From positions 647 to 64,646 of the forward strand of contig CAJTIX010000004.1 of assembly GCA_910576795.1 (NCBI GenBank): a DNA stretch of 64,000 nt, in the 5' to 3' direction. Of this stretch, positions 1 to 64,000 are shown piece after piece (positions within the stretch are counted from its first letter, which is position 1; each line of letters starts with the position of its first letter). Under the pieces are notes generated by a model. It was not told the DNA's origin. It was given only the letters and a program-made list of their open reading frames with translations, and ran no database searches. Made by a program: the position numbers and the translations under genes. The DNA is from an uncultured Bacilli bacterium (GTDB taxonomy: Bacteria > Bacillota_I > Bacilli_A > RF39 > UBA660).

Positions 1-362
1 GGAAAACAATTTTTTTGAATTTTTAAACGGAACTTTGGAACAAGCAGGTTTTATTATAATACAATCCAATACTTATGTAACTACAAATCCAGTGAATCAA
101 TTTCAAGGAGTATCTGTAATTATTCAAATAGTTGCTGAAGTAGATTTGAATGTATTGCCAGACTGGTTACATAGCCATATCCAAAACTTGCAGTTTGCAG
201 ATCGCATTCGTACTTTTCAAATGAGAAAATAAAAAATTCCAATAATCATAAGGAAATCAAACTCGCAGAAATGCGATTTTTTTGTTGGATAAATTTTTTC
301 AAAAAGGTTGACAGAAAAGCTGGTGGGGGATATACTATTTATTAATAGAGAGGAAAGAGGAT

Positions 363-3071
363 ATGAACAAAAAGATAGTAATGTTATTGGTAACTGTAAT
401 TGGTTGCCTAGGATTTGCAACGAATGTAAATGCAGAAGAATATGGAACAGAATTCCAAAAATTTACGAGTGATGGAACAATCACAATTACCAGTGGTAGT
501 TTAGAAGCTAAGGGTAATTTAGTAACAGCTTATTTGCAACAATGGAATCAAAAAAATAATACACAATTTGTATTAGGAAGTTGTAATGAAGCTTATGATA
601 CATGCACAATTGCGCTCAATGATGCGAATGGCAATTATGAAGAGCATGATATTCAAATCAAATATGCAGAAAAATATAGTGATGTATTTAAAAAGATAGG
701 AACAGATGCAATCACAATTACGAATACAACCAATGGATCAGTTTCTAACATAATTTATCTACATTTAAATAATTTTTCAAATGATCAATATTCATATTGG
801 TTAGGTACATGTAATGAAGATTCTACACAATGTGATATCATTTTACGTGAAACTTATAAAATGGAAAATGGATCAACAAACAGTGTCGAAATAGAAAGAC
901 ATACTGTTAAGGTAAACTACAAAGAGGAATATAGTGAACAATTTAAGAAAATAACCAGTAATGGGACATTAACTCTATATGGAGATACCTATAGAACACC
1001 AATAGACATGATTCGTGATTATTTAGCGCCATTTAATGTGTATGCTACTCCATCATATGATAGTTACAGTGTATTTAACTGCAATGCAGATTCTACTGTT
1101 TGTGATATTGTTCGATCTACTGTTGATACAACGAACTATAATCAAAAAGAGTTAGAACGTCATGTAGTAAAAGTGACATATCAAAAAGGATATAGTGAAG
1201 AATTTAAAAAGGCCACAAATGGTTCATTGATTATAAAAAGTAATAGTATTGATCAATATACAAATTTTGTAAATATATATTTCAATCCATTCAATGCACA
1301 TGACTATGATGCTTCCAGTTATAAATCATATAACATTAGATCTTGCAATGAGGATAAATCCATTTGTGATGTTGCCTTATATGAACATACTAAACAGGAA
1401 AATGGTAATTATACAGTAAAACAACTAGAGACTCATGCAATCAAAATTACTTATAAAGAGGAATATAGTGAAGAATTCAAGAAATTAACGAATGGAACGA
1501 TTACATTACATGGAAGTACTATTGGTGAAAAAAGAAACTTATTAAGCAATTATCTCAATAGTATCACCAGCGATAGTTATTATTTTAGTGTTAGATCATG
1601 TAATGAAGATCAAACAGTTTGTGATATTGCTCTACATCAAAGTGTACAAACAGGGGATTCTTCCACCACTTATGAAGTTGAGAGACACCCAGTAAAAATC
1701 GTTTATGGTGAAGAACAATTCAGTGATGTATTTAAAAGATTAACCACTAATAATCAATTACCTATTAAATCTGTAACACCAACGGATATTGAAACAGCAG
1801 ATCTTATAGTAGGTTCTTATCTTAGAGCATTTGATACAGAAAATGGATATTTTTATGTAGGTGCTTGCAGTGATGATTACACAACTTGTGATGTTTATTC
1901 TACCGAAACTGGAGAAACCCATGCATTAAAAATTGCTTATGAAACCAATTTAGACCCTAATATATCTGCAATTGTAAATAATATGATTGCTGCATACCCT
2001 GATGGTAAAATGTTCCTATTAGAAGATTTGGAATTGATTAATTACTTGGTAAGTAAGAACTTTAAGGATAATGATTTTGGTAATGAAAATCTAATGATCA
2101 ATTTCTCTAGCGAAGCGAAAGCTTATTTAGGAAATATGACAGGTGTTTTAGATGCTAGAATGGGATGGGGTGATCCATTCACATCTGGATGTGCAGGTGG
2201 CTTTGCAATAATGTATAACAATACTATTTATGGAATGTTAAAACAAGGTGGAGCACAAAAAAATAACGTAATTTATATTTCAGATACCACTGAAAATAAG
2301 AATGAAGCTTATATTGTAGCTGCACAAAAAAGAATCAATGCATATTTAAAAAATGATAGTGTAAAAATAACTTATGGTGGTAAAGTAAGTGACTTAATTG
2401 ATATCAGTAATAAGGATGAAGTAGAATTTATATCAGAAGAGTTAGGTTATGATATTACAAAAATAGAAAGCTACTATAATTTAACTTATGGTGAAAATAC
2501 GATTCCATTCTTAATTATCAAAAATTCTTCTAAAGTAAAAGAAGAAGTTGAATACAAGAATAATGATTTTGTAACAGGAATCTCTATTGAAACAACTTCC
2601 CCAGATGTACCACTTGATACTACTATTCAAGTAACAGAAATTACAAAAGAAAATGAACAATATCAAGAAATTACATCAAAATTAAAAGTAAAAGATGCAA
2701 TTATTTATGATTTAAAATTATTCTCATCTACTGCAAAACAATTTATTTCAAAATTAAAAGATGGGTTATTCCAAGTAAAAATTCCAATTCCAGAAACTAT
2801 GTTAAATAAAGAATTAGTAGCATACTACATTCATGATGATGGAACAATTGAAGAACACCCAATTACAGTAATGGATGGACTTGCACATTTCACAACAAAC
2901 CACTTCAGTGTTTATACAATTGCTGAAAAAAGAGTAGCGGAAGATGCAATCACAGAAAATGTTCCAAATACATATGATGGAATTATGAATTATATAGGTC
3001 TTGGAATAGTAGGATTGATTGGAATATCTATTACAGGTATTACCTATAAGAAAAAAGAAAATGAATCATAG
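363..3071 (+). CDS. Large secreted, surface-anchored repeat protein. It has an N-terminal signal peptide and six ~95-aa repeats, each with a conserved Cys pair (CNEDxxxCD ... ERHxVKxxYKEEYSEEFKK). The C-terminus carries a sorting-signal-like tail: VPNTYDG, then a hydrophobic helix, then KKKENES.
   Basis: The signal peptide is MNKKIVMLLVTVIGCLGFATNVNA. The internal repeats are visible directly in the translation. The C-terminal tripartite motif, hydrophobic stretch and basic tail lie next to a sortase gene. Confidence 0.7.
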   Translation: MNKKIVMLLVTVIGCLGFATNVNAEEYGTEFQKFTSDGTITITSGSLEAKGNLVTAYLQQWNQKNNTQFVLGSCNEAYDTCTIALNDANGNYEEHDIQIKYAEKYSDVFKKIGTDAITITNTTNGSVSNIIYLHLNNFSNDQYSYWLGTCNEDSTQCDIILRETYKMENGSTNSVEIERHTVKVNYKEEYSEQFKKITSNGTLTLYGDTYRTPIDMIRDYLAPFNVYATPSYDSYSVFNCNADSTVCDIVRSTVDTTNYNQKELERHVVKVTYQKGYSEEFKKATNGSLIIKSNSIDQYTNFVNIYFNPFNAHDYDASSYKSYNIRSCNEDKSICDVALYEHTKQENGNYTVKQLETHAIKITYKEEYSEEFKKLTNGTITLHGSTIGEKRNLLSNYLNSITSDSYYFSVRSCNEDQTVCDIALHQSVQTGDSSTTYEVERHPVKIVYGEEQFSDVFKRLTTNNQLPIKSVTPTDIETADLIVGSYLRAFDTENGYFYVGACSDDYTTCDVYSTETGETHALKIAYETNLDPNISAIVNNMIAAYPDGKMFLLEDLELINYLVSKNFKDNDFGNENLMINFSSEAKAYLGNMTGVLDARMGWGDPFTSGCAGGFAIMYNNTIYGMLKQGGAQKNNVIYISDTTENKNEAYIVAAQKRINAYLKNDSVKITYGGKVSDLIDISNKDEVEFISEELGYDITKIESYYNLTYGENTIPFLIIKNSSKVKEEVEYKNNDFVTGISIETTSPDVPLDTTIQVTEITKENEQYQEITSKLKVKDAIIYDLKLFSSTAKQFISKLKDGLFQVKIPIPETMLNKELVAYYIHDDGTIEEHPITVMDGLAHFTTNHFSVYTIAEKRVAEDAITENVPNTYDGIMNYIGLGIVGLIGISITGITYKKKENES

Positions 3072-3123
3072 AAAGGGATGACGCGAGTTGTCTCTTTTCA
3101 TATAATTAAAAACAAGATTTTGA

Positions 3124-3939
3124 TTATCTTGTTTCTTTTTTGATTAACTTAGCGTGTAAAACAACTTTTTCACGATCATTATAACAGGTTGATAAAGTAA
3201 GAATATGATCATTTTCATTTATTGTGGTGTTAAAATTATGTGTACTTCTGTTCATTAACATATTTGCAAAGTCTAGAAAGTTTTGATTGTTTTTAAAGTT
3301 TGTTCGAATATAATCATTGGTTGTTGCAATATGGTATACACTAAATACTTGCCATAATGTATTTTCATACTCTGTGGATAACTTAATGACATAATTATTG
3401 GTATTATTTAACCAACCACTGGAAAGAATATTTTTTAAAGATCCAAACATTGTTGTATCTAATCTTCCATGCGCATAAATAATTGTATTTTTATCTAAAG
3501 TGGATAAATTGTTTCTATAATCTAGAAATACCCATCCTGCTGAATTGTAACTTTTATCAAAAGAATGTGTCAAATAATATTGATTATCATTTGCTTGTAC
3601 AAATGGATAATTGATGTTAGTTCCATTTACTTGAATCCAACCTACAGTAGATGGATTCATATTCTTTAGTTCCCCAAAATCCACATGAATTAAATTCATT
3701 TTGATATAATCCCAATATGGATTGGATTCCTCTACTTCTTCCACCTGTTCAACCACTTCCATATCATCTGGATCAGTTACCTCCTGGACATCTACAATCT
3801 GAGAGATTTCATCTACCATCTTTTTGGTATGCTTATTATCATTTTGCCACTGGATAATACGAATAATCGCAATGGTAATGCAAATAATAGATAGTAATGA
3901 GATACAAAGAAGAATGATATTTTTTCGCTTTAATTTCAC
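3124..3939 (-). CDS. srtB: Class B sortase (SrtB-like cysteine transpeptidase).
   Basis: There is an N-terminal TM anchor. The motif IIYAHGRLDTTMFGSL resembles the SrtB His-loop (IYGH...TMF), and LTLSTC is the TLxTC catalytic motif. Length is ~270 aa. Confidence 0.8.
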   Translation of the reverse strand: MKLKRKNIILLCISLLSIICITIAIIRIIQWQNDNKHTKKMVDEISQIVDVQEVTDPDDMEVVEQVEEVEESNPYWDYIKMNLIHVDFGELKNMNPSTVGWIQVNGTNINYPFVQANDNQYYLTHSFDKSYNSAGWVFLDYRNNLSTLDKNTIIYAHGRLDTTMFGSLKNILSSGWLNNTNNYVIKLSTEYENTLWQVFSVYHIATTNDYIRTNFKNNQNFLDFANMLMNRSTHNFNTTINENDHILTLSTCYNDREKVVLHAKLIKKETR

Positions 3940-4001
3940 TTAAATCACCTATTATTATTGTATCATGTTTTCGTTCACAAAAAAAGAGTCTTGCTTGACT
4001 C

Positions 4002-4612
4002 TTATCTGTTGTAGAATTCAACGATTAATGACTCATTGATGTCGGCATTGAGTTCGCTTCTTTCAGGATATCTTACATAAGTTCCTGTCATTTTAGCTTC
4101 ATCATATGTAATGAATTCAACACGATTATGGATTGTTTCTAATGATTGTTTCATAGCTGGATGTTCTTTGGCTTGCTCTTTGACACCAATTATATCTCCT
4201 GGCTTACATCTATAAGATGGAATATTTACTTTTTCTCCATTTACAGTAATATGTCCATGGTTTACCAATTGTCTTGCACCTTTTCTAGTAGTTGCAAATC
4301 CAATACGATAAACTAAATTATCAAGTCTGCTTTCTAGTAATTTTAAGAAATCTTCACCATGAACACCTTTTAATTTACCAGCTTCATCAAATGTTTTTCT
4401 GAATTGTTTTTCATTGATTCCATACATGAATCTTACTTTTTGTTTTTCTTGTAATTGTGTTCCATAATCTGATAGTTTTTTGGCCCTTCCATTTCCATGT
4501 TGCCCTGGAGCATATGGACGACGTGCCAATTCTTTCCCGTTTTCTAATACAGAAAACCCGAAACGACGAGATTTTCTATAAGTAGAACCAGTGTATCTTG
4601 ACATACATTTTC
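4002..4612 (-). CDS. rpsD: 30S ribosomal protein S4.
   Basis: The N-terminus MSRYTGSTYRKSRRFGF matches S4. A GGAGGA RBS lies 8 nt upstream of the ATG at 4612. The ORF-track start at 4646 is an upstream extension. Confidence 0.95.
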
Positions 4613-4760
4613 CTCCTTCTTGCGTAACACAAGAGACTATTCGCAAGTGAATAGGGTGTTTACTTTAATATTTTCGCTCTGCAGCTAGAGTTACACAATA
4701 ACCCAAATGGTAATAAACACGTTATCCGCTTCAAATAGAGCTGCTCAAGTTCAATACGCA
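4613..4760 (-). promoter_or_regulatory. rpsD 5' leader/promoter region, a possible S4 autoregulatory leader.
   Basis: The GC-richer segment ~4620-4760 is unusual in AT-rich DNA and lies directly upstream of rpsD. In Bacillus, S4 autoregulates through its leader mRNA. Confidence 0.3.
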
Positions 4761-4855
4761 GTTACAATTATATTATGTTTTTCCTTGTAAGTCAATACCA
4801 AACGCTCTATAAAAAGTTCAAAATTGGTTAAATTTACAAAAAAAGTGTAAAAAAA

Positions 4856-4874
4856 TGTCGAAATGTGGTAGAAT
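4856..4874 (+). promoter_or_regulatory. ezrA promoter. It has an extended -10 (TGgTAGAAT) with a Spo0A-box-like TGTCGAA overlapping the spacer.
   Basis: Sequence aaaaaTGTCGAAatgTGgTAGAATgat lies ~25 nt upstream of the ezrA start. Confidence 0.35.
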
Positions 4875-4897
4875 GATAATAGTATTATGATAGCGAG

Positions 4898-6631
4898 GTG
4901 ATATTTTTGGATACCATTGTTCTTATGATGATTACATTTGCAGTTGTCGCCTTTATTGCAATTTTAGTCATTTTGTTGATCATTCAAAAACGAAAAAGTC
5001 ATGTGATTAAAAAACAATTAGAACATTTGGAAGTCGAGAAAAATAAAATCGATAGTGCCCCTATTATTCCAGAACTTTCGAAAGTAGAATCTTACCTAAA
5101 AAATGAAAAATTAGAAGCGATGTATAACAATTGGACAGAACGGCTGGATGCGATTCGTAGCAATCAAATTCCAAAGATTACAGATATGTTATTAGAAGCG
5201 GATTATTCATTATCACAACAAGATTATAAAAGCACACTTTATAAGATTGCAAAATTAGAAATGGAAATTTATAAAGTAAAAACCAATTCTGACTTTTTAT
5301 TAAATGAAATCAAAGAGATTACGAGTAGTGAAGAGAGAAATCGTGCAATCATTACCAATTTGAAATCGATTTACCGGGATTTGTATCAAAAATATAGCAG
5401 TGGAAAAGATGGCTATGGTGAGATTGCAAAACCAATGGATTTACAATTTGAAAATATAGCCAAACGATTTGAAAATTTTGAAACAGCTATGGAAAACAAT
5501 GAGTTTACAGAAGTAACCAATATTATTAAATCGATTGATGAAATGTTAAAACATATGTCGGTAGTTGTAGAAGAAATACCAAGCATTATATTACTTTCAA
5601 CCAATATTTTACCAAAGAAGATGAAAGAGGCAGTGGAAGAACATAATCAGATGACCCAAGAAGGTTTTCCACTAGATTATCTGAATGTAGAATATAATAT
5701 AAAAGAGGCCAATAAAAAAATAAGCGATATCATGGATCGTGCGAAGGTTTTAAATTTAGAGGATAGTTTATTTGAACTTAAGGTACTATCTGACTATTTT
5801 GATTCTTTATTTACGGATTTGGAAAAAGAAAAAGTCAATCGATCTGAATATGAAGAAAGCAATAAAGTATTTAGCCGTAAACTGACGAAAATGAATCAAT
5901 TGATGGAGGATATATTTGCGCAAATCGATGATATTCGTAATTTGTACAATTTGTCAGATGATGATGTAAAGGTATTAAGTGATGTCAAAGAAGCATTACA
6001 AGGTTTAAATGGGGATTATAAAGTATTATTAGATCATACAGGGAATAATACATTTGCCTACTCAAAACTCACAAAAGAAATAGAGGGGCTCACAATCAAA
6101 TTATCTGCTTTAGAAGAAAATGTGGATAACATTTTAGATTCTATTGGCAGTATGAAAGAGGACGAAGTGAGAGCAAGACAACAATTAGAAGAAGTAAAAT
6201 TGATATTAAAAGAATCCAAAACAAAAATACGAGAATACAATTTGCCAGTGATTCCACAAAATTATTTTGTAGAACTTAATGAAGCACAAGTTGCAATCAA
6301 AGAAATTGTAAAAGAATTAGAGAAAAAACCAATTACCATTAGTGTTTTGAATACAAGAGTAGATACTGCAAGAGATTTGGTTTTAAAATTATACAATACA
6401 ACCAAAGAAATGATGAAAACAGCGATGTTTGCCGAAATGGCAATTGTATATGGAAATCGTTATCGCAGTACAACAGAAGAATTGGATAAATTCTTGACCT
6501 ATGCAGAAAGATTGTTCTATAAAGGGGAATATCAAAAATCGCTTGAGATTACAATTAATTCTTTGAATAAAGTAGAACATGGCATTTATGACAAATTACT
6601 TGGATTATATGCAGAAGGAGAAAAAAATTAG
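4898..6631 (+). CDS. ezrA: Septation ring formation regulator EzrA.
   Basis: It has a single N-terminal TM helix followed by ~540 aa of coiled-coil at ~570 aa total. It is divergent from rpsD as in Bacillus. The start could be TTG at 4907. Confidence 0.75.
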   Translation: MIFLDTIVLMMITFAVVAFIAILVILLIIQKRKSHVIKKQLEHLEVEKNKIDSAPIIPELSKVESYLKNEKLEAMYNNWTERLDAIRSNQIPKITDMLLEADYSLSQQDYKSTLYKIAKLEMEIYKVKTNSDFLLNEIKEITSSEERNRAIITNLKSIYRDLYQKYSSGKDGYGEIAKPMDLQFENIAKRFENFETAMENNEFTEVTNIIKSIDEMLKHMSVVVEEIPSIILLSTNILPKKMKEAVEEHNQMTQEGFPLDYLNVEYNIKEANKKISDIMDRAKVLNLEDSLFELKVLSDYFDSLFTDLEKEKVNRSEYEESNKVFSRKLTKMNQLMEDIFAQIDDIRNLYNLSDDDVKVLSDVKEALQGLNGDYKVLLDHTGNNTFAYSKLTKEIEGLTIKLSALEENVDNILDSIGSMKEDEVRARQQLEEVKLILKESKTKIREYNLPVIPQNYFVELNEAQVAIKEIVKELEKKPITISVLNTRVDTARDLVLKLYNTTKEMMKTAMFAEMAIVYGNRYRSTTEELDKFLTYAERLFYKGEYQKSLEITINSLNKVEHGIYDKLLGLYAEGEKN

Positions 6632-6763
6632 GTTTTCTTCTTTTTTCTTTTATGATCGGGAATGAAAACAACTATTTTACATAAGATAAATTGGAAGTAT
6701 CAAAAAACATTTGCAAATTTTAATAAGAATGATATAATTGATATATAATAAGGTGGTGTTCAA

Positions 6764-7246
6764 ATGAACGAAAATAAAGATCAGTTTGGTTTAGATAGTA
6801 TTAAACCTTTAGAACCAGTAGCTCCTATTCCAGAAGTAGAACAACCTTCTACCGTATATGAAACAACAGATTTTAATCCACAACCAATTGTAGAAGAACC
6901 TAGTACACAGTATGCATTTACTACAGAAGCTCCAGTAATAGATCCTGTGGTTCCAGTTACACCAGAACCAGTATCTTATACGGAAGAAGTACCTACAGTG
7001 GAGAATGATTATACATCATCCTATACGGAGATGCCTATAGAACCAGAAGTACCAACTGTGGATACTGTAAATGAACATCCAGATGCGAAAATTTCTTTGC
7101 ACAAAGATACTGAAACAGAAATAGCAGTACGTTCTAATCTTCCAGAAGAAAAAATGGATAAGAGTACTATGTGGATGTTAATATGGATATTTGTAGGGAT
7201 GTTGATTGTTATTATCGCATTACCATATTTATTTGAGTTATTTTAA
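6764..7246 (+). CDS. Hypothetical tail-anchored membrane protein with an acidic Pro/Glu/Thr-rich disordered N-terminus and a C-terminal TM helix.
   Basis: The composition is visible in the translation, the C-terminus is hydrophobic, and an AAGGTGG RBS is present. Confidence 0.5.
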   Translation: MNENKDQFGLDSIKPLEPVAPIPEVEQPSTVYETTDFNPQPIVEEPSTQYAFTTEAPVIDPVVPVTPEPVSYTEEVPTVENDYTSSYTEMPIEPEVPTVDTVNEHPDAKISLHKDTETEIAVRSNLPEEKMDKSTMWMLIWIFVGMLIVIIALPYLFELF

Positions 7247-7257
7247 AAAATCTACGT

Positions 7258-7572
7258 TTAGTAGATTTTTTCGTTTACAATCGAAAGTTCAATGATTCTT
7301 TCTATGGAGTCATCATTTTCTGCTACATTTTTATGTAATTGATGACATTTTTCACATTGATATATAATTTTATAAGTATTTTTAAATTTTTCAATACCAA
7401 TGGGTTTGAATAAACCTTTACAAGTATGCATGCGATCTCCTGGATTGATATCTACGTGTTTGGAATATAAACAATATGGACAATGATCTCGTGCTGTATA
7501 GTTGGATTTGGGGACGATTTTTCCGCAATGTTCACAAGTAAAAGATTCGTTACGCATGGTAAATTGTTTCAT
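7258..7572 (-). CDS. RNHCP-domain zinc-ribbon protein.
   Basis: It contains the C-x2-C ... RDHCPYC ... C-x2-C motifs. An AGGTGA RBS precedes the MKQF start. Confidence 0.6.
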   Translation of the reverse strand: MKQFTMRNESFTCEHCGKIVPKSNYTARDHCPYCLYSKHVDINPGDRMHTCKGLFKPIGIEKFKNTYKIIYQCEKCHQLHKNVAENDDSIERIIELSIVNEKIY

Positions 7573-7657
7573 TGGAATCACCTAATGCTATTGTATCAAT
7601 TTTCATATTTCAAATCAATTCAAAATGTGTTAAAATATATGGTGGATGTGAGAGACT

Positions 7658-8383
7658 ATGGACTATAAAATTACAATCGATGCGTTTGAAGGCCCAATGG
7701 ATTTATTGTTACACTTAATTAAATCATCCGATATTGATATTTATGAAATTGAGTTAGAGGAAATCACAAAGCAATACCTATCATACATTGAAGCGATGGA
7801 AGAATTGAATTTGAATATTGCGAGTGAATATTTGATTGTAGCAGCTGAACTCATCGAAATGAAGTCAGCTATGTTGTTACCAAAGAAAAAAACAGAAGAG
7901 GATACCTATGAAGAGGATCCAAGGGAAAATTTAATCAAACGTCTTCTTGAATATAAACAGTATAAAGAAATTACTCCTGAGTTCAAGGAAATGGAATTGG
8001 AACGAAAACAATATTTAACAAAATTACCAGATAGTTTATCGGAATATAAGGATGAGAATGCTCCAATGCATTTTGGAGATGTAGGTATTTCAGATTTGTT
8101 ATATGCATTTCAAAAGTTTTTAGAAAGAAAACAGGAAGAAAAACCAATCCATACCAAAATTACAAAAAAAGAATATTCTGTTCATGTAAGAAGTAATGAA
8201 ATTCGTAGTATGTTAAAGAAAAAGAAAAAAATAGAATTTGAAGAATTGTTTGAAATTGTGACAAAAGATTATGTCGTAGTAACTTTTTTATCCATTTTGG
8301 ATTTGGCAAAAAAACAGGAACTGGAAATTAAGCAGGAACATAATTTCAGTAAAATCATTCTATCGTTAAAAGGATGTGAGTAA
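7658..8383 (+). CDS. scpA: Segregation and condensation protein A (ScpA kleisin).
   Basis: The N-terminus IDAFEGPMDLLLHLI matches ScpA, and it is followed by scpB. Confidence 0.85.
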   Translation: MDYKITIDAFEGPMDLLLHLIKSSDIDIYEIELEEITKQYLSYIEAMEELNLNIASEYLIVAAELIEMKSAMLLPKKKTEEDTYEEDPRENLIKRLLEYKQYKEITPEFKEMELERKQYLTKLPDSLSEYKDENAPMHFGDVGISDLLYAFQKFLERKQEEKPIHTKITKKEYSVHVRSNEIRSMLKKKKKIEFEELFEIVTKDYVVVTFLSILDLAKKQELEIKQEHNFSKIILSLKGCE

Positions 8384-8948
8384 TGTGAATTTAGCAGCAG
8401 TACTAGAAGGATTGTTATTTGTAGTTGGAGAAGATGGTCTATCAATGAATCAAGCTATGGATATTTTAGAGGTAGATCAAAAAACATTGATTTCTTTATT
8501 ACAACAATTACAAGATAGTTATGTAAAAGAAGAACGTGGCATTCGTTTGAGTGCACTTGGTAATCATTTAAAATTAACGACAAAAAAGGAACATAAGGAA
8601 TATTATCAAAAATTGGTGGAAACAGAGGACGATAGTTTGCTCAGTCAGGCAGCTTTAGAAACATTAGCAATTATCGCCTATAATGAACCTATTACGAGAA
8701 TTTCAGTGGATGAAATCCGTGGCATTGGTAGTAGTCATATTATTCGTAGATTATTGTCCAAAGGTTTGATTCGTGAAACCGGAAGATCGGATGCTCCTGG
8801 GAGGCCTATTTTATATGGTGTCACTAAAGATTTTTTAGATTATTTTGGTTTATCTAGTTTGGAACAGTTACCTAAGTTAGAACCTATTGAAGAAGTTTCA
8901 GAAGAAGAAAAAGATTTATTTGAATCAAAATATCACGAAAATGAATAA
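8376..8948 (+). CDS. scpB: Segregation and condensation protein B (ScpB).
   Basis: LEGLLFVVGEDGLS ... ALETLAIIAYNEPITR matches ScpB. It overlaps the scpA stop. Confidence 0.85.
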   Translation: MSNVNLAAVLEGLLFVVGEDGLSMNQAMDILEVDQKTLISLLQQLQDSYVKEERGIRLSALGNHLKLTTKKEHKEYYQKLVETEDDSLLSQAALETLAIIAYNEPITRISVDEIRGIGSSHIIRRLLSKGLIRETGRSDAPGRPILYGVTKDFLDYFGLSSLEQLPKLEPIEEVSEEEKDLFESKYHENE

Positions 8949-9011
8949 ATTTAAAACAATAAACATTGAATTTCATATCAGAAGTATGTTATAATTTGTT
9001 TGTTGTTATTC

Positions 9012-9097
9012 GCCGGCCTGGCGGAATGGTAGACGCGATGGACTCAAAATCCATTGGTAGCAATACTGTGAGGGTTCAAGTCCCTTGGCCGGTACCA
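9012..9097 (+). tRNA. tRNA-Leu (anticodon CAA), including the encoded CCA.
   Basis: The acceptor stem is GCCGGCC/GGCCGGT and the anticodon loop is CTCAAAA. It has the long variable arm of a class II tRNA and a GGTTCAAGTCC T-loop. Confidence 0.93.
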
Positions 9098-9154
9098 TTG
9101 AGATACCAAACTCGAATTTTTCGAGTTTTAATATGCCTAAAATATGATAAAATG
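9091..9154 (+). repeat. Direct repeat copy A (att-like). It covers the tRNA 3' end ggtacca plus a hairpin terminator and aatatgcctaaaatatgata.
   Basis: It is ~85% identical to 10568-10632. Confidence 0.6.
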
Positions 9155-9251
9155 TTTATAGAGATTGAATTAAGTTTAATTAGAAACTATACTTACATGT
9201 TGTCAAATTTTTCATAGTTATAGTTTTTATTCATTAGAAAGGGATAAATAT

Positions 9252-10538
9252 ATGAAAGAAATAGAATTTCTAAAACAAACAGTTAGAGAGGCAGAAGATA
9301 TATCTATACAAGATTTTAAAGTTGAATCAAAGGGTGCTGAAAATGATTTAGTAACTAGTCTAGATTTAAAAATTGAAGATTATATTATAAACAAGATAAA
9401 GGAAGAATATCCAGATTTTAACATAGTAAGTGAGGAATATAATACTAATAATCAGGTAACTGACAATTGTTTTATTATAGATCCAATTGATGGAACAATA
9501 AATTTTGCTAATAATTTACCTTTATGGGGAATACAAATTGCTTGTGTGAAAAATGGTAATACAATAGCAAGTGTTATAAGTTTACCTCGAATAAATGAAT
9601 TTTACTATGCAGACGAAACAGGGGCATATTTAAATGATCAATTGATTAATGTTAATGAAGTTCCTATAAAAAATACCCTTTATGCAATAGATGGTAACAA
9701 TAATTTACCCTGTATGCAAAGAATGAGAAAATATTCATCTAATAGAAGAAATTATGGTGGAGTATGTGTTTCTATGGCTTTTTTAGCTGCTGGAAGAATT
9801 CATGGTGCGGTCTTTAGAAGTGACAAGCCTTGGGACTATGAACCAGGATTGTTTCTTTGTAAAATGGCTGGGGCAAGTATTAAAAGTATTGATGGTTTCC
9901 ATGCCGCTGCAATGAATGATGAATTTTTAAATATACTAGAACTTGAAACAGCTAAAAAGAAAAATGTATCTAATATATTTGTTTTACATTCTTTAAATGG
10001 AGATACTTTAAAAATGTGGGGATCTGATATAAAAGAGGTATTCAGTCAAAAAGAAATAGATGTAATATTGCCAGAATTTCCAATTAGAGCAGAATCAAGT
10101 TATGAAAAGTTTAAAAGTATATTAGAGTTTTATTATAATAATGGGGGCTTAAATAGTAATTCTATAGTTATTGCCCATTCTATTGGAAATCCATATTTTA
10201 TAAGATTTTGTGAAGAGTTTAAGTTTATTCCTAAAGCTTATATAGCAGTTGCCCCAAGAGGAGTATATGAAGGAAAAATAGAAAGAAATGATTACATAGT
10301 TGCTATTACAAAGCAATCAATTGTAAAAAGTGAGGTATTAGATTTTGTTAAAGATAATTTAAATAATAAATATTGCCTATATTCTGATGAGACAATAGGT
10401 AATATGGATGAGTTTGATAGATTTATAGAAGATACAAATGCCACAAAAATGTATTTAAAATATTATGATCATTTTGATGGCTATCATAGAATCTATAAGA
10501 TTCCAGAATTAAATGAAATTATAAATGATTTATTATAA
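9252..10538 (+). CDS. Fusion protein. The N-terminal domain is inositol-monophosphatase-family (IMPase/SuhB/CysQ-like). The C-terminal domain is a YdeN/RBBP9-like alpha/beta serine hydrolase.
   Basis: IIDPIDGTINF and WDYEPG are IMPase motifs. IAHSIGN is a GxSxG nucleophile elbow in a ~170-aa C-terminal domain. Confidence 0.6.
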   Translation: MKEIEFLKQTVREAEDISIQDFKVESKGAENDLVTSLDLKIEDYIINKIKEEYPDFNIVSEEYNTNNQVTDNCFIIDPIDGTINFANNLPLWGIQIACVKNGNTIASVISLPRINEFYYADETGAYLNDQLINVNEVPIKNTLYAIDGNNNLPCMQRMRKYSSNRRNYGGVCVSMAFLAAGRIHGAVFRSDKPWDYEPGLFLCKMAGASIKSIDGFHAAAMNDEFLNILELETAKKKNVSNIFVLHSLNGDTLKMWGSDIKEVFSQKEIDVILPEFPIRAESSYEKFKSILEFYYNNGGLNSNSIVIAHSIGNPYFIRFCEEFKFIPKAYIAVAPRGVYEGKIERNDYIVAITKQSIVKSEVLDFVKDNLNNKYCLYSDETIGNMDEFDRFIEDTNATKMYLKYYDHFDGYHRIYKIPELNEIINDLL

Positions 10539-10567
10539 TAAAAAAGTTATCGTACCCCTTACAAAAG

Positions 10568-10632
10568 GGTACCAGTTGATTGATACTCGAACTTTGTTTC
10601 GAGTTTTAATATGCCTGAAAATATGATATAAT
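10568..10632 (+). repeat. Direct repeat copy B (att-like), consisting of ggtacca, a hairpin and aatatgcctgaaaatatgata.
   Basis: It matches 9091-9154, and the two copies flank the single-gene islet. Confidence 0.6.
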
Positions 10633-10717
10633 TAACAACAATTATTAAATTGCTTTTTCAAATTTAGTAAATACACTTGCATATTAACAAGATCAATATA
10701 TATTTTTGGAGGTTTAA

Positions 10718-11320
10718 ATGGGTACATTTACTGATAATGATAAAAAAATAATTAATGATGCATATAAGATGATTTTATTTAATCTTAAAAATTATCTACA
10801 ACAATATAATGCAACAAGTGAATTAGAATACTCAAAAATAGTATTTCACATGTTGCATAGTGGACTTTTTAGTGTAAATGAGAAAGTTCAGTTTGATGAT
10901 GACTATGACTATCTTGGATTACCATCAGAAATAAGTCAAGGAGTCCATATTATGTATGGAATTTGTTGCTGCTGGCATGCTACAGAATTTCTCTACGATT
11001 TGTTATGTTTCTTAGGTTTTGATCCATCATTAATATATATATGGGTAGATAGTAATAATGGAATTTGGCATAGAGTCAATCCAGCTATAGAAAGAGTTAA
11101 TCATCAAGCAATTTTAATAAATAAAGAAAATAGATGTATTATAGATGTAGCAAATAAATTTATTTTTCAAATACAAAAAGGCGGAAAATTAAAATTGTTG
11201 AATCCGGAGTATCATGGTAATCTAGGAGACTATCAGGAAGATAATATAGCTATCATAGGTAAGATTTTAAAGAAATATTATACATATAAAGAACTTGGGA
11301 TAAGAAATGTATACTATTAA
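10718..11320 (+). CDS. Hypothetical protein, possibly with a Cys/His peptidase-like fold (GICCCWHATEF).
   Basis: It is an ORF with a GGAGG RBS. No family could be recognised with confidence. Confidence 0.4.
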   Translation: MGTFTDNDKKIINDAYKMILFNLKNYLQQYNATSELEYSKIVFHMLHSGLFSVNEKVQFDDDYDYLGLPSEISQGVHIMYGICCCWHATEFLYDLLCFLGFDPSLIYIWVDSNNGIWHRVNPAIERVNHQAILINKENRCIIDVANKFIFQIQKGGKLKLLNPEYHGNLGDYQEDNIAIIGKILKKYYTYKELGIRNVYY

Positions 11321-11444
11321 AAGTTACTGTATGTCCTTTTTAAGAATATCATTAAGATACTAAACTTGAACCTTGAAAGTGGTGCGGTTTTTATATATTT
11401 CATTTTATGTTATAATATGTATATATCAGATTGGGGGATAATTT

Positions 11445-12299
11445 ATGGAACAAAAGTTAGGGATTCCCAGCAGTGGATTTGAGTATCAAAATTTATTACA
11501 GGGTCAGGATGGATTAGAAGAATATATAAAAACAGAAAAGTTTTTAGCACAGGTATTTAATGAGGATATTCGTTCATGTGCGCCAGAATTGTTTAGTGAA
11601 AATATGTATCTTCAATTTATTAATTATGGAGATACAGAATTGGTTTATGTTTTAGAAACCAATTTAAGGCAATATACAGTTTTAGTCGGTCAACCTGCGG
11701 TCAAAAATGGAACTATTAGAAAAGAATATGATAATCTTCAATTATTAGCTGAATTAGAACCAGATGTAATTGTAAAACCGGAATATTATTTTACAAACAA
11801 TGAAAGAGAATTATATATTACTCCGTACTTTTTTCAAGCAAGGTGTATTGCCAGTCAAAATCATGGATGGGGTATTTATATACCAGAACCTTATTATCGA
11901 TTTGAAAACTTCTCTCTTGAGGAGGAATCCCTTGTAAATATTAGTATTATTGCTAATTTAGTTCGTTTATATAATGAAAAACAACAGGTTGGATTAGCCT
12001 CATGCAAGATTGGTGGCGGAGATTTTATTTTACAAAAAGAGTGGTCAATAGAGCCCAAAAGTATAGAAAATACATTGAAAAAAATGAAGTTGATTGCTGC
12101 TAGAGAATTGATCCAAACATCCTTCAATAATTATCTAGAAATGTTAAGAAATGAATTTTCTATTAGAACTTATTATAAAAGTTTAGAAGAACGAGATCCA
12201 TCTATATTCATCAATCATAAATCTAGAGTACCAATGAGGAAAGAAGACATTGATGCTGGAATTCAATTAGGAATGAAGTTAAGAAATGTTAAAAAATGA
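11445..12299 (+). CDS. Hypothetical protein.
   Basis: ORF with an upstream GGGGGA RBS. Confidence 0.4.
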   Translation: MEQKLGIPSSGFEYQNLLQGQDGLEEYIKTEKFLAQVFNEDIRSCAPELFSENMYLQFINYGDTELVYVLETNLRQYTVLVGQPAVKNGTIRKEYDNLQLLAELEPDVIVKPEYYFTNNERELYITPYFFQARCIASQNHGWGIYIPEPYYRFENFSLEEESLVNISIIANLVRLYNEKQQVGLASCKIGGGDFILQKEWSIEPKSIENTLKKMKLIAARELIQTSFNNYLEMLRNEFSIRTYYKSLEERDPSIFINHKSRVPMRKEDIDAGIQLGMKLRNVKK

Positions 12300-12330
12300 T
12301 TTAAAATGAATATAAAGGAGTTGTGTAAAT

Positions 12331-13032
12331 ATGAAACTTTCTCAAATTGATAATAGTTCGCTTCAAAATATATATCGGAATGGGAAACCAGATAGTAAAA
12401 TTATTTGTGATTTAACAGATGAGCAAATTAGCACTATTGTTTTTGGTGGAATAGCTGATAACCAAGAAAATTGCGATGTTGCTATTGTTTTTGGAAATAG
12501 TAATATGATTTTAGAAAGAACAAAGAAAGCTGTAGATATGTATCATCAAAAACGGACCAAATTATTATTATTTACTGGTGGAAGTGGTGGAGTTACAGCT
12601 AAGGAAGATGATTGTTTATCAGAAGCAGAAAAAATGGCTGATTTGGCCTTTCAATATGGTGTGCCACGAAATCATGTTTTGATTGAGAATCAGTCTAATA
12701 ATTCATTTGAAAACGTCTCTTATTCATTGAAATTATTGAAAGAAGAAATGGACATTAGTACATTGAGCAATATTATGTTAATTACATCAGATTTTCATCT
12801 CAAAAGATGTTATTCTATTTTCTTAAAATATTTACCAGATATAAAGTATTCATTAGTGGGAGTAAAAAACGGGTATTCTGATGAAGAAAATTGGATGAAT
12901 TCAGAACTATATTGGGGTTCAGGTAGAAGTATTGTTACATTTGAAGCAAATGCTTTAATTAACTATGCAAGACAATCAAAAATAAATGATTTACAGGTAG
13001 ATAATTATCCAATGAATGGAAAGCAGAAATGA
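12331..13032 (+). CDS. DUF218 (YdcF/SanA/ElyC-like) protein.
   Basis: VAIVFGNS ... LLLFTGGSGG ... ENQSNNSFENVSYS matches the DUF218 pattern. Confidence 0.6.
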   Translation: MKLSQIDNSSLQNIYRNGKPDSKIICDLTDEQISTIVFGGIADNQENCDVAIVFGNSNMILERTKKAVDMYHQKRTKLLLFTGGSGGVTAKEDDCLSEAEKMADLAFQYGVPRNHVLIENQSNNSFENVSYSLKLLKEEMDISTLSNIMLITSDFHLKRCYSIFLKYLPDIKYSLVGVKNGYSDEENWMNSELYWGSGRSIVTFEANALINYARQSKINDLQVDNYPMNGKQK

Positions 13033-14093
13033 TTTTCATGAAAAATAATGTAAAAGAAAACCAAATCTTAATCGATTGTATCCTACTTTTATTGATATGG
13101 TATGATACTCATAAAAGAGATTTGCCATGGAGAAGGGATCAGGATGCCTACCATATATGGATTTCTGAAATAATGTTACAACAAACAAGGGTAGAAGCAG
13201 TAATTGATTATTACAATCGTTTTATTCAGGAAATTCCTAATGTCAAAACATTAGCCACTATTTCAGAAGATCAATTGTTAAAATTATGGCAAGGTCTTGG
13301 ATACTATAGTAGAGCACGTAATCTTCAAAAAGCAGCAAAACAACTACTTCAGGAAGGAAAAGATGTATTACCTAGTACTTATACTGAATTACTAAAATTA
13401 CCTGGAATTGGTACTTATACCGCTGGAGCGATCGCTTCTATTGCTTATCAAGAAAAAGTGCCTGCGGTAGATGGAAATGTATTACGTGTGATTACACGTA
13501 TTTTGGGTAATTATGATGACATTGCTGATCCGAAAACCAAGACAAAATATGAAAATTTATTAAAACCATATATGCCAGAAAAAGAATCTGGAAATTTCAA
13601 TCAAGCTATGATGGAACTGGGTGCAACCATATGTATACCAAATGGTTTACCTAGATGTAATATTTGTCCAGTTGCCTCTATTTGTTGTGCCAATCAAAAA
13701 GGACTAATTGCGATGCTACCTGTGAAAACAAAAAAGCAAAAGAGAAAAACCATATCAAAGGTTGTATTTGTTTTTTGCTATGAAAATGAATATGCAATTC
13801 AAAAAAGACCAGCTCATGGTTTACTCGCATCTCTTTATGAATTTCCCAATATAGATTGTTCGATGGATTTAAATGAAGTAAAAGAATATCTTAATAATCA
13901 GGATATTTCCTATAAAAAGATTTCTCCACTAGGAAAATATAAACATATATTTACTCATTTAGAATGGGAAATGGATGGATATTTCATTGATTTGAATCAA
14001 AAAAATAATACTTATATATGGGTAACTTTAGAAGAAATGAGTACAAAATACTCTTTACCTACTGCATTTTCAAAAATTCTAAAAGATATCTAA
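13029..14093 (+). CDS. mutY: A/G-specific adenine DNA glycosylase MutY.
   Basis: It has an HhH-GPD fold (LPGIGTYTAGAI), a 4Fe-4S loop C-x6-C-x2-C-x5-C and a C-terminal NUDIX-like domain. Confidence 0.88.
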   Translation: MIFMKNNVKENQILIDCILLLLIWYDTHKRDLPWRRDQDAYHIWISEIMLQQTRVEAVIDYYNRFIQEIPNVKTLATISEDQLLKLWQGLGYYSRARNLQKAAKQLLQEGKDVLPSTYTELLKLPGIGTYTAGAIASIAYQEKVPAVDGNVLRVITRILGNYDDIADPKTKTKYENLLKPYMPEKESGNFNQAMMELGATICIPNGLPRCNICPVASICCANQKGLIAMLPVKTKKQKRKTISKVVFVFCYENEYAIQKRPAHGLLASLYEFPNIDCSMDLNEVKEYLNNQDISYKKISPLGKYKHIFTHLEWEMDGYFIDLNQKNNTYIWVTLEEMSTKYSLPTAFSKILKDI

Positions 14094-14121
14094 AAGTGAT
14101 ATGCAACTAGTTCATAAGTGC

Positions 14122-14150
14122 TTGCAATAAAATATCAATTATGCTATGAT
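14122..14150 (+). promoter_or_regulatory. Sigma-A promoter for the antisense RNA: TTGCAA-17-TATGAT.
   Basis: cTTGCAAtaaaatatcaattatgcTATGATgtatacag. Confidence 0.55.
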
Positions 14151-14156
14151 GTATAC

Positions 14157-14271
14157 AGATGAAGGAAACTTCATAAAATAAAAAGGGAATACTTAACTTT
14201 GGTGTGTTGAGTACTTACCTAAAATTGGGTTGTACTCTTAATCTATAACTGATTAGAGTACTATTTTTTTA
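14157..14271 (+). ncRNA. Candidate cis-antisense RNA (antitoxin-like), ~115 nt. It ends at a hairpin (14232-14262) followed by a T8 run.
   Basis: A promoter lies upstream and an intrinsic terminator lies downstream. It overlaps the 3' end and terminator of the convergent small-peptide mRNA and contains the GTTGAGTACTTACC box at 14206-14219. Confidence 0.45.
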
Positions 14272-14353
14272 TTTCTGCAATAATCAATAGTAGAAAGAAT
14301 AAAATGAGAATTATGTGTTGTAAAAACTTTATAATGAAAATTCTTTTTTTCAT
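14261..14353 (-). CDS. Small hydrophobic peptide, 30 aa (MKKRIFIIKFLQHIILILFFLLLIIAEIKK). It is a candidate type I toxin.
   Basis: A GGAAGGAGG SD lies 9 nt upstream. The peptide has a basic N-terminus, a single TM helix and a charged C-terminus. A promoter TTACAC-17-TATACT lies upstream on the - strand. A CUUCUU...AGGAAG hairpin can sequester the SD. Confidence 0.5.
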   Translation of the reverse strand: MKKRIFIIKFLQHIILILFFLLLIIAEIKK

Positions 14354-14516
14354 AATCTCAAACCTCCTTCCTATATAAGAAGCAGGCAAGTACTCAACAA
14401 TTAAGTTTCCCTAAAATAAGTATACAATACATTCACTAATAGTGTAATAATATATATTGTTTTCTATCAATTCATAAGTGCTTGCAATAAAATATCAATT
14501 ATGTTATCATGTATAT

Positions 14517-14629
14517 AGATGAAGGAAACTTCATAAAATAAAAAGGGAATACTTAACTTTGTCATGTTGAGTACTTACCTTAGTAAGAGTTTGTACTTTA
14601 ATCTATGCTGATTAGAGTACTATTTTTTT
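14517..14629 (+). ncRNA. Candidate antisense RNA of unit 2.
   Basis: Same promoter and terminator layout as unit 1. Confidence 0.4.
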
Positions 14630-14711
14630 ATTTCTGCAATAATCAATAGTAGAAAGAATAAAATGAGAATTATGTGTTGTAAAAATTTTATAATAAAATT
14701 CTTTTTTTCAT
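14620..14711 (-). pseudogene. Frameshifted copy of the small-peptide ORF. A 1-nt deletion gives MKKRILL*.
   Basis: Unit 1 has ...aattttCattataaag..., while unit 2 has ...aattttattataaaat.... The ORF is 92 nt instead of 93. Confidence 0.5.
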
Positions 14712-14830
14712 AATCTCAAGCCTCCTTCCTATGTAAGAAGTCGGCAAGTACTCAAGCAATTAAGTTTCCCTAATATAAGTAACAATATATTCACTAATAG
14801 TGCAATTAATTTTGAAATAAGGTGGTAAAT

Positions 14831-16006
14831 ATGAATCAATTATTAATGATCAAATATGGAGAATTAACGACTAAAAAAGCAAATCGAAATACCTTTATCA
14901 CATTGTTAACCAATAATATCAAAAATATTTTAAAAGAATATGAAATTACAATTCAAAAAGATAGAGTTCGTATGTATATTTCTTGTCACTCAAAAGATTG
15001 TAATGCCATCGTTTCAAAATTACAAAATGTTTTTGGAATTCATGGTATAGTGATTTGTCATAAAGTAAATACTAATATAGAAGATATTGAAACAAAAATA
15101 TTAGAATTATTACAAAATGAGCCATACCAAACTTTTAAAGTAGAAACCAAAAGAGCAGATAAAAGATTTCCAATTCCAAGTATGGAATTTAATAATAAAA
15201 TGGGAGGTTTTATCTTAAAAAATACAACTTTAAAAGTAGATGTTCACCATCCAGATGTACGAATTCATATTGAAATTCGTAATGAAGGAACATTCATTTA
15301 TACAAATGAAATGAAAGGAAATGGTGGATATCCAGTAGGTGTACAAGGAAAAGGCTTACTCATGCTTTCTGGGGGAATTGATAGCCCAGTTGCTGGATAT
15401 TTGTCTTTAAAACGTGGAATTGATTTAGAATGCCTTTATTTTGAGTCGCCTCCACATACGAGTTTAGAAGCAAAAAACAAAGTAATCCAACTTGCTTCTA
15501 TCATCAATCAATATTCCGGAAATATTAAGGTGAATGTCATTCCTTTTACTAAAATTCAAGAGGAAATTTATAAAAATGTTCCAGATAGTTATATTATTAC
15601 CATTATGAGAAGAATGATGTATCGTATTGCAGAAAGAGTTTGTAAACTGCATAAGTGTAAGGTAATCATCAATGGCGAAAGTGTTGGCCAAGTAGCAAGC
15701 CAAACATTAGATAGTATGGTTGTAATCAATTCTGTTACGAATTTGCCAGTGATTCGACCAGTTGCTTGTATGGATAAATTGGAAATCATTGAACTTGCTA
15801 AAAAAATAGAAACTTATGAGACGAGTATTTTACCATATGAAGATTGTTGTACTATCTTTTTGCCAAAACATCCTGTGATTTATCCAGATATAGAAAAAGC
15901 GATTGCCTATGAAAATCGTTTTGACTATGAAACATTAATAGAAGAATGCATTGCACATATGGAAACAATTACAACATTTGAAACCAATACAAGTTCTTAT
16001 TTATAA
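14831..16006 (+). CDS. thiI: tRNA 4-thiouridine(8) synthase ThiI.
   Basis: It has a THUMP domain and the PP-loop motif MLSGGIDSPVAGY. An AAGGTGG RBS is present. The GTG at 14822 in the ORF track is an upstream extension. Confidence 0.9.
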   Translation: MNQLLMIKYGELTTKKANRNTFITLLTNNIKNILKEYEITIQKDRVRMYISCHSKDCNAIVSKLQNVFGIHGIVICHKVNTNIEDIETKILELLQNEPYQTFKVETKRADKRFPIPSMEFNNKMGGFILKNTTLKVDVHHPDVRIHIEIRNEGTFIYTNEMKGNGGYPVGVQGKGLLMLSGGIDSPVAGYLSLKRGIDLECLYFESPPHTSLEAKNKVIQLASIINQYSGNIKVNVIPFTKIQEEIYKNVPDSYIITIMRRMMYRIAERVCKLHKCKVIINGESVGQVASQTLDSMVVINSVTNLPVIRPVACMDKLEIIELAKKIETYETSILPYEDCCTIFLPKHPVIYPDIEKAIAYENRFDYETLIEECIAHMETITTFETNTSSYL

Positions 16007-16029
16007 CCATAAATTACCATTAAAAAAAT

Positions 16030-16058
16030 AGTATGAAAAAAACCTCCATGGACATGAT
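16030..16058 (+). promoter_or_regulatory. Forespore-type (sigma-G/F-like) promoter: GTATG-17-CATGATA.
   Basis: It matches GHATR-N17-CATxHTA and sits upstream of the SASP gene. Confidence 0.45.
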
Positions 16059-16082
16059 ATTAGTGTACAGGAGGTGAAACAT

Positions 16083-16289
16083 ATGAAAAACAATACTAAT
16101 AAAATGGTAGTTCCTGGAGCTAAACAAGCTATCGATAAGATGAAATATGAAATCGCTAGTGAATTAGGTGTTAACATGGGACCAGATGCAACTAGTAGAG
16201 CTAACGGATCAGTTGGTGGTGAAATTACTAGACGTTTAGTTCAAATGGGTGAACAACACTTAGGTGGTTCAAATTACCAAGCTAAATAA
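16083..16289 (+). CDS. Small acid-soluble spore protein, alpha/beta type.
   Basis: [10 protein letters not shown] ... GGEITRRLV are the conserved SASP boxes. A GGAGGTG RBS is present. Confidence 0.9.
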
Positions 16290-16402
16290 TGACTATAAAA
16301 TGGACAGTGAAACGTTACTGTCTTTTTTTAGAGCTATCAAAAATTACCATCTATATATTTTATGTATTAGGGAACAATAATAGTATAAGGTGGTGAGCTG
16401 TA

Positions 16403-16600
16403 ATGAGTCATTTGAATAATAAATTAGTTGTTCCTGGATCAAAACAGGCAATTGAAAATTTAAAATATGAAATCGCAAATGAACTAGGTATCACTTTAGG
16501 AGCCGATACAACTTCTAGATTAAATGGTACCGTTGGTGGCGAAATGACAAGAAGGCTCGTTCGTTTAGGTGAACAAGCTTTAGAAAGTCAAAATCGATAA
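16403..16600 (+). CDS. Small acid-soluble spore protein, alpha/beta type (second paralogue).
   Basis: [10 protein letters not shown] ... GGEMTRRLV. An AAGGTGG RBS is present. Confidence 0.9.
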
Positions 16601-16626
16601 AGAACAGGACAACTGTTCTTTTTAAA
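16601..16626 (+). terminator. Intrinsic terminator.
   Basis: aagaacaggacaactgttcttttt. Confidence 0.7.
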
Positions 16627-16676
16627 ATGAAAAAACATTCCAATTGGAATGTTACTTACATTTGTATCCTTGTTCT

Positions 16677-17120
16677 TCAAGGGCTTTTTTTGCATCGCTC
16701 ATTTTTCCTACATCGGCTTAGAGTGATTGATGTAAGTTTTCCTTTAGCGTCTACTAAATCAAGACTTTCTTTGTCTTCATCGCTCATTTTTGTGAGATCT
16801 GCAACCATAGAAACTTTAATATTATTTCCATTTGTTTTAGTCGTTACATTAAGACCTTTTTCTTTGTATTCATCCATTTCTTGTTCCAAAGATTTTTCAA
16901 TTTCGCTCATATATGAAGAATAACTATCATCTACTTTTACATCTTGAATTACTTCCATTTTTGTAACAGTATCTTTTTTAAAGGTGATATTGATTGTTTG
17001 CTTCATATCCATCATGGCTACATTTTGGTCCATAGTACATTTTAAGGTTTTTGTACTCCCACATCCAGTTGCAAATCCCATCATTACAACTGCCAATCCA
17101 ACAGCTAAATACTTTTTCAT
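16677..17120 (-). CDS. Lipoprotein. The signal peptide is MKKYLAVGLAVVMMGFATGC with lipobox FATGC.
   Basis: A GGAGGAG RBS is present. The ORF-track start at 17147 is an upstream extension. Confidence 0.65.
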   Translation of the reverse strand: MKKYLAVGLAVVMMGFATGCGSTKTLKCTMDQNVAMMDMKQTINITFKKDTVTKMEVIQDVKVDDSYSSYMSEIEKSLEQEMDEYKEKGLNVTTKTNGNNIKVSMVADLTKMSDEDKESLDLVDAKGKLTSITLSRCRKNERCKKSP

Positions 17121-17176
17121 TTTTTCTCTCCTCCTATATATATACAATAATAAAAAATTAATTTTTTGTCAAGCAT

Positions 17177-17746
17177 TTATAAGATTTTATCCACAAGACC
17201 ATATGATAAAGATTCCTCTGCACTTAAAAAATAATCTCTTTCAGTATCTACCTCAATTGTTTTTAAATCTTTGCCTGTATTTTCAGAAAGCATATGATTT
17301 AATTTATCACGTAACTTTAAAATACGCTCTGCAGCGATTTTAATCTCAGTCGCTTGCCCTTGTGCACCACCTAACGGTTGATGAATCATCACCTCACTAT
17401 TGGGAAGACAACATCTTTTACCTTTTGTACCACTGGATAACAAAAATGCAGCCATACTTGCAGCCATTCCTACACAGATTGTGGAAACATCACTTTTGAT
17501 AAAATGCATCGTATCATAAATCGCCATTCCTGCTGTTACACTGCCTCCTGGAGAATTGATGTAGATACTAATATCATCATGATTGATGGAATCTAAATAT
17601 AATAGTTGAGCTACAATGGTGTTGGAACTCACATCATCGATTTCACCACATAAAATAATAATACGATCTTTTAATAATCTAGAGTATATGTCATAAGCAC
17701 GTTCTCCATTATTGCTTTTTTCAATTACTGTTGGCACTAAACTCAT
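17177..17746 (-). CDS. clpP: ATP-dependent Clp protease proteolytic subunit.
   Basis: [18 protein letters not shown] ... [11 protein letters not shown] ... HQPLGG are ClpP catalytic-triad regions. Confidence 0.95.
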
Positions 17747-17864
17747 GTAATCATCCTCTCTATTTATATCATAGGATAGAATTCTTTGGTTTATGCAAAA
17801 AAAGATGTGACAAAATTACACTTTTTTGATAAAATGAATGTAGTATGAGAATAAGAGGGATATT

Positions 17865-19526
17865 ATGCCAAGAACCATTAAAGTAAATTACAAAGATATG
17901 GAAACTAAAGAGTTTCCAGTAGGTGCGACATTACTAGAAATCAGCCATGCCTTTGATCGTTATTACAATTATCCAATTTTAGTCGGAAAAGTAGATAATA
18001 ATATTACGGAATTAAATGAACCAATTACAAGAAGTTGTACGGTTGATTTTTATGATAGAAGTAGTGGGATGGGAAATAGTATTTATGGTAGAACAGCTCA
18101 ACTGGTATTGATTCTAGCAATCAAGCATATTTTGGGTGAAAAAGCCGAAGTAATAATTGAACATTCGATTGACAAAGGTTTTTATTGTGAAGTGGAAAAT
18201 GCTTCAATTGATAAAAAATTAGTAAAACAAATTGAAGATGAAATGTATGAAATTGTATCACAAGATTTGATTATCCAAAAGGTGAGTGTTTCACGTTTTG
18301 ATGCGATTAAATTTTTTAAAAAGAAAAAACAGATGGATAAGGTAAAGGTATTAAGGTATATTAGTAATAGTTATATCAATTTGTATCGAATTGATGATTT
18401 ATATGACTATTTCTATGGTGAACTTGCTTATAGTACAAAACAAATAGACGATTTTAAACTCACTTTTATAAAAGACAATGGTTTTGTCTTAAGCTATCCA
18501 ACTACTTATAATCCAGAGTGTACACTAGATTATGTCCACCATGGTATGTTATTTGATACGTTTTTAAATTATACCAAATGGGGAGATCAGATTGGGATTC
18601 GCAATGCAGCCGATTTGAATGAAATTGTTTCACAGGGAAGATATAATGAATTAATTCGTTTATCAGAAGCCTATTATAACAGCCAATTATCTCGCATTGC
18701 AGATGAGATTGCTGAAAATCATAAAAAAATAAAATTAATTTTGATTGCTGGTCCTTCTTCCTCTGGAAAAACAACCACATCTAAAAAATTGGAAGTTTAC
18801 CTACAAAGCAAAGGAATCAAAACACATCAAATTTCAATAGATGACTATTTCTATGATCGGGATAAAACTCCAAGATTAGAAAATGGCGAACTCGATTTTG
18901 AATCATTGAATGCGGTTGATGTAACTTTATTTAATAAGCATTTGACAAAATTATTAGATGGAGAGAAAGTAGAGTTGCCGGAATATAATTTTGTACTTGG
19001 TAAAAGAGAATACAATGGGAAAACGTTACAGATGGGAGAAGATGATGTCATTATCATTGAAGGACTACATGGCTTAAATGATGATCTGACTATCTCCATT
19101 GAAAGAAGAAATAAATTTAAAATTTATATCAGTCCTCTCACTCAACTCAATATTGACAATCATAACCGAATTCATACCAGTGATACTAGAAAGTTAAGAA
19201 GAATTGTTCGTGATAATAAATATCGTTCTCATAGTGCAGCTGAAACACTCAGAATGTGGAAAAGTATCCGCGAGGGAGAAGAAAAGTATATATTCCCTTA
19301 CCAAGATCAAGCGGATGCGATTATCAATTCTGCTTTGTTATATGAACTTGGTATATTAAAAACGTATGCAGAACCACTGTTATTTTCGGTTTCAGAAGAG
19401 GATGAAATGTATCCTGAGGCATTACGTTTGATTAATTTTTTAAGAAATTTTTTACCGATTCCAAGTGATGATATTCCAAATGATTCTATCTTAAGAGAAT
19501 TCATTGGAGAAAGTTGTTTTCGGTAA
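17865..19526 (+). CDS. Uridine-kinase/phosphoribulokinase-family P-loop nucleoside kinase with an N-terminal TGS-like domain.
   Basis: The Walker A is GPSSSGKTTT. It has a TGS-like N-terminus and a PRK-family body. Confidence 0.6.
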   Translation: MPRTIKVNYKDMETKEFPVGATLLEISHAFDRYYNYPILVGKVDNNITELNEPITRSCTVDFYDRSSGMGNSIYGRTAQLVLILAIKHILGEKAEVIIEHSIDKGFYCEVENASIDKKLVKQIEDEMYEIVSQDLIIQKVSVSRFDAIKFFKKKKQMDKVKVLRYISNSYINLYRIDDLYDYFYGELAYSTKQIDDFKLTFIKDNGFVLSYPTTYNPECTLDYVHHGMLFDTFLNYTKWGDQIGIRNAADLNEIVSQGRYNELIRLSEAYYNSQLSRIADEIAENHKKIKLILIAGPSSSGKTTTSKKLEVYLQSKGIKTHQISIDDYFYDRDKTPRLENGELDFESLNAVDVTLFNKHLTKLLDGEKVELPEYNFVLGKREYNGKTLQMGEDDVIIIEGLHGLNDDLTISIERRNKFKIYISPLTQLNIDNHNRIHTSDTRKLRRIVRDNKYRSHSAAETLRMWKSIREGEEKYIFPYQDQADAIINSALLYELGILKTYAEPLLFSVSEEDEMYPEALRLINFLRNFLPIPSDDIPNDSILREFIGESCFR

Positions 19527-19544
19527 TAGAAAGAAGGAATGAAC

Positions 19545-20564
19545 ATGACTAGAGTTGCGATTAATGGTTTTGGAAGAATTGGAAGACTTGTTTTTCGTAT
19601 TATAGAAGAAACACCTGATTTAGAAGTGGTTGCGATTAATGATTTAACAGATGCAGAGCAGTTAGCTTATCTATTAAAATATGATACATCTCACCGTGTA
19701 TATTTAAAAGAGGATATTTCATTTGAAGGAAATGAACTGATTGTAAAAGGAAGACACATTCCAGTTTATGCAGAAAAAGATCCTGCTAATTTGCCTTGGA
19801 GGAAACTTCAAGTAGATCAAGTATTTGAATGTACAGGTGTTTTTACAGAAAAGGAGAAAGCACATGCGCATATTGATGCGGGAGCAAAACATGTCATCAT
19901 ATCAGCACCAGCTAAGGGAGATTTAAAAACGATTGTATATCATGTCAATGAACAAATTTTAGATGGCAGTGAGGAAATCATTAGTGCGGCAAGTTGTACG
20001 ACCAATTGTTTGGCACCAGTGCTTTCTATTTTAGAGCATGAGTTTGGAATCCAATCTGGATACATGACGACGATACATGCATATACAGGCGATCAAGCTG
20101 TACTAGATGTGGCTCATAAAAAAGGAATTCGTTCACGTCGTGGTCGTGCTGCAGCTGCTAATATTGTTCCTACTTCAACAGGAGCAGCAAGTGCAATAGG
20201 AAAAGTAATTCCACAGCTAGAAGGAAAGCTAGACGGAAATGCGATACGTGTTCCAACAACAACTGGTTCTATGGTGGATTTGACATTGCGTCTTAACAAA
20301 AATGTAACAGTAGAGGAAATCAATCATTGTTTTGCAAGTAACCAAAACGAGACCATCCAATATACAGAAGATCCTATTGTATCCAGTGATATCATTGGAT
20401 CTCATACAGGAGCATTGGTAGATGGCTTACTGACAGATGTTCTTGAAGTAGATGGTGAACAACTTGTAAAAGTCGTTGCATGGTATGATAATGAAATGGG
20501 TTATAGTGCCCAGATGGTTAGAACAGCTATTTATTTAGCAGGTTGTACTCATAAGGAAATCTAA
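19545..20564 (+). CDS. gap: Glyceraldehyde-3-phosphate dehydrogenase.
   Basis: INGFGRIGR forms the NAD-binding site and ASCTTNCLAP is the active-site motif. Confidence 0.97.
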   Translation: MTRVAINGFGRIGRLVFRIIEETPDLEVVAINDLTDAEQLAYLLKYDTSHRVYLKEDISFEGNELIVKGRHIPVYAEKDPANLPWRKLQVDQVFECTGVFTEKEKAHAHIDAGAKHVIISAPAKGDLKTIVYHVNEQILDGSEEIISAASCTTNCLAPVLSILEHEFGIQSGYMTTIHAYTGDQAVLDVAHKKGIRSRRGRAAAANIVPTSTGAASAIGKVIPQLEGKLDGNAIRVPTTTGSMVDLTLRLNKNVTVEEINHCFASNQNETIQYTEDPIVSSDIIGSHTGALVDGLLTDVLEVDGEQLVKVVAWYDNEMGYSAQMVRTAIYLAGCTHKEI

Positions 20565-20585
20565 AATGATTCCTTTTTTGTTTGA

Positions 20586-20603
20586 GCAAATTTATAAATT
20601 TGC
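20586..20603. promoter_or_regulatory. Perfect 18-bp palindrome GCAAATTTATAAATTTGC, a candidate operator.
   Basis: It lies in the intergenic region between gap and the pilin-like gene. It is not followed by a T-run. Confidence 0.3.
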
Positions 20604-20657
20604 TTGATAAAAAAACGAAAAAGATATAAAATAAGAATAGTTAAATAGGTGGTTTAA

Positions 20658-21959
20658 ATGAAAAAAAAGGGTTTTACATTAATTGAATTATTGGGTATAT
20701 TTACCATACTAGCTGTTATTCTTTTGATTGCAGTTCCTTCTATTACAGGATTACTTAAAAAACAAAAGGAAAATCAATATCAAAGTTTTTTGAATAATAT
20801 CTTTTTGGCAACAGAGGCTTATTTACAAAGTAACTTAGAGAAATATACAAAAAATGAATATTATGATTTTTCTATAGAAGGGGACTATATTCATATTTAT
20901 TTAGGAGAATTAATGGAACATCAATTTTTAAATTCCAATACATATGATCCAAAAACAAAAGAGAGTATAAAAGACGAAAAAGACTATACGGTACGTGTCA
21001 CATTACAAGAGGATTTAACTTACCATTATGAATTATTTCCAGAAAAATTAGAACAACCAATTATTATGTATAATAATGCACTTCCTAAAAGGGATTATAA
21101 TATAGGGGAGACAATTGTATGGTCTGATTTAGAATGGTTGGTAATGTCTAATGATGACAGAAGTGTTACGATGATATTAAAAAATAATTATAAGACTGGA
21201 ATTTTTGGAGATAGTAATGAATGGAAGAATTCTACTGTTTATCAGACGTTAAATCAGAATTTAATCAATGGAAATGAAAAAATAAAAAATGCAATTAATG
21301 AAAGATCAGTTGTATATCAAGAACAAAGTGATTCTTATATTAGACTTCCATTTTATCAGGAGTTAAGCAAAAATATCCCTAATGGAAGTAATACTGCCTT
21401 TTGGACAATGAGTCCTTATGAAAATGGCTTGTATGTAGGAATTCCTACAGGCGAAAGTGCGATAGGATATATTGCTACAAAAAGTGGAACCTATTATGCA
21501 GGAGCACACTCTTCACTTTCCGTTATCACAAAATCATCTCCAACTGAGGTGGGACAGCAAGTTTTATTTCAACAACCAAATCAGGCAAGTATTACTTATA
21601 ATAAAAGTGCAAGTATTGTAAAGAGACCAACTACATATGCTGGTCAGGGAAACCATACTTCTGCTAAACCTAAAGATTATCCAGATTCTTATTGTGGAGC
21701 TTGTCCTAATGCATATTGTGGTGCGAGAAGTGTTACATATTATAATGATACATGTGGAAGTGGTAGCTACCCTTATTATGTATTACAGTCTTGGTATAAT
21801 CCCAATTATAATACTACTACACCAGGAGTTTCCTGTGCCTCTAATACTATCTATTATGCAAATGGAAATTGTAAAGACTTTTATCAATTGACAGGTGAGA
21901 CATATGAAATTGGATATCGTCCTGTTATTACTGTACGTAAACAAAGAACAGAAATATAA
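20658..21959 (+). CDS. Type IV pilin-like (prepilin N-terminal cleavage/methylation domain) protein with a large 400-aa C-terminal domain that is Cys-rich near its end.
   Basis: MKKKG|FTLIELL is a class III signal with G-1, F+1 and E+5. The C-terminal domain shares motifs with the C-terminus of the 26437 protein (FWTMSPY ... YYAG ... GYRPVITV). Confidence 0.7.
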   Translation: MKKKGFTLIELLGIFTILAVILLIAVPSITGLLKKQKENQYQSFLNNIFLATEAYLQSNLEKYTKNEYYDFSIEGDYIHIYLGELMEHQFLNSNTYDPKTKESIKDEKDYTVRVTLQEDLTYHYELFPEKLEQPIIMYNNALPKRDYNIGETIVWSDLEWLVMSNDDRSVTMILKNNYKTGIFGDSNEWKNSTVYQTLNQNLINGNEKIKNAINERSVVYQEQSDSYIRLPFYQELSKNIPNGSNTAFWTMSPYENGLYVGIPTGESAIGYIATKSGTYYAGAHSSLSVITKSSPTEVGQQVLFQQPNQASITYNKSASIVKRPTTYAGQGNHTSAKPKDYPDSYCGACPNAYCGARSVTYYNDTCGSGSYPYYVLQSWYNPNYNTTTPGVSCASNTIYYANGNCKDFYQLTGETYEIGYRPVITVRKQRTEI

Positions 21960-21991
21960 CAAATAACCAATTGGCAACAAAGGAGTGTGCT

Positions 21992-23176
21992 ATGAAAAAG
22001 ACAATTCGTGATTACAATTTAGAAAATAAAAGGGTGATCATCCGCGTAGATTTTAATATACCAATTCAAGATGGACAGATTATGGATGATACTCGAATTA
22101 AAGCTAGCTTACCTACTATTTTATATGCAATGGAAAAAGGCGCTAAAGTTATTTTGCTATCCCATTTAGGTAGAGTAAAAACAGAAGAAGATCTAGAACA
22201 ATATAATTTACAACCCGTGGCAAAACGTCTTAGTGAATTGTTAGACCAAGAAGTCATTTTTGTGAATCAAACAAGAGGTAACTTAGTGGAAGATGCCGTT
22301 TCAAAGTTAGAGAATGGACAAGTTTTATTACTACAAAATACACGTTATGAAGATCTGAATGGAAAAAAAGAAAGTAAAAATGATCCAGAATTGGGTGCAT
22401 ATTGGGCAAGTTTGGGTGATATATTTATCAACGATGCTTTTGGAACCAGTCATCGTGCACATGCTTCCAATGTTGGAATTGCGTCACATCTTCCAAATGG
22501 AATTGGATTCCTTATAGAAAAAGAATTAAATGCTTTTGAACCCATCTTAAATAACCCAGAACATCCTTTTACCGTAATCTTAGGTGGCGCTAAAGTCAGT
22601 GATAAAATAGAAGTCATTGAAAATCTGGTAAAACGAGCTGACCAAATATTAATTGGTGGTGGAATGGCTTATACCTTTCTAAAAGCAAGTGGACTTTCTA
22701 TCGGTAAATCGTTATGTGATGAAGAACATATAGATTACTGCAAAAATGTGATGAGACAATATCCAGATCAAATCGTATTACCAATTGATAGTGTGACTGC
22801 AAAGGAAATAAGTACAGATACTGAAATACAAGAAAGATTTATTAGTGATTTCAAGGAAGATGAAATAGGATTGGATATTGGATATAATACGATTAAACTG
22901 TTCTCCCAATACATCAAAAATAGCAAGACCATTCTTTGGAATGGACCTTTAGGAATGTTTGAATTAGATCCATTTCAGAAAGGGACAGAAGCTATTTGTA
23001 AGTTATTAAAAGACAGCAATGGAATTACAGTAGTTGGTGGCGGGGATACAGCTTCTGCTGTAGAAAATCTAGGATATGCAGAATTTATGACACATATTTC
23101 AACTGGTGGTGGGGCTTCACTAGAATTGCTTGAAGGGAAACAATTATCTGGAATCGAGATTATCCATGAAAAATAA
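21992..23176 (+). CDS. pgk: Phosphoglycerate kinase.
   Basis: RVDFNIP ... GGGMAYTF ... VGGGDTA. An AAGGAG RBS is present. Confidence 0.97.
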   Translation: MKKTIRDYNLENKRVIIRVDFNIPIQDGQIMDDTRIKASLPTILYAMEKGAKVILLSHLGRVKTEEDLEQYNLQPVAKRLSELLDQEVIFVNQTRGNLVEDAVSKLENGQVLLLQNTRYEDLNGKKESKNDPELGAYWASLGDIFINDAFGTSHRAHASNVGIASHLPNGIGFLIEKELNAFEPILNNPEHPFTVILGGAKVSDKIEVIENLVKRADQILIGGGMAYTFLKASGLSIGKSLCDEEHIDYCKNVMRQYPDQIVLPIDSVTAKEISTDTEIQERFISDFKEDEIGLDIGYNTIKLFSQYIKNSKTILWNGPLGMFELDPFQKGTEAICKLLKDSNGITVVGGGDTASAVENLGYAEFMTHISTGGGASLELLEGKQLSGIEIIHEK

Positions 23177-24179
23177 AAAATCCATTATTAATATTTTGAT
23201 TCTACTTTTGATTACAGGTTGTGTTTTATATTTTTCATTGAAAGATGACTTTGAAAATATTATCCATGAAATTATTACATTAAATCCACTTTGGTTTTTA
23301 GTAGCGATTTTCCTAGTCATCTGTTATTGGCTATTCAAAGCCATAGAAGTACATCATGTGATTTGTGACTTTAAACCAGACTATACCTTCAAACAAACAT
23401 TAAGACTTACATTATCCACCCAGTTTTTCAATGCTATTACACCGTTTGCTTCTGGTGGACAACCCTTTCAAATTTATATGCTAAATAAAAGTGGTATAAA
23501 GTTAACCGATAGTACCAATATTATTATTCAAAACTTTATTGTCTATCAAATCCCACTTGTTTTTTTGGGAATGATTGCTATTATATCCAACCATTTTGGA
23601 CACTTTTTTAAAGAGGTACATCTTCTAAAATACTTAGTAACAACTGGCTTTATTATTAACACCTTGGTGATTGTAGGTTTATTCATTATCGCATTTGCTA
23701 AAAAAACCAACAAAAGAATTATGCATTTGATAATCAAATTACTTAGTAAGTTACATTTAGTCAAAAATAAGGAACAAAAAGAAACAGAATTTGAAGAATA
23801 TATCAATCGATTTCATGCAGGTGCCAAATTACTTTTTCATAATAAAAAACAATTTCTTTCTTCAATTTTGTATAATTTAATTGCTTTAATCTGTCTATAT
23901 TTAATTCCAATTGCCTTATTATTTGCGATGAGAGATTATACCAGTATGAATGCCTTTCAAGTTTTGGTTACCAGTGCATATGTCATGTTAATTGGATCTT
24001 TTGTTCCTATTCCAGGTGGAACAGGTGGACTTGAATATGGTTTTATTGCCTTTTTTGGTAACTTTGTCGTTGGAAGTAAACTAAATGCTGTTATGCTTTT
24101 ATGGCGTGCAATTACATATTATTTTGGATTAATTGTAGGTGCAATTGCCTTTAATCTAAAGGGGAGAGAAGAAAAATGA
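23166..24179 (+). CDS. Flippase-like polytopic membrane protein (UPF0104 / lysyl-PG-synthase TM-region family).
   Basis: It has ~8 TM segments, overlaps the pgk stop, and is translationally coupled to the downstream GT4 gene. Confidence 0.55.
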   Translation: MKNKKSIINILILLLITGCVLYFSLKDDFENIIHEIITLNPLWFLVAIFLVICYWLFKAIEVHHVICDFKPDYTFKQTLRLTLSTQFFNAITPFASGGQPFQIYMLNKSGIKLTDSTNIIIQNFIVYQIPLVFLGMIAIISNHFGHFFKEVHLLKYLVTTGFIINTLVIVGLFIIAFAKKTNKRIMHLIIKLLSKLHLVKNKEQKETEFEEYINRFHAGAKLLFHNKKQFLSSILYNLIALICLYLIPIALLFAMRDYTSMNAFQVLVTSAYVMLIGSFVPIPGGTGGLEYGFIAFFGNFVVGSKLNAVMLLWRAITYYFGLIVGAIAFNLKGREEK

Positions 24180-25414
24180 GAATTGGAATATTTACAGATA
24201 CCTATCCACCATTTATCAATGGGGTATCCACAAGTATTTTAATGTTGGAAAAAGCTTTAAAGAAAAAAGGACATCAAGTGTTTATTGTGACGGTAAATCC
24301 TGAAAATATGTCCTATAAATATGAAAATTATGACCATATTATTCGAATTCCTGGAATTCCTATTGGGATTTATGATTATAGATTGACAGGGATTTATCCG
24401 ATTCGTGCCATTAATAAAATTAAAAAATGGAACTTAGATGTCATTCATTCCCATACTGAATTTGGAATTGGAACATTTGCCCGTATTATCGCAAAACAGT
24501 TGGATGTACCACTGGTTCATACGTATCATACGATGTATGAAGATTATGTACATTATATTACAAAAGGTCATTTTGATAGATCTAGTAAAAAAGTGGTCGA
24601 ATATTTAACCAAATTTTACTGTGACAAAACAGCAAGTGAATTAATTGTTCCAAGTAAAAAAACATATGATTTATTTAAAGAAAAATATAAATTTGAAAAA
24701 AATATTCATATTGTTCCAACCGGAATTGATGTAGAACGGTTTTATAGGGAACGACTCAAACATGATGAATTGCTTTCCATTAAACAAGAATTAGGTCTAA
24801 AACCAGAAGACTTTGTCATTATTTATGTGGGTCGACTTGCCAAGGAAAAAAGTGTAGAAGTATTACTAGAATCACAAGTTGGACTTGTCAAAAAATATCC
24901 ACATTGTAAGTTAGTAATCGTCGGTAGTGGACCTGATTATGAACATTTTATTCAAATGAGTATAGATTTAGGAATTGCTGATTCTGTAATTTTTACCAAT
25001 GCGATTGCTTGGGAAGAAGTACCAAATTATTATGGGATTGCCGATGTTTTTGCGACCGCATCCAAAACAGAAACACAGGGACTTACAGTAGTTGAGGCCA
25101 TGGCAGCTTCTTTACCTGTTGTTTGTGTAGAAGATGAAAGCTTTAAAAATGTTGTAGTGGATGGATTAAATGGATATTTATTTCAGACAAAAAGGCAATA
25201 TCGAACTTGTATGGAATCTTTGATGGAAGATAAAGAAAAATTATTCCATATGCAAAAGCAGGCACGTATTACTGCAGATGAACATTCTCTTAAATATTAT
25301 GCCGAAAAAGTATTAGACGTATATCATAGTGCTTTAGAAGCGAAACGTAATGAGAAGAAATTTATTGATAAAGTTAAGGATGTTGTCAAGCGTGGGTTTG
25401 ATGATAAACCCTAA
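24176..25414 (+). CDS. GT4-family glycosyltransferase, similar to 1,2-diacylglycerol 3-glucosyltransferase (glycolipid synthase).
   Basis: MRIGIFTDTYPPFINGV at the N-terminus and an E-x7-E-like C-terminal GT-B fold. Confidence 0.7.
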   Translation: MRIGIFTDTYPPFINGVSTSILMLEKALKKKGHQVFIVTVNPENMSYKYENYDHIIRIPGIPIGIYDYRLTGIYPIRAINKIKKWNLDVIHSHTEFGIGTFARIIAKQLDVPLVHTYHTMYEDYVHYITKGHFDRSSKKVVEYLTKFYCDKTASELIVPSKKTYDLFKEKYKFEKNIHIVPTGIDVERFYRERLKHDELLSIKQELGLKPEDFVIIYVGRLAKEKSVEVLLESQVGLVKKYPHCKLVIVGSGPDYEHFIQMSIDLGIADSVIFTNAIAWEEVPNYYGIADVFATASKTETQGLTVVEAMAASLPVVCVEDESFKNVVVDGLNGYLFQTKRQYRTCMESLMEDKEKLFHMQKQARITADEHSLKYYAEKVLDVYHSALEAKRNEKKFIDKVKDVVKRGFDDKP

Positions 25415-25461
25415 TAGTAGTAAGTTGTAAGAAGTTGTTTGATTTTCAACTTCTTTCTTTT

Positions 25462-25468
25462 TTCGACA
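25462..25468 (-). promoter_or_regulatory. Spo0A-box-like sequence (TGTCGAA on the - strand) upstream of spo0A.
   Basis: ttTTCGACAaa lies ~95 nt upstream of the spo0A start. Confidence 0.3.
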
Positions 25469-25559
25469 AAACTAGCTAATTTTTTCTCTAGTAAAGTAAG
25501 TGTATAGTGTAGTATAATAAATCAAGATAAGCAGTATAGATTTAGAAAGGAAGACAGAA

Positions 25560-26330
25560 ATGAAACATACCAGAGTACTTATGATAGACGACAATGTAAA
25601 TTTAGTCGAAATGGTCAAGGAGTATTTTAGTAGTAGTGAACAAATTAGTATTGATTTAGTGGCTTATGATGGACAGGAGGGTATGCAGATTATTGAAAAT
25701 CAACAAGATGATTATGATTTGATTTTATTGGATTTGATCATGCCTAAAAAAGATGGAATGTATGTATTAGAAGAAATGAAAACGAGAGGAATAGATAAGA
25801 AAGTCATTGTTGCAACAAGCTATAATGCCAGTGATATTATCCGTGAAGTTTCTGAATATGGAGTCAATTATTTTTTATTAAAACCATTCGAACTTTCTGA
25901 CTTACAAAAAAGAATTATGGAAGCGACCAAAAGTAACAATGGGCAAAATAAAAATATCGACTTTTATCATAACAATTTACAAATTTCTATTACAAAGATT
26001 TTGCACGAATTAGGAATTCCTTCTCATATTAAAGGATATCAATATATTCGAGAAGGGATTGGAATTATCTATGAAAGACCAGAAACCATTGGTGGAATCA
26101 CAAAAGAATTGTATCCAGAACTTGCTTCCAAATTTGATACAACCGTATCTCGTGTAGAACGTGCGATTCGTCATGCGATAGAGGTAAGTTGGAATCGTGG
26201 CAATTGGGATTTGATGGAAGAAATTTTTGGACATAGTGTCGATATTGATAAAGCAAAACCGACCAATTCAGAATTTATTGTTACCATTGCAGATAAATTA
26301 AAATTAGAAGGAAATAAAATAGGGGCATAG
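25560..26330 (+). CDS. spo0A: Sporulation master regulator Spo0A.
   Basis: It has a REC domain (DD ... D ... K). The Spo0A_C signature is [15 protein letters not shown] ... [17 protein letters not shown] ... [10 protein letters not shown]. Confidence 0.93.
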
Positions 26331-26436
26331 GAATATGTCTTTTTTGATGAATCCAATATGTAAAATTCACTGTAATATGATAAAAATGCAATACTTTTTG
26401 TACAAAAATGGTCAAATTTAGGTATAATAAGAAAAG

Positions 26437-29289
26437 ATGGAGATGATTGCCTTGAAACCAGTTCTACTTTGTATATTAGATGGTGTTGGTATGCGAAAAG
26501 AAACTTACGGAAATGCCTTTGCACAAGCGAAAACACCTCATTTTGATCATTTATGGAAAAAGTATCCACATAGTTTTTTAGAGGCAAGTGGTACTTTTGT
26601 GGGCCTTCCAGAAGGGCAAATGGGCAATAGTGAAGTAGGACACTTAAATATTGGCGCAGGTAGAGTGGTTTACCAACCATTGCAATTGATCACTCAATCT
26701 ATTAAAGATAAAACGTTTTTTGAAAATGAAAAGCTGTTAGAAATCATTCGTCATGTAAAAGAAAATCATTCTCGGTTGCAAGTATTTGGCTTACTCAGTG
26801 ATGGTGGAATTCACTCTCATATAGACCATTTGATGGCAATCATTGATCTGTGTCAAAAAGAAAATATGCATGATGTTTATTTTCATATATTTACAGATGG
26901 TAGAGATACTCTAACCAATGTCGCACTTACTTATTTGGATCAGCTAAATGAAAAAATCAAAGAAACTGGAATTGGTAAAATCGCAACGATTACTGGTAGA
27001 TATTATGCGATGGATCGTGACAATCGTTATGAGCGTATTCAAAAAGCATATGATGCTTGTGTAAAAGGAATTGGCGAAAAATTTGAAACTTATCAAGAGG
27101 CGATTCAACATAATTATGAAAAAGGAATTACAGATGAATTTATCGAACCTGCTATACTAGATGGCAATGGTTGTGTCAAAAAAGGAGATGGTTTGCTTGT
27201 ATTCAATTACAGACCAGACCGTTTACGTGAACTTTTTTCGGCATTCACGAATCCTAAATTCAAAGGATTTAAAAGAAAAAAACTTGCGAATATAAAATTG
27301 GTTACCATGATGCCTGTCAGTGATGAAGTCATATCTGAACCGGCTTTTACGAATGAAAAATTAGATAATACGCTAGGAGAATATGTAAGTAAACAGGGAT
27401 TCAAACAATTACGCATTGCCGAAACAGAAAAATATGCACACGTAACTTATTTTTTTGATGGTGGTGAAGAAAAAGAACTTGGAAGTTGTGACCGTATTTT
27501 AATTCCATCTCCTAAAGTCGCAACATATGATTTATCTCCTAGTATGAGCGCAAATGAAATCACAGATACATTACTTGCGAAATTAGATGAAGAACGTTAT
27601 GACTTAATTGTTCTTAATTTTGCAAATGGAGATATGTTAGGACATACTGGAAATATGGAAGCCACCATCCAAAGTTTGGAAATTGTAGATACTTGTTTGG
27701 GGAAATTGTACCAAAAAATAAAAGAAAAAAATGGTGTACTTGTCGTAACAGCAGATCATGGAAATTGTGAAATAATGCTAGATGAAAATCACAACAAAGT
27801 GACTGCTCATACTACCAGTTTGGTTCCTTTTATTGTAACCAAATCGGATATTCGTTTACAGGATGGGAAACTTTCTGATATCGCACCAACAGTACTGTCT
27901 TTATTGGGACTTAGCATTCCAGCAGAAATGACAGGGAACAGTTTATTACAGGAACCTAAGAAGAAATTGGGCTTTCGTTTCTGGTTTATTTTGTTGTCAT
28001 GTGTATTTTTAATCGGTCTTGTTTTGAACTATGGATATCGTTTTTATCATTTTTACCATTTAGACCACCAAGCAGGGAATGCACAAACAAGTACATTACA
28101 TGATACTATTTTACATAATTCTCCTTTGGTTACCAGTGGAGATGGGCTTTATTTTGATCAAGATAAATATGTATTTAAAGGTATGGTCGAAACAAATTAT
28201 GTATATTATTCTAATCGTTATTTTCGTATCGTACGTGTGAATACAGATGGCTCAATTGTTTTGATTTCAGATGATATTGTAACTTCCATGGTATGGAATT
28301 ATAAAGATAGTGACTATAGCAATTCCTATATCCGTAGTTGGTTAAATAAGGGTGAAGAAGAACATACAGGCATTTTCTATCATAGTCTAGAAAATCCAGA
28401 TGCTTATATTATGGAGAGTTCTTATTGTGTCGATGCGGTAGATGGGGAAAATCTCACTTGTGAGAATACAGTGACCGATCAAGTGGGACTACTTAGCATT
28501 ACCGAATATAAAGATGCCCTTGCCCATCATAGTTATTTAAATATCGGTAAATACTGGTGGACAAGTAATCCTTCAATAGACGGACAAGTATGGTATGTAT
28601 TCAGTAAAGGTGGAATTCATTCTAAATCCAATATGAATGATGCCTATTATGCATATGGAGTACGTCCCGTCATTACCCTGAAACCAGAAGTTCATTTTGT
28701 AAGCGGAAATGGTAGTAAAGAGGATCCATATCGAATTACTGTTCCAAGCCAGCAACTCAGTATTGGAAGTTATGTAACATGGAACGATAGTATATGGAAG
28801 GTACTTGATATTACGGATCAAGACATTCGATTGATGAGAAATGAAGTACTCACGATTGATTCCAAAACAGTATCTCGCATTTTTTCCAACCGTTCGAATC
28901 GCTATGACCCAAATGATGTAGGTTCTTTAGCGTATTATCTCAACCATAATTATCTGCAGTCACTATCCAATTCTTCTTTACTCGTAGATGCTTTATGGTA
29001 TAATGGAACTTATGGAGATTCTTACAATTATCAAAATGTATATGGAAGTGAAGTACAAGCAAAAGTAGGACTTGTAGCTATTGGAAATCTTTATGGAGAT
29101 ACGGATCAATCTTTTGTTACGATGACAGGAATGCATGATGATTTACTTTACTTTGTTTCAGAACAAGGAATGTTATCTACTGCCGATATTGAAACAGAAT
29201 TTTCTGTAAAACCAGTTGTTGCGATTTCGAAATCAGTACAAATTTTGAGTGGTAATGGTAGTAAAGAGGATCCATTTGTGATAGGTTAG
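26437..29289 (+). CDS. gpmI: 2,3-bisphosphoglycerate-independent phosphoglycerate mutase (aa 1-505) fused in frame to a TM helix plus a ~440-aa extracellular domain with two SGNGSKEDP[YF] repeats.
   Basis: The GpmI motifs are ILDGVG ... NSEVGHLN ... TADHGN. There is no stop after ...MTGNSLLQE. The ORF continues PKKKLGFRFWFILLSCVFLIGLV (TM) and then a domain paralogous to the C-terminus of the 20658 protein. Confidence 0.8.
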   Translation: MEMIALKPVLLCILDGVGMRKETYGNAFAQAKTPHFDHLWKKYPHSFLEASGTFVGLPEGQMGNSEVGHLNIGAGRVVYQPLQLITQSIKDKTFFENEKLLEIIRHVKENHSRLQVFGLLSDGGIHSHIDHLMAIIDLCQKENMHDVYFHIFTDGRDTLTNVALTYLDQLNEKIKETGIGKIATITGRYYAMDRDNRYERIQKAYDACVKGIGEKFETYQEAIQHNYEKGITDEFIEPAILDGNGCVKKGDGLLVFNYRPDRLRELFSAFTNPKFKGFKRKKLANIKLVTMMPVSDEVISEPAFTNEKLDNTLGEYVSKQGFKQLRIAETEKYAHVTYFFDGGEEKELGSCDRILIPSPKVATYDLSPSMSANEITDTLLAKLDEERYDLIVLNFANGDMLGHTGNMEATIQSLEIVDTCLGKLYQKIKEKNGVLVVTADHGNCEIMLDENHNKVTAHTTSLVPFIVTKSDIRLQDGKLSDIAPTVLSLLGLSIPAEMTGNSLLQEPKKKLGFRFWFILLSCVFLIGLVLNYGYRFYHFYHLDHQAGNAQTSTLHDTILHNSPLVTSGDGLYFDQDKYVFKGMVETNYVYYSNRYFRIVRVNTDGSIVLISDDIVTSMVWNYKDSDYSNSYIRSWLNKGEEEHTGIFYHSLENPDAYIMESSYCVDAVDGENLTCENTVTDQVGLLSITEYKDALAHHSYLNIGKYWWTSNPSIDGQVWYVFSKGGIHSKSNMNDAYYAYGVRPVITLKPEVHFVSGNGSKEDPYRITVPSQQLSIGSYVTWNDSIWKVLDITDQDIRLMRNEVLTIDSKTVSRIFSNRSNRYDPNDVGSLAYYLNHNYLQSLSNSSLLVDALWYNGTYGDSYNYQNVYGSEVQAKVGLVAIGNLYGDTDQSFVTMTGMHDDLLYFVSEQGMLSTADIETEFSVKPVVAISKSVQILSGNGSKEDPFVIG

Positions 29290-29296
29290 GTGTTGT

Positions 29297-30307
29297 ATGA
29301 AAAAGAATAAAGCAATTATTTTGTTTGGTTTGTTAGATATACTCGCACTCATATTTTTATTTTTCACCTATGGTCCAATCTCTTATTTTCGTGATTTATG
29401 GATTACAACATCAATGACCACCATGAACCATAGATATTTAGCGCACGTTCTTTATAGTGATAAAACAATATACCAGGTGTTGAGTGAAAATTATTTAAAA
29501 GAAGTTGAAGAAAACACAGATACGAGTCAAATTGATTTCAGTGAAATAAAAGAACAAGAACACTATGAATCTATTTATGAGGAACAGGTTCTAAAAAAAG
29601 AAGAAGGTAATGATCTTTATAAAGTAGTACCACTTTCTGGAAGTGGATATAAAGGACATATGGTTGTAATTTATGACCCAAGTAGAGTGGAATTAGCGAT
29701 TGCGGAACATCTAGGTACCAATGGTGAAGTGTTAACGAAGATGTCAAAGCGACTATCTTTTCAAGTGGGAATCAATGCAGGTGGCTTTGCGGATGCGGGA
29801 GGAGTCGGAAGTGGTGGCATTCCAACTGGTACAGTCATTCATAATGGACAAATTATATACCGTGGTCCAGAAACAGGTTGGACTGGGGGATTAATTGGGT
29901 TTACTAACGATCATGTGTTGATGTTAACAAAAGATAGCCCTGAAGTTGCGATACAAAATGGAATGCGTGATGCGGTTGAATTTGGGCCATTCTTAATTGT
30001 CAATGGAAAACGTGCGATTGCCCGTGGAAATGGAGGCTGGGGTGTTTCTTCTAGAACAGTCATTGCCCAACGCCAAGATGGAATTGTATTATTTTTTGTC
30101 ATTGATGGTAGACAACCTGGACATAGTATTGGAATTAATATGGTGGATTTAACCAATTTGTTGGTGCGTTATAAAGCGTATAATGCAGCCAATTTAGATG
30201 GTGGTGCTTCTACTGATTTGGTGATTAATCAACAACTCATTAATAAACCATGTGGAATTGGTGGAAATGGGGAAAGAAGATTACCAAATGCATGGATTGT
30301 GAAATAG
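29297..30307 (+). CDS. Phosphodiester glycosidase family protein (DUF2233/NAGPA-like), membrane-anchored.
   Basis: It has an N-terminal TM helix. GGFADAGG ... FGPFLIVNG ... NLDGGAS is typical of DUF2233. Confidence 0.6.
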   Translation: MKKNKAIILFGLLDILALIFLFFTYGPISYFRDLWITTSMTTMNHRYLAHVLYSDKTIYQVLSENYLKEVEENTDTSQIDFSEIKEQEHYESIYEEQVLKKEEGNDLYKVVPLSGSGYKGHMVVIYDPSRVELAIAEHLGTNGEVLTKMSKRLSFQVGINAGGFADAGGVGSGGIPTGTVIHNGQIIYRGPETGWTGGLIGFTNDHVLMLTKDSPEVAIQNGMRDAVEFGPFLIVNGKRAIARGNGGWGVSSRTVIAQRQDGIVLFFVIDGRQPGHSIGINMVDLTNLLVRYKAYNAANLDGGASTDLVINQQLINKPCGIGGNGERRLPNAWIVK

Positions 30308-30377
30308 ACGTAATTGTCTATTTTTTGATACTGTTTTGTTCTCTTTTTGCATATCGTTTATTGAGGGGGTAGGTTGT

Positions 30378-31454
30378 GTGTTGAAAGGAAAGTATTCAAA
30401 ATTAGTAATCTTTATTGCAGTTCTTTTGGTGGTCATTCTTTTATTCTTTTTTCTAAAACCACGACATAAGGAAAAGAATGATCGTACTTGTTATCCACAA
30501 ATTATTTTAAAGGGCAATAAGATCGTTTCTGTTTCTGTTGGAGAGGATTATCAAGAACTTGGATATGAATTAAAAGATAGTTGTGGTGAAAATTTAGAAA
30601 ATAGACTGGAAATTCAAAGTGATTTGAAAAGTGATCAACCAGGTACTTATGAAATACTTTATAAAGTAAGCAATCAATATGGTAATTTTGTGGAGGAAAA
30701 ACGATATGTAACGGTAAAAGCGGTATCACAACTTTCTTATCAAGATGCGTATGATAATATTGATAATAAAGTACATGGTTGGGGAATTCCAAATAAAAAG
30801 GATGGAGCAAGACCTGTAGAGGCGGGAAGTGTAAGAGAAAACTTACTACAATATAATGCTTATTTAATTGGAAATGATGAGAAAAAACTATATTTGACAT
30901 TTGATGAAGGAAGCAATGATACTTATTTGGAACAAATTGTAGATGTATTAAATGCGAATGATGTAAAAGCAACTTTCTTTTTCTGTAGGAGGTATATATT
31001 GGATCATCCTGATTTGATGAAAAAACTAGTAGAAACAGGCCATTCGGTTGGGAATCATACGGCTAACCATTATCAAATGTCAAAGTATGCGACTAGGGAA
31101 GGAATTTCTAAATATTTAAGTGAAATTACAGCTGTAGAAGAGGCATTTGAACAAGTAACTGGTACTTCAATGGACCGTATATACCGAGAACCAAAGGGTG
31201 AATATAGTTATCGTAGTTTACAGATTATGAAAGATTTAGGATATAAGACTTATTTTTGGAGTGTTGCTTATTTGGATTATGCAGATGATGTCAGTAAAGA
31301 AAAAGCTTTACAAGAACTCACCTCTAGAGTTCATAATGGAGCTATTTATTTGATCCATCCTAAAAATAAAGGGAATTATGAAGCAATGGATGATTTTATT
31401 AAGACAATGAAGCAACAAGGTTATACATTCGATTTGGTGAAAAATATTCAATAA
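30378..31454 (+). CDS. Polysaccharide deacetylase (NodB-homology domain) with an N-terminal TM anchor.
   Basis: LTFDEGSND ... GHSVGNHTANH are NodB motifs. The start is uncertain, either GTG 30378 or TTG 30381, after a GAGGGGG RBS. Confidence 0.7.
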   Translation: MLKGKYSKLVIFIAVLLVVILLFFFLKPRHKEKNDRTCYPQIILKGNKIVSVSVGEDYQELGYELKDSCGENLENRLEIQSDLKSDQPGTYEILYKVSNQYGNFVEEKRYVTVKAVSQLSYQDAYDNIDNKVHGWGIPNKKDGARPVEAGSVRENLLQYNAYLIGNDEKKLYLTFDEGSNDTYLEQIVDVLNANDVKATFFFCRRYILDHPDLMKKLVETGHSVGNHTANHYQMSKYATREGISKYLSEITAVEEAFEQVTGTSMDRIYREPKGEYSYRSLQIMKDLGYKTYFWSVAYLDYADDVSKEKALQELTSRVHNGAIYLIHPKNKGNYEAMDDFIKTMKQQGYTFDLVKNIQ

Positions 31455-31599
31455 AAGAAAAAACGATTCATAGAATAATCTTTGAGTCGTTTTTAAATTG
31501 TTTCAATACGATTGTATTCTAAAAGAATATTCCCCAAAATCTAAAAAAATGTTTTTTTGGGGAATAAAATACGATATAATATAAATACAAGGAGAACTT

Positions 31600-31929
31600 G
31601 TGAAAATAAAATTAGATGATGTAATTGATGTATTGGAATTTATTAATGATGGTATAGATTCAAGTGCTTATTATAATGATAAAACAAATGAATTTATTTA
31701 TATTGATGAATATTCAGATATGAATGGTGATGAAAAAGACAATGTTTATGATACTTGCATAGGTCTTCCAACAAAATATTACATTAATGAATATGAAATG
31801 ATGGAAGAATTTATAGAAGCGATAGAAGATACTAGATTATATAATCAATTACAAATAGCAGTTAGTGGTAAAGGTGCTTTTAGAAGATTTAAAGATACTT
31901 GTATAAATTTTGATATCGCACATGATTGA
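31600..31929 (+). CDS. Small acidic hypothetical protein (109 aa).
   Basis: It is an ORF with an AAGGAGAA RBS and is the first gene of the accessory block. Confidence 0.4.
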   Translation: MKIKLDDVIDVLEFINDGIDSSAYYNDKTNEFIYIDEYSDMNGDEKDNVYDTCIGLPTKYYINEYEMMEEFIEAIEDTRLYNQLQIAVSGKGAFRRFKDTCINFDIAHD

Positions 31930-32015
31930 TATAAGTTTAGAGATGATAAATATAAAGAAATCGCCATAGATTGGTGTAATAAAAATAATATTGAATTTGT
32001 AAAGGAGGTTAAAAA

Positions 32016-32615
32016 ATGAATGAAGTATTAATTTTTAGAATTGGAATAGAAGGGTTAGAAAATAAAATTTGGAGAGAAATTGAAATTCCTAGTAGAAGAA
32101 CTGTTGCAGATTTTGCATATACAATTCTTGCATCATTTAATTCTCTTGCATATCATCTATATGATATAACTTACAAAAATAAGGTATACGATTGTTGGAT
32201 TTGTATTGATGATGATCATAGAGATATTGAATTGGTGAATGCTAATATTACGAAATTAAGCGATTTAAAATTAAAGAAAAAAGATACTATGGAAATGGAA
32301 TATGACACAGGATCAACAACTACATTTCATATTACTTATATAGGTTCAAGAAAATTAAAAAATGATAGAGAACAAGTGTTATATCCACTTGTAACAGCTG
32401 GTGAAGGATTAGGAATGCTTGATGATATGTGTGATTTTGATTTAAAGGACATTGTTGAAGATACGGATCAATTAGGTTATTCCAATCATTATTTTACTCC
32501 CGGATATGAAACAACAAAAAAATATGACTATAGAAAGTATAATATCAAAAAAGATAACAAAGAATTAAAAGGAAAAATATTAGCCATCAAAAATGGGTAT
32601 GAAGTAGGTGATTAA
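32016..32615 (+). CDS. Plasmid pRiA4b ORF-3-like (PF07929-like) domain protein.
   Basis: KIWREIEIPSRRTVADFAYTILASFNSLAYHLYDI fits the IWR ... IP ... L ... FGW ... HL pattern. An AAGGAGG RBS is present. Confidence 0.5.
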   Translation: MNEVLIFRIGIEGLENKIWREIEIPSRRTVADFAYTILASFNSLAYHLYDITYKNKVYDCWICIDDDHRDIELVNANITKLSDLKLKKKDTMEMEYDTGSTTTFHITYIGSRKLKNDREQVLYPLVTAGEGLGMLDDMCDFDLKDIVEDTDQLGYSNHYFTPGYETTKKYDYRKYNIKKDNKELKGKILAIKNGYEVGD

Positions 32616-32946
32616 TTTGGATGAACTAACTAAATTACTATTGAAAGATAAAACACCAATTTGCATTCAGAGGATTTAATTGTTAAAGAGTTGTTTGCTA
32701 AAGAAAATTAATCTATTGCCTTTTTATTTTTGTTTTGGTATATAATATTTATGCAGGGAAAAAGTATTTACACTTTTGCATGGGCACTGTCTGAATTGAT
32801 AGGGCCCTATTTTTTCTTTTATGGAGTATTGTTTAATAGAGATTTTATATCTTCTGCTTTTTCAATCAATATGTTTTTTATAAATTTTTCGCAAATAGTC
32901 AAAATTTTTCAAGTTTCGTGATATACTGAATACAAGAGGTGTAATT

Positions 32947-33261
32947 ATGGAAGAATTAACTGAAAAAATAAGAAAATTCGCAGAAGAAAGAGATTGGTTA
33001 CAATTTAATACTCCAGAAAATCTTGCTAAATCAATTGCTATTGAAGCTGCGGAATTACTAGAATGCTTTCAATGGAATAATAATTATAATAAGGATGAAT
33101 TAAAATATGAAATAGCAGATGTAATGAACTACTGCATATTATTATGCTCACAAATAGGTGTCGATCCAAAAAAAATAATTCTTGAAAAAATGAATATATC
33201 TGCTAAAAAATATCCAATAGAAAAGGCAAAAGGGGTTAGCACAAAGTATACTAAATTGTAG
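32947..33261 (+). CDS. MazG-like nucleotide pyrophosphohydrolase, a small all-alpha NTP-PPase.
   Basis: FAEERDW ... ENLAKSIAIEAAELLECFQW ... EIADVMNY is the MazG/NTP-PPase helix pair with the EExxE motif. Confidence 0.7.
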   Translation: MEELTEKIRKFAEERDWLQFNTPENLAKSIAIEAAELLECFQWNNNYNKDELKYEIADVMNYCILLCSQIGVDPKKIILEKMNISAKKYPIEKAKGVSTKYTKL

Positions 33262-33280
33262 TTTTAAGGAGATGTTTATC

Positions 33281-35056
33281 ATGGAATTAGCCAATCCTAT
33301 TATTAAAAAAATAGAAGATAGTGAGTTGGGATTAAATAAATTTGAATTAGAAATAAATGCTTGTAAAAATAAAAATGAGAAAAAAGTAATAAAAGATTAT
33401 CCAACTGTATATATTCATACATGGAAAAGAAAAGAGGTCTATGAGGTATATATAGGGGAATCCAATGATATATTTGAGAGAACAAGAGAGCATTATAGAA
33501 ATAGAAAAGTTCAAGGAAAATGGCAGAAAAATTTAAGATTAAAGGATACTGATTTATATGTGATAGGACATGAACATTTTAATAAATCATTAACACTTGA
33601 TGTTGAAAACAGATTAATGCATTATTTGACTGGTGTTGAAAATGTTAGAAAGGTCCATAATGCGAGGGGAAATCCCCAAAATCAATACTACACATCCAAT
33701 GAATTTGATCAAATATTTCATAAAATATGGTTAAAATTAGGAGGATATAATAACGAACTATTTCCTTTAGAGAGTAAAATAATTGATTCTGCAATCTTCA
33801 AGGCTTCCCCATTACATAAATTGACAAAGAAACAACAAGCTGTAAAAGAATTAATAGTAAGTAAAGTGATAGAATCATCATTGACTAATAAGACTGGCCA
33901 ATTAATATTTGTAGAAGGAGAGGCTGGTACTGGTAAAACGGTATTAAATAGCAGTACTTTTTATGAATTATGTTGTATGAGTGAAACATCTGTTGAAAAT
34001 GATATTAACCCTATTACTAAACCATTAAAATGTTGCCTAATTGTTAACCATAAAGAACAGAGAAGTGTATACCGACAAATATTCAAGAAATTATGTATTG
34101 AAAATGGAGATTTAGTTTATTCACCAACTACTTTTATTCATAAATATGATGTTAATCATCCTATAGATGTAGTATTTGTAGATGAAGCACATTTATTGTT
34201 AACGCAAGGCAAACAATCATACACGGGAAAAAACCAATTACAAGATATTTTAAATAGAGCAAAGGTTACAATTATAATGTTTGATACGAATCAAATTTTA
34301 ACTGCTGAACAATATTGGGAATATAAACTTTTAGAAAAGTATAGGAAAATGGCACAAGATAACAATAATCACATTGTTCTTACAGAACAATTAAGAATTC
34401 ATGCGAACGATAAAGTGATTAAATGGATTGATGACTTTACGAAAAAAGGGATTGTTAATAAATTACCGAAAAAACTAGGAAATTATGATATTGAAATATT
34501 TGATACGCCAAAACTTTTGGAGAATAAAATAAAAGAAAAAGCAAAAAATAAAAATTCAAAATTATCTAGGCTAGTTGCAACATATGATTGGAAGTATAGT
34601 TCTTCACATACAAATAATGGAAAACCTTGGGAGGTAACTATAGATAAGTGGCATAGGTCATGGAATTATGAAGTTGCAAAGAACTTTAGTAGAAACGAAA
34701 ACAAAGGAATTAAAGATAAATCTTGGGCTGAACAAGATCATACAATTAATGAGGTTGGTTCAATATTTACAATTCAAGGTTTTGACTTAAATTATGTTGG
34801 AGTAATTATAGGACCATCGGTAAAATATCGAAATAACAAAATCATCTATTGCCCTGAATTTAGTTGTCATGAAAAAGCTGTCCAAAATAGGAAATTATCC
34901 GATGGTACCTATAAAAATTTTGGAGAACTATTAATAAGAAATCAATTGAGAATATTAATGACAAGGGGTGTTAATGGTTTATATATTTATGCATGTGATG
35001 AAGGATTAAGAGAACATTTAAAAAAATGTGCTGAAAAAAGGTATGTATGTGAATAA
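33281..35056 (+). CDS. GIY-YIG-like N-terminal domain fused to a DUF2075/Schlafen-like P-loop ATPase (helicase-like). It is a candidate defense protein.
   Basis: VYIHTWKRKEVYEVYIGESNDIFERTREH is GIY-YIG-like. The Walker A is VEGEAGTGKTV and the Walker B is VVFVDEAHLL. The C-terminal MTRGVNGLYIY is typical of DUF2075. It lies 19 nt downstream of the MazG-like stop with its own AAGGAG RBS. Confidence 0.65.
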   Translation: MELANPIIKKIEDSELGLNKFELEINACKNKNEKKVIKDYPTVYIHTWKRKEVYEVYIGESNDIFERTREHYRNRKVQGKWQKNLRLKDTDLYVIGHEHFNKSLTLDVENRLMHYLTGVENVRKVHNARGNPQNQYYTSNEFDQIFHKIWLKLGGYNNELFPLESKIIDSAIFKASPLHKLTKKQQAVKELIVSKVIESSLTNKTGQLIFVEGEAGTGKTVLNSSTFYELCCMSETSVENDINPITKPLKCCLIVNHKEQRSVYRQIFKKLCIENGDLVYSPTTFIHKYDVNHPIDVVFVDEAHLLLTQGKQSYTGKNQLQDILNRAKVTIIMFDTNQILTAEQYWEYKLLEKYRKMAQDNNNHIVLTEQLRIHANDKVIKWIDDFTKKGIVNKLPKKLGNYDIEIFDTPKLLENKIKEKAKNKNSKLSRLVATYDWKYSSSHTNNGKPWEVTIDKWHRSWNYEVAKNFSRNENKGIKDKSWAEQDHTINEVGSIFTIQGFDLNYVGVIIGPSVKYRNNKIIYCPEFSCHEKAVQNRKLSDGTYKNFGELLIRNQLRILMTRGVNGLYIYACDEGLREHLKKCAEKRYVCE

Positions 35057-35074
35057 ATTTATTATAAACAAGCA

Positions 35075-35104
35075 AAAGATACATTTTAATGAGTATCTTT
35101 TTTG
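35075..35104 (+). terminator. Intrinsic terminator after the DUF2075 gene.
   Basis: aaagatacattttaatgagtatcttttttgg. Confidence 0.65.
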
Positions 35105-35224
35105 GTTTCTGTAGAATTTGGCATAATATCATGGACAAAATTGGTATTTAGTTTTCTTGTTAAGATTTAAAATATATTAAAGAATAAGTGTTGTTGCATT
35201 TATTTGTAATTGAATTGGTAAAAT

Positions 35225-35253
35225 TTGACAACAATAAGATTTGACTTTATAAT
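35225..35253 (+). promoter_or_regulatory. Consensus sigma-A promoter of the jet operon: TTGACA-17-TATAAT.
   Basis: TTGACAacaataagatttgacttTATAAT lies 25 nt upstream of the jetA RBS. Confidence 0.7.
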
Positions 35254-35277
35254 AGCGCATAAAAAAGGGGTGAAATA

Positions 35278-36636
35278 ATGTTTAATTTGTTTGATTTGAT
35301 ACCTATGAATTTTTTTAATATATTTGTAGGAGCCAATAGAGTTATTTATGCAGATATCTTATTTATTCTTTTTGCAAAAATGAAATCTATGAATAGTTAT
35401 ACAATGTATAAAGAAGAATTTATTGACATTATTGAAAACTATTTAATTAGTAACGCGATTGAAATAGAGGAATTAGATATAGAAAGTAAGAATCCTAGAA
35501 CTACGGCTACTGCGATTTTTAGAAAATTAAAAGAACTAGGCTGGATCGACGTAGAATATGATGCTGTGCAACAACAATTAGTTAATTTTGAGGACTATGC
35601 AATTTCTGTTTTAAATAATTTATTGGAACTTAGCAAAGATAGTACATTTGAATTAAGTAGTAAGGTATATAGTATGTATATGAATTTAAAAAATATAGAT
35701 CTTGAACGTGGATATTTGACAGTGTATACAGTTTATAAACAAGCACGCGATTTGATTGATAAATTGAAAAGTTTAAATTCGAATATTCGTAAATATATTA
35801 AGAAAATGATTCAATTAGATCAAAAAGATGAAGTACAATATTTGAATTGTGTTTTAAATCAACTATTTAGCGATTATAAAGAGAAGATTATCGATAAAGC
35901 TTATTACTATATGAAAACAAATGATAATCCCAGAAAGTATAAACAGGCGATTGAAAGCATATGTGAAAGGTTAAAATATGATGAGGCAAGCAGTAGGGAA
36001 CTGATAAATCAAATTATGACAAAAGATGAACTAGATGCAGATGAAGCCCTTAATAAATTAGAAGAAATGCTTAAATTTATAGAAGGCTCTTTTGATGAAG
36101 CAATTGATTTGATGCAGATAATTGATGAAAAAAATGCCAAATATATCAATGTTGCAATTGATAAAATCAAGATTATTTTAAATCATAATACTGATATTGA
36201 AGGACACTTATTACATATTTTGAAAAATTTTGATTTACTACAACCTGAAGATATAAATTCTCACTTTTTTGATAGAAGAAATATTATGCACAGTTCATTA
36301 TACACAATAAAAATGAGAAAAAAAGAGATTGAACCACAAGAATTAAAACAAAAAAATATCAATTATATGAAGGATCATTCTTTATCAATCTTGAAAGAAA
36401 ATGTAAAATACTGCAAGCGAAATATCCAAAAATATGTAATGCAAAAATTGGAAAAAAAAGATTCATTGACAATAGAAGATTTTAACATTTCATTAAAAGA
36501 AGAATTTATTAAATTATTGCTTATTATGATTTATGAAAGTGATAAAAGTTCTAATTATAGAGTGATATGGGATAAAGAAGAAATGAAAGCATATGGCTAT
36601 ACGACAAGACAATTTATAATAGAAAGGAAAAAATAA
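35278..36636 (+). CDS. jetA: Wadjet JetA / MksF-like (kleisin-like, DUF3375-like) subunit.
   Basis: It is 452 aa, the first gene of a 4-gene operon of 452/212/1058/395 aa with overlapping stops and starts. Its position and size match JetA. Confidence 0.7.
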   Translation: MFNLFDLIPMNFFNIFVGANRVIYADILFILFAKMKSMNSYTMYKEEFIDIIENYLISNAIEIEELDIESKNPRTTATAIFRKLKELGWIDVEYDAVQQQLVNFEDYAISVLNNLLELSKDSTFELSSKVYSMYMNLKNIDLERGYLTVYTVYKQARDLIDKLKSLNSNIRKYIKKMIQLDQKDEVQYLNCVLNQLFSDYKEKIIDKAYYYMKTNDNPRKYKQAIESICERLKYDEASSRELINQIMTKDELDADEALNKLEEMLKFIEGSFDEAIDLMQIIDEKNAKYINVAIDKIKIILNHNTDIEGHLLHILKNFDLLQPEDINSHFFDRRNIMHSSLYTIKMRKKEIEPQELKQKNINYMKDHSLSILKENVKYCKRNIQKYVMQKLEKKDSLTIEDFNISLKEEFIKLLLIMIYESDKSSNYRVIWDKEEMKAYGYTTRQFIIERKK

Positions 36637-36637
36637 T

Positions 36638-37276
36638 ATGGAAGAAATTTTAGAAGCATTTATGCATGATTATAAATTATTAAGCGAGAAAGAAAAAGAA
36701 AAATTTGCCGAAATTGTAAACAAATTACTAAATATAAATTATATGACAAGTCATAAAGCGGAGGACACATTAAACTATCAATTTATTGAAAATCATATAG
36801 ATTGCTTTAAAAATTACTTTAATATTGTGCATATAGAATTGTGTTTATATAAACAAACTAAAACAATTGTTTTGAAGACAGAATATATGAACAAATTGAA
36901 TTTGAATAAACTGCAAAGTATTATTTTGTTGATTATAAGGCTTTTGTATTCACAGAAATTGAAAGAAATTAGTATATTAAATGATGTAATTATAAACGTT
37001 GGCGAAATTCGAAATAAATATGAAAATATAGGATTTGTAGGAGAAGAAAAATTAAATGTGGTAAAATTAAAAGACTGTCTTCAAATTTTTAAAAAATACA
37101 ATTTAGTGAATTATAGAGGACAAAATATTTACGAGGATGACTTTGCAATTACTGTATATCCAACCATACAGTATGCAGTTTCTATTGATAATATTGAAGT
37201 GTTAGTTCAAAAAATTAATTGTTATAAAGAAAAGAGTGACCAAAATGAAGAAATTAACGAAGATCAAATTGATTAA
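36638..37276 (+). CDS. jetB: Wadjet JetB / MksE-like subunit.
   Basis: It is 212 aa and sits between the jetA and jetC homologues. Confidence 0.7.
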   Translation: MEEILEAFMHDYKLLSEKEKEKFAEIVNKLLNINYMTSHKAEDTLNYQFIENHIDCFKNYFNIVHIELCLYKQTKTIVLKTEYMNKLNLNKLQSIILLIIRLLYSQKLKEISILNDVIINVGEIRNKYENIGFVGEEKLNVVKLKDCLQIFKKYNLVNYRGQNIYEDDFAITVYPTIQYAVSIDNIEVLVQKINCYKEKSDQNEEINEDQID

Positions 37277-40200
37277 TTGGTATACCTTTGAAAATGAAAC
37301 AATTGACTTATATGGGAATTGTCTAATTTCGGGAGCGAATGGAAGTGGCAAATCTACTTTATTAGATGCCATACAATTTATATTAACCGCTGGTGGAACA
37401 CAGTTTAATAAAGCAGCAGATGAGAAAAGTAAGAGAAATCTAGAAAGCTATGTAAGAGGAAAAATAGGAACTGCCAATAAAGAGTATTTAAGAAATGGTG
37501 ATGTAACATCTTATGTTGCTTTACAATTCCATGATTATGAAACGAAAACAAAAGATATAATTGGAGCTTGTATTGAAGTTTCATCTGGATTTAAACCTAA
37601 AAGGATATTTTTTAGAATTTCAAGTATGGACATAAACGATGAAATCTTTATCGAAAAGAATAAACCGAAAACAATGGTAGAATTTAGAAGGGTACAATCT
37701 ATTGAAATATTTGAAACAAAAGGTGAAATCAAACAAATGATACGAGCTATTTTGGGTGTTTGCAGTGATAAATACTTCGAATTAATTCCAAGAGCCTTGG
37801 CATTTAAACCAATTGATGAAAATCTAGATAATTTTGTCAATGATGTATTACTTTCTGAAAAGGAAATTGATTTACATAGTCTTCAACAAAATATTCAAAA
37901 TCTAACGGAACTACAGGAAATTATTAAGAATGAAGAGAATAAGATAAAAGAATTGGAAAAATTAGAAAAAGATTATGAAAGTTATAAGAATTGTTTATCG
38001 CAAAAGAAATTTTACGATTGGGCTAAACTACAATTTCAGATATTAAGTAGACAAGAGATAATTCAAAAATTAGAAGCTATGATTCATAATTTAGAAGCTC
38101 AACATACTGATAAAACAAAAAATATTGAATTAGAAGAAATATCCCTTGCTTCTTTAGAACAAGATATTGATAATTATAAAAAATCCAATGAAAGCAATTC
38201 TGATTTTAACATACAGGATCAACTCCAGAAAGATATTTTGAAATTAAAGGAGCAACATGAGAATTTCAAAAAGGAATATAAAATGTATCAAAATTATTTT
38301 GAGAAAGAAATAAAAATTGCTCAAAATATAAAGTGTCATATTTTAGAAAAGGTAGAACTAAATCAAATTGAAGCATTAAATAAATGTCTTTATGAATATA
38401 AAAAATATGTAGAAAGTAAGAAAAGGGAATTTCAAACGAATTACCATCAATATGAGGATAGAGAAAAGGAAGTTTCTGATAAAATTAATATTTGTGATCA
38501 AAAATTAGAAAGGTTACATAAAAAGCAAATGCCATATGAACCCCATATTATTTGTTTACAAGATGAAATTAAAGTATACTTGAGTGAAAAATATAATATT
38601 AATGTTGAAGTGAGACCATTATGTGAATATATTGACATTACAGATGAAAAGTGGCGAGATGCAATAGAGGGGTACTTGAATACACAACGTTTTGATTTAA
38701 TTGTGGAACCACAATATTTTGATGATGCTTTAAATGTATATGAATCTATCAAAAAAGAAAAGAAAATTTATGGTGTTGGTTTAGTAAATGTTAAAAAATT
38801 AGATTTAGAGGATATAATAGAAAATACATTGGCTACAAAAATTAAATCGAATTATAATTATGCCTATTTATATGCAATTAAAATATTAAATAAGGTCGTA
38901 TGTTGTGAAGATATTAATATGCTAAAAAGTTATAATAATGCCATTACACCCACCTGTATGGCTTATAGAAATCATGTCGCAAGACAGATCAATCCAAATG
39001 TTTATCAGGATTATTACATTGGTACGCAAGCGTATGAAAAGCAATTATCAAAATATACAAAAGTCCAAAAAGAATATAATACATTATTACAGAATATACA
39101 ATCTACAATGAAAAATTACAATAATCAATTATTACAAATACAGGAAAGTAGAATAGATGAGTTATTACGAGATATCACCGTATTGAAACGATATAATAGA
39201 GTGAACGAAGAAATGAATCAAAAACAAGATGACTTAAATAAGATGCAAACAGATGGTCTAGTGTATGATATGATGCAAAAATTAAATGAATTGTATGCAA
39301 AATATGAAACTAAAAAGAAAGAAATAAATCAAATAAAAGATGAAAAAAGAAAACTAGAACTCCAGATTGATGAAAATAATGAAAAGTTAGACATGTTGTA
39401 TAAAGAATTAACTACTATCAAAGACAGTGTTACAGAAAAAGAAGTAGACTATGAAGAAAAAATCAAAAAAATATCATATTCACAAATTGATAATTTGTAT
39501 TCTAAAAATGAAATCATATTAATGCAACTTCAAACTTCTATTGAAAGTTTACAAAGTAAATATAATGAGCAATATGAATATGATGAAATTCCTTCTATTG
39601 ACACTGTCCAAAAATATATTACTACGTTATATCAAATTAGAGAAAAAGACATTGTCAAATATAAAGCAGATAGTGTAAATTTTCAAACGCAGTGTCGAAA
39701 CAGTTTTGAAGAAGATTTTATTAGTCATTTAAGAAATAATATTATTAGTGCACAAGGAGAACTCAAAGAATTAAATAGAGCACTAAAAAATAAAAGATTT
39801 GGTCAAGATGGTGAAAAATATGAATTTGTGTTTGAACAGAGTGATGATCCTGAATTAGCAAAATATTATGAGATTATTATGAGTGGAAAAGATTATACAG
39901 TGCATAGTTTATTTGATGAAACTTTAACTCAGGATCAAAAAGAACAAATGGAAGAATTATTTAGAAAACTTACGACTCCATCTGAATATGTATCTACTTG
40001 TCATTATACGGATTATAGAAAATATATGTCTTATGACATAAGGGTAACAAAAAATAATGGGGATTCTTATAAGCTTTCTCATGTTGTAAGAGAAAAAAGT
40101 GGGGGAGAAACACAAACGCCGTTTTACTTCATTATTGCATCCTCTTTTGAGCAACTTTTAAAGTCGGGAATACGTAAAGGGTCTATTGGATGTGTCGTAT

Positions 40201-40412
40201 TGTTGGATGAGGCTTTCAATCGAATGGATGAATCTAGAATTGAAGCAATGATGCACTTTTATAATGAGTTAAATATTCAGCTTTTAATAGCTGTTCCTCC
40301 ACAACAGCTTCCAAGCATTGCCCCATATGTCAATACCAATTTGTTGATTGAAACAAAAGATTATGATTCGTTTGTGATCCCTTATAGAATAGAGGATTTA
40401 ATGGATGAATAA
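37245..40412 (+). CDS. jetC: Wadjet JetC / MksB-like SMC-family ATPase.
   Basis: The N-terminus LINWYTFENETIDL ... ISGANGSGKSTLLDAIQFIL is the Walker A. A long coiled-coil middle follows. The C-terminal signature/Walker B/D-loop is VVLLDEAFNRMDESR. Confidence 0.85.
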   Translation: MKKLTKIKLINWYTFENETIDLYGNCLISGANGSGKSTLLDAIQFILTAGGTQFNKAADEKSKRNLESYVRGKIGTANKEYLRNGDVTSYVALQFHDYETKTKDIIGACIEVSSGFKPKRIFFRISSMDINDEIFIEKNKPKTMVEFRRVQSIEIFETKGEIKQMIRAILGVCSDKYFELIPRALAFKPIDENLDNFVNDVLLSEKEIDLHSLQQNIQNLTELQEIIKNEENKIKELEKLEKDYESYKNCLSQKKFYDWAKLQFQILSRQEIIQKLEAMIHNLEAQHTDKTKNIELEEISLASLEQDIDNYKKSNESNSDFNIQDQLQKDILKLKEQHENFKKEYKMYQNYFEKEIKIAQNIKCHILEKVELNQIEALNKCLYEYKKYVESKKREFQTNYHQYEDREKEVSDKINICDQKLERLHKKQMPYEPHIICLQDEIKVYLSEKYNINVEVRPLCEYIDITDEKWRDAIEGYLNTQRFDLIVEPQYFDDALNVYESIKKEKKIYGVGLVNVKKLDLEDIIENTLATKIKSNYNYAYLYAIKILNKVVCCEDINMLKSYNNAITPTCMAYRNHVARQINPNVYQDYYIGTQAYEKQLSKYTKVQKEYNTLLQNIQSTMKNYNNQLLQIQESRIDELLRDITVLKRYNRVNEEMNQKQDDLNKMQTDGLVYDMMQKLNELYAKYETKKKEINQIKDEKRKLELQIDENNEKLDMLYKELTTIKDSVTEKEVDYEEKIKKISYSQIDNLYSKNEIILMQLQTSIESLQSKYNEQYEYDEIPSIDTVQKYITTLYQIREKDIVKYKADSVNFQTQCRNSFEEDFISHLRNNIISAQGELKELNRALKNKRFGQDGEKYEFVFEQSDDPELAKYYEIIMSGKDYTVHSLFDETLTQDQKEQMEELFRKLTTPSEYVSTCHYTDYRKYMSYDIRVTKNNGDSYKLSHVVREKSGGETQTPFYFIIASSFEQLLKSGIRKGSIGCVVLLDEAFNRMDESRIEAMMHFYNELNIQLLIAVPPQQLPSIAPYVNTNLLIETKDYDSFVIPYRIEDLMDE

Positions 40413-41592
40413 ATATACCGATTTAATTTTGAAGAAATTATTAAAAAAATATGAGAATAGTAAAATTTCTAAAGGAGAAACAAAACGAACTGTAAATATA
40501 TTTATCAAATTTGATTTAAAAGAAATGAAAGATTATGTAAGTGAGGATAGTTACAAATATGAATCTGAAATCCTAGAAGCAGTTGATTATTTAAAAAATA
40601 AACATTATATTTGTGTAGAAGAGAAAAATCATCGTATTCAAAGAGTTATTTTAAATATAGAGTGGGTAGATTCCGTTTACGCAGAATTGCATTTAGAAAA
40701 TCCTATAAAGAAAAATATATCCTACATGAGACAATTAAACCAGCATATAGATAAAGGCCAATTAGTGCATAATTTTTGTTGTAAAATGATGGATAAATTA
40801 GAACATTTTGAATCTGTTAAATCTTATTTTAATTCGGAAAATGAATTAAGAGATATATTGATTACCTTGGAGTATTTAGAAAATCAAAAAAATGAAATTA
40901 GTGAAAGAAATTTTAGTGCAAAATACTTGAATGACTCTAAAAAATTAGAACATATGGAGGGAAAAATATTAAAGATAGTAAAAGAATGTAGTATGGAAGA
41001 TTTTACAGATGATTCATATTTGGAACATTATAATGTGTATAAAAATCCTACGCAGGTTTATATACGTGGATATGGTATTTTTAAAATTTTTAATCAAATT
41101 GTTGATTTAAGTAAAATGGGAAACGAATTGGTTTTATCTAGTAATCAATTAAAGGATTTTTCTGTAATAGAGTTGCCCATATCTAAAGTAGTTACAGTTG
41201 AAAATCTTACAACGTATTATAATATACCTTACAAAGATAGTTGTGTTGTATATTTAGGTGGATTTCATAATACAATTCGTAAAGAATTATTGTGTAAGAT
41301 TTATCAATTTAATCAAAATTTGCAATTTTATCACTGTGGTGATATTGATGCAGGTGGATTTTACATTCTAAATCATTTAACACAAGATACCAAGATTCCA
41401 TTTATACCTTATTTTATGGATATAGAAACATTAAAAACTTATAAAATGTATGCAAAAAAATTGTCAGATGAAGATAGAAAAAGATTAGCAGATTTAATGG
41501 AAATAAAAGATTTATATATATATTATGATATTTTTGAGTATATGTTATTACATAATATGAAATTAGAACAAGAAAATATTATATATAAATAA
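40405..41592 (+). CDS. jetD: Wadjet JetD / MksG-like Toprim (topo VI-A-like, DUF2220) nuclease subunit.
   Basis: VVTVENLTTYYN carries the Toprim Glu and YHCGDIDAGGFYIL carries the DxD. It overlaps the jetC stop. Confidence 0.8.
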   Translation: MNKYTDLILKKLLKKYENSKISKGETKRTVNIFIKFDLKEMKDYVSEDSYKYESEILEAVDYLKNKHYICVEEKNHRIQRVILNIEWVDSVYAELHLENPIKKNISYMRQLNQHIDKGQLVHNFCCKMMDKLEHFESVKSYFNSENELRDILITLEYLENQKNEISERNFSAKYLNDSKKLEHMEGKILKIVKECSMEDFTDDSYLEHYNVYKNPTQVYIRGYGIFKIFNQIVDLSKMGNELVLSSNQLKDFSVIELPISKVVTVENLTTYYNIPYKDSCVVYLGGFHNTIRKELLCKIYQFNQNLQFYHCGDIDAGGFYILNHLTQDTKIPFIPYFMDIETLKTYKMYAKKLSDEDRKRLADLMEIKDLYIYYDIFEYMLLHNMKLEQENIIYK

Positions 41593-41905
41593 CACGTTGT
41601 GCTAGTAAAAAGGAGAATAGAAAAACCATTCAAAATATGGTACTCTTAATTTGAAAAAATAATAATGAGACCTGAACAATATTTATTTGAAGCTTTAGAA
41701 GGAAATGAAACAGTAATAAAAGAGTATGTGAAAAACCAAGGTAAACAAGATGGGGAATATAAGCAATTTAGGCGACATCGCTATAAAAGATACCCCGCAC
41801 TCGTAGAGTGACAATCATCCTTTGGATGATTAAAGCTTGCTCCGGGGAGTTTCATTGTACCCAAATTGGGCAACTTACATATAATGACTTAGGAGGAGAT
41901 TATAT

Positions 41906-43120
41906 ATGAATAATTTTCAAGTTGTTGTAGATGCTGGCCATGGAGGGAGCGACCCAGGTGCTGTAGCAAACGGTGTTCAAGAAAAAGATTTGAATTTACA
42001 AATAGCTCGTTATATGTATGAACAATTTCAAAACAAAGGAATTCCAGTTACACTAATTCGTAGTACAGATGAAACCATTAGCCCAACAGAACGTGTCAAT
42101 AGAATACTTGCTGCTTATGGAGATAATCCCAATGTCATTGTAATATCAAATCATATCAATGCATCTGGTTCAGCAACTTCAGGAGCAGAGGGTGCTGAAG
42201 TTATTTATGCCTTAAGAAATGATGATACACTTGCTAAAAACATATTACAAGCATTAGGAAATGCAGGTCAAGTTGTAAGAACTTATTATCAAAGAAGGCT
42301 ACCAAGTGATACCTCAAAAGATTATTATTTCATTCATAGAAATACAGGAAGTACACAACCTGTTATTGTAGAATATGGATATATCGATAATCCAACTGAT
42401 TTAGCGCGCATTCAAAATAATTATAAAAAATATGTAGATGCAGTAGTCAATGCCGTAATCGCAACCGAACAAGGTGCAACTATCCCATCTACTCCAGGAA
42501 CAGGGACTTCTTATGTGGTAAAATCAGGGGATAGTTTATGGAGTATCGCAAACCGTTATAATACCACTGTAAATGCCATTAAAAACATGAACAATCTAAC
42601 GAGTAATGCATTATCTGTAGGACAGGTATTACAAATTCCAACAAGTACATCTACAGGAACTGGAAATACGTACACAGTCAAATCAGGAGACAGCCTATGG
42701 AGTATCGCAAACCGCTATAATACCACTGTAGATGCGATTAAAAACGCGAATAATTTAACTGGCAATACCCTATCTATTGGGCAAGTACTCAGAATTCCAA
42801 CAAGTACTTCTACGGGAACAGGAAACACATACACAGTCAAATCAGGAGACAGCCTATGGAGTATCGCAAATCGCTATAATACCACCGTAAATGCAATCAA
42901 AAATGCCAATAATTTAACCAGTGATTCCTTATCGATAGGACAGGTATTAACCATTCCAACCAGTACCTCTACAGGGAAAACAACTTATACAGTTAAATCA
43001 GGAGATAGCTTATGGAGTATTGCGCAACGTTACAATACGACTGTAGATGCGATCAAAAATGCAAGTGGAATTATTAGTAATAACTTAAGTATTGGGCAGG
43101 TATTAACCATTCCAAATTAG
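41906..43120 (+). CDS. N-acetylmuramoyl-L-alanine amidase (Amidase_3) with four C-terminal LysM repeats.
   Basis: VVDAGHGGSDPGA ... NHINAS are Amidase_3 motifs. There are 4x YTVKSGDSLWSIANRYNTTV ... IGQVL LysM repeats. Confidence 0.85.
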   Translation: MNNFQVVVDAGHGGSDPGAVANGVQEKDLNLQIARYMYEQFQNKGIPVTLIRSTDETISPTERVNRILAAYGDNPNVIVISNHINASGSATSGAEGAEVIYALRNDDTLAKNILQALGNAGQVVRTYYQRRLPSDTSKDYYFIHRNTGSTQPVIVEYGYIDNPTDLARIQNNYKKYVDAVVNAVIATEQGATIPSTPGTGTSYVVKSGDSLWSIANRYNTTVNAIKNMNNLTSNALSVGQVLQIPTSTSTGTGNTYTVKSGDSLWSIANRYNTTVDAIKNANNLTGNTLSIGQVLRIPTSTSTGTGNTYTVKSGDSLWSIANRYNTTVNAIKNANNLTSDSLSIGQVLTIPTSTSTGKTTYTVKSGDSLWSIAQRYNTTVDAIKNASGIISNNLSIGQVLTIPN

Positions 43121-43198
43121 AAACGGGCTTGTCCGTTTTTTTGTGATATGACATTGTAAAATCTATATTTTTTAGATATAATAAAATTGGTGATTTTT

Positions 43199-44176
43199 AT
43201 GTGGAAGATAGGCGATGTAACAATTCAAAACAAAATAGTCCTTGCCCCTATGGCAGGTATTTCCAATAGCGCCTATCGAACCATTATCAAAGAAATGGGG
43301 TGTGGGTTAATCTATGCAGAAATGGTAAGCGATAAGGCCATTGAATATGGCAATCAAAAAACCATAGATATGCTTTATATGACAGATTATGAACGTCCCA
43401 TTGCGCAACAAATATTCGGTTCTGATAAAGAATCCTTTGTAACAGCTGCCAAATATATTTATGAAACTATGCACCCTGACATCATTGATCTCAACATGGG
43501 ATGTCCAGTTCCGAAGGTTGCCTTGCGTGCACAAGCTGGAAGTGCTTTATTAAAAGATACCCAGAAAGTATTTGAAATTGTAGAAAATGTAGTAAAAGCA
43601 GTACCCATTCCTGTTACGGTAAAAATCAGAAGCGGTTGGGATTCTAACCATATCAATGCAGTTGAGATTGCCAAAGCAGTGGAAAAAGCAGGTGCCAAAG
43701 CGATTGCGATTCATGCAAGAACGAGAAGTCAAGGGTATAGTGGAGCATCCGATTGGCAGATCATCAAAAAGGTAAAAGAAAGTGTACAAATTCCAGTCAT
43801 TGGAAATGGAGATATCCTATCTTGCTATGATGCAGAAAGAATGCTAAAGGAAACTGGTTGTGATGCCGTTATGATAGGAAGAGGGGTACTTGGAAATCCA
43901 TGGCTCATCCGTGACTGTGTCCACTATTTAGAAAAGAAAGAAAAGCCTATTCCTGTTTCTCCAAAAGAAAAAATCAAAATGATGTTAAGACATTTTAAGC
44001 TTTTAATGGCAAATAAGAACGAAAAGGTAGCTGTCTTAGAAATGCGTAGTCATGCTGCTTGGTATTTAAAAGGAATTCCAGGAACGAGTGAACTTAAAAA
44101 TCAAATATTTCAAACAAAAACGAAAGAGGAATTAAAATCTTTATTAGAACAATTTGAACAAACCATAGAAAAATAA
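43199..44176 (+). CDS. dus: tRNA-dihydrouridine synthase.
   Basis: LAPMAGISNSAYR ... DLNMGCP ... KIRSGW are Dus motifs. Confidence 0.88.
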   Translation: MWKIGDVTIQNKIVLAPMAGISNSAYRTIIKEMGCGLIYAEMVSDKAIEYGNQKTIDMLYMTDYERPIAQQIFGSDKESFVTAAKYIYETMHPDIIDLNMGCPVPKVALRAQAGSALLKDTQKVFEIVENVVKAVPIPVTVKIRSGWDSNHINAVEIAKAVEKAGAKAIAIHARTRSQGYSGASDWQIIKKVKESVQIPVIGNGDILSCYDAERMLKETGCDAVMIGRGVLGNPWLIRDCVHYLEKKEKPIPVSPKEKIKMMLRHFKLLMANKNEKVAVLEMRSHAAWYLKGIPGTSELKNQIFQTKTKEELKSLLEQFEQTIEK

Positions 44177-44240
44177 TAGATTTTCCGTTACTATCATGAT
44201 ACAATAAAGAAAATCTATATCAAAAATAAGAGGTGAAAAT

Positions 44241-45719
44241 ATGCGAGAATTAACAGAACAAGAACAAGTAAGAAGAGAAAAAATAGAAAGTATAAGAGAG
44301 TTTTGCAATCCATATCCAGAACGATATGAAGTTACTCATTCATTAAAAGATGCAGGTACACTTTCAGACGAAACTACAGATGTTTCGGTTGCAGGAAGAA
44401 TTATTTTCATGCGTAAAATGGGAAAATTGAGTTTCATTCGTATTCGTGATTTAGAAGGTGATTTGCAACTAGAATTTAAAATTGATGTTGTAGGAGAAGA
44501 ACAGTATCAATTCTTTAAAAAACAAATCGATACAGGAGATTTTATTGGTGCTAAGGGTGAAATTTTTACCACGCAAACAGGTGAAAAAACATTAAGAGTA
44601 CATACATTTTCTTTTTTAGGAAAGGCCCTAAGACCACTTCCCGAAAAATTCCATGGTCTTGTAGATACAGAATTAAAATATCGTCAAAGATATGTGGACT
44701 TAATTATGAATGAAGAAAGTAGAAAGGTATTTTTAGGTAGAAGCAAATTTTATAACTTTTTACACCGTTATTTAGCGGAACACGGCTTTTTACAAGTTGA
44801 AACACCAATCATTCAAACGGCAGTATGTGGAGCAAGTGCAAAACCTTTTTATACACATCACAATGCGTTAGATTTAGATTGTAATTTACGAATTGCACCA
44901 GAAACCTATCTAAAACAATGTATCGCAGCAGGCTTTAGTCGTGTATATGAGGTTGCGAAGTGCTTCCGAAATGAAGGAATGGATTCAGAACATCTTCAAG
45001 AATTCACACAAGTGGAATGGTATGCATCTTATTGGAATTATGAAGATAATATAAAATTTTATACAGGATTTATCAAAGCCTTGTTATTAGAATTAATTGG
45101 AACCACCAAAGTAGAGTATCAAGGACGTACCTTAGATTTTGGAAAAGAAAATTGGGATCGCATCAATTATTGTGAAACCATGGAAAAAGTACTTGGATTT
45201 GACTTTCTATCTATTGAGGAACCACAAGAGTTAAAAGAAAAAATAATTGCTTCTGGATTATTTACAGAAACAGAATTAGAGGATTACAAATCATTAAGCC
45301 AAATTATCGATTTTGTATACAAGAAGAAAATTCGTGCCAATATTGTAGATCCAACCATTATTTATAATTATCCTAGTGTTTTAATCCCACTTGCCAGAAG
45401 AAATGATGAGGATTCAAGAAGAATTGATGTATTTCAAGTAGTAGCTGCCGGAACAGAATTGTGCAAAGCATATTCAGAACTTGTCAATCCAATGGAACAA
45501 CGTGCAGCCTTTGAAGGACAATTGAAAGCAAAATCACAAGGTGATGATGAAACAATGGAAATGGACGAAGACTTTTTACTTGCGATGGAACAAGGTATGC
45601 CTCCTATTTCGGGACTTGGCTTTGGAATTGATCGTTTGATGATGTTAATTTATGATGTAGCTTCTGTTAGAGATGTTGTGTTATTTCCAATGATGAAACC
45701 AATTGAAAAGGAAAACTAA
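44241..45719 (+). CDS. lysS: Lysine--tRNA ligase, class II.
   Basis: It has an OB anticodon-binding domain and class II motifs (FRNEG, GLGFGIDRL). Confidence 0.95.
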   Translation: MRELTEQEQVRREKIESIREFCNPYPERYEVTHSLKDAGTLSDETTDVSVAGRIIFMRKMGKLSFIRIRDLEGDLQLEFKIDVVGEEQYQFFKKQIDTGDFIGAKGEIFTTQTGEKTLRVHTFSFLGKALRPLPEKFHGLVDTELKYRQRYVDLIMNEESRKVFLGRSKFYNFLHRYLAEHGFLQVETPIIQTAVCGASAKPFYTHHNALDLDCNLRIAPETYLKQCIAAGFSRVYEVAKCFRNEGMDSEHLQEFTQVEWYASYWNYEDNIKFYTGFIKALLLELIGTTKVEYQGRTLDFGKENWDRINYCETMEKVLGFDFLSIEEPQELKEKIIASGLFTETELEDYKSLSQIIDFVYKKKIRANIVDPTIIYNYPSVLIPLARRNDEDSRRIDVFQVVAAGTELCKAYSELVNPMEQRAAFEGQLKAKSQGDDETMEMDEDFLLAMEQGMPPISGLGFGIDRLMMLIYDVASVRDVVLFPMMKPIEKEN

Positions 45720-46252
45720 TGTATTTAGCAGTTGTAAGACATGGAGAAACCATTCGTAATATTGTTGGACTTGTACAAGGAGATACCGAATCAATGCTTT
45801 CGGAACGAGGGAAAGCGCAAGCCAGAGAGGTCAAAGAAAAACTAAAAAATCAAACATTTGATATTGTATTTTCTTCTCCTTTATCAAGAGCTTATCAGAC
45901 CGCTGAAATTATTATGGATGAGGAAATTCCTATCATAATTGATGAAAGACTGAATGAACGAGATTATGGGGATTTTGAAGGTTATACGAGAGAAGAATTT
46001 GATTATGTGGATTATTGGAATTTTGATTATAATTTGAAAGAGAATCATGGTGAGAGTGTACAACATCTTTGTATGCGTGTGGATGATTTTTTAAGAGAAA
46101 TCAAAGAAAAATATAAAGATCAAAAAGTACTTGTTGTCACACATAGTGGAGTTGCTAGAGCAATTTATTATTGCATTCATGGCATACCCGATGATGGGGA
46201 TATGAGTATTGTCGACATTCCAAATTGTACAATTATGGAATATCATATATAG
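45719..46252 (+). CDS. Histidine phosphatase family protein (phosphoglycerate-mutase-like).
   Basis: VRHGET ... SSPLSRA carries the RHG motif. Confidence 0.8.
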   Translation: MYLAVVRHGETIRNIVGLVQGDTESMLSERGKAQAREVKEKLKNQTFDIVFSSPLSRAYQTAEIIMDEEIPIIIDERLNERDYGDFEGYTREEFDYVDYWNFDYNLKENHGESVQHLCMRVDDFLREIKEKYKDQKVLVVTHSGVARAIYYCIHGIPDDGDMSIVDIPNCTIMEYHI

Positions 46253-46267
46253 TGAAAGGGTGAATTT

Positions 46268-47458
46268 ATGAAAGTATTATCAGTAAATGCGGGTAGTTCT
46301 ACACTAAAATTTCGTTTGTATGAAATGCCTGAAGAAAAAGTATTAGCGAAGGGTGCATTTGAACGAATTGGGTTAGAAAATGGTATTTATAATATCAAAA
46401 TGAACGATGAAAAAATAGAAAAGTCTCTCAATATGAAAGATCATGGAGATGCTGTACAGGCTTTATTGAAAGAATTAGTAGAACAACATATGATTGAAAA
46501 TCTGGATGAAATTGGAGCTGTTGGTCATCGTGTAGTACATGGAGGCTCTAAATATGCCAAAAGTGTAATCATTGATGATGAAGTAATGAAGGAAATTGAA
46601 TCTATTTCTGATTTGGCGCCATTACACAATCCTGCCAATTTAATTGGGATTCGAGCATTTAAAGAAGCAATTCCTAATGCAATTCAAGTAGCTTGTTTTG
46701 ATACAGCTTTTCATCAAACAATGGACGAAAGAAATTACTTGTATCCAGTACCATATGAATGGTATACCAAATATGGAGTTCGTAAATATGGATTCCATGG
46801 TATGAGCCATAAATTTATTACGGAAAAGATGAAATCTATTTTAAACTCAGAAACGCCAAATTTAATTATATGCCACATTGGAAATGGAGCAAGTATCTCT
46901 GCCGTAAGAGAAGGAATTTGTATCGATACCTCTATGGGATTTACTCCAAATGCAGGAATTATGATGGGAACGCGTAGTGGAGATATTGATTATACAATGA
47001 TTCAGTACTTGAAGAACAAAATGGATTCTAGTTATGAAAGTATTGATAGTTTACTCAACAAAGCAAGTGGTTTAGAAGGAATTGCTGGTAGAAGTGATTT
47101 AAGAGATTTGGATGATGCTTTCCTTGCAAAAGAACCAGCCGTTATTCTTGCTTTTGCTATGTATACTGACCGAATTGTGGATTATATCGCTAGATACTAT
47201 GTCAAATTAGATGGTCATGTAGATGCGATTTGCTTTACCGCAGGTGTAGGTGAAAACGATTCTATTATTCGTGCAGAAGTTCTTAAGAAATTAACTTGTT
47301 TAGGAATTCTATTAGATGAAGAAAAAAATAATGCAACACTTTGTAGAAAAGGTGTAGAAGGTATTATTACAAGAGATGACTCTAAAATTCCATGTTATGT
47401 ACTTGGTACAGATGAAGAGTTGATGATTGCAAGAGATACTTATGATTTTGTAAATTAA
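46268..47458 (+). CDS. ackA: Acetate kinase.
   Basis: VLSVNAGSSTLKF ... VVHGG ... CFDTAFHQTM ... FHGMSH. Confidence 0.9.
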   Translation: MKVLSVNAGSSTLKFRLYEMPEEKVLAKGAFERIGLENGIYNIKMNDEKIEKSLNMKDHGDAVQALLKELVEQHMIENLDEIGAVGHRVVHGGSKYAKSVIIDDEVMKEIESISDLAPLHNPANLIGIRAFKEAIPNAIQVACFDTAFHQTMDERNYLYPVPYEWYTKYGVRKYGFHGMSHKFITEKMKSILNSETPNLIICHIGNGASISAVREGICIDTSMGFTPNAGIMMGTRSGDIDYTMIQYLKNKMDSSYESIDSLLNKASGLEGIAGRSDLRDLDDAFLAKEPAVILAFAMYTDRIVDYIARYYVKLDGHVDAICFTAGVGENDSIIRAEVLKKLTCLGILLDEEKNNATLCRKGVEGIITRDDSKIPCYVLGTDEELMIARDTYDFVN

Positions 47459-47544
47459 TATTGTTTAAAAAATGATAAGATACAATTTAGAAAGTTATAA
47501 TGCAAAAATAAATATTTAGTTATTTGTAAAAGAAGGGTAATAAT

Positions 47545-47913
47545 ATGAATCAAGGAATTTATCAAATAGGAATGTTATGTAAGCATTTCAAAGGAACTAC
47601 GCTTCAAGAAAAAAATATTTATCGAATAGAACGAATCGATGTGGATGGAATTTCAATTATGGGGAAGGATGTAATATATACAGGAGATCATCCTAATTTA
47701 GAGAATGTGCATCATTTGATTATATATTCTAATATATTTCAAGAAGATAAAATATTTGCACGTGAATATGAAGATTTAGCACATATATTACCTAAAGAAA
47801 AACAAGAACAATTTCATCAAATGCGTAGGGTGGAGCCATTAACAGAAGAGGAAATTTTTGAAATTGGAACAGATATCTTCCGACAGAAAAAGAAAGAAAT
47901 GTATCGAAAATAA
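47545..47913 (+). CDS. DUF1653-like small protein.
   Basis: GIYQIGMLCKHFKGTTLQEKNIYRI resembles the G.YRHYKG..Y DUF1653 core. Confidence 0.45.
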   Translation: MNQGIYQIGMLCKHFKGTTLQEKNIYRIERIDVDGISIMGKDVIYTGDHPNLENVHHLIIYSNIFQEDKIFAREYEDLAHILPKEKQEQFHQMRRVEPLTEEEIFEIGTDIFRQKKKEMYRK

Positions 47914-48005
47914 AAATATGGTTGAAAAAAGAACAGATTGTTGTTCTTTTTTGATTTCCTAACATTTATATAGTATAATAGTAGTGGTAGAAAGAAGGAT
48001 AAATC

Positions 48006-49187
48006 ATGAAAATTATGTCAATCAACGCAGGAAGTAGTTCTTTAAAATTTAGTGTCTTTGATATGGATTATTCTACTTGTATTGCAAGTGGTTACTTTGA
48101 AAGAGTTACTTTACCAAATAGTTTTTATACAATAAAATACAATGGAGAAAAAATAAAAGAAGAAATCGATATGCCAACACATAGGATAGCGGTTGAGGTA
48201 TTATTGGATCGACTTGTTTCCTTACATATTATTGATTCCTTAGATGAAATAGGTGGTGTAGGTCATCGTCTTGCCCATGGAATGGATAAATATAAACATT
48301 CTGTCTTAATTACAGATGAAGTCATTCAAGATTTAAAAAGCTATATTCCACTCGCACCATTACATCTTCCAGCCCATATATTGGGAATTGAAGTCATGAA
48401 AGAAGTATTACCAAATATTCCTATGATAGGTGTTTTTGATACAGCTTTTCATCAAACCATGGATCAAACGAAATACATTTATCCAGTGCCATACGAATGG
48501 TATACAAAATATGGTGTCCGTAAATATGGATTTCATGGAACGAGCTATTGTTTTATTAGCAAACAAATTCCAAGATTACTTGGCAAACAAGAATATAAAG
48601 CAATTATTTGCCATTTAGGAAGTGGGGGTTCTATCGCACTTGTTCAGAATGGAAAGTGTCTAGATACTACAATGGGCTTTACCCCTCTTGCAGGAATTAT
48701 GATGGGTACCCGTAGTGGGGATATTGATCCTTCTATCGTTGCATATATGGTAGGACAAACAGGAAAACCGATAGATGAAATTATGAATGACTTGAATAAA
48801 CATTCTGGTTTCTTAGGTTTGAGCGGGAAATCCAGTGATTTTAGAGATATTTATGAAGGTGTAAAAGCAAATGATGAGAATTGTATTTTGGCGTTTCATA
48901 AATATGTCGATACGGTTGTCAAATATATTGCAGAGTATTATGTAGAAGCAAGTGGCGTAGATACCATTGTATTTACTGCAGGACTTGGAGAAAATGCGGT
49001 AGCTGCAAGGGAGGTAATTATAGAAAGACTTGCTTGTTTAGGTATTTATCTAGATCACGAGGCAAATCAAGTAACAGGAGAAGAAATTTGTATTAGTTCT
49101 AAAGATTCTAAAGTTTCTGTTTATGTAATTCCTACAAATGAAGAATTAATGATCGCACAAGATACGTTAGAAATTATTGGTGGATAA
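48006..49187 (+). CDS. Second acetate/propionate kinase family paralogue.
   Basis: IMSINAGSSSLKF ... FDTAFHQTM ... FHGTSY. It is ~45% identical to the first copy. Confidence 0.85.
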   Translation: MKIMSINAGSSSLKFSVFDMDYSTCIASGYFERVTLPNSFYTIKYNGEKIKEEIDMPTHRIAVEVLLDRLVSLHIIDSLDEIGGVGHRLAHGMDKYKHSVLITDEVIQDLKSYIPLAPLHLPAHILGIEVMKEVLPNIPMIGVFDTAFHQTMDQTKYIYPVPYEWYTKYGVRKYGFHGTSYCFISKQIPRLLGKQEYKAIICHLGSGGSIALVQNGKCLDTTMGFTPLAGIMMGTRSGDIDPSIVAYMVGQTGKPIDEIMNDLNKHSGFLGLSGKSSDFRDIYEGVKANDENCILAFHKYVDTVVKYIAEYYVEASGVDTIVFTAGLGENAVAAREVIIERLACLGIYLDHEANQVTGEEICISSKDSKVSVYVIPTNEELMIAQDTLEIIGG

Positions 49188-49188
49188 T

Positions 49189-50154
49189 ATGACCAATCGA
49201 GTACTAAAAAAAATATATCGTCAAATTAAAAAATATGATACCATTGTCATTGCACGTCATGTTGGACCAGACCCAGATGCGGTAGGAAGTTCGATGGCTC
49301 TTAAAGAAATTATTTTGAATACATTCCCACATAAAAAGGTATTTGTAGTTGGATGTCCTGTTAGTAAGTTCCGATATATGGGAATGCATGATAAAATGAC
49401 AGAGGATTTGTATCAAAAATCATTATTGATTGTGACCGATACCCCAGATCAAAAAAGAGTAGATGGTGTAAATACAAATCTTTTTGCCTATAAGATTAAA
49501 ATAGACCATCATCCATTTATTGAAAAGTTTGCCGATATCGAATGGATTGATGAGAACGCTTCTAGTGCCTCTCAAATGGTTATGGAACTAACCTTTTCAA
49601 CCCCCTTAAAAATGACCAAGTCGGCAGCTGAAAAATTGTATATTGGATTAGTTGCAGATACCAATCGTTTTCTTTTCTACTATACTACTCCAAAAACTTT
49701 TGATTTAGTTTCTAGGTTACTAAAGGAAACCAAAATTGATTTTTCGAAATTATATGAAAATTTGTATATCAGACCATATAAAGAAATCAAATTTGAAGGA
49801 TATATTGCCAATCATTTTATCATAACTGAAAATGGATTTGCCTATATCAAAGTGACAGAGGATATTTTAAAAGAGTATGATCTGGATGCTGCTACTTCTG
49901 GAAATATGGTAAATGAGTTTAATTATATTGATGAAATGCTTGCCTGGGCGATATTCACTGTAGATAAAAATAACGAAAATATTAGGGGTTCTATTCGGTC
50001 TAGAGGACCTGTAATTAATGAGGTTGCAAGTCTCCATGGTGGTGGAGGACATATTTATGCGAGTGGAGTTCGTTTAAAAACATTTGATGAAGTAGATGCA
50101 TTGATTCAAGATTTGGACAATGCTTGCAAAGAATATAAAAAGAATATGGAATAA
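49189..50154 (+). CDS. nrnA: DHH/DHHA1 phosphoesterase, bifunctional oligoribonuclease/pAp phosphatase NrnA-like.
   Basis: ARHVGPDPDAVGS is the DHH motif, and GGGH is in the DHHA1 domain. Confidence 0.8.
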   Translation: MTNRVLKKIYRQIKKYDTIVIARHVGPDPDAVGSSMALKEIILNTFPHKKVFVVGCPVSKFRYMGMHDKMTEDLYQKSLLIVTDTPDQKRVDGVNTNLFAYKIKIDHHPFIEKFADIEWIDENASSASQMVMELTFSTPLKMTKSAAEKLYIGLVADTNRFLFYYTTPKTFDLVSRLLKETKIDFSKLYENLYIRPYKEIKFEGYIANHFIITENGFAYIKVTEDILKEYDLDAATSGNMVNEFNYIDEMLAWAIFTVDKNNENIRGSIRSRGPVINEVASLHGGGGHIYASGVRLKTFDEVDALIQDLDNACKEYKKNME

Positions 50155-50167
50155 ACCATATCTTTTT

Positions 50168-50623
50168 TTATAAATATTCTTTTAATAATTCAATGTTTTC
50201 TTCTTGAAATTTCAAAAGAGATTTTGCTAACTTATGAATATCCTTATTTACTTCCTTTTCAAAATGGTCTAATCTTTTTTGAATATCAATCGTACCCATT
50301 GTCATACCACGAATGAGTAAGTCAGCAATTTTACTATCGCTATTGTCTTTCATAACCTCCATTTGCATAGAAACATCGGCCATGAGAGAAGCAAATATGC
50401 CTTTCGTTTTCGGTTCTACCTTATTCTTTTTCAGTAATTTTTCACTTTCTTTATAAAAAGATTCATATTCTTTTAATTCTGATTCCAATATTTTTTTAAT
50501 TTTGTTATCTTTCTCTTTTAATAATTTTAGTAACTTTTCACTTGATTTCATTCCCATATCTGCACAGGCATATATGTATTCCAATAGTTCTAAACTTTCA
50601 TCCATATGATCCATTCCTTTCAC
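50168..50623 (-). CDS. Hypothetical protein, last gene of a 3-gene minus-strand unit.
   Basis: ORF only. Confidence 0.4.
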   Translation of the reverse strand: MKGMDHMDESLELLEYIYACADMGMKSSEKLLKLLKEKDNKIKKILESELKEYESFYKESEKLLKKNKVEPKTKGIFASLMADVSMQMEVMKDNSDSKIADLLIRGMTMGTIDIQKRLDHFEKEVNKDIHKLAKSLLKFQEENIELLKEYL

Positions 50624-50655
50624 TTTTAGTATGGATCAAAAGAAAATTTTGATAC

Positions 50656-51048
50656 TTATAGATTTGGATTGGATATTCCTGAAATAATACTATATTGTTC
50701 TCCTTGACTTTTGATTACAACATACAAAACAATAAGTGTTGAGATAAGTGAAATTTCAGAAGCAATCACTTGCAAGTTAAAGTTTTCTATTTTTTCTCCC
50801 TTAATTTTGGCTAGTTCTCTCGTTTTATAACTTGCATATAGAAAAACAAGCGTTAAAATAACAACTAAAAATCGGTTGAAAATAGAAAGATTTCGATTTT
50901 GTTTGTCCGTAAATATTTTATTCAAATGTAAAACATCCATTTTATCATTATAAGTAAGAAAAATAGAAATGATTAAACTACCAATATAAACAATAGTTGC
51001 GATTAATTGTAGATCGAGTAGTTCAGCTTCTTTTTTTTGTGTATTCAT
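50656..51048 (-). CDS. Hypothetical membrane protein (4 TM).
   Basis: Hydrophobicity pattern only. Confidence 0.45.
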   Translation of the reverse strand: MNTQKKEAELLDLQLIATIVYIGSLIISIFLTYNDKMDVLHLNKIFTDKQNRNLSIFNRFLVVILTLVFLYASYKTRELAKIKGEKIENFNLQVIASEISLISTLIVLYVVIKSQGEQYSIISGISNPNL

Positions 51049-51076
51049 ATTGTATTATATTAATCCGTGAGACACA

Positions 51077-52369
51077 TTAGAATTCTTTTGTGTACTTCCT
51101 TAATTGCTCAATTTCTTTCAGTTCACTTACGGTAACAAATTCAAATCCTTGTTTTTGTAATGTTGGAATTATTTTTTTAAGTGCATCCACTGTTCTTTTA
51201 TGGGTATCATGCATGAGAATAATATCTAAATCCTTTGTTTTTTCTGTTGCTTCTTTTACAATACGATCTACTGATTTATATTTCCAATCACTGGTATCCA
51301 CTGTCCACATCACAATATCAAGTGATAATTGCTTCCTTAACTTTTGACTGATGGAACCGTAAGTAGGGCGAATTAAGGTTGGTGTAAATCCAGTAGTAGA
51401 TTGGATGATTTCTTGCGTTTTCTCAATTTGTTCTTTTAAATCAGCTTCTGTTAATTTGGTAAGCCATTTATGATTGTAGGAATGGTTTCCAATCTCATTT
51501 CCATAAGAAACCATTTTCTGCATTGTATCTTTATATATCTCTACTTTATTACCGATGACAAAGAAGGTTGCAGATGCATCATTTTCTTTCAAAATCTCTA
51601 AAATTTCATTTGTATACTTACTTGGACCATCATCAAAGGTAAGTGCTACCACTTTTCGTTCTGGATCTATGATTTTATTGGGTGTAAATAGTTTCACAGT
51701 AGTATCAATCTGGACTTCTGGTTCAATCGGAAGTTTCAATTGTAGTTCTTTTAAAGGTATTTCGATTTTTAAAATGTCACAATAAGATGCCGCAATTTGT
51801 GCAGGATTGAAATAAATGGTAAGTGTTTCATGATCAAAAGTAAACAAAGGATAGTCATATTGTTCTGTAATGGTTGCTTTTACTTCATCTAATAAAATAC
51901 AATCTTTATATTTTTGAAATAACGCAGTTTTGAGTAGTCCTACAAATTTTGTAAAATCTTTTTCTTCAATCAAATCATGTATTGTAAGGAATCTGTTTTG
52001 TTTTTGATCAAATACATAGCTTTTCATATAATCATTTGGATTTGCAAGCTTAGAGCTATTGATAAAAATATGAAGGGTAATATTGATATAGCGATCATTT
52101 ACAATTTCATAAGTATAGTCAATATTGAGCTCAGATTGTTCCTCTATATCATCAAAATTTTCATATTCTTTCTTGAAATCATGATATATCTCTTCTACAT
52201 CCTTTTGAATTGTTTGATCTAATTTAGAAATAGTAGTAACAGGATAATTAATACCAATCAATATATTTTTTTCTTCTTCAATAATGGTATCAATTCCTTC
52301 ACTCTTTTTCTGCTCAGAACAACCCGTTATCAGGAAAAAACAAATTATTAAGAAAAAGTACTTTTTCAT
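51077..52369 (-). CDS. Lipoprotein polysaccharide deacetylase (NodB domain) with an N-terminal accessory domain.
   Basis: The signal MKKYFFLIICFFLITGC carries a lipobox. ALTFDDGPS ... NHSYNH are NodB motifs. An AGGTGAGAA RBS is present. Confidence 0.75.
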   Translation of the reverse strand: MKKYFFLIICFFLITGCSEQKKSEGIDTIIEEEKNILIGINYPVTTISKLDQTIQKDVEEIYHDFKKEYENFDDIEEQSELNIDYTYEIVNDRYINITLHIFINSSKLANPNDYMKSYVFDQKQNRFLTIHDLIEEKDFTKFVGLLKTALFQKYKDCILLDEVKATITEQYDYPLFTFDHETLTIYFNPAQIAASYCDILKIEIPLKELQLKLPIEPEVQIDTTVKLFTPNKIIDPERKVVALTFDDGPSKYTNEILEILKENDASATFFVIGNKVEIYKDTMQKMVSYGNEIGNHSYNHKWLTKLTEADLKEQIEKTQEIIQSTTGFTPTLIRPTYGSISQKLRKQLSLDIVMWTVDTSDWKYKSVDRIVKEATEKTKDLDIILMHDTHKRTVDALKKIIPTLQKQGFEFVTVSELKEIEQLRKYTKEF

Positions 52370-52471
52370 TTTCTCACCTATATCAATATATTCAGGTAAT
52401 ATGGATAACATACGGGTGTTTTATCATCGTTCCTTTTTCTATTTGACCATATGATATGGTAGGGTGATTTT

Positions 52472-52810
52472 ATGTATGTAATTCCGGAAAACTTGCTACA
52501 GATTTTATTTGTGAGCATGGTATTTAGCGTAGTTTTGATGGCACTGATTCAAAAGTTGAAAACATTTACATTGATCAAAAAGAAATGGCATATTTGGATA
52601 TTAAATCTAATATTCGCATTTGTATTAGGAATTCCCTTTGGTCAGATGTTTTATCATTTATCTATTCTAGAAAGTGTATGGGTTGGAGTTTTTAGTTTTA
52701 TTGGGGCATCTAGTATTTATGATCAGTTAGAAAAATATAGTCCTGTATCTTTAAGTGATGTGAATGCGAAGTTGGAAAAAGAAAAAACAAATATAGAAAA
52801 GGAAATATAA
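52472..52810 (+). CDS. Hypothetical small membrane protein.
   Basis: Three hydrophobic segments. Confidence 0.4.
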   Translation: MYVIPENLLQILFVSMVFSVVLMALIQKLKTFTLIKKKWHIWILNLIFAFVLGIPFGQMFYHLSILESVWVGVFSFIGASSIYDQLEKYSPVSLSDVNAKLEKEKTNIEKEI

Positions 52811-52917
52811 TTTGCTTATTTTCAAAAGAAAATACATAAATCTATTGATTTTACCTTTGAAAAATGTTATTCTGTAAGTGTAAGCAAGATAGCTTATTAA
52901 AATGAGGAGGTAAATTT

Positions 52918-53190
52918 ATGTCAAAAGCAGAATTAGTAAATTTTATAGCTGAAGAAACAGGGTTAACAAAAGCTGACGCAACTCGTGCTTTAGATGCTAT
53001 GCAAAAAGGTGTTGAAAAAGGATTAAAAGAAAGTGGTAAAGTAACTTTAACTGGTTTCTGTACTTTCACAAGTAAGAAAAAACCAGCTACTACTGGACGT
53101 AATCCAAGAACTGGGGAAACTGTTCAAATTGCTGCAAGAACTGCTGTTACAATCAAAGCTGGTTCTAAATTAAAAGATGCTTTAAACTAA
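52918..53190 (+). CDS. hup: DNA-binding protein HU.
   Basis: MSKAELVNFIAEETGLTKADA ... TGRNPRTGE is the HU arm. A terminator gaaactgaaaagtttctttttttc follows. Confidence 0.93.
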   Translation: MSKAELVNFIAEETGLTKADATRALDAMQKGVEKGLKESGKVTLTGFCTFTSKKKPATTGRNPRTGETVQIAARTAVTIKAGSKLKDALN

Positions 53191-53270
53191 GAAACTGAAA
53201 AGTTTCTTTTTTTCTGGTTTATAATAGGTATTATCTAGTTGAGATGATATAATATAGTTATATAAGAACA

Positions 53271-54077
53271 TTGCTTGATAGAGGTGAAATGAAAATGATA
53301 GATATCCAAAAGGCACGGGTTGCTTTTAAAAAATTTTTAGGAAGATATCGTGATAAAGATAGTTTAGGATTTCATTTGAAAGTGGTTCACACTTATCATG
53401 TTGTAGAGAATGCAAAAGAAATTGCTACAAAATTAAATCTATCGGAAGAGGATATTCATTTAGCAGAATTAATTGGATTATTACATGATATTGGACGTTT
53501 TGAAGAGATAACGTTTTTGAAACAATTTGATAGTGTGAGTTTTGATCATGCATCATATGGAGTAAAAATGTTATTTGATGATAATTTAATAAGGGATTTT
53601 ATAGAAGATAATTGTTATGATGAAATTATAAAATCAGCAATTTATAATCATAGTAGATTGGCAATTCAAGATGGTTTAGATGATCGGAGTCTATTACATT
53701 CAAAGATTATTCGGGATGCTGATAAATTAGATAATTTTAGAGTGAAGCAAGAAGAAAAAATAGAAGCAATTTTTCCTGGAAAAGTAAATAAAAAGGAGGA
53801 TTTAGAAAATTCAATCTTATCGGATAAAGTATACGAAACTGTTATGCAAAAAAAGTGTATCAATATTCATGATAGAATAACAGTGCTAGATTATTGGGTT
53901 TGTGTATTGGCGTTTATTTTTGACCTAAATTTTAAAGAATCTTATCAAATTGTTAAAAACAATAATTATGTGAATATTTTAATAGATAGATTTCAATATC
54001 ATGATTTAGAAACTAGAAAAAGAATGGAAAATGTAAGAACGATACTAAATGATTTTGTCGATAGTAAAATAAATTAA
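53271..54077 (+). CDS. HD-domain phosphohydrolase.
   Basis: H ... LLHDIGR ... D is the HD motif. Confidence 0.65.
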   Translation: MLDRGEMKMIDIQKARVAFKKFLGRYRDKDSLGFHLKVVHTYHVVENAKEIATKLNLSEEDIHLAELIGLLHDIGRFEEITFLKQFDSVSFDHASYGVKMLFDDNLIRDFIEDNCYDEIIKSAIYNHSRLAIQDGLDDRSLLHSKIIRDADKLDNFRVKQEEKIEAIFPGKVNKKEDLENSILSDKVYETVMQKKCINIHDRITVLDYWVCVLAFIFDLNFKESYQIVKNNNYVNILIDRFQYHDLETRKRMENVRTILNDFVDSKIN

Positions 54078-54098
54078 ATTATAGTAAGTGGTGATATT

Positions 54099-54749
54099 AT
54101 GTATGAGGTAGCGCTCTCTTTACTCAAAAAAATAAATGAATTCGGATATGAAGCTTATATAGTTGGTGGATATCCAAGAGACCAGTATTTAGGTTATCCT
54201 AGTACTGATATTGATATCTGCACTTCTATGCTACCAAATCAAATGATAGAGAATTTTCATATAATAGAAAACAGGAGTCAATATGGTTCTTTGATTATTG
54301 AAGAAAAAGGCTTTTTATTTGAAATAACGACTTATCGCAGAGATTATTATGATAATAATCGGTATCCTGAAATTGAATTTGTGGATACTCTAGAAGAAGA
54401 CTTACAGAGAAGAGACTTTATCATGAATACCTTATGTATCAATTCTAGTGGAGAGTATGTAGATAGGTTAGGAGCAATCAAAGATATACAAAATAAGACA
54501 ATTCGTATGATTGAAACTCCCAGTGAGAGATTAAAACAAGATCCACTTCGGATGATACGTGCAATTCGTTTCGCATCCAATCTCAATTTTGAAATTGAAG
54601 AAAATTTACGTGAAAGTATCAAACAAAATAGACAATTGTTGCATACCTTATCTATATCCAGAATCCAAAAAGAACTTGCAAAAGTTTATAATTTAGAAAA
54701 ATGGGATGAATGGATCGAAACACTTGATTTAAAGGACTATTTGCCGTAA
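54099..54749 (+). CDS. Short nucleotidyltransferase of the poly(A) polymerase/CCA-enzyme head-domain family (216 aa).
   Basis: GGYPRDQYLG ... DIDI ... RRDFIMNTL are PolyA_pol head motifs. It lacks the body and tail of full-length CCA enzymes. Confidence 0.6.
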   Translation: MYEVALSLLKKINEFGYEAYIVGGYPRDQYLGYPSTDIDICTSMLPNQMIENFHIIENRSQYGSLIIEEKGFLFEITTYRRDYYDNNRYPEIEFVDTLEEDLQRRDFIMNTLCINSSGEYVDRLGAIKDIQNKTIRMIETPSERLKQDPLRMIRAIRFASNLNFEIEENLRESIKQNRQLLHTLSISRIQKELAKVYNLEKWDEWIETLDLKDYLP

Positions 54750-54769
54750 AATAGTAGCTATGAATTAGG

Positions 54770-55426
54770 GTGGTTTCTATGATGGAAAAAGTAATCAATT
54801 TACTCAAAGAAAGTACAATGCAAATTCCTAAGTTATTACTTCTCAATTATAAAAAATTTGGATGTAATGAAAAAGATTTGATTGTTCTTATTTATTTATA
54901 CAATGAAAAAGATATGGGGTTTAATCCTAAAAAGATTAGCGATTCTCTTAATATTACGTTGCCAGAGGTTCTAGAAACAATCGATCATCTTTCTAGTAGT
55001 GGATTAATAACGATTCAACTAAAAAAAATGAATGGCGTTCGAGAAGAACAAATTGTATTAGATGGTTTATATGAAAAAATGGCTTATTTGGTATTAAATG
55101 AAGAGGAAAAGGAAAATAAAACTAAAACCATTTATGATTTATTTGAACAAGAATTTGGCAGAACTTTATCGCCAATGGAGTATGAAATCATTGGTGGTTG
55201 GCGTGATGCTGGATTTGAACAGGATGTGATTGTCCTTGCCTTAAAAGAAGCAACCTATAATGGTGTATCCAATCTTCGTTATATTGATAAAATATTGTAT
55301 GAATGGAAGAAAAAGGGAATTCATACAAAAGAGGATGTAGAAAAAGATAGGGCCTCTTATCAAACAAAAAAGGTTGAAAAAAAGGAATTATTTGATTATG
55401 ATTGGTTGAATGATCACGATGAATGA
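54770..55426 (+). CDS. dnaD: DnaD-domain replication initiation/membrane attachment protein.
   Basis: It has a DnaD C-terminal domain (LSPMEYEIIGGWRDAGFEQDVIVLALKEA ... YIDKIL). The dnaD-nth adjacency is as in Bacillus. Confidence 0.7.
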   Translation: MVSMMEKVINLLKESTMQIPKLLLLNYKKFGCNEKDLIVLIYLYNEKDMGFNPKKISDSLNITLPEVLETIDHLSSSGLITIQLKKMNGVREEQIVLDGLYEKMAYLVLNEEEKENKTKTIYDLFEQEFGRTLSPMEYEIIGGWRDAGFEQDVIVLALKEATYNGVSNLRYIDKILYEWKKKGIHTKEDVEKDRASYQTKKVEKKELFDYDWLNDHDE

Positions 55427-56045
55427 GGTAATGAATTATTTAGATAGGTTGATACCTAATCCTGTATGTGAATTAGAATTTCATAAGGATTATGAGTTAT
55501 TGATTGCGGTTATGTTAAGTGCCCAAACAACAGATAAAAGAGTCAATATGGTAACACGCGTATTATTTAAAAAATATCCCAATTTAGAAGCTCTCAGTGA
55601 AGCCGATATAGAAGATGTAAAGCAAATAATCCAATCACTTGGTACTTATCATAAAAAGGCTAGCAATGTTATTTTAATTGCGCAATCTTTATTGAAAGAA
55701 CAAGATGGAAAAATACCAAATGATCGTACGTATTTAGAAAGCTTACCTGGAGTTGGAAGAAAGACAACAAATGTCGTTTTGAGCATTTTATATAATGAAC
55801 CATGTATAGCTGTGGATACACATGTATCTAGAGTAAGTAGACGTTTAGGATTTGCAAGGGAAAATGATGATGTTTTAATCATTGAAAAAAAGTTAACAAA
55901 AAAAATACCAAAAGATTCTTTGAATAAAATGCATCATCAATTGGTATTATTTGGAAGGTATTATTGTAAGTCAATCAATCCTTCTTGTGAACATTGTCAA
56001 TTAAAAGAAATGTGTAAATTTTATAACAAAAAGAAAAAAAGATAG
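55410..56045 (+). CDS. nth: Endonuclease III.
   Basis: It has an HhH-GPD fold (LPGVGRKTTNVVL) and a 4Fe-4S cluster C-x6-C-x2-C-x5-C. Confidence 0.9.
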   Translation: MITMNEVMNYLDRLIPNPVCELEFHKDYELLIAVMLSAQTTDKRVNMVTRVLFKKYPNLEALSEADIEDVKQIIQSLGTYHKKASNVILIAQSLLKEQDGKIPNDRTYLESLPGVGRKTTNVVLSILYNEPCIAVDTHVSRVSRRLGFARENDDVLIIEKKLTKKIPKDSLNKMHHQLVLFGRYYCKSINPSCEHCQLKEMCKFYNKKKKR

Positions 56046-56073
56046 TTATTGAAGCTATCTTTTTTGATTGCAA

Positions 56074-59052
56074 TTATGTAGTTGGTTTCTCTGTTGTTCC
56101 TTGTGGTGGTTTTTCTGTTGGATTAGAAGGTTTCTCTGTTGTTTTTTCTTTTACAATAATGGTTCTTGTTAAAGAATCTGTAAATTTTTTATAGGTAATA
56201 CTATATGTGATGGTATAAGTTTCCGCTTTATCAGTTTTGATTGCGGTAACTTCTTTTCCATCTTTGGTTTTGATTGTCTTTTTTATGGTTGCTTTATCGG
56301 TTACATTGGTCAAATCTTCTAATACAGTAACGGCAGGAGATGGTTCTTTGAATGAATCACCAACTGTTAAGTTCATTGTTTTTTGTCCCACTAATTCTGT
56401 TGTGATTACTGTTTCTACCTCGTCTAAAGATATCTTTGTTTCTGCACCAACACTCATATTGGCTTTGAAATTGGTATAAGCCGTTTTTACAACATATGTG
56501 GTAGGAGATTTTGAAGTAATTGGAATATCAATAGTGGTTTGATCTGTTGTTTTAATTAATGTCAGTTCTCCTTTAGAATCTTTGGAATATACCTGATAAA
56601 CAACTGTTCCTAACTGAGCACTATTCGCATTTTTTCTATTATTAATCAATTGATTGATTCCATTTTCGCTAGTTGCGATACTTCTTGCCCATGCACTAAT
56701 TGTTTCATCTTTGATTGCGTTAGGAACTACTGCATCCCAAGTAAGTGTTAACGTTTTCTTTTCGATCTTGGATTTTAAATTGGTTACATTTTCTAGTGTA
56801 TTATAACGATCAGATACTTCTGTTGGTTCTGTTCCAACTTTAAATAATTCTACAATACGCATATCGGCTGGGGTATATGGGCTTGGTAATTTTACAGGTT
56901 CTGTTTCTTTTTCGATTTCAACTTCTATTACACCACTTGGCTTTATCCAATCAACACCAGTTCTAAAGATTCCCTTTCCGACTGCTTGGAATAGTCTTCG
57001 ATGTCCTGTTGAATAAGAGTTGCTTGTATAATCACAATTGTTTCGATCCTTATATCCATACCATACGGAAACTGCATAATCAGGAGATACTCCATTTACC
57101 CATAAATCATTTACAGAATCATTCGAGAAATTAGGGCATTTATTGAATACAGATTGATCATAATTTGTTGTACCTGTTTTGGCACCATAAACAGCTCCAT
57201 TGATATATGCTTGATTATATAATCCACCTTGTGCTGAACTTTTTAATAGGCTAGTCATAATATAGGCTGTTTCTTCACTCATTACCCTTGTTTTGTTAAC
57301 TTTCTTTTCTGTGACTTCTCCTGTATCACGATCTATAATTTTGGTATAACTATGTGGTGTAATATAATATCCACCATTTCCAAATGCCGCATAAGCAGCA
57401 GCCATAGATTTTGGGGACTCTCCTGTATATCCACCAATAGAGTGTGCTTCATGTAATGAACCATCGACTCCAATTTCAGGACTTAGATTTAGACCAAGAG
57501 CAAAATTTTTGATATTGCCATTTTGGTTTTGTTGGAAGGCTTTTAAAGCAGGAATGTTACGAGATTGTGATAGTGCCTCTCTTAGTGTAAGAAGTCCATT
57601 ATATCGTCGATCCCAGTTATTGATTCTGGTTCCATTGGAATATGTATATTCTTCATCCATGTATAATTTAGCAGTTGACCAATTTTCAAATTCAATACCA
57701 GGAGCATAATCATAAATTGGTTTTGAAGTGGAACCGATTTGTTTAATTGTTTCAGTTGCTGTATTGAATTGTGTTAAGTTGGTACGATTGCGACCTGCAC
57801 CAACCGCTAAAATCGCACCAGTTTTATTATCTAGAACGACAATTCCTGCATCTACTTGGTCATTCTCCCAATCATAAAGTTCACCATTCATGACACGATT
57901 GATATAAATTTGTTTATCTGGGTCTAAAGTCGTCCAAATTTCCATTGGATATACATATGGATTTTTACCAGTATCTTTGATGACTTCTTTGACTACCATA
58001 TCGATAAAAGGTTCATAATCTTCGTTTTCAGAAACCGTTTTTGTGTATAATAATTTATCTACAGTTAATGCATTTGCTGCTTCTCTTTCTTCATGTGTAA
58101 TATATCCATGTCGTTCCATTAAGTAAAGTACTGTTTTTCTTCTTTCTTCTGCAAGTTCTGGATTTCTGTTAGGATCATAAGAATTTGGTGCTTGGAATAA
58201 ACCGGCAATCAAAGCAGCTTCTGCAACATTGATATCTTTTGCGGATTTTCCAAAATAGGTTTGACAAGCTTGTTCTACACCGTATGCACCACTACCTAAA
58301 TAGTTAGAATTGATATAGAATTCAATAATTTCTTTTTTGGTATATTTTTTTTCAACTTGGAAGATTGCCATATAGATATCCGTGAATTTTCTTGTAATGG
58401 TTTGATTGGTTGAAGTAAAGTTATTTTTAACCACCTGCATGGTTAAAGTGGAAGCCCCACCACCACTGTGGGTCAATACTTGTTTCACACTTGCGACCAA
58501 AAATCTTGGTAAATCAAATCCGTTGTGTTGGAAAAACCTAGAATCTTCGGTTGCGACAATCGCATCTACTAATATTTCAGGAAGTTCATCATATGATATT
58601 TTTTCTCTTTTTTCAGTTCCTAATTTTGTAATAATGGTTCCATCAGGTCGATAAAGGATCGTCGATTCTTGACGATATAAGTTGTCAGGATTGAATTCAG
58701 GTGCGTTTTTGACAATATATGAAGCAAATGCAACACATGCACCAATGATTAAGATACCAATAGAAAAACAGATAATCAAAATGATTTTTAGAATTTTATT
58801 TCTTTTTCTTTTTTTCACATTGGTAGAAACCTTCTTCTTTGATTTATTTTTCGCAATCAAGGGTTTTGTTTTAGAAGGGTTTCTTTTCTTTTTTCTCGTT
58901 TGCAAGAAATTTGGTAAAAATAAGATCACGTCCGCTACTCCAATAATAAGAAATGCTTTTAACCATCCAATCGCAAAACAACCTGTAATAAAAGCAACAA
59001 GACTTACCATTAAAATTACAATTGTTTCCTTGTGTTTTAATAATTTTTTCAT
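56074..59052 (-). CDS. ponA: Class A penicillin-binding protein (bifunctional glycosyltransferase/transpeptidase) with a long C-terminal extension and a Pro/Thr-rich tail.
   Basis: The GT51 motifs are EDSRFFQHNGFD and GGSTLTMQ. The transpeptidase motifs are STSKP, KTG and SxN. It is co-oriented with an overlapping recU upstream. Confidence 0.9.
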   Translation of the reverse strand: MKKLLKHKETIVILMVSLVAFITGCFAIGWLKAFLIIGVADVILFLPNFLQTRKKKRNPSKTKPLIAKNKSKKKVSTNVKKRKRNKILKIILIICFSIGILIIGACVAFASYIVKNAPEFNPDNLYRQESTILYRPDGTIITKLGTEKREKISYDELPEILVDAIVATEDSRFFQHNGFDLPRFLVASVKQVLTHSGGGASTLTMQVVKNNFTSTNQTITRKFTDIYMAIFQVEKKYTKKEIIEFYINSNYLGSGAYGVEQACQTYFGKSAKDINVAEAALIAGLFQAPNSYDPNRNPELAEERRKTVLYLMERHGYITHEEREAANALTVDKLLYTKTVSENEDYEPFIDMVVKEVIKDTGKNPYVYPMEIWTTLDPDKQIYINRVMNGELYDWENDQVDAGIVVLDNKTGAILAVGAGRNRTNLTQFNTATETIKQIGSTSKPIYDYAPGIEFENWSTAKLYMDEEYTYSNGTRINNWDRRYNGLLTLREALSQSRNIPALKAFQQNQNGNIKNFALGLNLSPEIGVDGSLHEAHSIGGYTGESPKSMAAAYAAFGNGGYYITPHSYTKIIDRDTGEVTEKKVNKTRVMSEETAYIMTSLLKSSAQGGLYNQAYINGAVYGAKTGTTNYDQSVFNKCPNFSNDSVNDLWVNGVSPDYAVSVWYGYKDRNNCDYTSNSYSTGHRRLFQAVGKGIFRTGVDWIKPSGVIEVEIEKETEPVKLPSPYTPADMRIVELFKVGTEPTEVSDRYNTLENVTNLKSKIEKKTLTLTWDAVVPNAIKDETISAWARSIATSENGINQLINNRKNANSAQLGTVVYQVYSKDSKGELTLIKTTDQTTIDIPITSKSPTTYVVKTAYTNFKANMSVGAETKISLDEVETVITTELVGQKTMNLTVGDSFKEPSPAVTVLEDLTNVTDKATIKKTIKTKDGKEVTAIKTDKAETYTITYSITYKKFTDSLTRTIIVKEKTTEKPSNPTEKPPQGTTEKPTT

Positions 59053-59621
59053 GATTTTCCTCCTTCAAAGTAAATTGTATCTACCCAAGACAAATAATCT
59101 ATTCTTGGATTTATTTTCTCTGTTATAAGATATCCATTCTCTTTTATATAATCATATGGAATTGATTTTCGTGTTTCTTGTTCTATAAATGTAAATAGTG
59201 TTTCTCCCTTTAATAAGAACGTTTCTTGTTTTTGTGTGAAACGGATGATAAAAAAACCAATTCCACCGTGATGAATGATTTGTTTCATATGCACAATTTG
59301 GTGATTGTGTATATTATTGAGTGGGAACCGTTCTTGTTTGGTTTCCTTGGCCTCAAAATCAATATATTTTCCTCTATAAATACCATTGTAATCAGTTGTC
59401 GATGGTGTTTTGAAGTAAGCTTCTTTAATTACTGCTTCCTTTCGATTTGGAAAATCTACTTTGGTAATGGTAATTGGAGTCGGTTTTTTATATATAACAG
59501 CAATATCTTCTTCTCTATAATAAACATTTGTGATGTTAATATCTTCTTCTAATGACATACCACGATTTCCGTAGTGAATTGTTTTTTTTGTATGTTGTTT
59601 GATACCTGTGGGATACTTCAT
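59049..59621 (-). CDS. recU: Holliday junction resolvase RecU.
   Basis: GMSLEEDINITN ... YIDFEAKETK are RecU motifs. The recU-ponA arrangement is present. Confidence 0.85.
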   Translation of the reverse strand: MKYPTGIKQHTKKTIHYGNRGMSLEEDINITNVYYREEDIAVIYKKPTPITITKVDFPNRKEAVIKEAYFKTPSTTDYNGIYRGKYIDFEAKETKQERFPLNNIHNHQIVHMKQIIHHGGIGFFIIRFTQKQETFLLKGETLFTFIEQETRKSIPYDYIKENGYLITEKINPRIDYLSWVDTIYFEGGKS

Positions 59622-59900
59622 TTTATCACCATTATCATTATACTATAAAAAATGATAATTTACTATAAAATTTATGGTAAATGAATAAAATGTCATTTTA
59701 TAAAAAATACATATTTTTTCTAATTTTGTCGAATGAATCAAAATAAAATTTATTTTGTGTTAGAGTAATAGTAGGTGATGCTATGAAAATGGATAGAAGG
59801 TTAAATCAATTGTTTGATGAGATGCTAGAGGATATTAAATATAGTAAAATTGCTGCTTTTGCAAGAACGTTACATCAGAAAGAAGCGAGAAAAAAAGAAA

Positions 59901-61595
59901 CTATTCACTCTTAGTTTCTTTTTTGTTTTTCTTAATATCCATGATTACAGGTAATATAATTGGTTTTCTACCCGTTTTTTCATATGCATATGTAGATAAT
60001 TGTGTGATGATTTCTTGTTTCATATCTGCATAATTGATTGGTGGGGCAAGTTTGGATAGAATTGCGTTTTTACAAATCATTTCTAAATGTTTGAGCAATT
60101 CTTCATTTTCATTGACAAGTACAAATCCCCTTGTAGTGATATTGACTTTTCCAAGTAATTTCGCACCTCTTGTATCAATGTTTGCAATTACAACAATGAT
60201 ACCATCATTGGCCATAATTTTTCTGTCTTTGATCACAGCTGCTCCAATATCCCCAATGCGATTTCCATCAACATAGATATCACCTGCTGGAATCATACCT
60301 GCTTTTTTGATATTTCCTTTATACATGGATAAAATTTCGCCATTTCCTAAAATGAAGGTATTTTCTTTCGGAATTCCACATAGAATACCCAAATCAGCAT
60401 GCTGCTTTAGCATTCGATATTCACCATGAAATGGCATTAAATATTTTGGTTTCATAAGTCGGATCATTAATTTTAACTCTTCTTGATATGCATGACCAGA
60501 GGTATGAATATCACTTAAAGAGGTATTGGTGTATACATCGACACCTTGTAAGTATAACTTATTAATGGTTCTAGAAATACTTAGTGCATTTCCAGGGATT
60601 GCGGATGATGAAAAAATCACGGTATCATCTGGTTGTAATTTAATGGAGCGATGTACGCCATTGGCAATCCTTGATAAGGCTGCAAGCGGTTCTCCTTGAC
60701 TACCTGTACAGAGTAGACAAACTTGATTGGCTGGCAAATGATTGGCCTCTTCTGGTGTGATGAAAATATCTTTGTTTTTGATATATCCACCTTGTATGGA
60801 AATTTCAATGTTGTTTTCCATACTTCTTCCAAATGTCGCGATTTTTCTACCATTTTTTTTACAAGTATCAACAATGTGTTTTAACCGGTAAATATTAGAA
60901 GCAAAGGTAGCGATAATGATTCTACCACTTTTTCTTCTAAAAATTTCTTGTAATGCATGATCGACACGAGATTCACTCGCACTCATGCCTTCATTTAAAG
61001 CGTTGGTACTGTCGCTCAGTAATAGTGTCACACCTCTTTTTCCAATCGCAGCCATTTTATGAATGTTTGCCATTGGTCCAATTGGAGTAAGGTCAAATTT
61101 GAAGTCTCCTGTTGTTACTACAGTTCCATTTGGTGTTGTAATACAAATTCCATGAGAATCCGGAATGGAGTGTGTAGTTCTAAAAAATTCTACTTCAATG
61201 TATTTGAATTTTACTTTGGTTCTTTCGTCATATACCACAATATTTTTATATTGAATATTTCTATCTTCTAATTTTTTCTTAATCAAACCAACTGCTTGAT
61301 TTGGCGCATAAATGATAGGAATATTAACCGTTTGTAATAAAAATGGAATTGCTCCAATATGATCTTCATGACCATGTGTAATAAATAAGGCTTTGATTTT
61401 AGTTTCATTCTTTTTTAAAAAAGAAAAATCTGGAATGACATAGTCAACACCCATCAATTCTCCTTCTGGAAAAGTAATACCCGCATCCGTTATAATGAGT
61501 TCGTTATTATGCATTACACAATACATATTTTTTCCGACTTCACCAAGGCCACCTAACGCAAAAATTTTGGTGTCCTCGTTGTTAAAAAATTTCAT
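59901..61595 (-). CDS. rnj: Ribonuclease J.
   Basis: It has a metallo-beta-lactamase domain (HGHEDHIG) followed by beta-CASP and C-terminal domains at ~560 aa total. Confidence 0.92.
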   Translation of the reverse strand: MKFFNNEDTKIFALGGLGEVGKNMYCVMHNNELIITDAGITFPEGELMGVDYVIPDFSFLKKNETKIKALFITHGHEDHIGAIPFLLQTVNIPIIYAPNQAVGLIKKKLEDRNIQYKNIVVYDERTKVKFKYIEVEFFRTTHSIPDSHGICITTPNGTVVTTGDFKFDLTPIGPMANIHKMAAIGKRGVTLLLSDSTNALNEGMSASESRVDHALQEIFRRKSGRIIIATFASNIYRLKHIVDTCKKNGRKIATFGRSMENNIEISIQGGYIKNKDIFITPEEANHLPANQVCLLCTGSQGEPLAALSRIANGVHRSIKLQPDDTVIFSSSAIPGNALSISRTINKLYLQGVDVYTNTSLSDIHTSGHAYQEELKLMIRLMKPKYLMPFHGEYRMLKQHADLGILCGIPKENTFILGNGEILSMYKGNIKKAGMIPAGDIYVDGNRIGDIGAAVIKDRKIMANDGIIVVIANIDTRGAKLLGKVNITTRGFVLVNENEELLKHLEMICKNAILSKLAPPINYADMKQEIITQLSTYAYEKTGRKPIILPVIMDIKKNKKETKSE

Positions 61596-61782
61596 AAATA
61601 CTCCTTTCTTCTCGATTTGAAATCTAACGTATTACATTATAACTGTTTTTTTGACTTTTGTAAATGACCAATTTTTTTATTGCACTATTAGTGAATAAAT
61701 AGTATAATTGAGATGGGAATATTTGACTGTTGAGTACTTACCAAATTTCTATTCTAAAGAATAGGAAGGAGGTTTGATTTTT

Positions 61783-61863
61783 ATGAAAAGAAGAGAAAAT
61801 TTTCAATTTATAATTATCATTTTATTAATAGTTTCAATTATGATTCTATGCATAAAAAAATAG
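61783..61863 (+). CDS. Small hydrophobic peptide, 26 aa (MKRRENFQFIIIILLIVSIMILCIKK). It is a candidate type I toxin.
   Basis: A promoter TTGCAC-17-TATAAT (61680-61708) lies upstream. An SD GGAAGGAGG lies 9 nt upstream, with a CTATTC/GAATAG hairpin abutting it. The complement of the 5' box, GGTGAGTACTCAAC, lies in the 3' end. Confidence 0.5.
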   Translation: MKRRENFQFIIIILLIVSIMILCIKK

Positions 61864-61966
61864 CACTCAATCTTCAGATTCAGTGCTTACACTAAAATTA
61901 TTAGGTGAGTACTCAACATGGAAAAGTTAAGTATTCCCACTTTATTATATGAAGTTTCCTTCATCT
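61853..61966 (-). ncRNA. Candidate antisense RNA of copy 3.
   Basis: A - strand promoter TTGACA-17-TACTAT lies at 61973-62001. A hairpin at 61863-61888 plus a T-run on the - strand overlaps the last codons of the peptide ORF. Confidence 0.4.
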
Positions 61967-62140
61967 ATATACATAGTAGCACAAATATATAATCATGTCA
62001 ATTTTCTTGCATTATGAATGAATGTTTTTTGAAAATATAGCCTTGTGAATAAGTACATAAAAATGTAACGTTTTTACTTGATGTTTTTGTTTATTTTCGG
62101 TACAATATAATTAGGGTAAAAGAATAGAAAAGAGGGCTAT

Positions 62141-64000
62141 ATGTTTAATTTTTATAATCCAACGCCGATTACAGCGGCTAAGAATACATTAGATCCTGAT
62201 CTGCTAAAAAAAATGGATGCCTATTTTAGAGCAGCCAATTATTTATCAGTTGGACAACTTTATTTACTGGATAATCCCTTATTACGTGAGCCTTTAAAAA
62301 AAGAGCATATCAAACGTAAAATTGTAGGACATTGGGGAACTGTACCTGGACAAAATTTTATTTATGTCCATTTAAATCGTGTCATTCAAAAGTATGACTT
62401 AAGTATGATTTATGTATCTGGTCCTGGACATGGTGGAAATGCGATTGTTTCTAATGTCTATTTGGAAGGTAGCTATAGTGAAGTTTATCCAGATGTCAGT
62501 CAAGATCTAGAAGGTATGAAAAAACTATTCAAGCAGTTTTCCTTTCCTGGAGGAATTTCTTCCCATGTCGCACCTGAAACACCAGGTTCTATCAATGAAG
62601 GTGGAGAACTTGGTTATTCTTTGGCGCATTCTTTTGGGGCTGTATTTGATAATCCAGATTTGATTGCTGCTTGTGTCATTGGAGATGGAGAAGCTGAAAC
62701 AGGACCACTTGCGACCTCTTGGCACTCTAATAAATTTTTAAATCCCATTACAGATGGAGCCGTTTTACCTATTCTACATCTAAATGGCTATAAAATTAGT
62801 AATCCAACTGTTTTTTCACGTATTTCTGAAGAAGAATCAAAAAAATTCTTTGAAGGATGTGGATGGAAACCTTACTATGTAGAAGGTGACGATCCAATGG
62901 TAATGCATGAAAAAATGGCTTCTGTTCTTGATCAAGTGATTCAAGAAATTCAAGAAATTCAAACACACGCACGTACAACCAATGATGCTTCAAGACCAAT
63001 GTGGCCTATGATTGTATTCCGTTCACCAAAGGGTTGGACAGGTCCAAAAGTAGTTGACGACAAACCAATTGAAGGAACATTTCGTGCTCATCAAGTACCA
63101 ATTTCAATGGACAAAGAAGAACATATTGCCATGTTAGAATCATGGATGAAAAGTTATCATCCAGAAGAACTATTTGATGAAAATGGAGCTTTATTGAAAG
63201 AATTAAAGGAACTCGCGCCTACTGGCAATCATCGTATGGGCTCTAATCCACATACCAATGGAGGACTTTTATTAAAAGAACTGAGAATGCCAGATTTTAG
63301 AAATTATGGTCTTACTGTTGAAACACCAGGAGCAGTAGAAGCACAAGATATGTTGGTACTTGGTAATTTTGTAAGGGATATTTTTGCTCGAAATCAAGAA
63401 GAACATAATTTTCGTATTTTTGGTCCAGATGAAACAATGTCCAATCGTTTGAGTAAAGTATTTGAAGAAACCAATCGTGCTTGGAATGTAGAAACAAAAG
63501 AAAATGATGAATTTTTATCTCCAGATGGTAGAGTTATGGATTCCATGCTCAGTGAACATTTATGTGAAGGCTGGTTAGAAGGATATTTATTAACAGGTCG
63601 TCATGGCTTTTTCGCAAGTTATGAAGCCTTTGTGCGTATTATTGATTCGATGTTTAGTCAACATGCCAAATGGTTGAAAGTGACCAAAGAATTGCCTTGG
63701 CGCCAAAAAATTGCGTCATTGAATTACATACTTACTTCTAATGTTTGGCAACAAGATCATAATGGATATACCCATCAAGACCCTGGATTTCTAGACCATG
63801 TTGCGAATAAAAAGGCAGATATTGTACGCATGTATTTGCCACCAGATGCGAATTGTTTATTATCGGTATTTGACCATTGCATTCGTAGTAAGAATTACGT
63901 CAATGTCATTGTCGCTTCCAAACATCCTCGTCCACAATGGTTAACCATGGAACAGGCCATTCGCCATTGTACGCAGGGAATTGGAATTTGGAATTGGGCA
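62141..64000 (+). CDS. xfp: Xylulose-5-phosphate/fructose-6-phosphate phosphoketolase. It is 3'-truncated by the window end.
   Basis: [15 protein letters not shown] ... [11 protein letters not shown] ... GPGHGG are the TPP-binding and Xfp signatures. An AAGAGGG RBS is present. The ORF is open to the window end. Confidence 0.9.

Follow-up and report, generated by a model that had tools for sequence, protein, structure and literature searches.

The question raised by this locus is what an intergenic unit of about 340 bp, found three times within one window, could be doing in a bacterium with a small genome. The window is the whole stretch of DNA that was analysed, 64,000 nucleotides from an uncultured Bacilli bacterium of the RF39 lineage. 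RF39 and the related gut Bacilli have genomes of about 1.5 Mb; we know of no cultured representatives and, to our knowledge, their RNA biology is essentially unexplored. It is probable that the units are gene pairs akin to type I toxin-antitoxin systems, each a module that codes for a very small membrane peptide and for an antisense RNA overlapping its gene, and that they form a previously undescribed family. The type I toxin-antitoxin reading survives all the in silico tests and is supported by them, with transcription and toxicity predicted from sequence.

Anatomy of the three copies

Two copies lie in tandem at 14111-14444 and 14471-14802, flanked by the genes for MutY and ThiI, and the third is inverted at 61680-62005 between the genes for RNase J and phosphoketolase. 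Copies 1 and 2 show 95% identity across blocks of 110 nt and 101 nt, the inverted copy 3 is 86-88% complementary across 82-84 nt, and the alignment of all three has a mean column identity of 82%. A permissive nhmmer scan of the window returned no copy beyond these three. The copies share the 5' box GUUGAGUACUU(G/A)CC and a Shine-Dalgarno (SD) sequence, GGAAGGAGG, lying within a hairpin.

In copy 1 the putative toxin gene is on the minus strand. Its promoter (14419..14447; TTACAC at 14447-14442, a spacer of 17 nt and TATACT at 14424-14419) was recognised in the sequence and by a scan, and its position is conserved in the homologues. The predicted toxin mRNA of ~237 nt (14176..14412) would run from the 5' end AGGGAA to the U run after box C3; it folds with an MFE of -68.1 kcal/mol (z = -7.5), the first ~28 nt pairing with the last ~35 nt. 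The 5' boxes (14385..14411) are A, GGGAAACUUAAUU, at 14399-14411 and B, GUUGAGUACUUGCC, at 14385-14398, with C3 and C5 as their partners. The SD sequence (14363..14371) is in a local hairpin of the form CUUC...GAAG with a GCC/GGC-type outer stem, and the ORF that follows (14261..14353) encodes a 30-aa peptide of the beta type, MKKRIFIIKFLQHIILILFFLLLIIAEIKK, with homologues in loci L064, L089, L016, L037 and L057. Hairpin T (T3/T5; 14232..14261) overlaps the stop codon and is the terminator stem of the antisense RNA, with a T7 run after it on the plus strand (14264-14270); this run is the complement of the Lys-Lys-stop codons of the peptide. Hairpin C (14185..14219; on the toxin strand C5, GGUAAGUACUCAAC, at 14206-14219 and C3, GUUAAGUAUUCCC, at 14185-14197) serves as the 3' arm of a 5'-3' clamp, and in the antisense RNA it is the central hairpin. 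From a plus-strand promoter (14122..14150; TTGCAA, 17 nt, TG-n-TATGAT) a predicted antisense (antitoxin) RNA of ~116 nt (14157..14272; z = -4.4) would be made, consisting in order of a 5' hairpin with a GAAA loop, an A/U-rich linker, hairpin C and terminator T.

Copy 3 has the same parts on the opposite strands. The toxin promoter is on the plus strand (61680..61708; TTGCAC at 61680-61685, 17 nt, TATAAT at 61703-61708), and the predicted mRNA of ~233 nt (61715..61947) folds into a 5'-3' clamp with an MFE of -74.5 kcal/mol and z = -9.2. Boxes A (GGGAAUAUUUGACU) and B (GUUGAGUACUUACC) occupy 61715..61742 on the plus strand and have a cognate duplex energy of -38.1 kcal/mol. The same SD sequence is found at 61764..61772 on this strand, and the plus-strand ORF at 61783..61863 encodes a 26-aa peptide, MKRRENFQFIIIILLIVSIMILCIKK, that has near-identical relatives in loci L041, L056 and L084. 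Hairpin T (61862..61887; AGCACUCAAUCU-UC-AGAUUCAGUGCU) differs from that of copies 1 and 2 by a compensatory change of U-A to C-G. Hairpin C (61904..61938) is formed by C5, GGUGAGUACUCAAC, at 61904-61917 and C3, again GUUAAGUAUUCCC, at 61926-61938, and the toxin-strand terminator has a poor U run (ACUUUAUUAU). The antisense promoter (61973..62001, minus strand; TTGACA, 17 nt, TG-n-TACTAT) is placed to give a predicted RNA of ~114 nt (61853..61966, minus strand; z = -5.4).

Copy 2 has its antisense promoter on the plus strand at 14482..14510 (TTGCAA, 17 nt, TG-n-TATCAT, so that an extended -10 TG is present in each of the three copies), and its predicted antisense RNA is intact (14517..14631, plus strand; terminator stem 14593-14620 followed by a T run; z = -5.1). 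On the minus strand boxes A and B are kept at 14743..14771 (AGGGAAACUUAAUUG / CUUGAGUACUUGCC). The peptide gene is a remnant (14620..14711, minus strand) in which a 1-nt deletion after codon 5 leaves MKKRILL* (14688-14711), and so is the toxin promoter (14778..14805, minus strand), where TTGCAC is kept and the -10 is one base short (TATACT to T-TACT); the best match is just 7/12. Judged by the frameshift and the damaged -10, copy 2 is a toxin pseudogene beside an intact antisense gene, and could still be supplying antisense RNA.

Much of this anatomy had been called in a first-pass annotation of the window. The three positions with their flanking genes are borne out by sequence and alignment, and the toxin-strand promoters, the 5' box, the SD in a hairpin, the antisense promoters and a terminator hairpin with its T run over the peptide stop are all seen in the sequence. 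That annotation described three complete loci, each with an ORF of 26-30 codons, which holds for copies 1 and 3; copy 2 has lost the ORF to its deletion. It also gave the 3' box as an exact complement of the 5' box; the two are complementary and a U run follows, with one G·U position per copy. Its shared bidirectional terminator has to be replaced by two separate ones. The central hairpin, T, can terminate the antisense RNA only, as the U run is on that strand alone and none directly follows hairpin T on the toxin strand; the toxin terminator is hairpin C with its U run, ~75 nt downstream. The toxin mRNA must thus read through the antisense terminator hairpin, with the result that the entire antisense RNA overlaps the toxin 3' UTR.

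Distribution of the family and its peptide gene

A search of related genomes for the box element, suggested in the same annotation, was run with a 3' box pattern that lies inside the antisense gene. The element was found on at least 118 contigs from ~105 species-level gut MAGs of the order RF39 and its relatives. The hydrophobic ORF of 24-31 aa is intact in ~96/114 homologous units from ~105 genomes, and in 83 of the 89 units that were aligned, with indels that preserve the frame. The peptides have a basic N-terminus and a hydrophobic stretch of ~20 residues, each with its own SD upstream; the alpha type of the family reads MKKKDLLISFLILIIILLIVSLMILCIKK. Values of pN/pS were 0.26 for peptides of 27 aa (n=28), 0.37 for 29 aa (n=21) and 0.28 for 24 aa (n=13), and the least variable codon site is position 2. 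Lack of conservation of the ORF among homologues had been named beforehand as the finding that would speak against a peptide gene; the opposite was found, and the substitution pattern indicates that the ORF is under purifying selection.

Inactivation of the toxin gene with the antisense gene kept is recurrent, through loss of the start codon (four cases), frameshifts and truncation at the 5' end (about ten cases), although the apparent excess of decayed toxin genes beside intact antisense genes is ascertainment-biased because the search pattern lies inside the antisense gene; for the same reason no variation of the 3' boxes is possible within class 1. Such recurrent start-codon losses, frameshifts and ORF truncations suggest that the peptide may be toxic. 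The units are multi-copy and can stand in tandem, with as many as 3-4 of them in 8 kb. They fall into four sequence classes overall, and several of these address classes occur together in one genome. Of 152 units, 27 have the 3' end of a tRNA gene no more than 200 nt away, always in one orientation, which is about ten times the local tRNA density.

The RNA-family, protein and mobile-element collections that were searched gave no match of relevance to the family. The gathering-threshold Rfam scan of the window had a tRNA elsewhere as its sole match, and a permissive Rfam scan of the locus gave chance matches only (E ≥ 2). Pfam and NCBIfam scans of nine peptides at E ≤ 10 matched no toxin family, with positive controls showing that toxins of 30 aa are detectable, and an exact look-up of ten peptides among 15 billion predicted proteins found none present. 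Phage and plasmid collections (by blastn) and viral contigs (by the box pattern) gave no match, and there is no sign of a mobile-element origin of the family. A literature search of incomplete coverage found no description of it. The earlier expectation that protein-based annotation would miss the element is confirmed in that gene callers never predicted the peptides and Pfam and NCBIfam had no match. The family would be a widespread gene set that is invisible to gene callers, Pfam, NCBIfam and Rfam alike.

RNA structure and the proposed mechanism

The predicted RNA elements of the first reading, namely both promoters, the SD hairpin, the 5'-3' clamp and the antisense RNA with its terminator, are conserved with covariation. 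Conservation extends to the terminator of the toxin strand. In the homologues the antisense promoter has the extended -10 TG in 71/75 and the 17-nt spacer in 72/75, and it is predicted to be the stronger of the two promoters. On the toxin strand the -10 reads TATAAT in 62 of 89 homologous units and lies 6-8 nt upstream of box A. The predicted sense RNA of ~235 nt starts at AGGGAA and ends after CCCUUUUU; the antisense RNA of ~115 nt is fully complementary to the toxin 3' UTR, an overlap of ~115 nt. RNA folding, which had been put forward as a check, was carried out: the toxin RNAs fold far beyond chance (z = -7.5 and -9.2), and none of 200 shuffles folds as well as the antisense RNAs (z = -4.4, -5.1 and -5.4). 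The antisense consensus fold has 8 covarying pairs, with covariation in hairpins C and T. Across homologues hairpin T is 88% paired, with double changes at 10 of 11 pairs. These two hairpins have the greater stability when read on the antisense strand (in 79 and 83 of the 89 units), and for T the margin is 3 kcal/mol (79/89).

A clamp of 27 bp joins the 5' and 3' ends of the mRNA, and compensatory changes in it are seen in four sequence classes. Pairing in 89 homologues was 85.7% for A:C3 and 96.4% for B:C5, as against 36-47% in slid controls. Double changes occur at 25 clamp pairs versus 12.5 in shuffles (0/500 reach 25), a significance that the shuffle controls overstate because the homologues are related to each other. 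Read on the toxin strand, B:C5 has 177 G·U cells versus 9 A·C cells; pair 35-264 was GU in 38, GC in 28, AU in 18 and AC in 0. The leader-to-tail duplex has -30 to -35 kcal/mol in cognate combinations, -16 to -27 across classes and -9.9±3 with shuffled leaders. These results give strong comparative support for the 5'-3' clamp logic known from bsrG/SR4. At least four address classes have naturally co-varied, so that both the clamp mechanism and its orthogonality are directly testable.

The SD hairpin is likewise conserved and shows compensatory changes, such as the CCUCC-GAAA-GGAGG of some other units. In the ensemble model B:C5 forms with P = 0.96, and with the 3' UTR masked the SD outer stem goes up from ~0.4 to 0.77 (median 0.99). 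For the SD core the models give an unpaired probability of ~0.22-0.24 in each of four states, and free, clamped and antisense-masked RNA do not differ in any consistent way; the two 3' G residues of the SD alone shift, from 0.18 to 0.03 unpaired, with a clear drop in 23/82 units. The clamp as a clear on/off switch of the SD was rejected since the SD core is unchanged across the modelled states, and as the change is limited to the outer stem no strong switch is claimed here.

Box B has a further covarying partner in T5 (95.3% paired; pair 31-192 is GC in 57, AU in 29 and other in 3). In the models B:T5 is dominant in the nascent RNA (median P = 0.77) and gone in the full-length RNA. It should be noted here that pairing in trans with the 5' arm of the antisense terminator would explain this covariation of box B and T5 just as well.

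A mechanism can be proposed in which we infer transcription, toxicity, neutralisation and the nucleases involved. A weak sigma-A promoter would produce a toxin mRNA of ~235 nt with its 5' end exactly at box A, encoding a peptide of 24-31 aa that has one transmembrane helix and a basic N-terminus, and with the SD in a local hairpin. Boxes A/B (the first ~28 nt) would pair with C5/C3 (the last ~35 nt) in a panhandle ending in the terminator U run. According to the thermodynamic models, during transcription box B could pair first with T5 and block the antisense terminator hairpin in the sense transcript until C5 is made. A stronger extended -10 promoter on the opposite strand would give the ~115-nt RNA complementary to the toxin 3' UTR, its complementarity taking in the stop codon as well as the clamp's 3' arm. 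By analogy with bsrG/SR4, binding of this RNA to the 3' UTR would create a long duplex for RNase III and displace the 5' arm; nucleases could then attack the freed 5' end, and the SD-sequestering hairpin could be completed by the GCC at the box B edge. Full complementarity to the 3' UTR, with predicted opening of the clamp and closure of the SD, would fit neutralisation by the antisense RNA, and a perfect duplex of ~115 bp suggests its decay by RNase III.

A bolder extension, which we regard as possible but doubtful, is that box B acts as an RNA switch with three partners and that the family is a naturally programmable set of orthogonal modules. In the nascent mRNA B:T5 would serve as an anti-terminator against the terminator hairpin of the antisense gene; as C5 emerges B would move over and the 5'-3' clamp would close; finally the antisense RNA would evict B, and the SD would then be locked. 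Six boxes (A, B, T5, T3, C5 and C3) would have been rewritten together at least four times, and this joint rewriting would allow address classes to share a genome without cross-talk. Copy 2 of the window and other decayed copies would persist as stand-alone antidote genes, and sites just downstream of tRNA genes could supply read-through antisense transcription.

Known systems and other explanations

At the sequence level the family has features on the list of hallmarks of type I systems in T1TAdb, namely a small hydrophobic ORF with an SD, a cis antisense gene and restraining mRNA structure; that list includes 5'-3' interactions and anti-SD elements (PMC8594479). The first-pass annotation had likened the layout to fst/RNAII, txpA/ratA and bsrG/SR4. 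The right precedent is bsrG/SR4, with its relatives txpA/RatA, bsrE/SR5 and yonT/SR6, and the likeness to fst/RNAII fails because the repeat is inverted. As in the window family, the genes of the bsrG/SR4 group are convergent, the antisense RNA can base-pair with the 3' portion of the toxin mRNA and has the stronger promoter, the SD is half-buried in a hairpin, and the first ~35 nt form a long helix with a 3' segment that immediately precedes the terminator. In the bsrG mRNA of Bacillus subtilis this helix is between 5' nt 1-35 and 3' nt 232-262, and its opening by SR4 lets the SD helix grow from 4 to 8 bp (PMC3834814). There the 3' arm is masked when the antisense RNA binds, which releases the 5' arm and lengthens the SD helix, and our model of the window family predicts changes in the same direction. 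However, the peptides of the window family are shorter (24-31 aa versus 38-59 aa) and so are the antisense RNAs (~115 nt versus ~180 nt), box B has T5 as a second covarying partner, and there are several orthogonal box classes. The model PF16935 (Hol_Tox) matched none of nine family peptides at E ≤ 10, with the controls BsrG (1.8e-8) and TxpA (1.8e-7) matched.

The par locus (fst/RNAII of the Enterococcus plasmid pAD1; Fst/Ldr superfamily) resembles the window family in having a convergent mRNA for a hydrophobic toxin of ~30 aa and a small RNA across a common hairpin, and in a 5' structure that limits translation. In par direct repeats make the 5' ends of both RNAs complementary. RNAII pairs at the 3' and 5' regions alike (PMC3834814). 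The window repeat is inverted, unlike those of par, and the antisense RNA carries GUUGAGUACUUACC in the same sense as the toxin 5' box; the two thus cannot pair, the pairing is intramolecular, and 5'-5' pairing of the fst type was rejected. The Fst models NF033608 and PF13955 found no match among the family peptides, and the Fst and SprA1 controls were detected. With hok/sok of plasmid R1 and aapA1/IsoA1 of Helicobacter pylori the family shares long-distance 5'-3' closure of the full-length toxin mRNA and predicted metastable co-transcriptional structures. There it is the 5' leader that the antisense RNA recognises, and activation requires 3' trimming, whereas the window antisense RNA targets the 3' arm, wholly within the 3' UTR; the peptides and phyla are unrelated, and an ORF scan found no mok-type overlapping leader ORF in the window loci.

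The nearest competitor is that the peptide is an ordinary, non-toxic small membrane protein, for example a transporter or envelope regulator, tuned by a cis-antisense RNA. All the computed features (selected ORF, promoters, antisense RNA and clamp) show a regulated small gene and not toxicity as such, but we consider this explanation unlikely: multi-copy tandem arrays are typical of type I toxin-antitoxin loci and unusual for housekeeping small proteins, one genome can hold several address classes, and the functional gene neighbourhood is not conserved. Repeated ORF knock-outs by start-codon loss or frameshift, a sense promoter weaker than the antisense promoter and the double lock on translation by SD hairpin and clamp also argue for a type I toxin-antitoxin pair.

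It is very improbable that the unit is a MITE-like mobile repeat, with A/B and C5/C3 as terminal inverted repeats and the ORF and promoters incidental. The inverted repeats of ~28 bp around ~200 bp, the multi-copy, intergenic and at times tandem occurrence and the one-sided placement near tRNA genes would suit such an element. Correia elements of Neisseria and RUP/BOX of pneumococci are likewise short, multi-copy intergenic elements whose terminal inverted repeats fold as RNA; they differ from the window unit in that the latter has a selected ORF, two promoters and strand-specific, G·U-tolerant covariation. The excess of G·U over A·C indicates that the inverted repeat is maintained as RNA pairing and on a single strand, and this complementarity together with coding selection led to the rejection of the MITE reading. 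Moreover, the duplicated unit of the window reaches past the inverted repeats and includes both promoters, copies are absent from plasmid, phage and viral collections, and neither a transposase nor, short of a systematic search, a target-site duplication is evident. There is equally little to expect from the idea that the ~115-nt RNA is a trans-acting small regulatory RNA, with the sense transcript as its sponge or decoy and the peptide unimportant: no part is better conserved than the antisense gene (all four classes have its promoter and 5' GAAA hairpin), which persists where the toxin half is deleted and bears a copy of the toxin leader sequence, but ascertainment accounts for part of the conservation of orphan antisense genes, the peptide coding is selected and its SD strong, and no trans targets were found, other matches in the window lying within the copies themselves.

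If the type I toxin-antitoxin reading is right, units of ~340 bp would be compact parts for RNA-based regulation or counter-selection. As for the genomes in which they occur, the repeats break short-read assemblies, and one contig with the same mutY stops 47 nt past the gene.

Repeat units in the window

Three copies of the unit of about 335 bp, which pairs a peptide ORF with a convergent antisense RNA gene, were found in the window, two in tandem and one inverted as the first-pass annotation had placed them, and their coordinates, their flanking genes and every motif that it had listed were borne out in the sequence. Copy 1 (14111-14444) and copy 2 (14471-14802) are tandem between mutY (13029-14093) and thiI (14822-16006), and are 95% identical across blocks of 110 and 101 nt. 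Copy 3 (61680-62005) is inverted between the genes for RNase J (59901-61595, minus strand) and phosphoketolase (from 62141) and is 86-88% complementary to copies 1 and 2 across 82-84 nt. By likeness to type I toxin-antitoxin systems the peptide gene is here called the toxin and the antisense RNA the antitoxin, as predicted roles. The expectation of a complete unit in each copy failed for the peptide gene of copy 2 but stood for its antisense gene. Because a 1-nt deletion in codon 6 (leaving MKKRILL-stop, 14688-14711) is joined by another in the toxin -10 box, copy 2 reads as a dead peptide gene beside an intact antisense gene.

On the toxin-sense strand, box A (GGGAAUACUUAAC-like) lies at the extreme 5' end, 6-8 nt past the -10. 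Box B (GUUGAGURCUURCC) is also in the leader, with the SD hairpin on its 3' side and the ORF next. T5 and T3, the arms of hairpin T, overlap the stop codon or lie 3' of it; the arms of hairpin C are C5 (GGYRAGUACUCAAC) and C3 (GUUAAGUAUUCCC, then a U run). In MFE and centroid folds of the full-length sense RNA, A pairs with C3 and B with C5, and this clamp of about 27 bp links both ends. The 3' box had been described as the exact complement of the 5' box; each copy has one G·U pair. Nor is the terminator shared in both directions, as had been proposed, since the central hairpin carries a U run on the antisense strand only. The antisense RNA is predicted to start about 7 nt past an extended -10 promoter. 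In its predicted fold a 5' hairpin capped by a GAAA loop comes first, then an A/U-rich linker, then hairpin C and last terminator T. Its complementarity spans the entire toxin 3' UTR, beginning at the stop codon and reaching the end of C3. Compared with shuffled controls, fold z-scores were -7.5 and -9.2 for the predicted toxin-sense RNAs and -4.4, -5.1 and -5.4 for the predicted antisense RNAs.

An invariant 15-nt stretch, GCACTATTAGTGAAT, lies between the toxin -35 and -10 in all three copies (14424-14441 and 14783-14799, minus strand; 61686-61700, plus strand) and is absent from homologous units of other genomes. It contains the palindrome CACTA-T-TAGTG, and a host-specific repressor might use the stretch as its operator. 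Short-read assemblies break at the element; a Logan contig (ERR3199523) with an identical mutY stops 47 nt past the gene, where the repeat begins.

The peptide gene

Failure of the ORF to be conserved among homologous copies had been named as a main ground for refutation. Among the matches listed, about 96 of 114 distinct units retain an SD, an ATG and an ORF of 24-31 codons, and intact ORFs stop just upstream of, or within, hairpin T. With pN/pS of 0.26, 0.37 and 0.28 in the length classes, this decides the check in favour of a coding gene; within these classes the second codon position is the least variable. The peptides are of an alpha type (MxKKD[FL]LIxxLI[IL]IIxLLIxLLF...), a beta type (MxK[RT]xFI[IL]K[FV]LxxI...IKK), which includes copy 1, and a variant MKRRENFQF..., which includes copy 3. 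In IKK-ending peptides the conserved C-terminal Lys-Lys-stop (AAAAAAATAG) templates the U run of the antisense terminator (14261-14272 and 61852-61863), and thus peptide C-terminus and RNA terminator constrain each other.

The toxin is lost in about 18 units, by ATG to ATA/ATC changes (4), frameshifts (at least 3) or absence of the 5' half (about 10). Such a pattern would be expected for a harmful gene, with an asymmetry that is biased, the search being anchored in the antisense gene. One unit (L016:~3600-3950) is without the antisense promoter and 5' hairpin and also has a mutated toxin SD (GGAAGGTGG); it may be a toxin silenced after loss of its antidote. None of 10 peptides looked up among 15 billion predicted proteins was present, and none matched a family in Pfam or NCBIfam, where the positive controls Fst, SprA1, BsrG and TxpA were all detected.

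The clamp and the predicted action of the antisense RNA

Pairs were counted on an alignment of 89 non-redundant full units. Paired cells made up 85.7% of helix A:C3, 96.4% of B:C5, 88% of hairpin T and 73% of the inner SD hairpin, and just 36-47% when partners were slid by 1-3 columns. Two-sided changes occurred at 25 pairs against 12.5 in shuffles, a value that none of 500 shuffles equalled. Strand specificity of the complementarity shows in the 177 G·U cells of B:C5 against 9 A·C cells, and in pair 35-264, which is GU in 38 units, GC in 28, AU in 18 and AC in 0. The strongest evidence for a functional clamp is that the boxes are rewritten class by class. A profile search of the loci fetched from other genomes found diverged paralogues, often adjoining a class 1 unit, in which A, B, T5, T3, C5 and C3 are all rewritten and the antisense promoter and 5' GAAA hairpin retained; class 1 stands beside class 2 or 3 within one intergenic region in L010:930-1650, L064:6664-7263, L019, L029 and L055. 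Between cognate leader and tail the duplex reaches -30 to -35 kcal/mol in each of the four classes, against -16 to -27 across classes and -9.9±3 with shuffled leaders.

Box B has T5 as a second partner, with 95.3% of cells paired. At pair 31-192, 57 units have GC, 29 have AU and 3 have no pair, and the triple B31/T5-192/T3-223 reads G/C/G in 56 of the units and A/U/A in 27. Trans pairing of B with the 5' arm of the antisense terminator would also fit this covariation. In the co-transcriptional pathway suggested by modelling, B would hold T5 and so let the sense transcript get past the antisense terminator. For a modelled transcript ending past T3 the median probability is 0.77 for B:T5 and 0.18 for hairpin T; once the RNA is full-length, B:T5 drops to about 0, with B:C5 at 0.96 and hairpin T at 0.93. 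Hairpin T has a C·A mismatch on the sense strand that becomes G·U on the antisense strand, where this hairpin is 3.0 kcal/mol more stable (79 of 89 units) and hairpin C 2.4 kcal/mol (83 of 89).

Of the systems studied by experiment, bsrG/SR4 is the closest. Helix P1 of bsrG mRNA joins nt 1-35 to nt 232-262, directly upstream of the terminator, and the 3' part of this mRNA is the region to which SR4 is complementary. Binding of SR4 leaves nt 1-33 single-stranded and lengthens the SD helix from 4 to 8 bp, and the mRNA is degraded by RNase III (PMC3834814). The predicted RNAs of the unit share this geometry, a 5'-3' helix with antisense over the 3' part. The clamp (P about 0.5) and the outer SD stem (P about 0.4) share the GCC at the 3' edge of box B. 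When the 3' UTR was masked, mimicking bound antisense, the outer SD stem rose to 0.77 (median 0.99) and the unpaired probability of the two 3' G residues of the SD fell from 0.18 to 0.03, clearly in 23 of 82 units and with the reverse in none. Since the SD core is mostly paired in all modelled states, the predicted effect of the antisense is a tightening of the SD rather than an on/off switch. The main route is probably degradation of the long duplex, with which the promoter strengths agree: the antisense promoter comes close to the consensus, with an extended -10 in 71 of 75 units, and the toxin promoter has a good -10 and a weak -35.

We have high confidence that peptide and antisense form a real gene pair and that the clamp is functional; that this pair is truly a toxin-antitoxin system and acts in the manner described is likely. 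It is a new family within a known kind of system, resembling bsrG/SR4 in its predicted working, but its peptide stands outside Hol-Tox (TxpA/BsrG). In hok/sok and aapA1/IsoA1 the antisense RNA binds elsewhere than it does here. Neither peptide sequence nor repeat geometry places the unit in the Fst family, and a reading as a MITE is rejected on its coding selection and strand-specific covariation.

Distribution and genomic surroundings

Current annotation misses this family, which is widespread across a clade of uncultured gut bacteria. When bacterial contigs, one genome per species, were scanned for the exact pattern of the 3' box (GTACTCAAC-N4-10-GTTAAGTAYTCCC), at least 118 stretches from at least about 105 assemblies matched. 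All matches listed are uncultured gut MAGs (human, mouse, rabbit, ruminant, chicken), labelled Bacilli, Tenericutes, Erysipelotrichaceae, Ca. Coprosoma, Ca. Faecisoma or CAG:822. Nothing resembling the element was found in phage, plasmid and viral collections. A tRNA gene (Leu, Met, Arg, Lys, Thr and others) has its 3' end within 200 nt of 27 of 152 units, roughly ten times the local tRNA density, and the antisense gene is co-directional with the tRNA in all 27 (for example L011:1164-1374, L078:384-567 and L025:6751-6972). Antisense genes 1 and 2 of the window are also co-directional with mutY upstream.

Ca. Coprosoma and Ca. Faecisoma are placed in GTDB order RF39, family CAG-822 (PMC8035907), and some members of this uncultured order are predicted spore formers (PMC10868615). 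This prediction agrees with two tandem small acid-soluble spore protein genes (PF00269) in the window (16074-16289 and 16403-16600; 71% DNA identity across 178 nt), which point to a spore-forming member of this reduced-genome clade. Four tandem direct repeats of about 159 nt (42489-43131, family D1; 62-77% identity) are probably a repeated protein domain. A paralogous gene pair (46689-46990 and 48427-48728), 1738 nt apart and 81-83% identical in conserved blocks, carries the motif GIMMGTRSGDID, which we take to resemble an acetate/butyrate kinase motif.

Follow-up and report, generated by a model that had tools for sequence, protein, structure and literature searches.

In this genome of an uncultured gut Bacilli lineage, the gene for 2,3-BPG-independent phosphoglycerate mutase (iPGM, GpmI) continues in frame into a transmembrane (TM) helix and a large ectodomain. 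Most likely this is a real, evolutionarily conserved fusion that encodes one bitopic membrane protein of ~107 kDa. Our model suggests that the iPGM stays in the cytoplasm, where a basic linker of 6-11 residues and a signal-anchor would tie it to the membrane's inner face. The tethered enzyme would be active inside the cell, while a glycan-binding pair of DUF6273 modules would lie outside and work with the product of the neighbouring NAGPA gene, so that each half keeps its ancestral role after the fusion. Core glycolytic enzymes are textbook soluble proteins. In contrast, in a whole clade of gut Bacilli with small genomes the conversion of 3PG to 2PG appears to be carried out by a membrane-pinned enzyme that shares its polypeptide with a lectin-like surface module.

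The features discussed below, all within the window (the whole 64-kb stretch of DNA that was analysed), are as follows.

19539..23176, + strand: gap, a pilin-like gene and pgk, remnant of a gap-pgk-tpi-gpmI glycolytic operon (Pfam; synteny with loci L030, L041 and L003)
25560..26330, + strand: spo0A, immediately 5' of the fused gene, in a position between tpi and gpmI that is conserved in the lineage (PF08769, PF00072, synteny)
26399..26428, + strand: promoter-like site TGTACA-18-TATAAT just 5' of the fused gene (consensus scan, 10/12 matches; pattern match only)
26437..29289, + strand: fused ORF of 950 codons, comprising iPGM, linker, TM helix and tandem DUF6273 ectodomain
26455..27951, + strand: complete iPGM (GpmI) domain, residues 7-505, predicted cytoplasmic (TIGR01307, PF01676, PF06415, PDB 2ify/1ejj, 15 active-site residues)
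27952..27969, + strand: basic linker EPKKKL, residues 506-511, after ...NSLLQ (comparison of fused and unfused junctions)
27970..28029, + strand: single predicted TM helix, type II signal-anchor, residues 512-531 (hydropathy, AF2)
28030..28068, + strand: conserved juxtamembrane helix YGYRFYHFYHLDH (alignment, AF2 helix)
28090..28737, + strand: first module of the ectodomain (DUF6273, C-type-lectin-like), with SGNGSKEDPY at its end (PF19789, AF2, Foldseek)
28738..29286, + strand: second module of the ectodomain, which repeats the first in divergent form and has SGNGSKEDPF at its end (internal similarity, AF2)
29297..30307, + strand: phosphodiester glycosidase of the NAGPA family, TM-anchored at its N-terminus (PF09992, E 2.6e-38; TM residues 6-24)
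30336..31454, + strand: membrane-anchored polysaccharide deacetylase with an Ig-like domain, cell-envelope context (PF01522, PF16403)

A single frame joins a complete phosphoglycerate mutase to a membrane anchor

A first-pass annotation of this DNA had read gpmI, a TM helix and a large domain as one in-frame ORF. The frame is indeed uninterrupted for 950 codons and carries no stop at the junction, and its GC and GC3 are equal in the enzyme half and in the TM/ectodomain half. The true start is probably the TTG at 26452, which would give a protein of 945 aa: GGAG at 26439-26442 sits 9 nt before it, and it lines up with the MKPVLL start of the fused orthologues. Promoter-like sites of the region, including the one just upstream, showed no excess over shuffled sequence in the consensus scan. 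Inside the fused gene we found no terminator-like site that would split it, and promoter-like matches there did not exceed the shuffled expectation.

The proposal that the N-terminus is a complete 2,3-BPG-independent enzyme was confirmed by profile and structure alignments. TIGR01307, the GpmI equivalog, scores 679.9 bits (cutoff 330.65) on residues 7-504, and the alignment spans the model from end to end (positions 1-504 of 504). The enzyme half has the two-domain arrangement, with PF01676 (Metalloenzyme) at 7-493 (E 1.5e-81) and an inserted PF06415 (iPGM_N) at 85-292 (E 1.5e-77). The solved structures 2ify (E 3e-166) and 1ejj (about 1e-165) align until at most one residue from the iPGM C-terminus; against the canonical GpmI of Bacillus anthracis (2IFY) and Geobacillus stearothermophilus (1EJJ), window residues 7-504 pair with positions 2-507 of 508. 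The functional residues, which we take to be D12, S62, H123, R153, D154, R185, R191, R261, R264, K336, D403, H407, D444, H445 and H462 in G. stearothermophilus numbering (1EJJ), cover the catalytic Ser, the two Mn sites and the substrate-binding positions. All 15 are kept in the window protein and in each of the 16 other intact fusions, and the enzyme half appears to be catalytically competent. With canonical GpmI it shares the Ser nucleophile, the Mn ligands, the substrate-binding Arg, Lys and His residues and a gap-pgk-(tpi)-gpmI context. Canonical iPGMs, however, are soluble monomers of ~510 aa, whereas the window frame runs 445 codons further, through the TM helix and an ectodomain of 420 aa. 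By its sequence the enzyme domain belongs to GpmI; the protein as a whole has a new architecture made of known parts. Our literature search on iPGM gene fusions or membrane anchors returned nothing relevant.

After the enzyme, the frame was said to pass through a basic stretch and a 20-aa TM helix, and both are there. Comparison of fused with unfused loci showed that the linker EPKKKL corresponds to the N-terminus (MKKK...) with which the downstream gene began before the fusion; among the fusions the linker is basic, poorly conserved and 6-11 residues long. Residues 512-531 form the sole segment of the protein whose 19-residue Kyte-Doolittle mean exceeds 1.6 (2.27), and AF2 models a continuous helix across this region (model residues 8-39). 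Three K/R residues lie in the 15 aa before the helix and one after it. The protein begins with the conserved first beta-strand of iPGM and has no N-terminal signal peptide. Hydropathy, flanking charge and the AF2 helix together predict a bitopic type II protein, N-in/C-out, with the enzyme on the cytoplasmic face and the ectodomain outside. Of the moonlighting or anchoring role suggested earlier, anchoring agrees with this topology; a surface-displayed enzyme is unsupported, as the enzyme is predicted to face the cytoplasm. Beyond the membrane, R535 and Y540 of the juxtamembrane helix are invariant in 77 family members (alignment columns R30 and Y35), including unfused ones, so the pair is not specific to the fusion.

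The ectodomain is a probable tandem pair of DUF6273 modules

The ~420 aa that follow the TM helix form two modules, whose ends were already picked out in the first reading: SGNGSKEDPY at 756-765 and SGNGSKEDPF at 938-947. Module 1 matches PF19789 with 33.7 bits (cutoff 23.5) over residues 605-749, and it holds the sole Cys residues of the ectodomain, 664 and 675, both nearly invariant. Module 2 (768-950) on its own has no Pfam match. It resembles module 1 over the C-terminal stretch (E 2e-8), carries a G-x-G-x(4)-P motif that is invariant in the family alignment, and falls within Foldseek alignments to DUF6273 proteins that span 357-510 columns. AF2 modelled the ectodomain with a pLDDT of 93.7, module 2 also confidently. 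The DUF6273 domain has been assigned a C-type-lectin-like fold (PMC10743442, PMC12402451). We infer that the ectodomain is a pair of DUF6273 ligand-binding modules.

When the ectodomain model was compared with solved structures, Foldseek gave a single significant match, PDB 9qa6 (E 1.4e-7), in which a DUF6273 domain forms the N-terminal part of the IgA peptidase of Thomasclavelia ramosa. Another 22 matches came from BFVD and are DUF6273 phage tail or receptor-binding proteins, of the kind known as phage DGR targets or 'tentaclin' receptor-binding proteins; no DGR was seen here. Unlike the window protein, the 9QA6 and phage proteins are secreted, sortase-anchored or part of the virion, and they are fused to peptidase, Ig or Fn3 domains, not to a cytosolic metabolic enzyme. 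The ectodomain had also been called a paralogue of the C-terminal part of the pilin-like protein at 20658-21959. This relationship was unsupported in three tests: BLASTP gave E 0.004 over 36 aa, hhalign against the ectodomain family profile gave a probability of 6.3%, and no DUF6273 match was present in the pilin-like protein even at E<=1.

The fusion is conserved and probably arose once

In-frame fusions of the same kind, 912-950 aa long, are carried by 16 further contigs, which stem from independent assemblies and represent ~14 lineages below 90% identity. These fused relatives, all short-read MAGs or metagenome contigs, come from different studies, hosts and assemblers and share 46-83% protein identity with the window protein. 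They were recovered from a representative library and contig scans; a homologous-protein search missed the close ones, its best match having 40% identity. Among the fusions the enzyme half has a dN/dS of 0.07-0.09 and the TM helix with the ectodomain one of 0.12-0.25, with dS close to saturation in most pairs; the unsaturated pair L012/L013 gave 0.073 and 0.143, respectively. By this measure both halves are under purifying selection. We also looked for faster evolution of the fused iPGMs relative to unfused orthologues and saw none (identity to outgroup iPGMs 47.7 vs 48.4%, p=0.095).

In unfused outgroup loci, gpmI and the TM-DUF6273 gene are adjacent, joined as TAA-A-ATG, TAATG or TAGTG, or lie 20-140 nt apart with an RBS. 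The first-pass annotation had allowed that orthologous loci might carry a stop after LLQE. Such a stop, with a separate downstream gene, is present in the more distant relatives (L021, L030, L041, L094, L102, L106 and L139) and absent from all close relatives and from a whole clade. The stop-bearing loci thus represent the ancestral state and do not point to an error in the window. In a neighbour-joining tree of the ectodomain, built without bootstrap support, all fused forms fall in one clade, and their nearest outgroups are loci in which the two genes are adjacent and unfused. This suggests that the fusion arose once, when the stop (and the start) was lost between adjacent, translationally coupled gpmI and TM-DUF6273 genes.

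One fused subclade has evidently let its iPGM half decay into a dead remnant. P0023 (796 aa) still matches the window iPGM (E 5e-34), but it has lost the segment with the Ser nucleophile, every metal ligand and every substrate residue; in P0001 (581 aa) the remnant is ~160 aa. Both belong to the same clade as the window protein and share its junction, ectodomain and NAGPA neighbour, but the enzyme half is lost or reduced. One family has kept every stage from coupled adjacent genes through stop-loss fusion and long maintenance under selection to decay into a pseudoenzyme remnant.

Across these lineages the fusion has been kept over roughly 50% sequence divergence, which may also signal benefit rather than neutrality.

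The free-standing ectodomain unit accompanies an envelope glycosidase gene

The remnant of a gap-pgk operon upstream marks the fused gpmI as the operon copy. On the other side, the NAGPA gene starts 7 nt 3' of the fused gene on the same strand and lies directly downstream in every locus inspected, and the polysaccharide deacetylase gene that follows it is syntenic in L011-L015. Relatives of the ectodomain include free-standing TM-DUF6273x2 proteins of ~440-465 aa from uncultured gut Bacilli (e.g. P0002, P0005 and P0076), with 30-40% identity and likewise a NAGPA gene downstream. They share with the window protein the anchor, a YGYRFxHFY motif, two GxG(S/T)xxxP(Y/F) module ends and the Cys pair; in place of the 505-aa enzyme, however, they have a short MKKK... 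cytosolic tail. Because this free-standing unit of ~450 aa is always beside a gene for a membrane-anchored NAGPA, the pair most likely acts on a cell-envelope glycopolymer. Our search of the literature on NAGPA yielded no more than a brief reference to surface proteins of bacteria that contain NAGPA domains. The TM-DUF6273x2/NAGPA pair is flagged here as a conserved, uncharacterised envelope module of uncultured gut Bacilli. In L003, a 143-aa ORF upstream of a free-standing homologue was considered as an iPGM remnant and set aside; it is lipoprotein-like and lacks iPGM similarity.

Most ectodomain proteins are free-standing, and in one fused subclade the enzyme half has decayed, which argues that the fusion is not mechanistically required. 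It is probably tolerated, because the C-terminus of the enzyme and the N-terminus of the anchor are both cytoplasmic and the topologies are therefore compatible. With its stages preserved in one family, the locus offers a clean natural case of a cytosolic and an extracytoplasmic protein becoming fused across a membrane, given compatible topologies.

Alternative explanations of the fused frame

The first-pass annotation left open whether the fusion is real or results from a missed stop or indel near position 27950, or from a sequencing error that joined two genes; we considered an assembly error as well. The genes are separate in more distant relatives, the junction adjoins A-rich sequence, and in L025 the junction is ambiguous and possibly frameshifted. 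However, the junction is in frame in the 16 other contigs, both halves and the linker stay in frame at low dN/dS (0.07-0.25), most fused loci have lost the start codon that the downstream gene ancestrally had, and base composition is uniform across the junction. The further contigs and the purifying selection effectively exclude an artefact, which we regard as next to impossible, and they bear out the reading of a real fusion. A second alternative accepts the fused ORF and has it yield two proteins, a soluble iPGM and an anchored ectodomain, by internal initiation or by proteolysis of the linker, leaving no functional tether. Residue 511 of the window protein is indeed encoded by an in-frame TTG, with an AGGA that precedes it by 13 nt, the short, basic and poorly conserved linker could be protease-accessible, and the free-standing forms work without an enzyme domain. 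Internal initiation could yield an anchor protein of its own; it cannot, however, free the iPGM from the full-length product. We searched the fused loci for a conserved internal start at the junction and found neither a start codon nor a Shine-Dalgarno sequence that is conserved: the aligned codon encodes Phe in L011 and is TTA in L012 and L013, and L020 has no candidate start before the end of the TM helix. Neither does the linker contain a conserved cleavage motif. P0023 and P0001 have moreover kept their decayed iPGM remnants in frame, which is what one would expect if translation of the TM segment depends entirely on the upstream start. We therefore consider two separate products unlikely, although less so than the other alternatives.

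A single tethered protein, our preferred reading, might also do more than carry its two halves. PknB/PrkC-type proteins, with a cytosolic catalytic domain, one TM helix and extracellular ligand-binding repeats, are signalling kinases. The window protein, predicted to be N-in/C-out, is similar to them in architecture, a likeness that involves no sequence relationship; its cytosolic domain, in contrast, is a mutase of central metabolism without known regulatory output. As a receptor-enzyme or part of a membrane metabolon, it could have its iPGM modulated by ligand binding or clustering of the ectodomain, or by localisation at the membrane. In favour of such adaptive coupling, besides the likeness to PknB/PrkC, the fusion is kept in ~14 lineages with linker length constrained to 6-11 residues, the juxtamembrane R535 and Y540 are invariant, the locus adjoins spo0A and envelope genes, and elsewhere an iPGM has been joined independently to the TM anchor of a signal peptidase I. 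Against it, most members of the ectodomain family either stand alone or have low-complexity cytosolic extensions of an unrelated kind, one fused subclade has kept its ectodomain while its iPGM half decayed, the R/Y motif is equally invariant in unfused members, and a stop-loss fusion of coupled genes requires no selective explanation; nor is regulation by oligomerisation known for iPGM. We rate adaptive coupling as rather improbable, and its corollary, that the state of the cell envelope would be linked to lower glycolysis or, in a spore-former, to the 3-PGA pool, is equally so. Still more doubtful is a true receptor-enzyme in which the lectin-like modules bind a glycan of the envelope or the host, and this binding, or membrane confinement as such, controls what may be the only PGM of the cell. 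If true, it would provide a direct transmembrane link from surface sensing to a core glycolytic step, with lower glycolysis, and possibly the spore 3-PGA reserve, gated from outside the cell. Conversely, the iPGM half might no longer be glycolytic, serving as a pseudoenzyme spacer or in a new phosphotransfer role in envelope synthesis. P0023 and P0001 do show decay while fused, and the alkaline-phosphatase superfamily, to which iPGM belongs, includes envelope enzymes (weak Pfam cross-matches). However, the equivalog score is twice the cutoff, the 15 functional residues are intact in 17/17 intact fusions, dN/dS is 0.07-0.09 with no rate acceleration, and by synteny this gpmI is the one of the operon, lying downstream of gap and pgk. 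Motif scans and Pfam scans of 20 neighbouring ORFs found no second PGM, TIM or enolase within the 64-kb window. A non-glycolytic role is very hard to reconcile with these observations, and we consider it highly improbable.

Implications and a parallel fusion

With the conserved fusion, one can ask in concrete terms if it makes a physiological difference that a glycolytic enzyme is tethered to the membrane. It also cautions that annotation should not automatically split such ORFs as errors. Joining of an iPGM to a membrane anchor is not confined to this family. P0221 (737 aa, 9 contigs) has an intact iPGM followed by an N-in signal-anchor, as in the window protein, but its partner is a signal peptidase I (Peptidase_S26), and its lineage and gene neighbourhood are also unlike those of the window protein. 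This second fusion evidently is an independent event.

A phosphoglycerate mutase continues into a membrane anchor and an ectodomain

The fused gene is a single ORF of 950 codons (window 26437-29289, + strand), and its junction (...ACA GGG AAC AGT TTA TTA CAG GAA CCT AAG AAG AAA TTG GGC...) has no in-frame stop. Judging from a GGAG 9 nt upstream and from the MKPVLL that aligns with the start of orthologues, TTG 26452 is most likely the true start. Residues 7-504 cover the full length of TIGR01307, the NCBIfam equivalog for 2,3-BPG-independent phosphoglycerate mutase (iPGM; 679.9 bits, cutoff 330.65 bits), and also match Pfam Metalloenzyme and iPGM_N. Aligned to the B. anthracis enzyme (2ify, 508 residues; E 3e-166), they cover its residues 2-507; thus, the enzyme is complete to its last residue. 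An EPKKKL linker follows directly, and then residues 512-531, the one segment of the protein with strong hydrophobicity (Kyte-Doolittle mean over 19 residues, 2.27), with three K/R before it and one after. The ~420-residue C-terminal part matches Pfam DUF6273 at residues 605-749 (33.7 bits, cutoff 23.5) and carries the SGNGSKEDP(Y/F) motif twice (756-765 and 938-947). GC and GC3 are equal in the enzyme half and the downstream half. The first-pass annotation had described this same anatomy, and the full-length TIGR01307 match, the basic stretch, the hydrophobic segment and both motifs bear it out. The enzyme domain agrees with GpmI in every testable respect, and the whole protein departs from it in not being a soluble protein of ~510 aa.

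The fusion recurs in independent metagenomes

When the whole 950-aa sequence was run with HMMER against 1.84 billion representative proteins, the homologue P0121 (934 aa) aligned end to end (6-949 vs 1-932, 54% identity). It shares the EPKKK junction, is present on several contigs, and its gene has 3' of it a gene for a phosphodiester glycosidase (PF09992, NAGPA). Scanning contigs of one genome per GTDB species with the ectodomain alignment revealed eight more fused loci (L011-L017 and L020), with iPGM and ectodomain in one open frame of 913-950 codons, and a JGI/ENA metagenome scan added L091-L093, L095, L103, L104 and L110. Every relative compared is metagenome-assembled; the fused contigs come from unrelated studies, from mouse, rabbit, human and other gut material and from different assemblers, and represent ~14 lineages at <90% identity once near-identical pairs are collapsed. 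Full-length pairwise identity of the fused relatives to the window protein is 46-83%. The window's exact protein is not in a 15-billion-protein collection, and the best match of the homologous-protein search has 40% identity; relatives at 58-83% identity occur in GTDB genome contigs.

The 15 residues that we take, from the G. stearothermophilus structure literature, to be functional in iPGM (Ser nucleophile, two Mn sites, substrate pocket) are identical in 17 of 17 fused proteins. Several dS estimates of the Nei-Gojobori method are near saturation. The unsaturated pair L012/L013 gave a dN/dS of 0.073 in the enzyme half and 0.143 across the TM segment and ectodomain. The corresponding values were 0.07-0.09 and 0.12-0.25 for pairs in the window's subclade (window, L011-L015; larger dS), and 0.36 and 0.49 in the more divergent pair L016/L017. 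Measured against 23 outgroup iPGMs, no extra divergence of fused iPGMs relative to unfused iPGMs of sister lineages was found (47.7 vs 48.4% identity, Mann-Whitney p 0.095). These substitution patterns indicate that both halves of the fused protein are under constraint.

Stop loss between adjacent genes is the simplest history

The ectodomain family comprises >150 proteins in a 5.8-billion-protein collection, nearly all of 420-470 aa, built from a short basic N-terminus, a TM segment, a YGYRFxHFY juxtamembrane helix and a pair of modules that both end in GxG(S/T)xxxP(Y/F). At every locus inspected, the next gene encodes a TM-anchored NAGPA-family phosphodiester glycosidase, and in a subset of relatives a separate gpmI lies directly upstream. 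The first-pass annotation had proposed looking for a stop after gpmI in orthologous loci; one is present in the unfused loci listed here and absent from the fused ones.

Junctions between gpmI and the ectodomain gene at unfused loci
L021: TAA, GAGG RBS, then ATG
L102: TAA-A-ATG
L106: overlapping TAATG
L139: overlapping TAGTG
L094: TGA, then RBS
L030, L041: 80-140 nt spacers

At L025 (4245-4390), the ectodomain frame overlaps the gpmI stop, lacks a canonical start before the TM segment and lies beside an A8 run. A frameshifted fusion, a homopolymer error of the assembly or a start at a non-canonical codon could each account for this junction, which is not necessarily truly unfused.

Genomes with an unfused gpmI have the order (pgk)-LPG_synthase_TM-GT4-tpi-spo0A-gpmI-ectodomain gene-NAGPA, and the window has gap-pilin-like-pgk-LPG_synthase_TM-GT4-spo0A-[gpmI::ectodomain]-NAGPA-polysaccharide deacetylase. 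By this shared order, the fused gpmI is the operon copy in its syntenic place rather than a stray paralogue. In a neighbour-joining tree of 85 ectodomains (no bootstrap), one clade holds all fused loci, and adjacent-unfused loci are among its nearest outgroups. The simplest history would be one event in which the stop (and start) separating two translationally coupled genes was lost; the MKKK... N-terminus of the downstream protein would thereby have become the basic linker.

In some free-standing members (P0112, P0088, L078, L084, L086 and L088), the cytosolic N-terminus is extended by a long low-complexity stretch rich in Lys and Glu (520-658 aa in total for the proteins; open frames of 574-616 codons). 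Thus, the cytosolic end of the anchor tolerates varied additions.

The ectodomain resembles C-type lectins

An AlphaFold2 model of residues 506-950, built from a 77-sequence alignment (mean pLDDT 93.7, pTM 0.87), contains a long TM/juxtamembrane helix together with two modules of mostly beta structure. The sole significant Foldseek match in the PDB was the Thomasclavelia ramosa IgA peptidase, solved by cryo-EM (9qa6, E 1.4e-7, 357 columns), whose N-terminal domain is annotated DUF6273; weaker matches were C-type lectin-like domains. Among predicted viral structures there were 22 matches at E<=1e-3, mostly DUF6273, receptor-binding or tail proteins of gut phages. In the literature, DUF6273 is described as a C-type-lectin-like fold that DGR-diversified receptor-binding proteins of phages employ (PMC10743442). 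The only two Cys of the ectodomain (664 and 675) are near-invariant, a pair that would fit an extracytoplasmic location. From the fold, the NAGPA gene that always accompanies the ectodomain, and the glycosyltransferase, LPG-synthase-like and deacetylase genes that flank the locus, we infer that the ectodomain most likely binds an envelope glycopolymer processed by the NAGPA phosphodiester glycosidase.

Just outside the TM segment, the YGYRFxHFY motif (window 28030-28068, residues 532-544) has Arg and Tyr invariant in 77 family members, fused or not, and may contact the NAGPA partner or lipid head-groups.

A tolerated fusion is the favored reading

The fused gene is one conserved ORF; constraint acts on each half, the enzyme's active site is intact, and the lone hydrophobic segment is preceded by a K-rich flank. 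The gene product is predicted to be N-in/C-out. The iPGM would lie on the cytoplasmic face, 6-11 residues from the bilayer and tethered via the C-terminus of its phosphatase domain, with the lectin-like modules outside the cell. iPGM requires an open/closed motion; C-terminal tethering would leave its inserted transferase domain free to move in this way. The surface-exposed 'moonlighting' enzyme suggested in the first-pass annotation conflicts with this predicted topology. Most likely, and with good confidence, both parts keep their ancestral functions, and the fusion would be a tolerated, perhaps mildly advantageous, outcome of losing the stop that separated two coupled genes whose topologies are compatible.

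Separate products through internal initiation or cleavage are unlikely: the fused genes compared have no conserved in-frame start with a Shine-Dalgarno sequence at the junction (the window's TTG-511 corresponds to Phe in L011 and to TTA in L012/L013, and L020 lacks a candidate start), so that the anchor and ectodomain depend on initiation upstream. An adaptive receptor-enzyme or membrane metabolon is a rather improbable reading. The architecture of the fused protein recalls bitopic receptor enzymes such as PknB/PrkC, without homology. The fused clade also has two shorter members. In P0023 (796 aa, locus L001), similarity to iPGM_N (E 1e-30) and to the window enzyme (BLASTP E 5e-34, 29% identity) persists; the Ser-nucleophile segment is missing, and every catalytic motif is replaced (e.g. 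SDGGIHSH by SDNTNFSN, NYRPDR by NYDNDN). The enzyme half of P0001 (581 aa, locus L002) is a ~160-residue remnant that lines up, in order, with the beginning and the final third of the phosphatase domain. Both retain the junction, ectodomain and NAGPA neighbour; thus, ectodomain function needs no active enzyme, and the fusion is old enough for divergent fates. That the window enzyme itself has lost or changed its function is very doubtful; its catalytic residues are intact, and the 64-kb window holds no second PGM. An artefact (missed stop, indel or joining error), as the first-pass annotation had considered, is extremely improbable, since the same in-frame junction occurs in fused contigs from independent studies with both halves constrained.

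The fused protein is a new architecture assembled from known families. In the open-access literature searched, an iPGM joined to a membrane anchor is nowhere described; the fusion is real and conserved and, within the scope of our searches, previously undescribed. It is unusual enough to merit an experiment, with tolerated stop loss as the simplest explanation rather than a new mechanism. P0221 (737 aa, on 9 contigs) is an independent iPGM-TM-signal peptidase I (Peptidase_S26) fusion with an intact iPGM, encoded between a pseudouridine synthase gene and tsaD (L171 5001-7214; L172 2501-4714). This independent fusion suggests that the iPGM C-terminus has tolerated membrane tethering more than once.

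Neighbouring genes

Other features of the window
20658-21959: 433-aa protein with a type IV pilin-like N-terminal methylation motif, between gap and pgk
23130-25414: LPG_synthase_TM-family membrane protein and GT4 glycosyltransferase, between pgk and the rest of the glycolytic operon
25560-26330: spo0A, inside the glycolytic cluster
32016-32615: PRiA4_ORF3-like protein
33272-41592: defence-like island
33272-35056: Schlafen-group-3 helicase, with a weak GIY-YIG match (E 0.007, below the Pfam cutoff)
35278-36636: Wadjet JetA
36638-37276: DUF4194/MksE-like protein
Extending to 41592: two large ORFs of the island

The large C-terminal region of the pilin-like protein has no Pfam match, and the proposed paralogy between it and the DUF6273 ectodomain was not demonstrable. 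The LPG_synthase_TM/GT4 insertion is kept in relatives at up to 93-95% identity. The tpi gene that follows GT4 in relatives is absent from that position in the window and was not found in the 64 kb. Throughout the lineage (window, L003, L016, L018, L030, L041, L060, L071 and L085), spo0A lies between tpi (or GT4) and gpmI, and it is tandemly duplicated in L003, L018, L060 and L071.

Follow-up and report, generated by a model that had tools for sequence, protein, structure and literature searches.

A MazG-like pyrophosphatase gene paired with a GIY-YIG/DUF2075 nuclease-helicase gene is a candidate two-gene defense module

The window, a 64,000-nt stretch of DNA from an uncultured Bacilli bacterium, contains a gene pair in which a small MazG-like NTP pyrophosphohydrolase precedes a large protein composed of a GIY-YIG nuclease head and a DUF2075 helicase. 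The two genes are neighbors in the window and across hundreds of further gut bacteria, usually among anti-virus genes, and the pair is therefore most likely a two-gene immune module; the first-pass annotation of this DNA had proposed a candidate two-gene defense module, and the adjacency, the co-variation of the two proteins and the defense-rich context described below support that proposal. The account favored here, with moderate confidence, is that the pair is a self-contained, horizontally mobile operon that would protect against phages or other invading DNA, with the nuclease-helicase as the putative effector and a dCTP-type pyrophosphatase as its partner. By analogy, the best reading is an as yet unvalidated module of the Nhi nuclease-helicase type that has a GIY-YIG head and a dedicated pyrophosphatase predicted to act on dCTP or modified dCTP.

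Results

Organization of the locus

The open reading frames of both genes lie where the first-pass annotation had placed them (Table 1). The AAGGAG motif abuts ATG 33272 (0 nt) and ends 9 nt ahead of ATG 33281, making 33281 the likely start of the nuclease-helicase gene, a choice also favored by the N termini of homologs (MEL...), and with this start (591 aa) the 19-nt gap previously described between the genes holds. Residues of the nuclease-helicase are numbered throughout from the open reading frame beginning at ATG 33272 (594 aa). The −10 element upstream of the pair was not called in a consensus promoter scan because its −35 region is poor.

Table 1. Features of the gene pair, with positions given in the coordinates of the window
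Feature	Position	Strand	Evidence
Candidate extended −10 promoter element (TGaTATACT) for the pair	32919..32927	+	Predicted from the sequence; 20 nt 5' of the ribosome-binding site
Ribosome-binding site AAGAGGTG of the MazG-like gene	32934..32941	+	Sequence; ATG 32947 lies 5 nt downstream
MazG-like (DCTPP1-type) all-alpha NTP pyrophosphohydrolase gene, 104 aa	32947..33261	+	Pfam, PDB relatives, invariant metal ligands
Shine-Dalgarno AAGGAG of the nuclease-helicase gene	33266..33271	+	Sequence
GIY-YIG nuclease and DUF2075/SF1B helicase gene, 591 aa	33281..35056	+	ORF, Pfam, motifs, AlphaFold model
GIY-YIG nuclease domain, residues ~44-130	33401..33661	+	Y47, Y60-G62-E63, R70, H74, E112, N130
SF1B helicase core (DUF2075/SLFN-g3_helicase domain), residues 210-576	33899..34999	+	Walker A G216-T223, Walker B D304-E305-A306-H307, motif VI R565
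Weak terminator-like hairpin closing the transcription unit of the pair, 9-bp A/U-rich stem then T-run	35074..35103	+	Fold −8.2 kcal/mol, z −1.54

The pair had been described as lying immediately upstream of Wadjet, and a type I jetABCD system is confirmed downstream at 35278-41592. The consensus promoter scan finds a perfect TTGACA-17-TATAAT promoter for jetA at 35225-35253, in agreement with the earlier view that the pair is transcribed separately from jetABCD. The terminator attributed to the pair is borne out only in part, as the hairpin with its T-run is present but weak, its z-score makes it not significant alone, and the consensus terminator scan called no terminator downstream of the pair. 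The G+C content is low at the site of the pair, which forms part of a variable low-GC island.

The MazG-like pyrophosphatase

The 104-aa protein matches the Pfam MazG-like family (PF12643) with an E-value of 3.5e-18 (66.1 bits compared with a curated cut-off of 27), and its closest solved relatives are an archaeal pyrophosphatase (PDB code 4qgp, E 9e-19) and the mouse/human dCTP pyrophosphatase DCTPP1/RS21-C6 (E 1.7e-14), confirming the initial assignment as an all-alpha MazG-type NTP pyrophosphohydrolase. An acidic metal site had been noted as EExxE; the site is present, but its motif is ExxE...ExxD, formed by E33-x2-E36 and E55-x2-D58, and all four ligands are 100% conserved among 75 family members. 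The window enzyme has Asn-21 at a position occupied by histidine in 93% of the family. The likeness to DCTPP1/RS21-C6 and 4qgp is one of full-length homology, with the substrate helix (ERDW.QF..P.NL), the metal site and a C-terminal KYP...KY motif in common. These relatives are stand-alone housekeeping proteins, DCTPP1-type enzymes being classical sanitizers of the nucleotide pool, whereas the window lineage is a dedicated neighbor of a nuclease-helicase. Judged by its sequence, the 104-aa partner looks active as a DCTPP1-type pyrophosphohydrolase, and its predicted substrates are non-canonical, probably 5-modified, dCTP-type nucleotides.

The GIY-YIG head of the nuclease-helicase

A sequence search with the whole large protein gave no match in the PDB. 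The head of the window protein alone scores 19.9 bits against the Pfam GIY-YIG family PF01541 (E 9e-4), below the Pfam cut-off of 22.6, but each of the 72 N-domains scanned, from the window and 71 relatives, matches this family at E <= 1 (best E 1.4e-8). The top PDB match of a profile built from the N-domain family is I-TevI (E 0.012). Residues Y47, Y60, G62, E63, R70, H74, E112 and N130 are invariant in the window protein and the 71 relatives, and the conserved residues of the domain align with Y6, Y17, R27 and E75 of I-TevI. The AlphaFold model of the domain (pLDDT 88.3) shows the three-stranded sheet and flanking helices of the fold; its top matches in BFVD are phage GIY-YIG/I-TevI-like endonucleases (E between 2e-3 and 0.2, with probabilities reaching 1.0), and a Foldseek search of the domain model against the PDB returned nothing significant. 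The model of the whole nuclease-helicase has a pLDDT of 85.7 and a pTM of 0.83. The VYIHTW and VYIGES motifs and the arginine read in the first-pass annotation are all present, and the N-terminal GIY-YIG-like nuclease that it deduced from them is supported by the conserved catalytic residues and the modeled fold.

The DUF2075 helicase

Residues 210-576 match the SLFN-g3_helicase/DUF2075 family (PF09848) with an E-value of 1.2e-88, and the Walker A (GEAGTGKT), Walker B (DEAH) and MTRGVNGLYIY motifs, the last given earlier as the hallmark of DUF2075, were all located. Invariant in the relatives are G219-T223, D304/E305/H307 and M563/R565/G566/G569/Y571. Foldseek matches of the helicase in the PDB comprise RecD, RecD2, Dna2, SLFN11 (E 1.2e-7), Upf1 and Dda. 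With its catalytic residues invariant in the GIY-YIG head, Walker A/B and motif VI, the nuclease-helicase looks active as far as can be judged by conservation.

The description of the protein as Schlafen-like is apt for the helicase, since the C-terminal helicase of the group 3 Schlafens (SLFN5/11/13/14) belongs to the same Pfam family, PF09848, but it does not extend to the nuclease. Bacterial Schlafen defense proteins are defined by an AlbA_2-type RNase domain (PMC13056530), and no Pfam match to this Schlafen core is found in the large protein, which is therefore not a Schlafen.

Linkage of the two genes

The large protein is patchily spread: a search of 185,579 species genomes gave 347 matching stretches. 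Linkage was counted at 80 species-genome loci with a relative of the large protein, which are phylogenetically related and mostly from Lachnospiraceae and Clostridia. The adjacency is obligate-like: at 74/80 loci a MazG-like gene directly precedes or follows the large gene with the same orientation, and at two of the remaining six the locus is truncated by a contig end. Co-occurrence had been named as the check on the proposed module, and the case in which homologs never co-occur did not arise. The MazG-like gene comes first in 18 pairs (the window and 17 loci) and second at 57 loci, and the intergenic gaps are mostly −4 to +44 nt, some pairs overlapping by 1-4 nt. The linkage holds in relatives at 27-41% identity, a MazG-like neighbor is also present in 4/4 distant IMG/VR relatives, and identity values for one protein track those for the other (r 0.71, with 0/999 permutations as high). 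The large gene is present without MazG in four genomes, and Bacillus cereus plasmids carry a lone GIY-YIG-DUF2075 gene (33% identical), so the partner is not indispensable.

When the MazG-like gene was taken as the query, 45/80 metagenome loci had a DUF2075 gene next to it on the same strand, and tblastn detected no DUF2075 gene at 20 of 65 evaluable MazG loci. The DUF2075 partners of this MazG lineage carry either the GIY-YIG head or a PD-(D/E)xK-like head of ~260 aa, termed type B, which is assigned to that class by its D...ExK motif alone; a profile of the alternative head gave nothing meaningful against the PDB. By these sequence comparisons, the nuclease head is swapped while the helicase and the pyrophosphatase are kept. 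A MazG-DUF2075 fusion protein was also sought, and none occurs among the best 150 of 5,234 MazG-like representatives, which are almost all 100-170 aa; the 489-aa match P0195 was rejected as a fusion, as it carries a different helicase-like region, which shows no significant match to the window protein.

Genomic surroundings

Around the pair at the 80 loci there is no conserved neighbor other than the partner gene and no conserved chromosomal position. Among the genes up to three positions to either side, at least about 13-16% match PADLOC models (E <= 1e-8), a proportion that stands without a matched control, and the matched neighbors include C5 methyltransferases, MADS, Cas3/Cas6, Dpd, DRT, AbiL, AbiEi and PsyrT. 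Restriction and CRISPR genes are among the frequent neighbor classes, and SauUSI-like type IV enzymes with a PLD-helicase-DUF3427 architecture occur at 10/80 loci. The pair is also found on an integrative element beside a C5 methyltransferase and a MutH/Sau3AI-like nuclease, and on Lactobacillaceae plasmids beside type I R-M or type IV enzymes. Some neighbors are housekeeping genes. Overall, the context check suggested in the first-pass annotation finds surroundings that are variable, mobile and defense-rich, not housekeeping.

Independence of the pair from Wadjet is supported by these loci. Wadjet adjoins the pair at 1/80 (L025) and a UPF0158-like gene at 1/80, where it follows the pair (L058). 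The PRiA4b-ORF3-like gene at 32016-32615 had been grouped with the pair, an association that fails, as PRiA4_ORF3 is found at 0/80 loci. In a sister genome the pair occupies this chromosomal site with different cargo and without the Wadjet, PRiA4 or UPF0158-like genes. On a B. cereus megaplasmid, a stand-alone GIY-YIG-DUF2075 gene adjoins Wadjet.

Relatives of the large protein number only 4 in 2.9 million IMG/VR contigs, with 3 weak matches in 50,697 phage records; it is therefore not typically a phage gene, and a phage origin of the pair was rejected. A recurrent ~155-aa gene just after MazG was considered as a dCMP deaminase that would continue a path from dCTP to dCMP to dUMP and was discarded, as it is a low-molecular-weight phosphotyrosine phosphatase (CxGNICRS; Pfam LMWPc) belonging to a housekeeping flank. 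A TadA-like deaminase lies near the pair at one locus only (L047).

Comparison with known systems

PADLOC v2 and NCBIfam have no model for either protein of the pair, and the large protein has no Nhi-named match in PADLOC, a library that may have no Nhi model. None of the papers searched names both MazG and DUF2075, and the two that mention DUF2075 along with a pyrophosphate-related term are irrelevant to the pairing. The earlier statement that the pairing is not a named system stands with respect to these models, but the pairing is not wholly new, as Table S2 of the Millman et al. 2022 preprint contains an already tested pyrophosphatase and DUF2075 candidate. This 'Pyrophosphatase' candidate is neither named nor discussed in the main text of that paper; its construct SG192 (Bacillus firmus) is marked 'x' for defense and SG193 failed to clone. 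The candidate and the window pair share their two-gene design, in which a MazG-like pyrophosphatase of ~100 aa adjoins a DUF2075 protein. Between SG192 and the window, the pyrophosphatases are 40% identical. The DUF2075 protein of SG192 has a ~260-aa PD-(D/E)xK-like head (D...ExK) in place of the GIY-YIG domain and is 52% identical to the type B partners compared with 26% to the window protein, the latter over the helicase part alone. The present analysis thus accounts for a loose end, a pairing cloned once in a large screen, found negative or unclonable, and then not followed up.

The best functional analogy for the pair is Nhi. Nhi (SERP2475 of Staphylococcus epidermidis; Bari et al., 10.1101/776245) and Nhi-like nuclease and DUF2075 proteins are validated anti-phage enzymes (10.1101/776245; 10.1101/2022.05.11.491447). 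As in the window protein, the nuclease of Nhi is N-terminal and is followed in the same polypeptide by an SF1B helicase overlapping DUF2075, and both proteins are horizontally spread, located near defense genes and structurally Dda/Upf1/Dna2-like. The Nhi head is PD-(D/E)xK compared with GIY-YIG in the window protein, Nhi being compared here by its published description, and Nhi works as a single gene whereas the window protein has a conserved pyrophosphatase partner. Nhi-like (Bacillus cereus FSL H8-0482, SG141; Millman et al. 2022) is likewise a single polypeptide of nuclease and DUF2075 with validated anti-phage activity. Its head is PD-(D/E)XK (10.1101/2025.07.10.664194) and no pyrophosphatase partner is described for it, unlike the window pair; BLASTP of the window protein against the ~400 aa of SG141 printed in Table S2 aligned the Walker A region only (58 aa, E 7e-4). 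Phages escape Nhi-like by loss of their DNA methylase (10.1101/2022.08.27.505566), which fits the modified-DNA link seen around the pair.

Discussion

Nuclease-helicases with a DUF2075 motor, Nhi and Nhi-like, are proven single-gene phage defenses and relatives of the human Schlafen helicase domain. The window presents a version widespread in gut Bacillota that differs in its GIY-YIG head and in a dedicated dCTPase-type pyrophosphatase whose catalytic site is intact by sequence. If the pair is defensive, it would join the cutting of nucleic acid and control of the nucleotide pool in one compact operon.

In the proposed mechanism the large protein would be the effector. Its SF1B motor (RecD/Dda/Upf1-like) would load onto foreign DNA and translocate with ATP, and the GIY-YIG nuclease would nick or cut that DNA, a helicase-plus-nuclease working principle that has been shown experimentally for Nhi with its different nuclease head. 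The pyrophosphatase would hydrolyze non-canonical, probably 5-modified, dCTP-type nucleotides. It may thereby deny modified building blocks to the phage, or it may keep modified nucleotides released from degraded foreign DNA out of the host genome, which they would otherwise expose to modification-dependent nucleases. The result that runs counter to a defensive role is that of SG192, the sole tested relative of the pairing, which has a PD-(D/E)xK-type partner and gave no defense.

A different division of labor within a defense module, in which the nuclease-helicase would serve as infection sensor and the MazG-like enzyme as effector, depleting canonical dCTP/dNTPs until phage replication is aborted, appears improbable. 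Such a system would resemble the dCTP-deaminase and dGTPase defenses or a predicted MazG-like variant of PUA-Cal-HAD, and MazG-like domains have been predicted as a substitute dNTP-depleting effector in rare PUA-HAD systems (10.64898/2026.01.15.699771). The fully conserved catalytic residues of the small protein and its homology to dCTP pyrophosphatases agree with this division, but the large protein retains a fully conserved nuclease active site of its own, and nuclease-DUF2075 proteins act as a single gene in Nhi and are found as stand-alone genes in B. cereus. The 104-aa enzyme also has no regulatory domain, and the best 150 of its 5,234 relatives include no DUF2075 fusion.

A housekeeping function has a similarly small likelihood. 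The large protein would then be a DNA-repair or replication-rescue nuclease-helicase with UvrC/Dna2-like logic, and the pyrophosphatase would clear damaged or non-canonical dNTPs, as the pool-sanitizing role of DCTPP1-type enzymes and the use of GIY-YIG and SF1B folds by UvrC, Dna2 and RecD would allow. The lack of phage defense from the one tested relative and the housekeeping genes among some neighbors point the same way. The patchy occurrence of the family, its conservation of neither chromosomal position nor neighbor, its presence on plasmids and integrative elements, the defense-rich neighborhoods and the variable low-GC island at the window site all argue against it.

There is a slim chance that the pair is an addiction or toxin-antitoxin-like module chiefly stabilizing the mobile elements that carry it, with a toxic nuclease-helicase neutralized by the small protein. 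The tight coupling of the small gene to a large nuclease gene, whichever comes first and sometimes with overlaps of 1-4 nt, is of this kind, as are its carriage by plasmids and integrative elements, the failure to clone the related construct SG193 and the report of a toxic Nhi homolog (10.1101/776245). Against this, the four invariant metal-binding residues point to catalysis and not mere binding, several genomes and plasmids carry the large gene but lack the small one, and neither a DNA-binding nor an autoregulatory domain is present. That the pair is an accessory of the anti-plasmid Wadjet system or belongs to a larger unit that includes the PRiA4_ORF3/UPF0158-like genes on its upstream side, as its place immediately 5' of jetABCD and the isolated cases of L025, L058 and the B. 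cereus megaplasmid would suggest, is highly improbable and largely refuted by the co-occurrence counts, the sister genome lacking all of these genes and the promoter that jetA has of its own.

The favored reading, a nuclease-helicase effector with a dCTP-type pyrophosphatase partner, leads to a testable idea on the handling of modified nucleotides during restriction, given the company of C5 methyltransferases and of SauUSI-like 5mC/5hmC-dependent enzymes that have a Nudix partner of their own. In its general form, which we regard as doubtful, small NTP pyrophosphohydrolases would be an unrecognized arm of DNA-modification-aware immunity, MazG-like enzymes serving nuclease-DUF2075 helicases with either head and Nudix enzymes serving SauUSI-like proteins; the nuclease-helicase would destroy modified foreign DNA and the pyrophosphatase would clear modified dNTPs (5mC, 5hmC or uracil-type), starving the phage or preventing self-restriction via salvage. 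The SauUSI-like type IV enzyme with its Nudix neighbor forms a second pair of nuclease-helicase and small NTP pyrophosphohydrolase, although its PLD nuclease, SF2 helicase and Nudix folds are all unlike those of the window pair, and it has a modified-base reader, DUF3427, which the window protein lacks. The two pairs adjoin each other at several loci and on a plasmid of L. plantarum, suggesting a shared logic.

Linkage of the two genes

A scan with each species represented by one genome found 347 stretches encoding relatives of the large protein, and neighborhoods were counted in the best 80 of these loci. A MazG-like gene lies directly adjacent on the same strand in 74 of the 80, two of the six exceptions being cut at contig ends and four truly lacking the gene. 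It is placed upstream in 18 pairs (17 loci and the window), for example in genomes of Bacilli or of Clostridiaceae-like type, and follows the large gene in 57 loci that are for the most part from Lachnospiraceae, with a spacing of -4 to +44 nt in nearly all pairs. Pairwise identities of the one protein track those of the other (r 0.71, reached in 0 of 999 permutations), which together with the adjacency bears out the pairing proposed in the first-pass annotation. The partner is also kept by all four distant IMG/VR relatives of the large protein (27-41% identity). From the MazG side, tblastn places a DUF2075 gene adjacent on the same strand in 45 of 80 metagenome loci, with 20 evaluable loci having none and 15 too short to judge; these figures undercount the partners, since locus L143 carries a DUF2075 protein by Pfam. 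No fusion of pyrophosphatase and DUF2075 was found among the best 150 of 5,234 MazG-like relatives.

Domain composition of the two proteins

Both open reading frames of the first-pass annotation are present where it placed them (table). AAGGAG at 33266-33271 and the N termini of homologues favor a start of the large protein at ATG 33281 (591 aa), which gives the 19-nt intergenic gap originally claimed. SF1B helicases (RecD, RecD2, Dna2, SLFN11, Upf1, and Dda) match its AlphaFold model (pLDDT 85.7). The GIY-YIG-like nuclease assigned to the N terminus is supported across the family, as PF01541 is matched at E <= 1 by all 72 N-domains scanned (window and 71 relatives; best 1.4e-8), the window domain alone scoring 19.9 bits, under the Pfam cut-off of 22.6. 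Residues Y47, Y60, G62, R70, H74, E112, and N130 are invariant, and the family profile has I-TevI, T4 endonuclease II, and UvrC as its top PDB matches. The modeled head (pLDDT 88.3) gave no match in the PDB by Foldseek, and in BFVD the GIY-YIG/I-TevI-like phage endonucleases rank first.

The nearest solved relatives of the small protein are an archaeal pyrophosphatase (4qgp, E 9e-19) and, in a full-length alignment, the mouse/human dCTP pyrophosphatase DCTPP1/RS21-C6 (E 1.7e-14), which prefers 5-modified dCTP. Its four metal ligands are 100% conserved among relatives, and both proteins keep complete catalytic sites.

Coordinates of the pair, the adjoining Wadjet system, and SauUSI-like/Nudix genes (L numbers denote loci carrying relatives of the pair or of one of its genes)
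Feature	Position	Strand	Evidence or remark
MazG-like protein, 104 aa	32947-33261	+	PF12643, E 3.5e-18
Large ORF, 594 aa (numbering in use)	open from ATG 33272	+	sequence
DUF2075/SLFN-g3 helicase domain	residues 210-576	+	E 1.2e-88
jetABCD promoter	35225-35253		perfect TTGACA-17-TATAAT
Type I Wadjet jetABCD	35278-41592		downstream of pair
SauUSI-like (PLD + SF2 helicase + DUF3427) + Nudix	L034 6114-9521		
SauUSI-like + Nudix	L060 14181-17626		
SauUSI-like + Nudix	L075 13586-16998		
SauUSI-like + Nudix	L067 6853-9925		
SauUSI-like + Nudix	L073 4422-7855		
SauUSI-like + Nudix	L056 18285-21683		
SauUSI-like + Nudix	L177 2348-5645		

About half of the DUF2075 partners found from the MazG side carry the GIY-YIG head, at identities down to 24%, and the others have a different head of ~260 aa with a D...ExK (PD-(D/E)xK-like) motif, which has no match in Pfam or in the PDB. 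Both head classes occur with the same pyrophosphatase lineage, and therefore the constant elements are the pyrophosphatase and the helicase, the nuclease head being swappable. The MazG-like genes most similar to that of the window (83-86% identity) belong to the alternative-head class. In four metagenome loci (L095, L100, L101, and L104, about 4001-6250) such MazG-like proteins accompany DUF2075 partners that have the different head and an identity of only 27-31% with the window protein, pairings which imply, judged by sequence identity, that pyrophosphatase and nuclease-helicase lineages may have swapped partners recently.

Comparison with known systems

The window protein resembles Nhi of Staphylococcus epidermidis, a PD-(D/E)xK nuclease joined to a DUF2075 SF1B helicase in which immunity needs both activities (10.1101/776245), in having a nuclease head on a DUF2075 helicase; it differs in that Nhi is stand-alone with a PD-(D/E)xK head, whereas the window protein has a GIY-YIG head and a partner. 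The validated Nhi-like system of Millman et al. has the same layout as Nhi with an unrelated sequence, and by BLASTP has only the Walker A region in common with the window protein; phages that lose their DNA methylase escape this Nhi-like system (10.1101/2022.08.27.505566). No model in PADLOC v2 or NCBIfam matches either window protein, and a literature search found no paper naming MazG together with DUF2075. The Millman preprint (Table S2) includes a "Pyrophosphatase" candidate system, a 98-aa pyrophosphatase with a 643-aa DUF2075 protein, for which construct SG192 (Bacillus firmus) showed no defense and cloning of SG193 (B. thuringiensis) failed. By BLASTP the SG192 pyrophosphatase is 40% identical to that of the window; the DUF2075 protein of SG192 shares 52% identity with the PD-(D/E)xK-like class and only 26%, confined to the helicase part, with the window protein. 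The window pair is thus a GIY-YIG variant of a pairing that had been noticed before and put to one test, and that has so far been neither validated nor given a name.

At one locus (L045, 2375-2746) a 123-aa gene, by eye a putative glyoxalase/VOC-fold protein, lies between the DUF2075 and MazG genes. In the discussion of the Nhi paper (10.1101/776245) a further domain, from a metalloenzyme family, is mentioned with a citation of Armstrong 2000; we take this family to be VOC.

Genomic context

No further conserved gene was found around the pair in the 80 loci. Among the neighbors within three positions are C5 DNA methyltransferases, MADS components, Cas3, Cas6, DpdF, a DRT reverse transcriptase, AbiL, AbiEi, PsyrT, and NERD and HNH proteins. 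PADLOC models (E <= 1e-8) match at least about 13-16% of all genes in that range, a rough lower bound from listed counts without a matched control; for comparison, a recent review gives the anti-phage share of bacterial genes as about 1.5% (PMC13434031). One variant that is abundant in the gut is carried by an integrative element, beside a C5 methyltransferase, an SNF2 helicase, and a MutH/Sau3AI-like nuclease; on Lactobacillaceae plasmids the pair adjoins genes of type I R-M or type IV-like systems, and phages rarely carry it. The surroundings are variable, mobile, and defense-rich rather than housekeeping, and a repair or house-cleaning module would be an improbable reading of the pair. A supposed deaminase neighbor was rejected as a phosphotyrosine phosphatase.

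Ten of the 80 loci carry a SauUSI-like type IV enzyme (PLD-helicase-DUF3427). SauUSI restricts 5mC/5hmC DNA (PMC6765204); the same paper independently records the adjacency of DUF3427 enzymes to DUF2075 NTPases and the existence of GIY-YIG-DUF2075 fusions, and Nudix or MutT is unmentioned in it. In six of the 10 carrying loci the enzyme is directly flanked, in either order, by a Nudix NTP pyrophosphohydrolase (~135 aa), forming a second nuclease-helicase and NTP pyrophosphatase pair that often lies beside the first; a Lactobacillus plantarum plasmid has the order Nudix, SauUSI-like, MazG-like, DUF2075.

Two genes recur directly after MazG (L039 12079-13544, L044 12082-13532, L060 12093-13543, L034 4619-6084, and L075 12084-13526), encoding one protein of ~100 aa without family match (6/80 loci) and one of ~380 aa with HNH_4 at its C terminus (9/80). 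Often they separate the pair from the SauUSI-like gene, and they could form a further restriction-type module, e.g. a modified-base reader fused to HNH.

Proposed function

The two genes are inherited together and move between variable, defense-rich, mobile contexts. On balance we favor a phage/foreign-DNA defense module, with moderate confidence, since the one published test was negative and B. cereus has GIY-YIG-DUF2075 genes that stand alone. By analogy with Nhi, the helicase would translocate along foreign DNA, with the GIY-YIG domain cutting it, and homology to DCTPP1 suggests the partner may hydrolyze dCTP-type nucleotides, probably 5-modified. What the pair's company has in common (C5 methyltransferases, SauUSI-like enzymes, and the methylase-dependent phage sensitivity to Nhi-like) points to modified cytosine, and the Nudix gene beside the SauUSI-like enzyme is a striking parallel that supports this. 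This company and parallel tentatively, at less than even odds, favor a pyrophosphatase that would clear modified dNTPs, starving the phage or avoiding self-restriction after salvage. Among the alternatives, a dNTP-depleting effector seems unlikely, and an addiction module made of the two genes slightly more unlikely still.

The window locus and its neighbors

The pair had been given its own terminator and transcription separate from jetABCD; the latter is supported by the perfect jet promoter, whereas the terminator is a weak A/U-rich hairpin. The pair lies in a variable low-GC island (~31455-41900; 0.23-0.28 versus 0.33-0.37) flanked by genes for a polysaccharide deacetylase and an amidase/LysM protein. 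In a sister genome (L175 9086-21390) the pair is retained at this site, the place of Wadjet behind it is taken by a small integrative element (Viral_Rep, FtsK/SpoIIIE, large serine recombinase), and the UPF0158-like and PRiA4 genes are missing; the site resembles a hotspot on the chromosome for mobile and defense cargo. Wadjet and a UPF0158-like gene each adjoin the pair in 1 of 80 loci and PRiA4 in none, which with the sister genome makes all three neighbors rather than module parts. Coupling of the pair to Wadjet, contradicted by these counts, is essentially excluded, and the PRiA4b-ORF3-like gene noted upstream at first is dropped as a part.

A DUF2075 nuclease-helicase stands beside Wadjet in three cases (the window, locus L025, and the B. 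cereus plasmid locus L178). In L178 (NZ_CP139215, 4357-7656) the GIY-YIG-DUF2075 gene, its protein 33% identical to that of the window, is back to back with jetD and stands alone, no MazG gene lying within 6 kb; this arrangement is found on plasmids of ~0.5 Mb in the Bacillus cereus group (65 records from Bacillus).

The UPF0158-like and PRiA4_ORF3 (E 7e-18) genes form a tight pair just upstream (31600-32615, +) and may be another small accessory module. Within 31600-32015 (+), the 109-aa UPF0158-like ORF stops at TGA 31927-31929 with the frame open beyond in register (HD*YKFRDDKYKEIAIDWCNKNNIEF), and in the alignment this stop codon falls exactly on a conserved Trp (QWYKFRDEAY) of a homologue (36% identity) located after the MazG gene in locus L058 (2187-2609). 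Either a recent TGG->TGA nonsense mutation removed the last ~29 aa or the codon is read through; long ORFs elsewhere in the window favor the standard genetic code.

In a 950-aa protein (26437-29289, +) a complete cofactor-independent phosphoglycerate mutase (Metalloenzyme and iPGM_N) is fused to a hydrophobic stretch and an extended DUF6273 region. This architecture, unusual among glycolytic enzymes, is kept in the sister genome at 83% identity.
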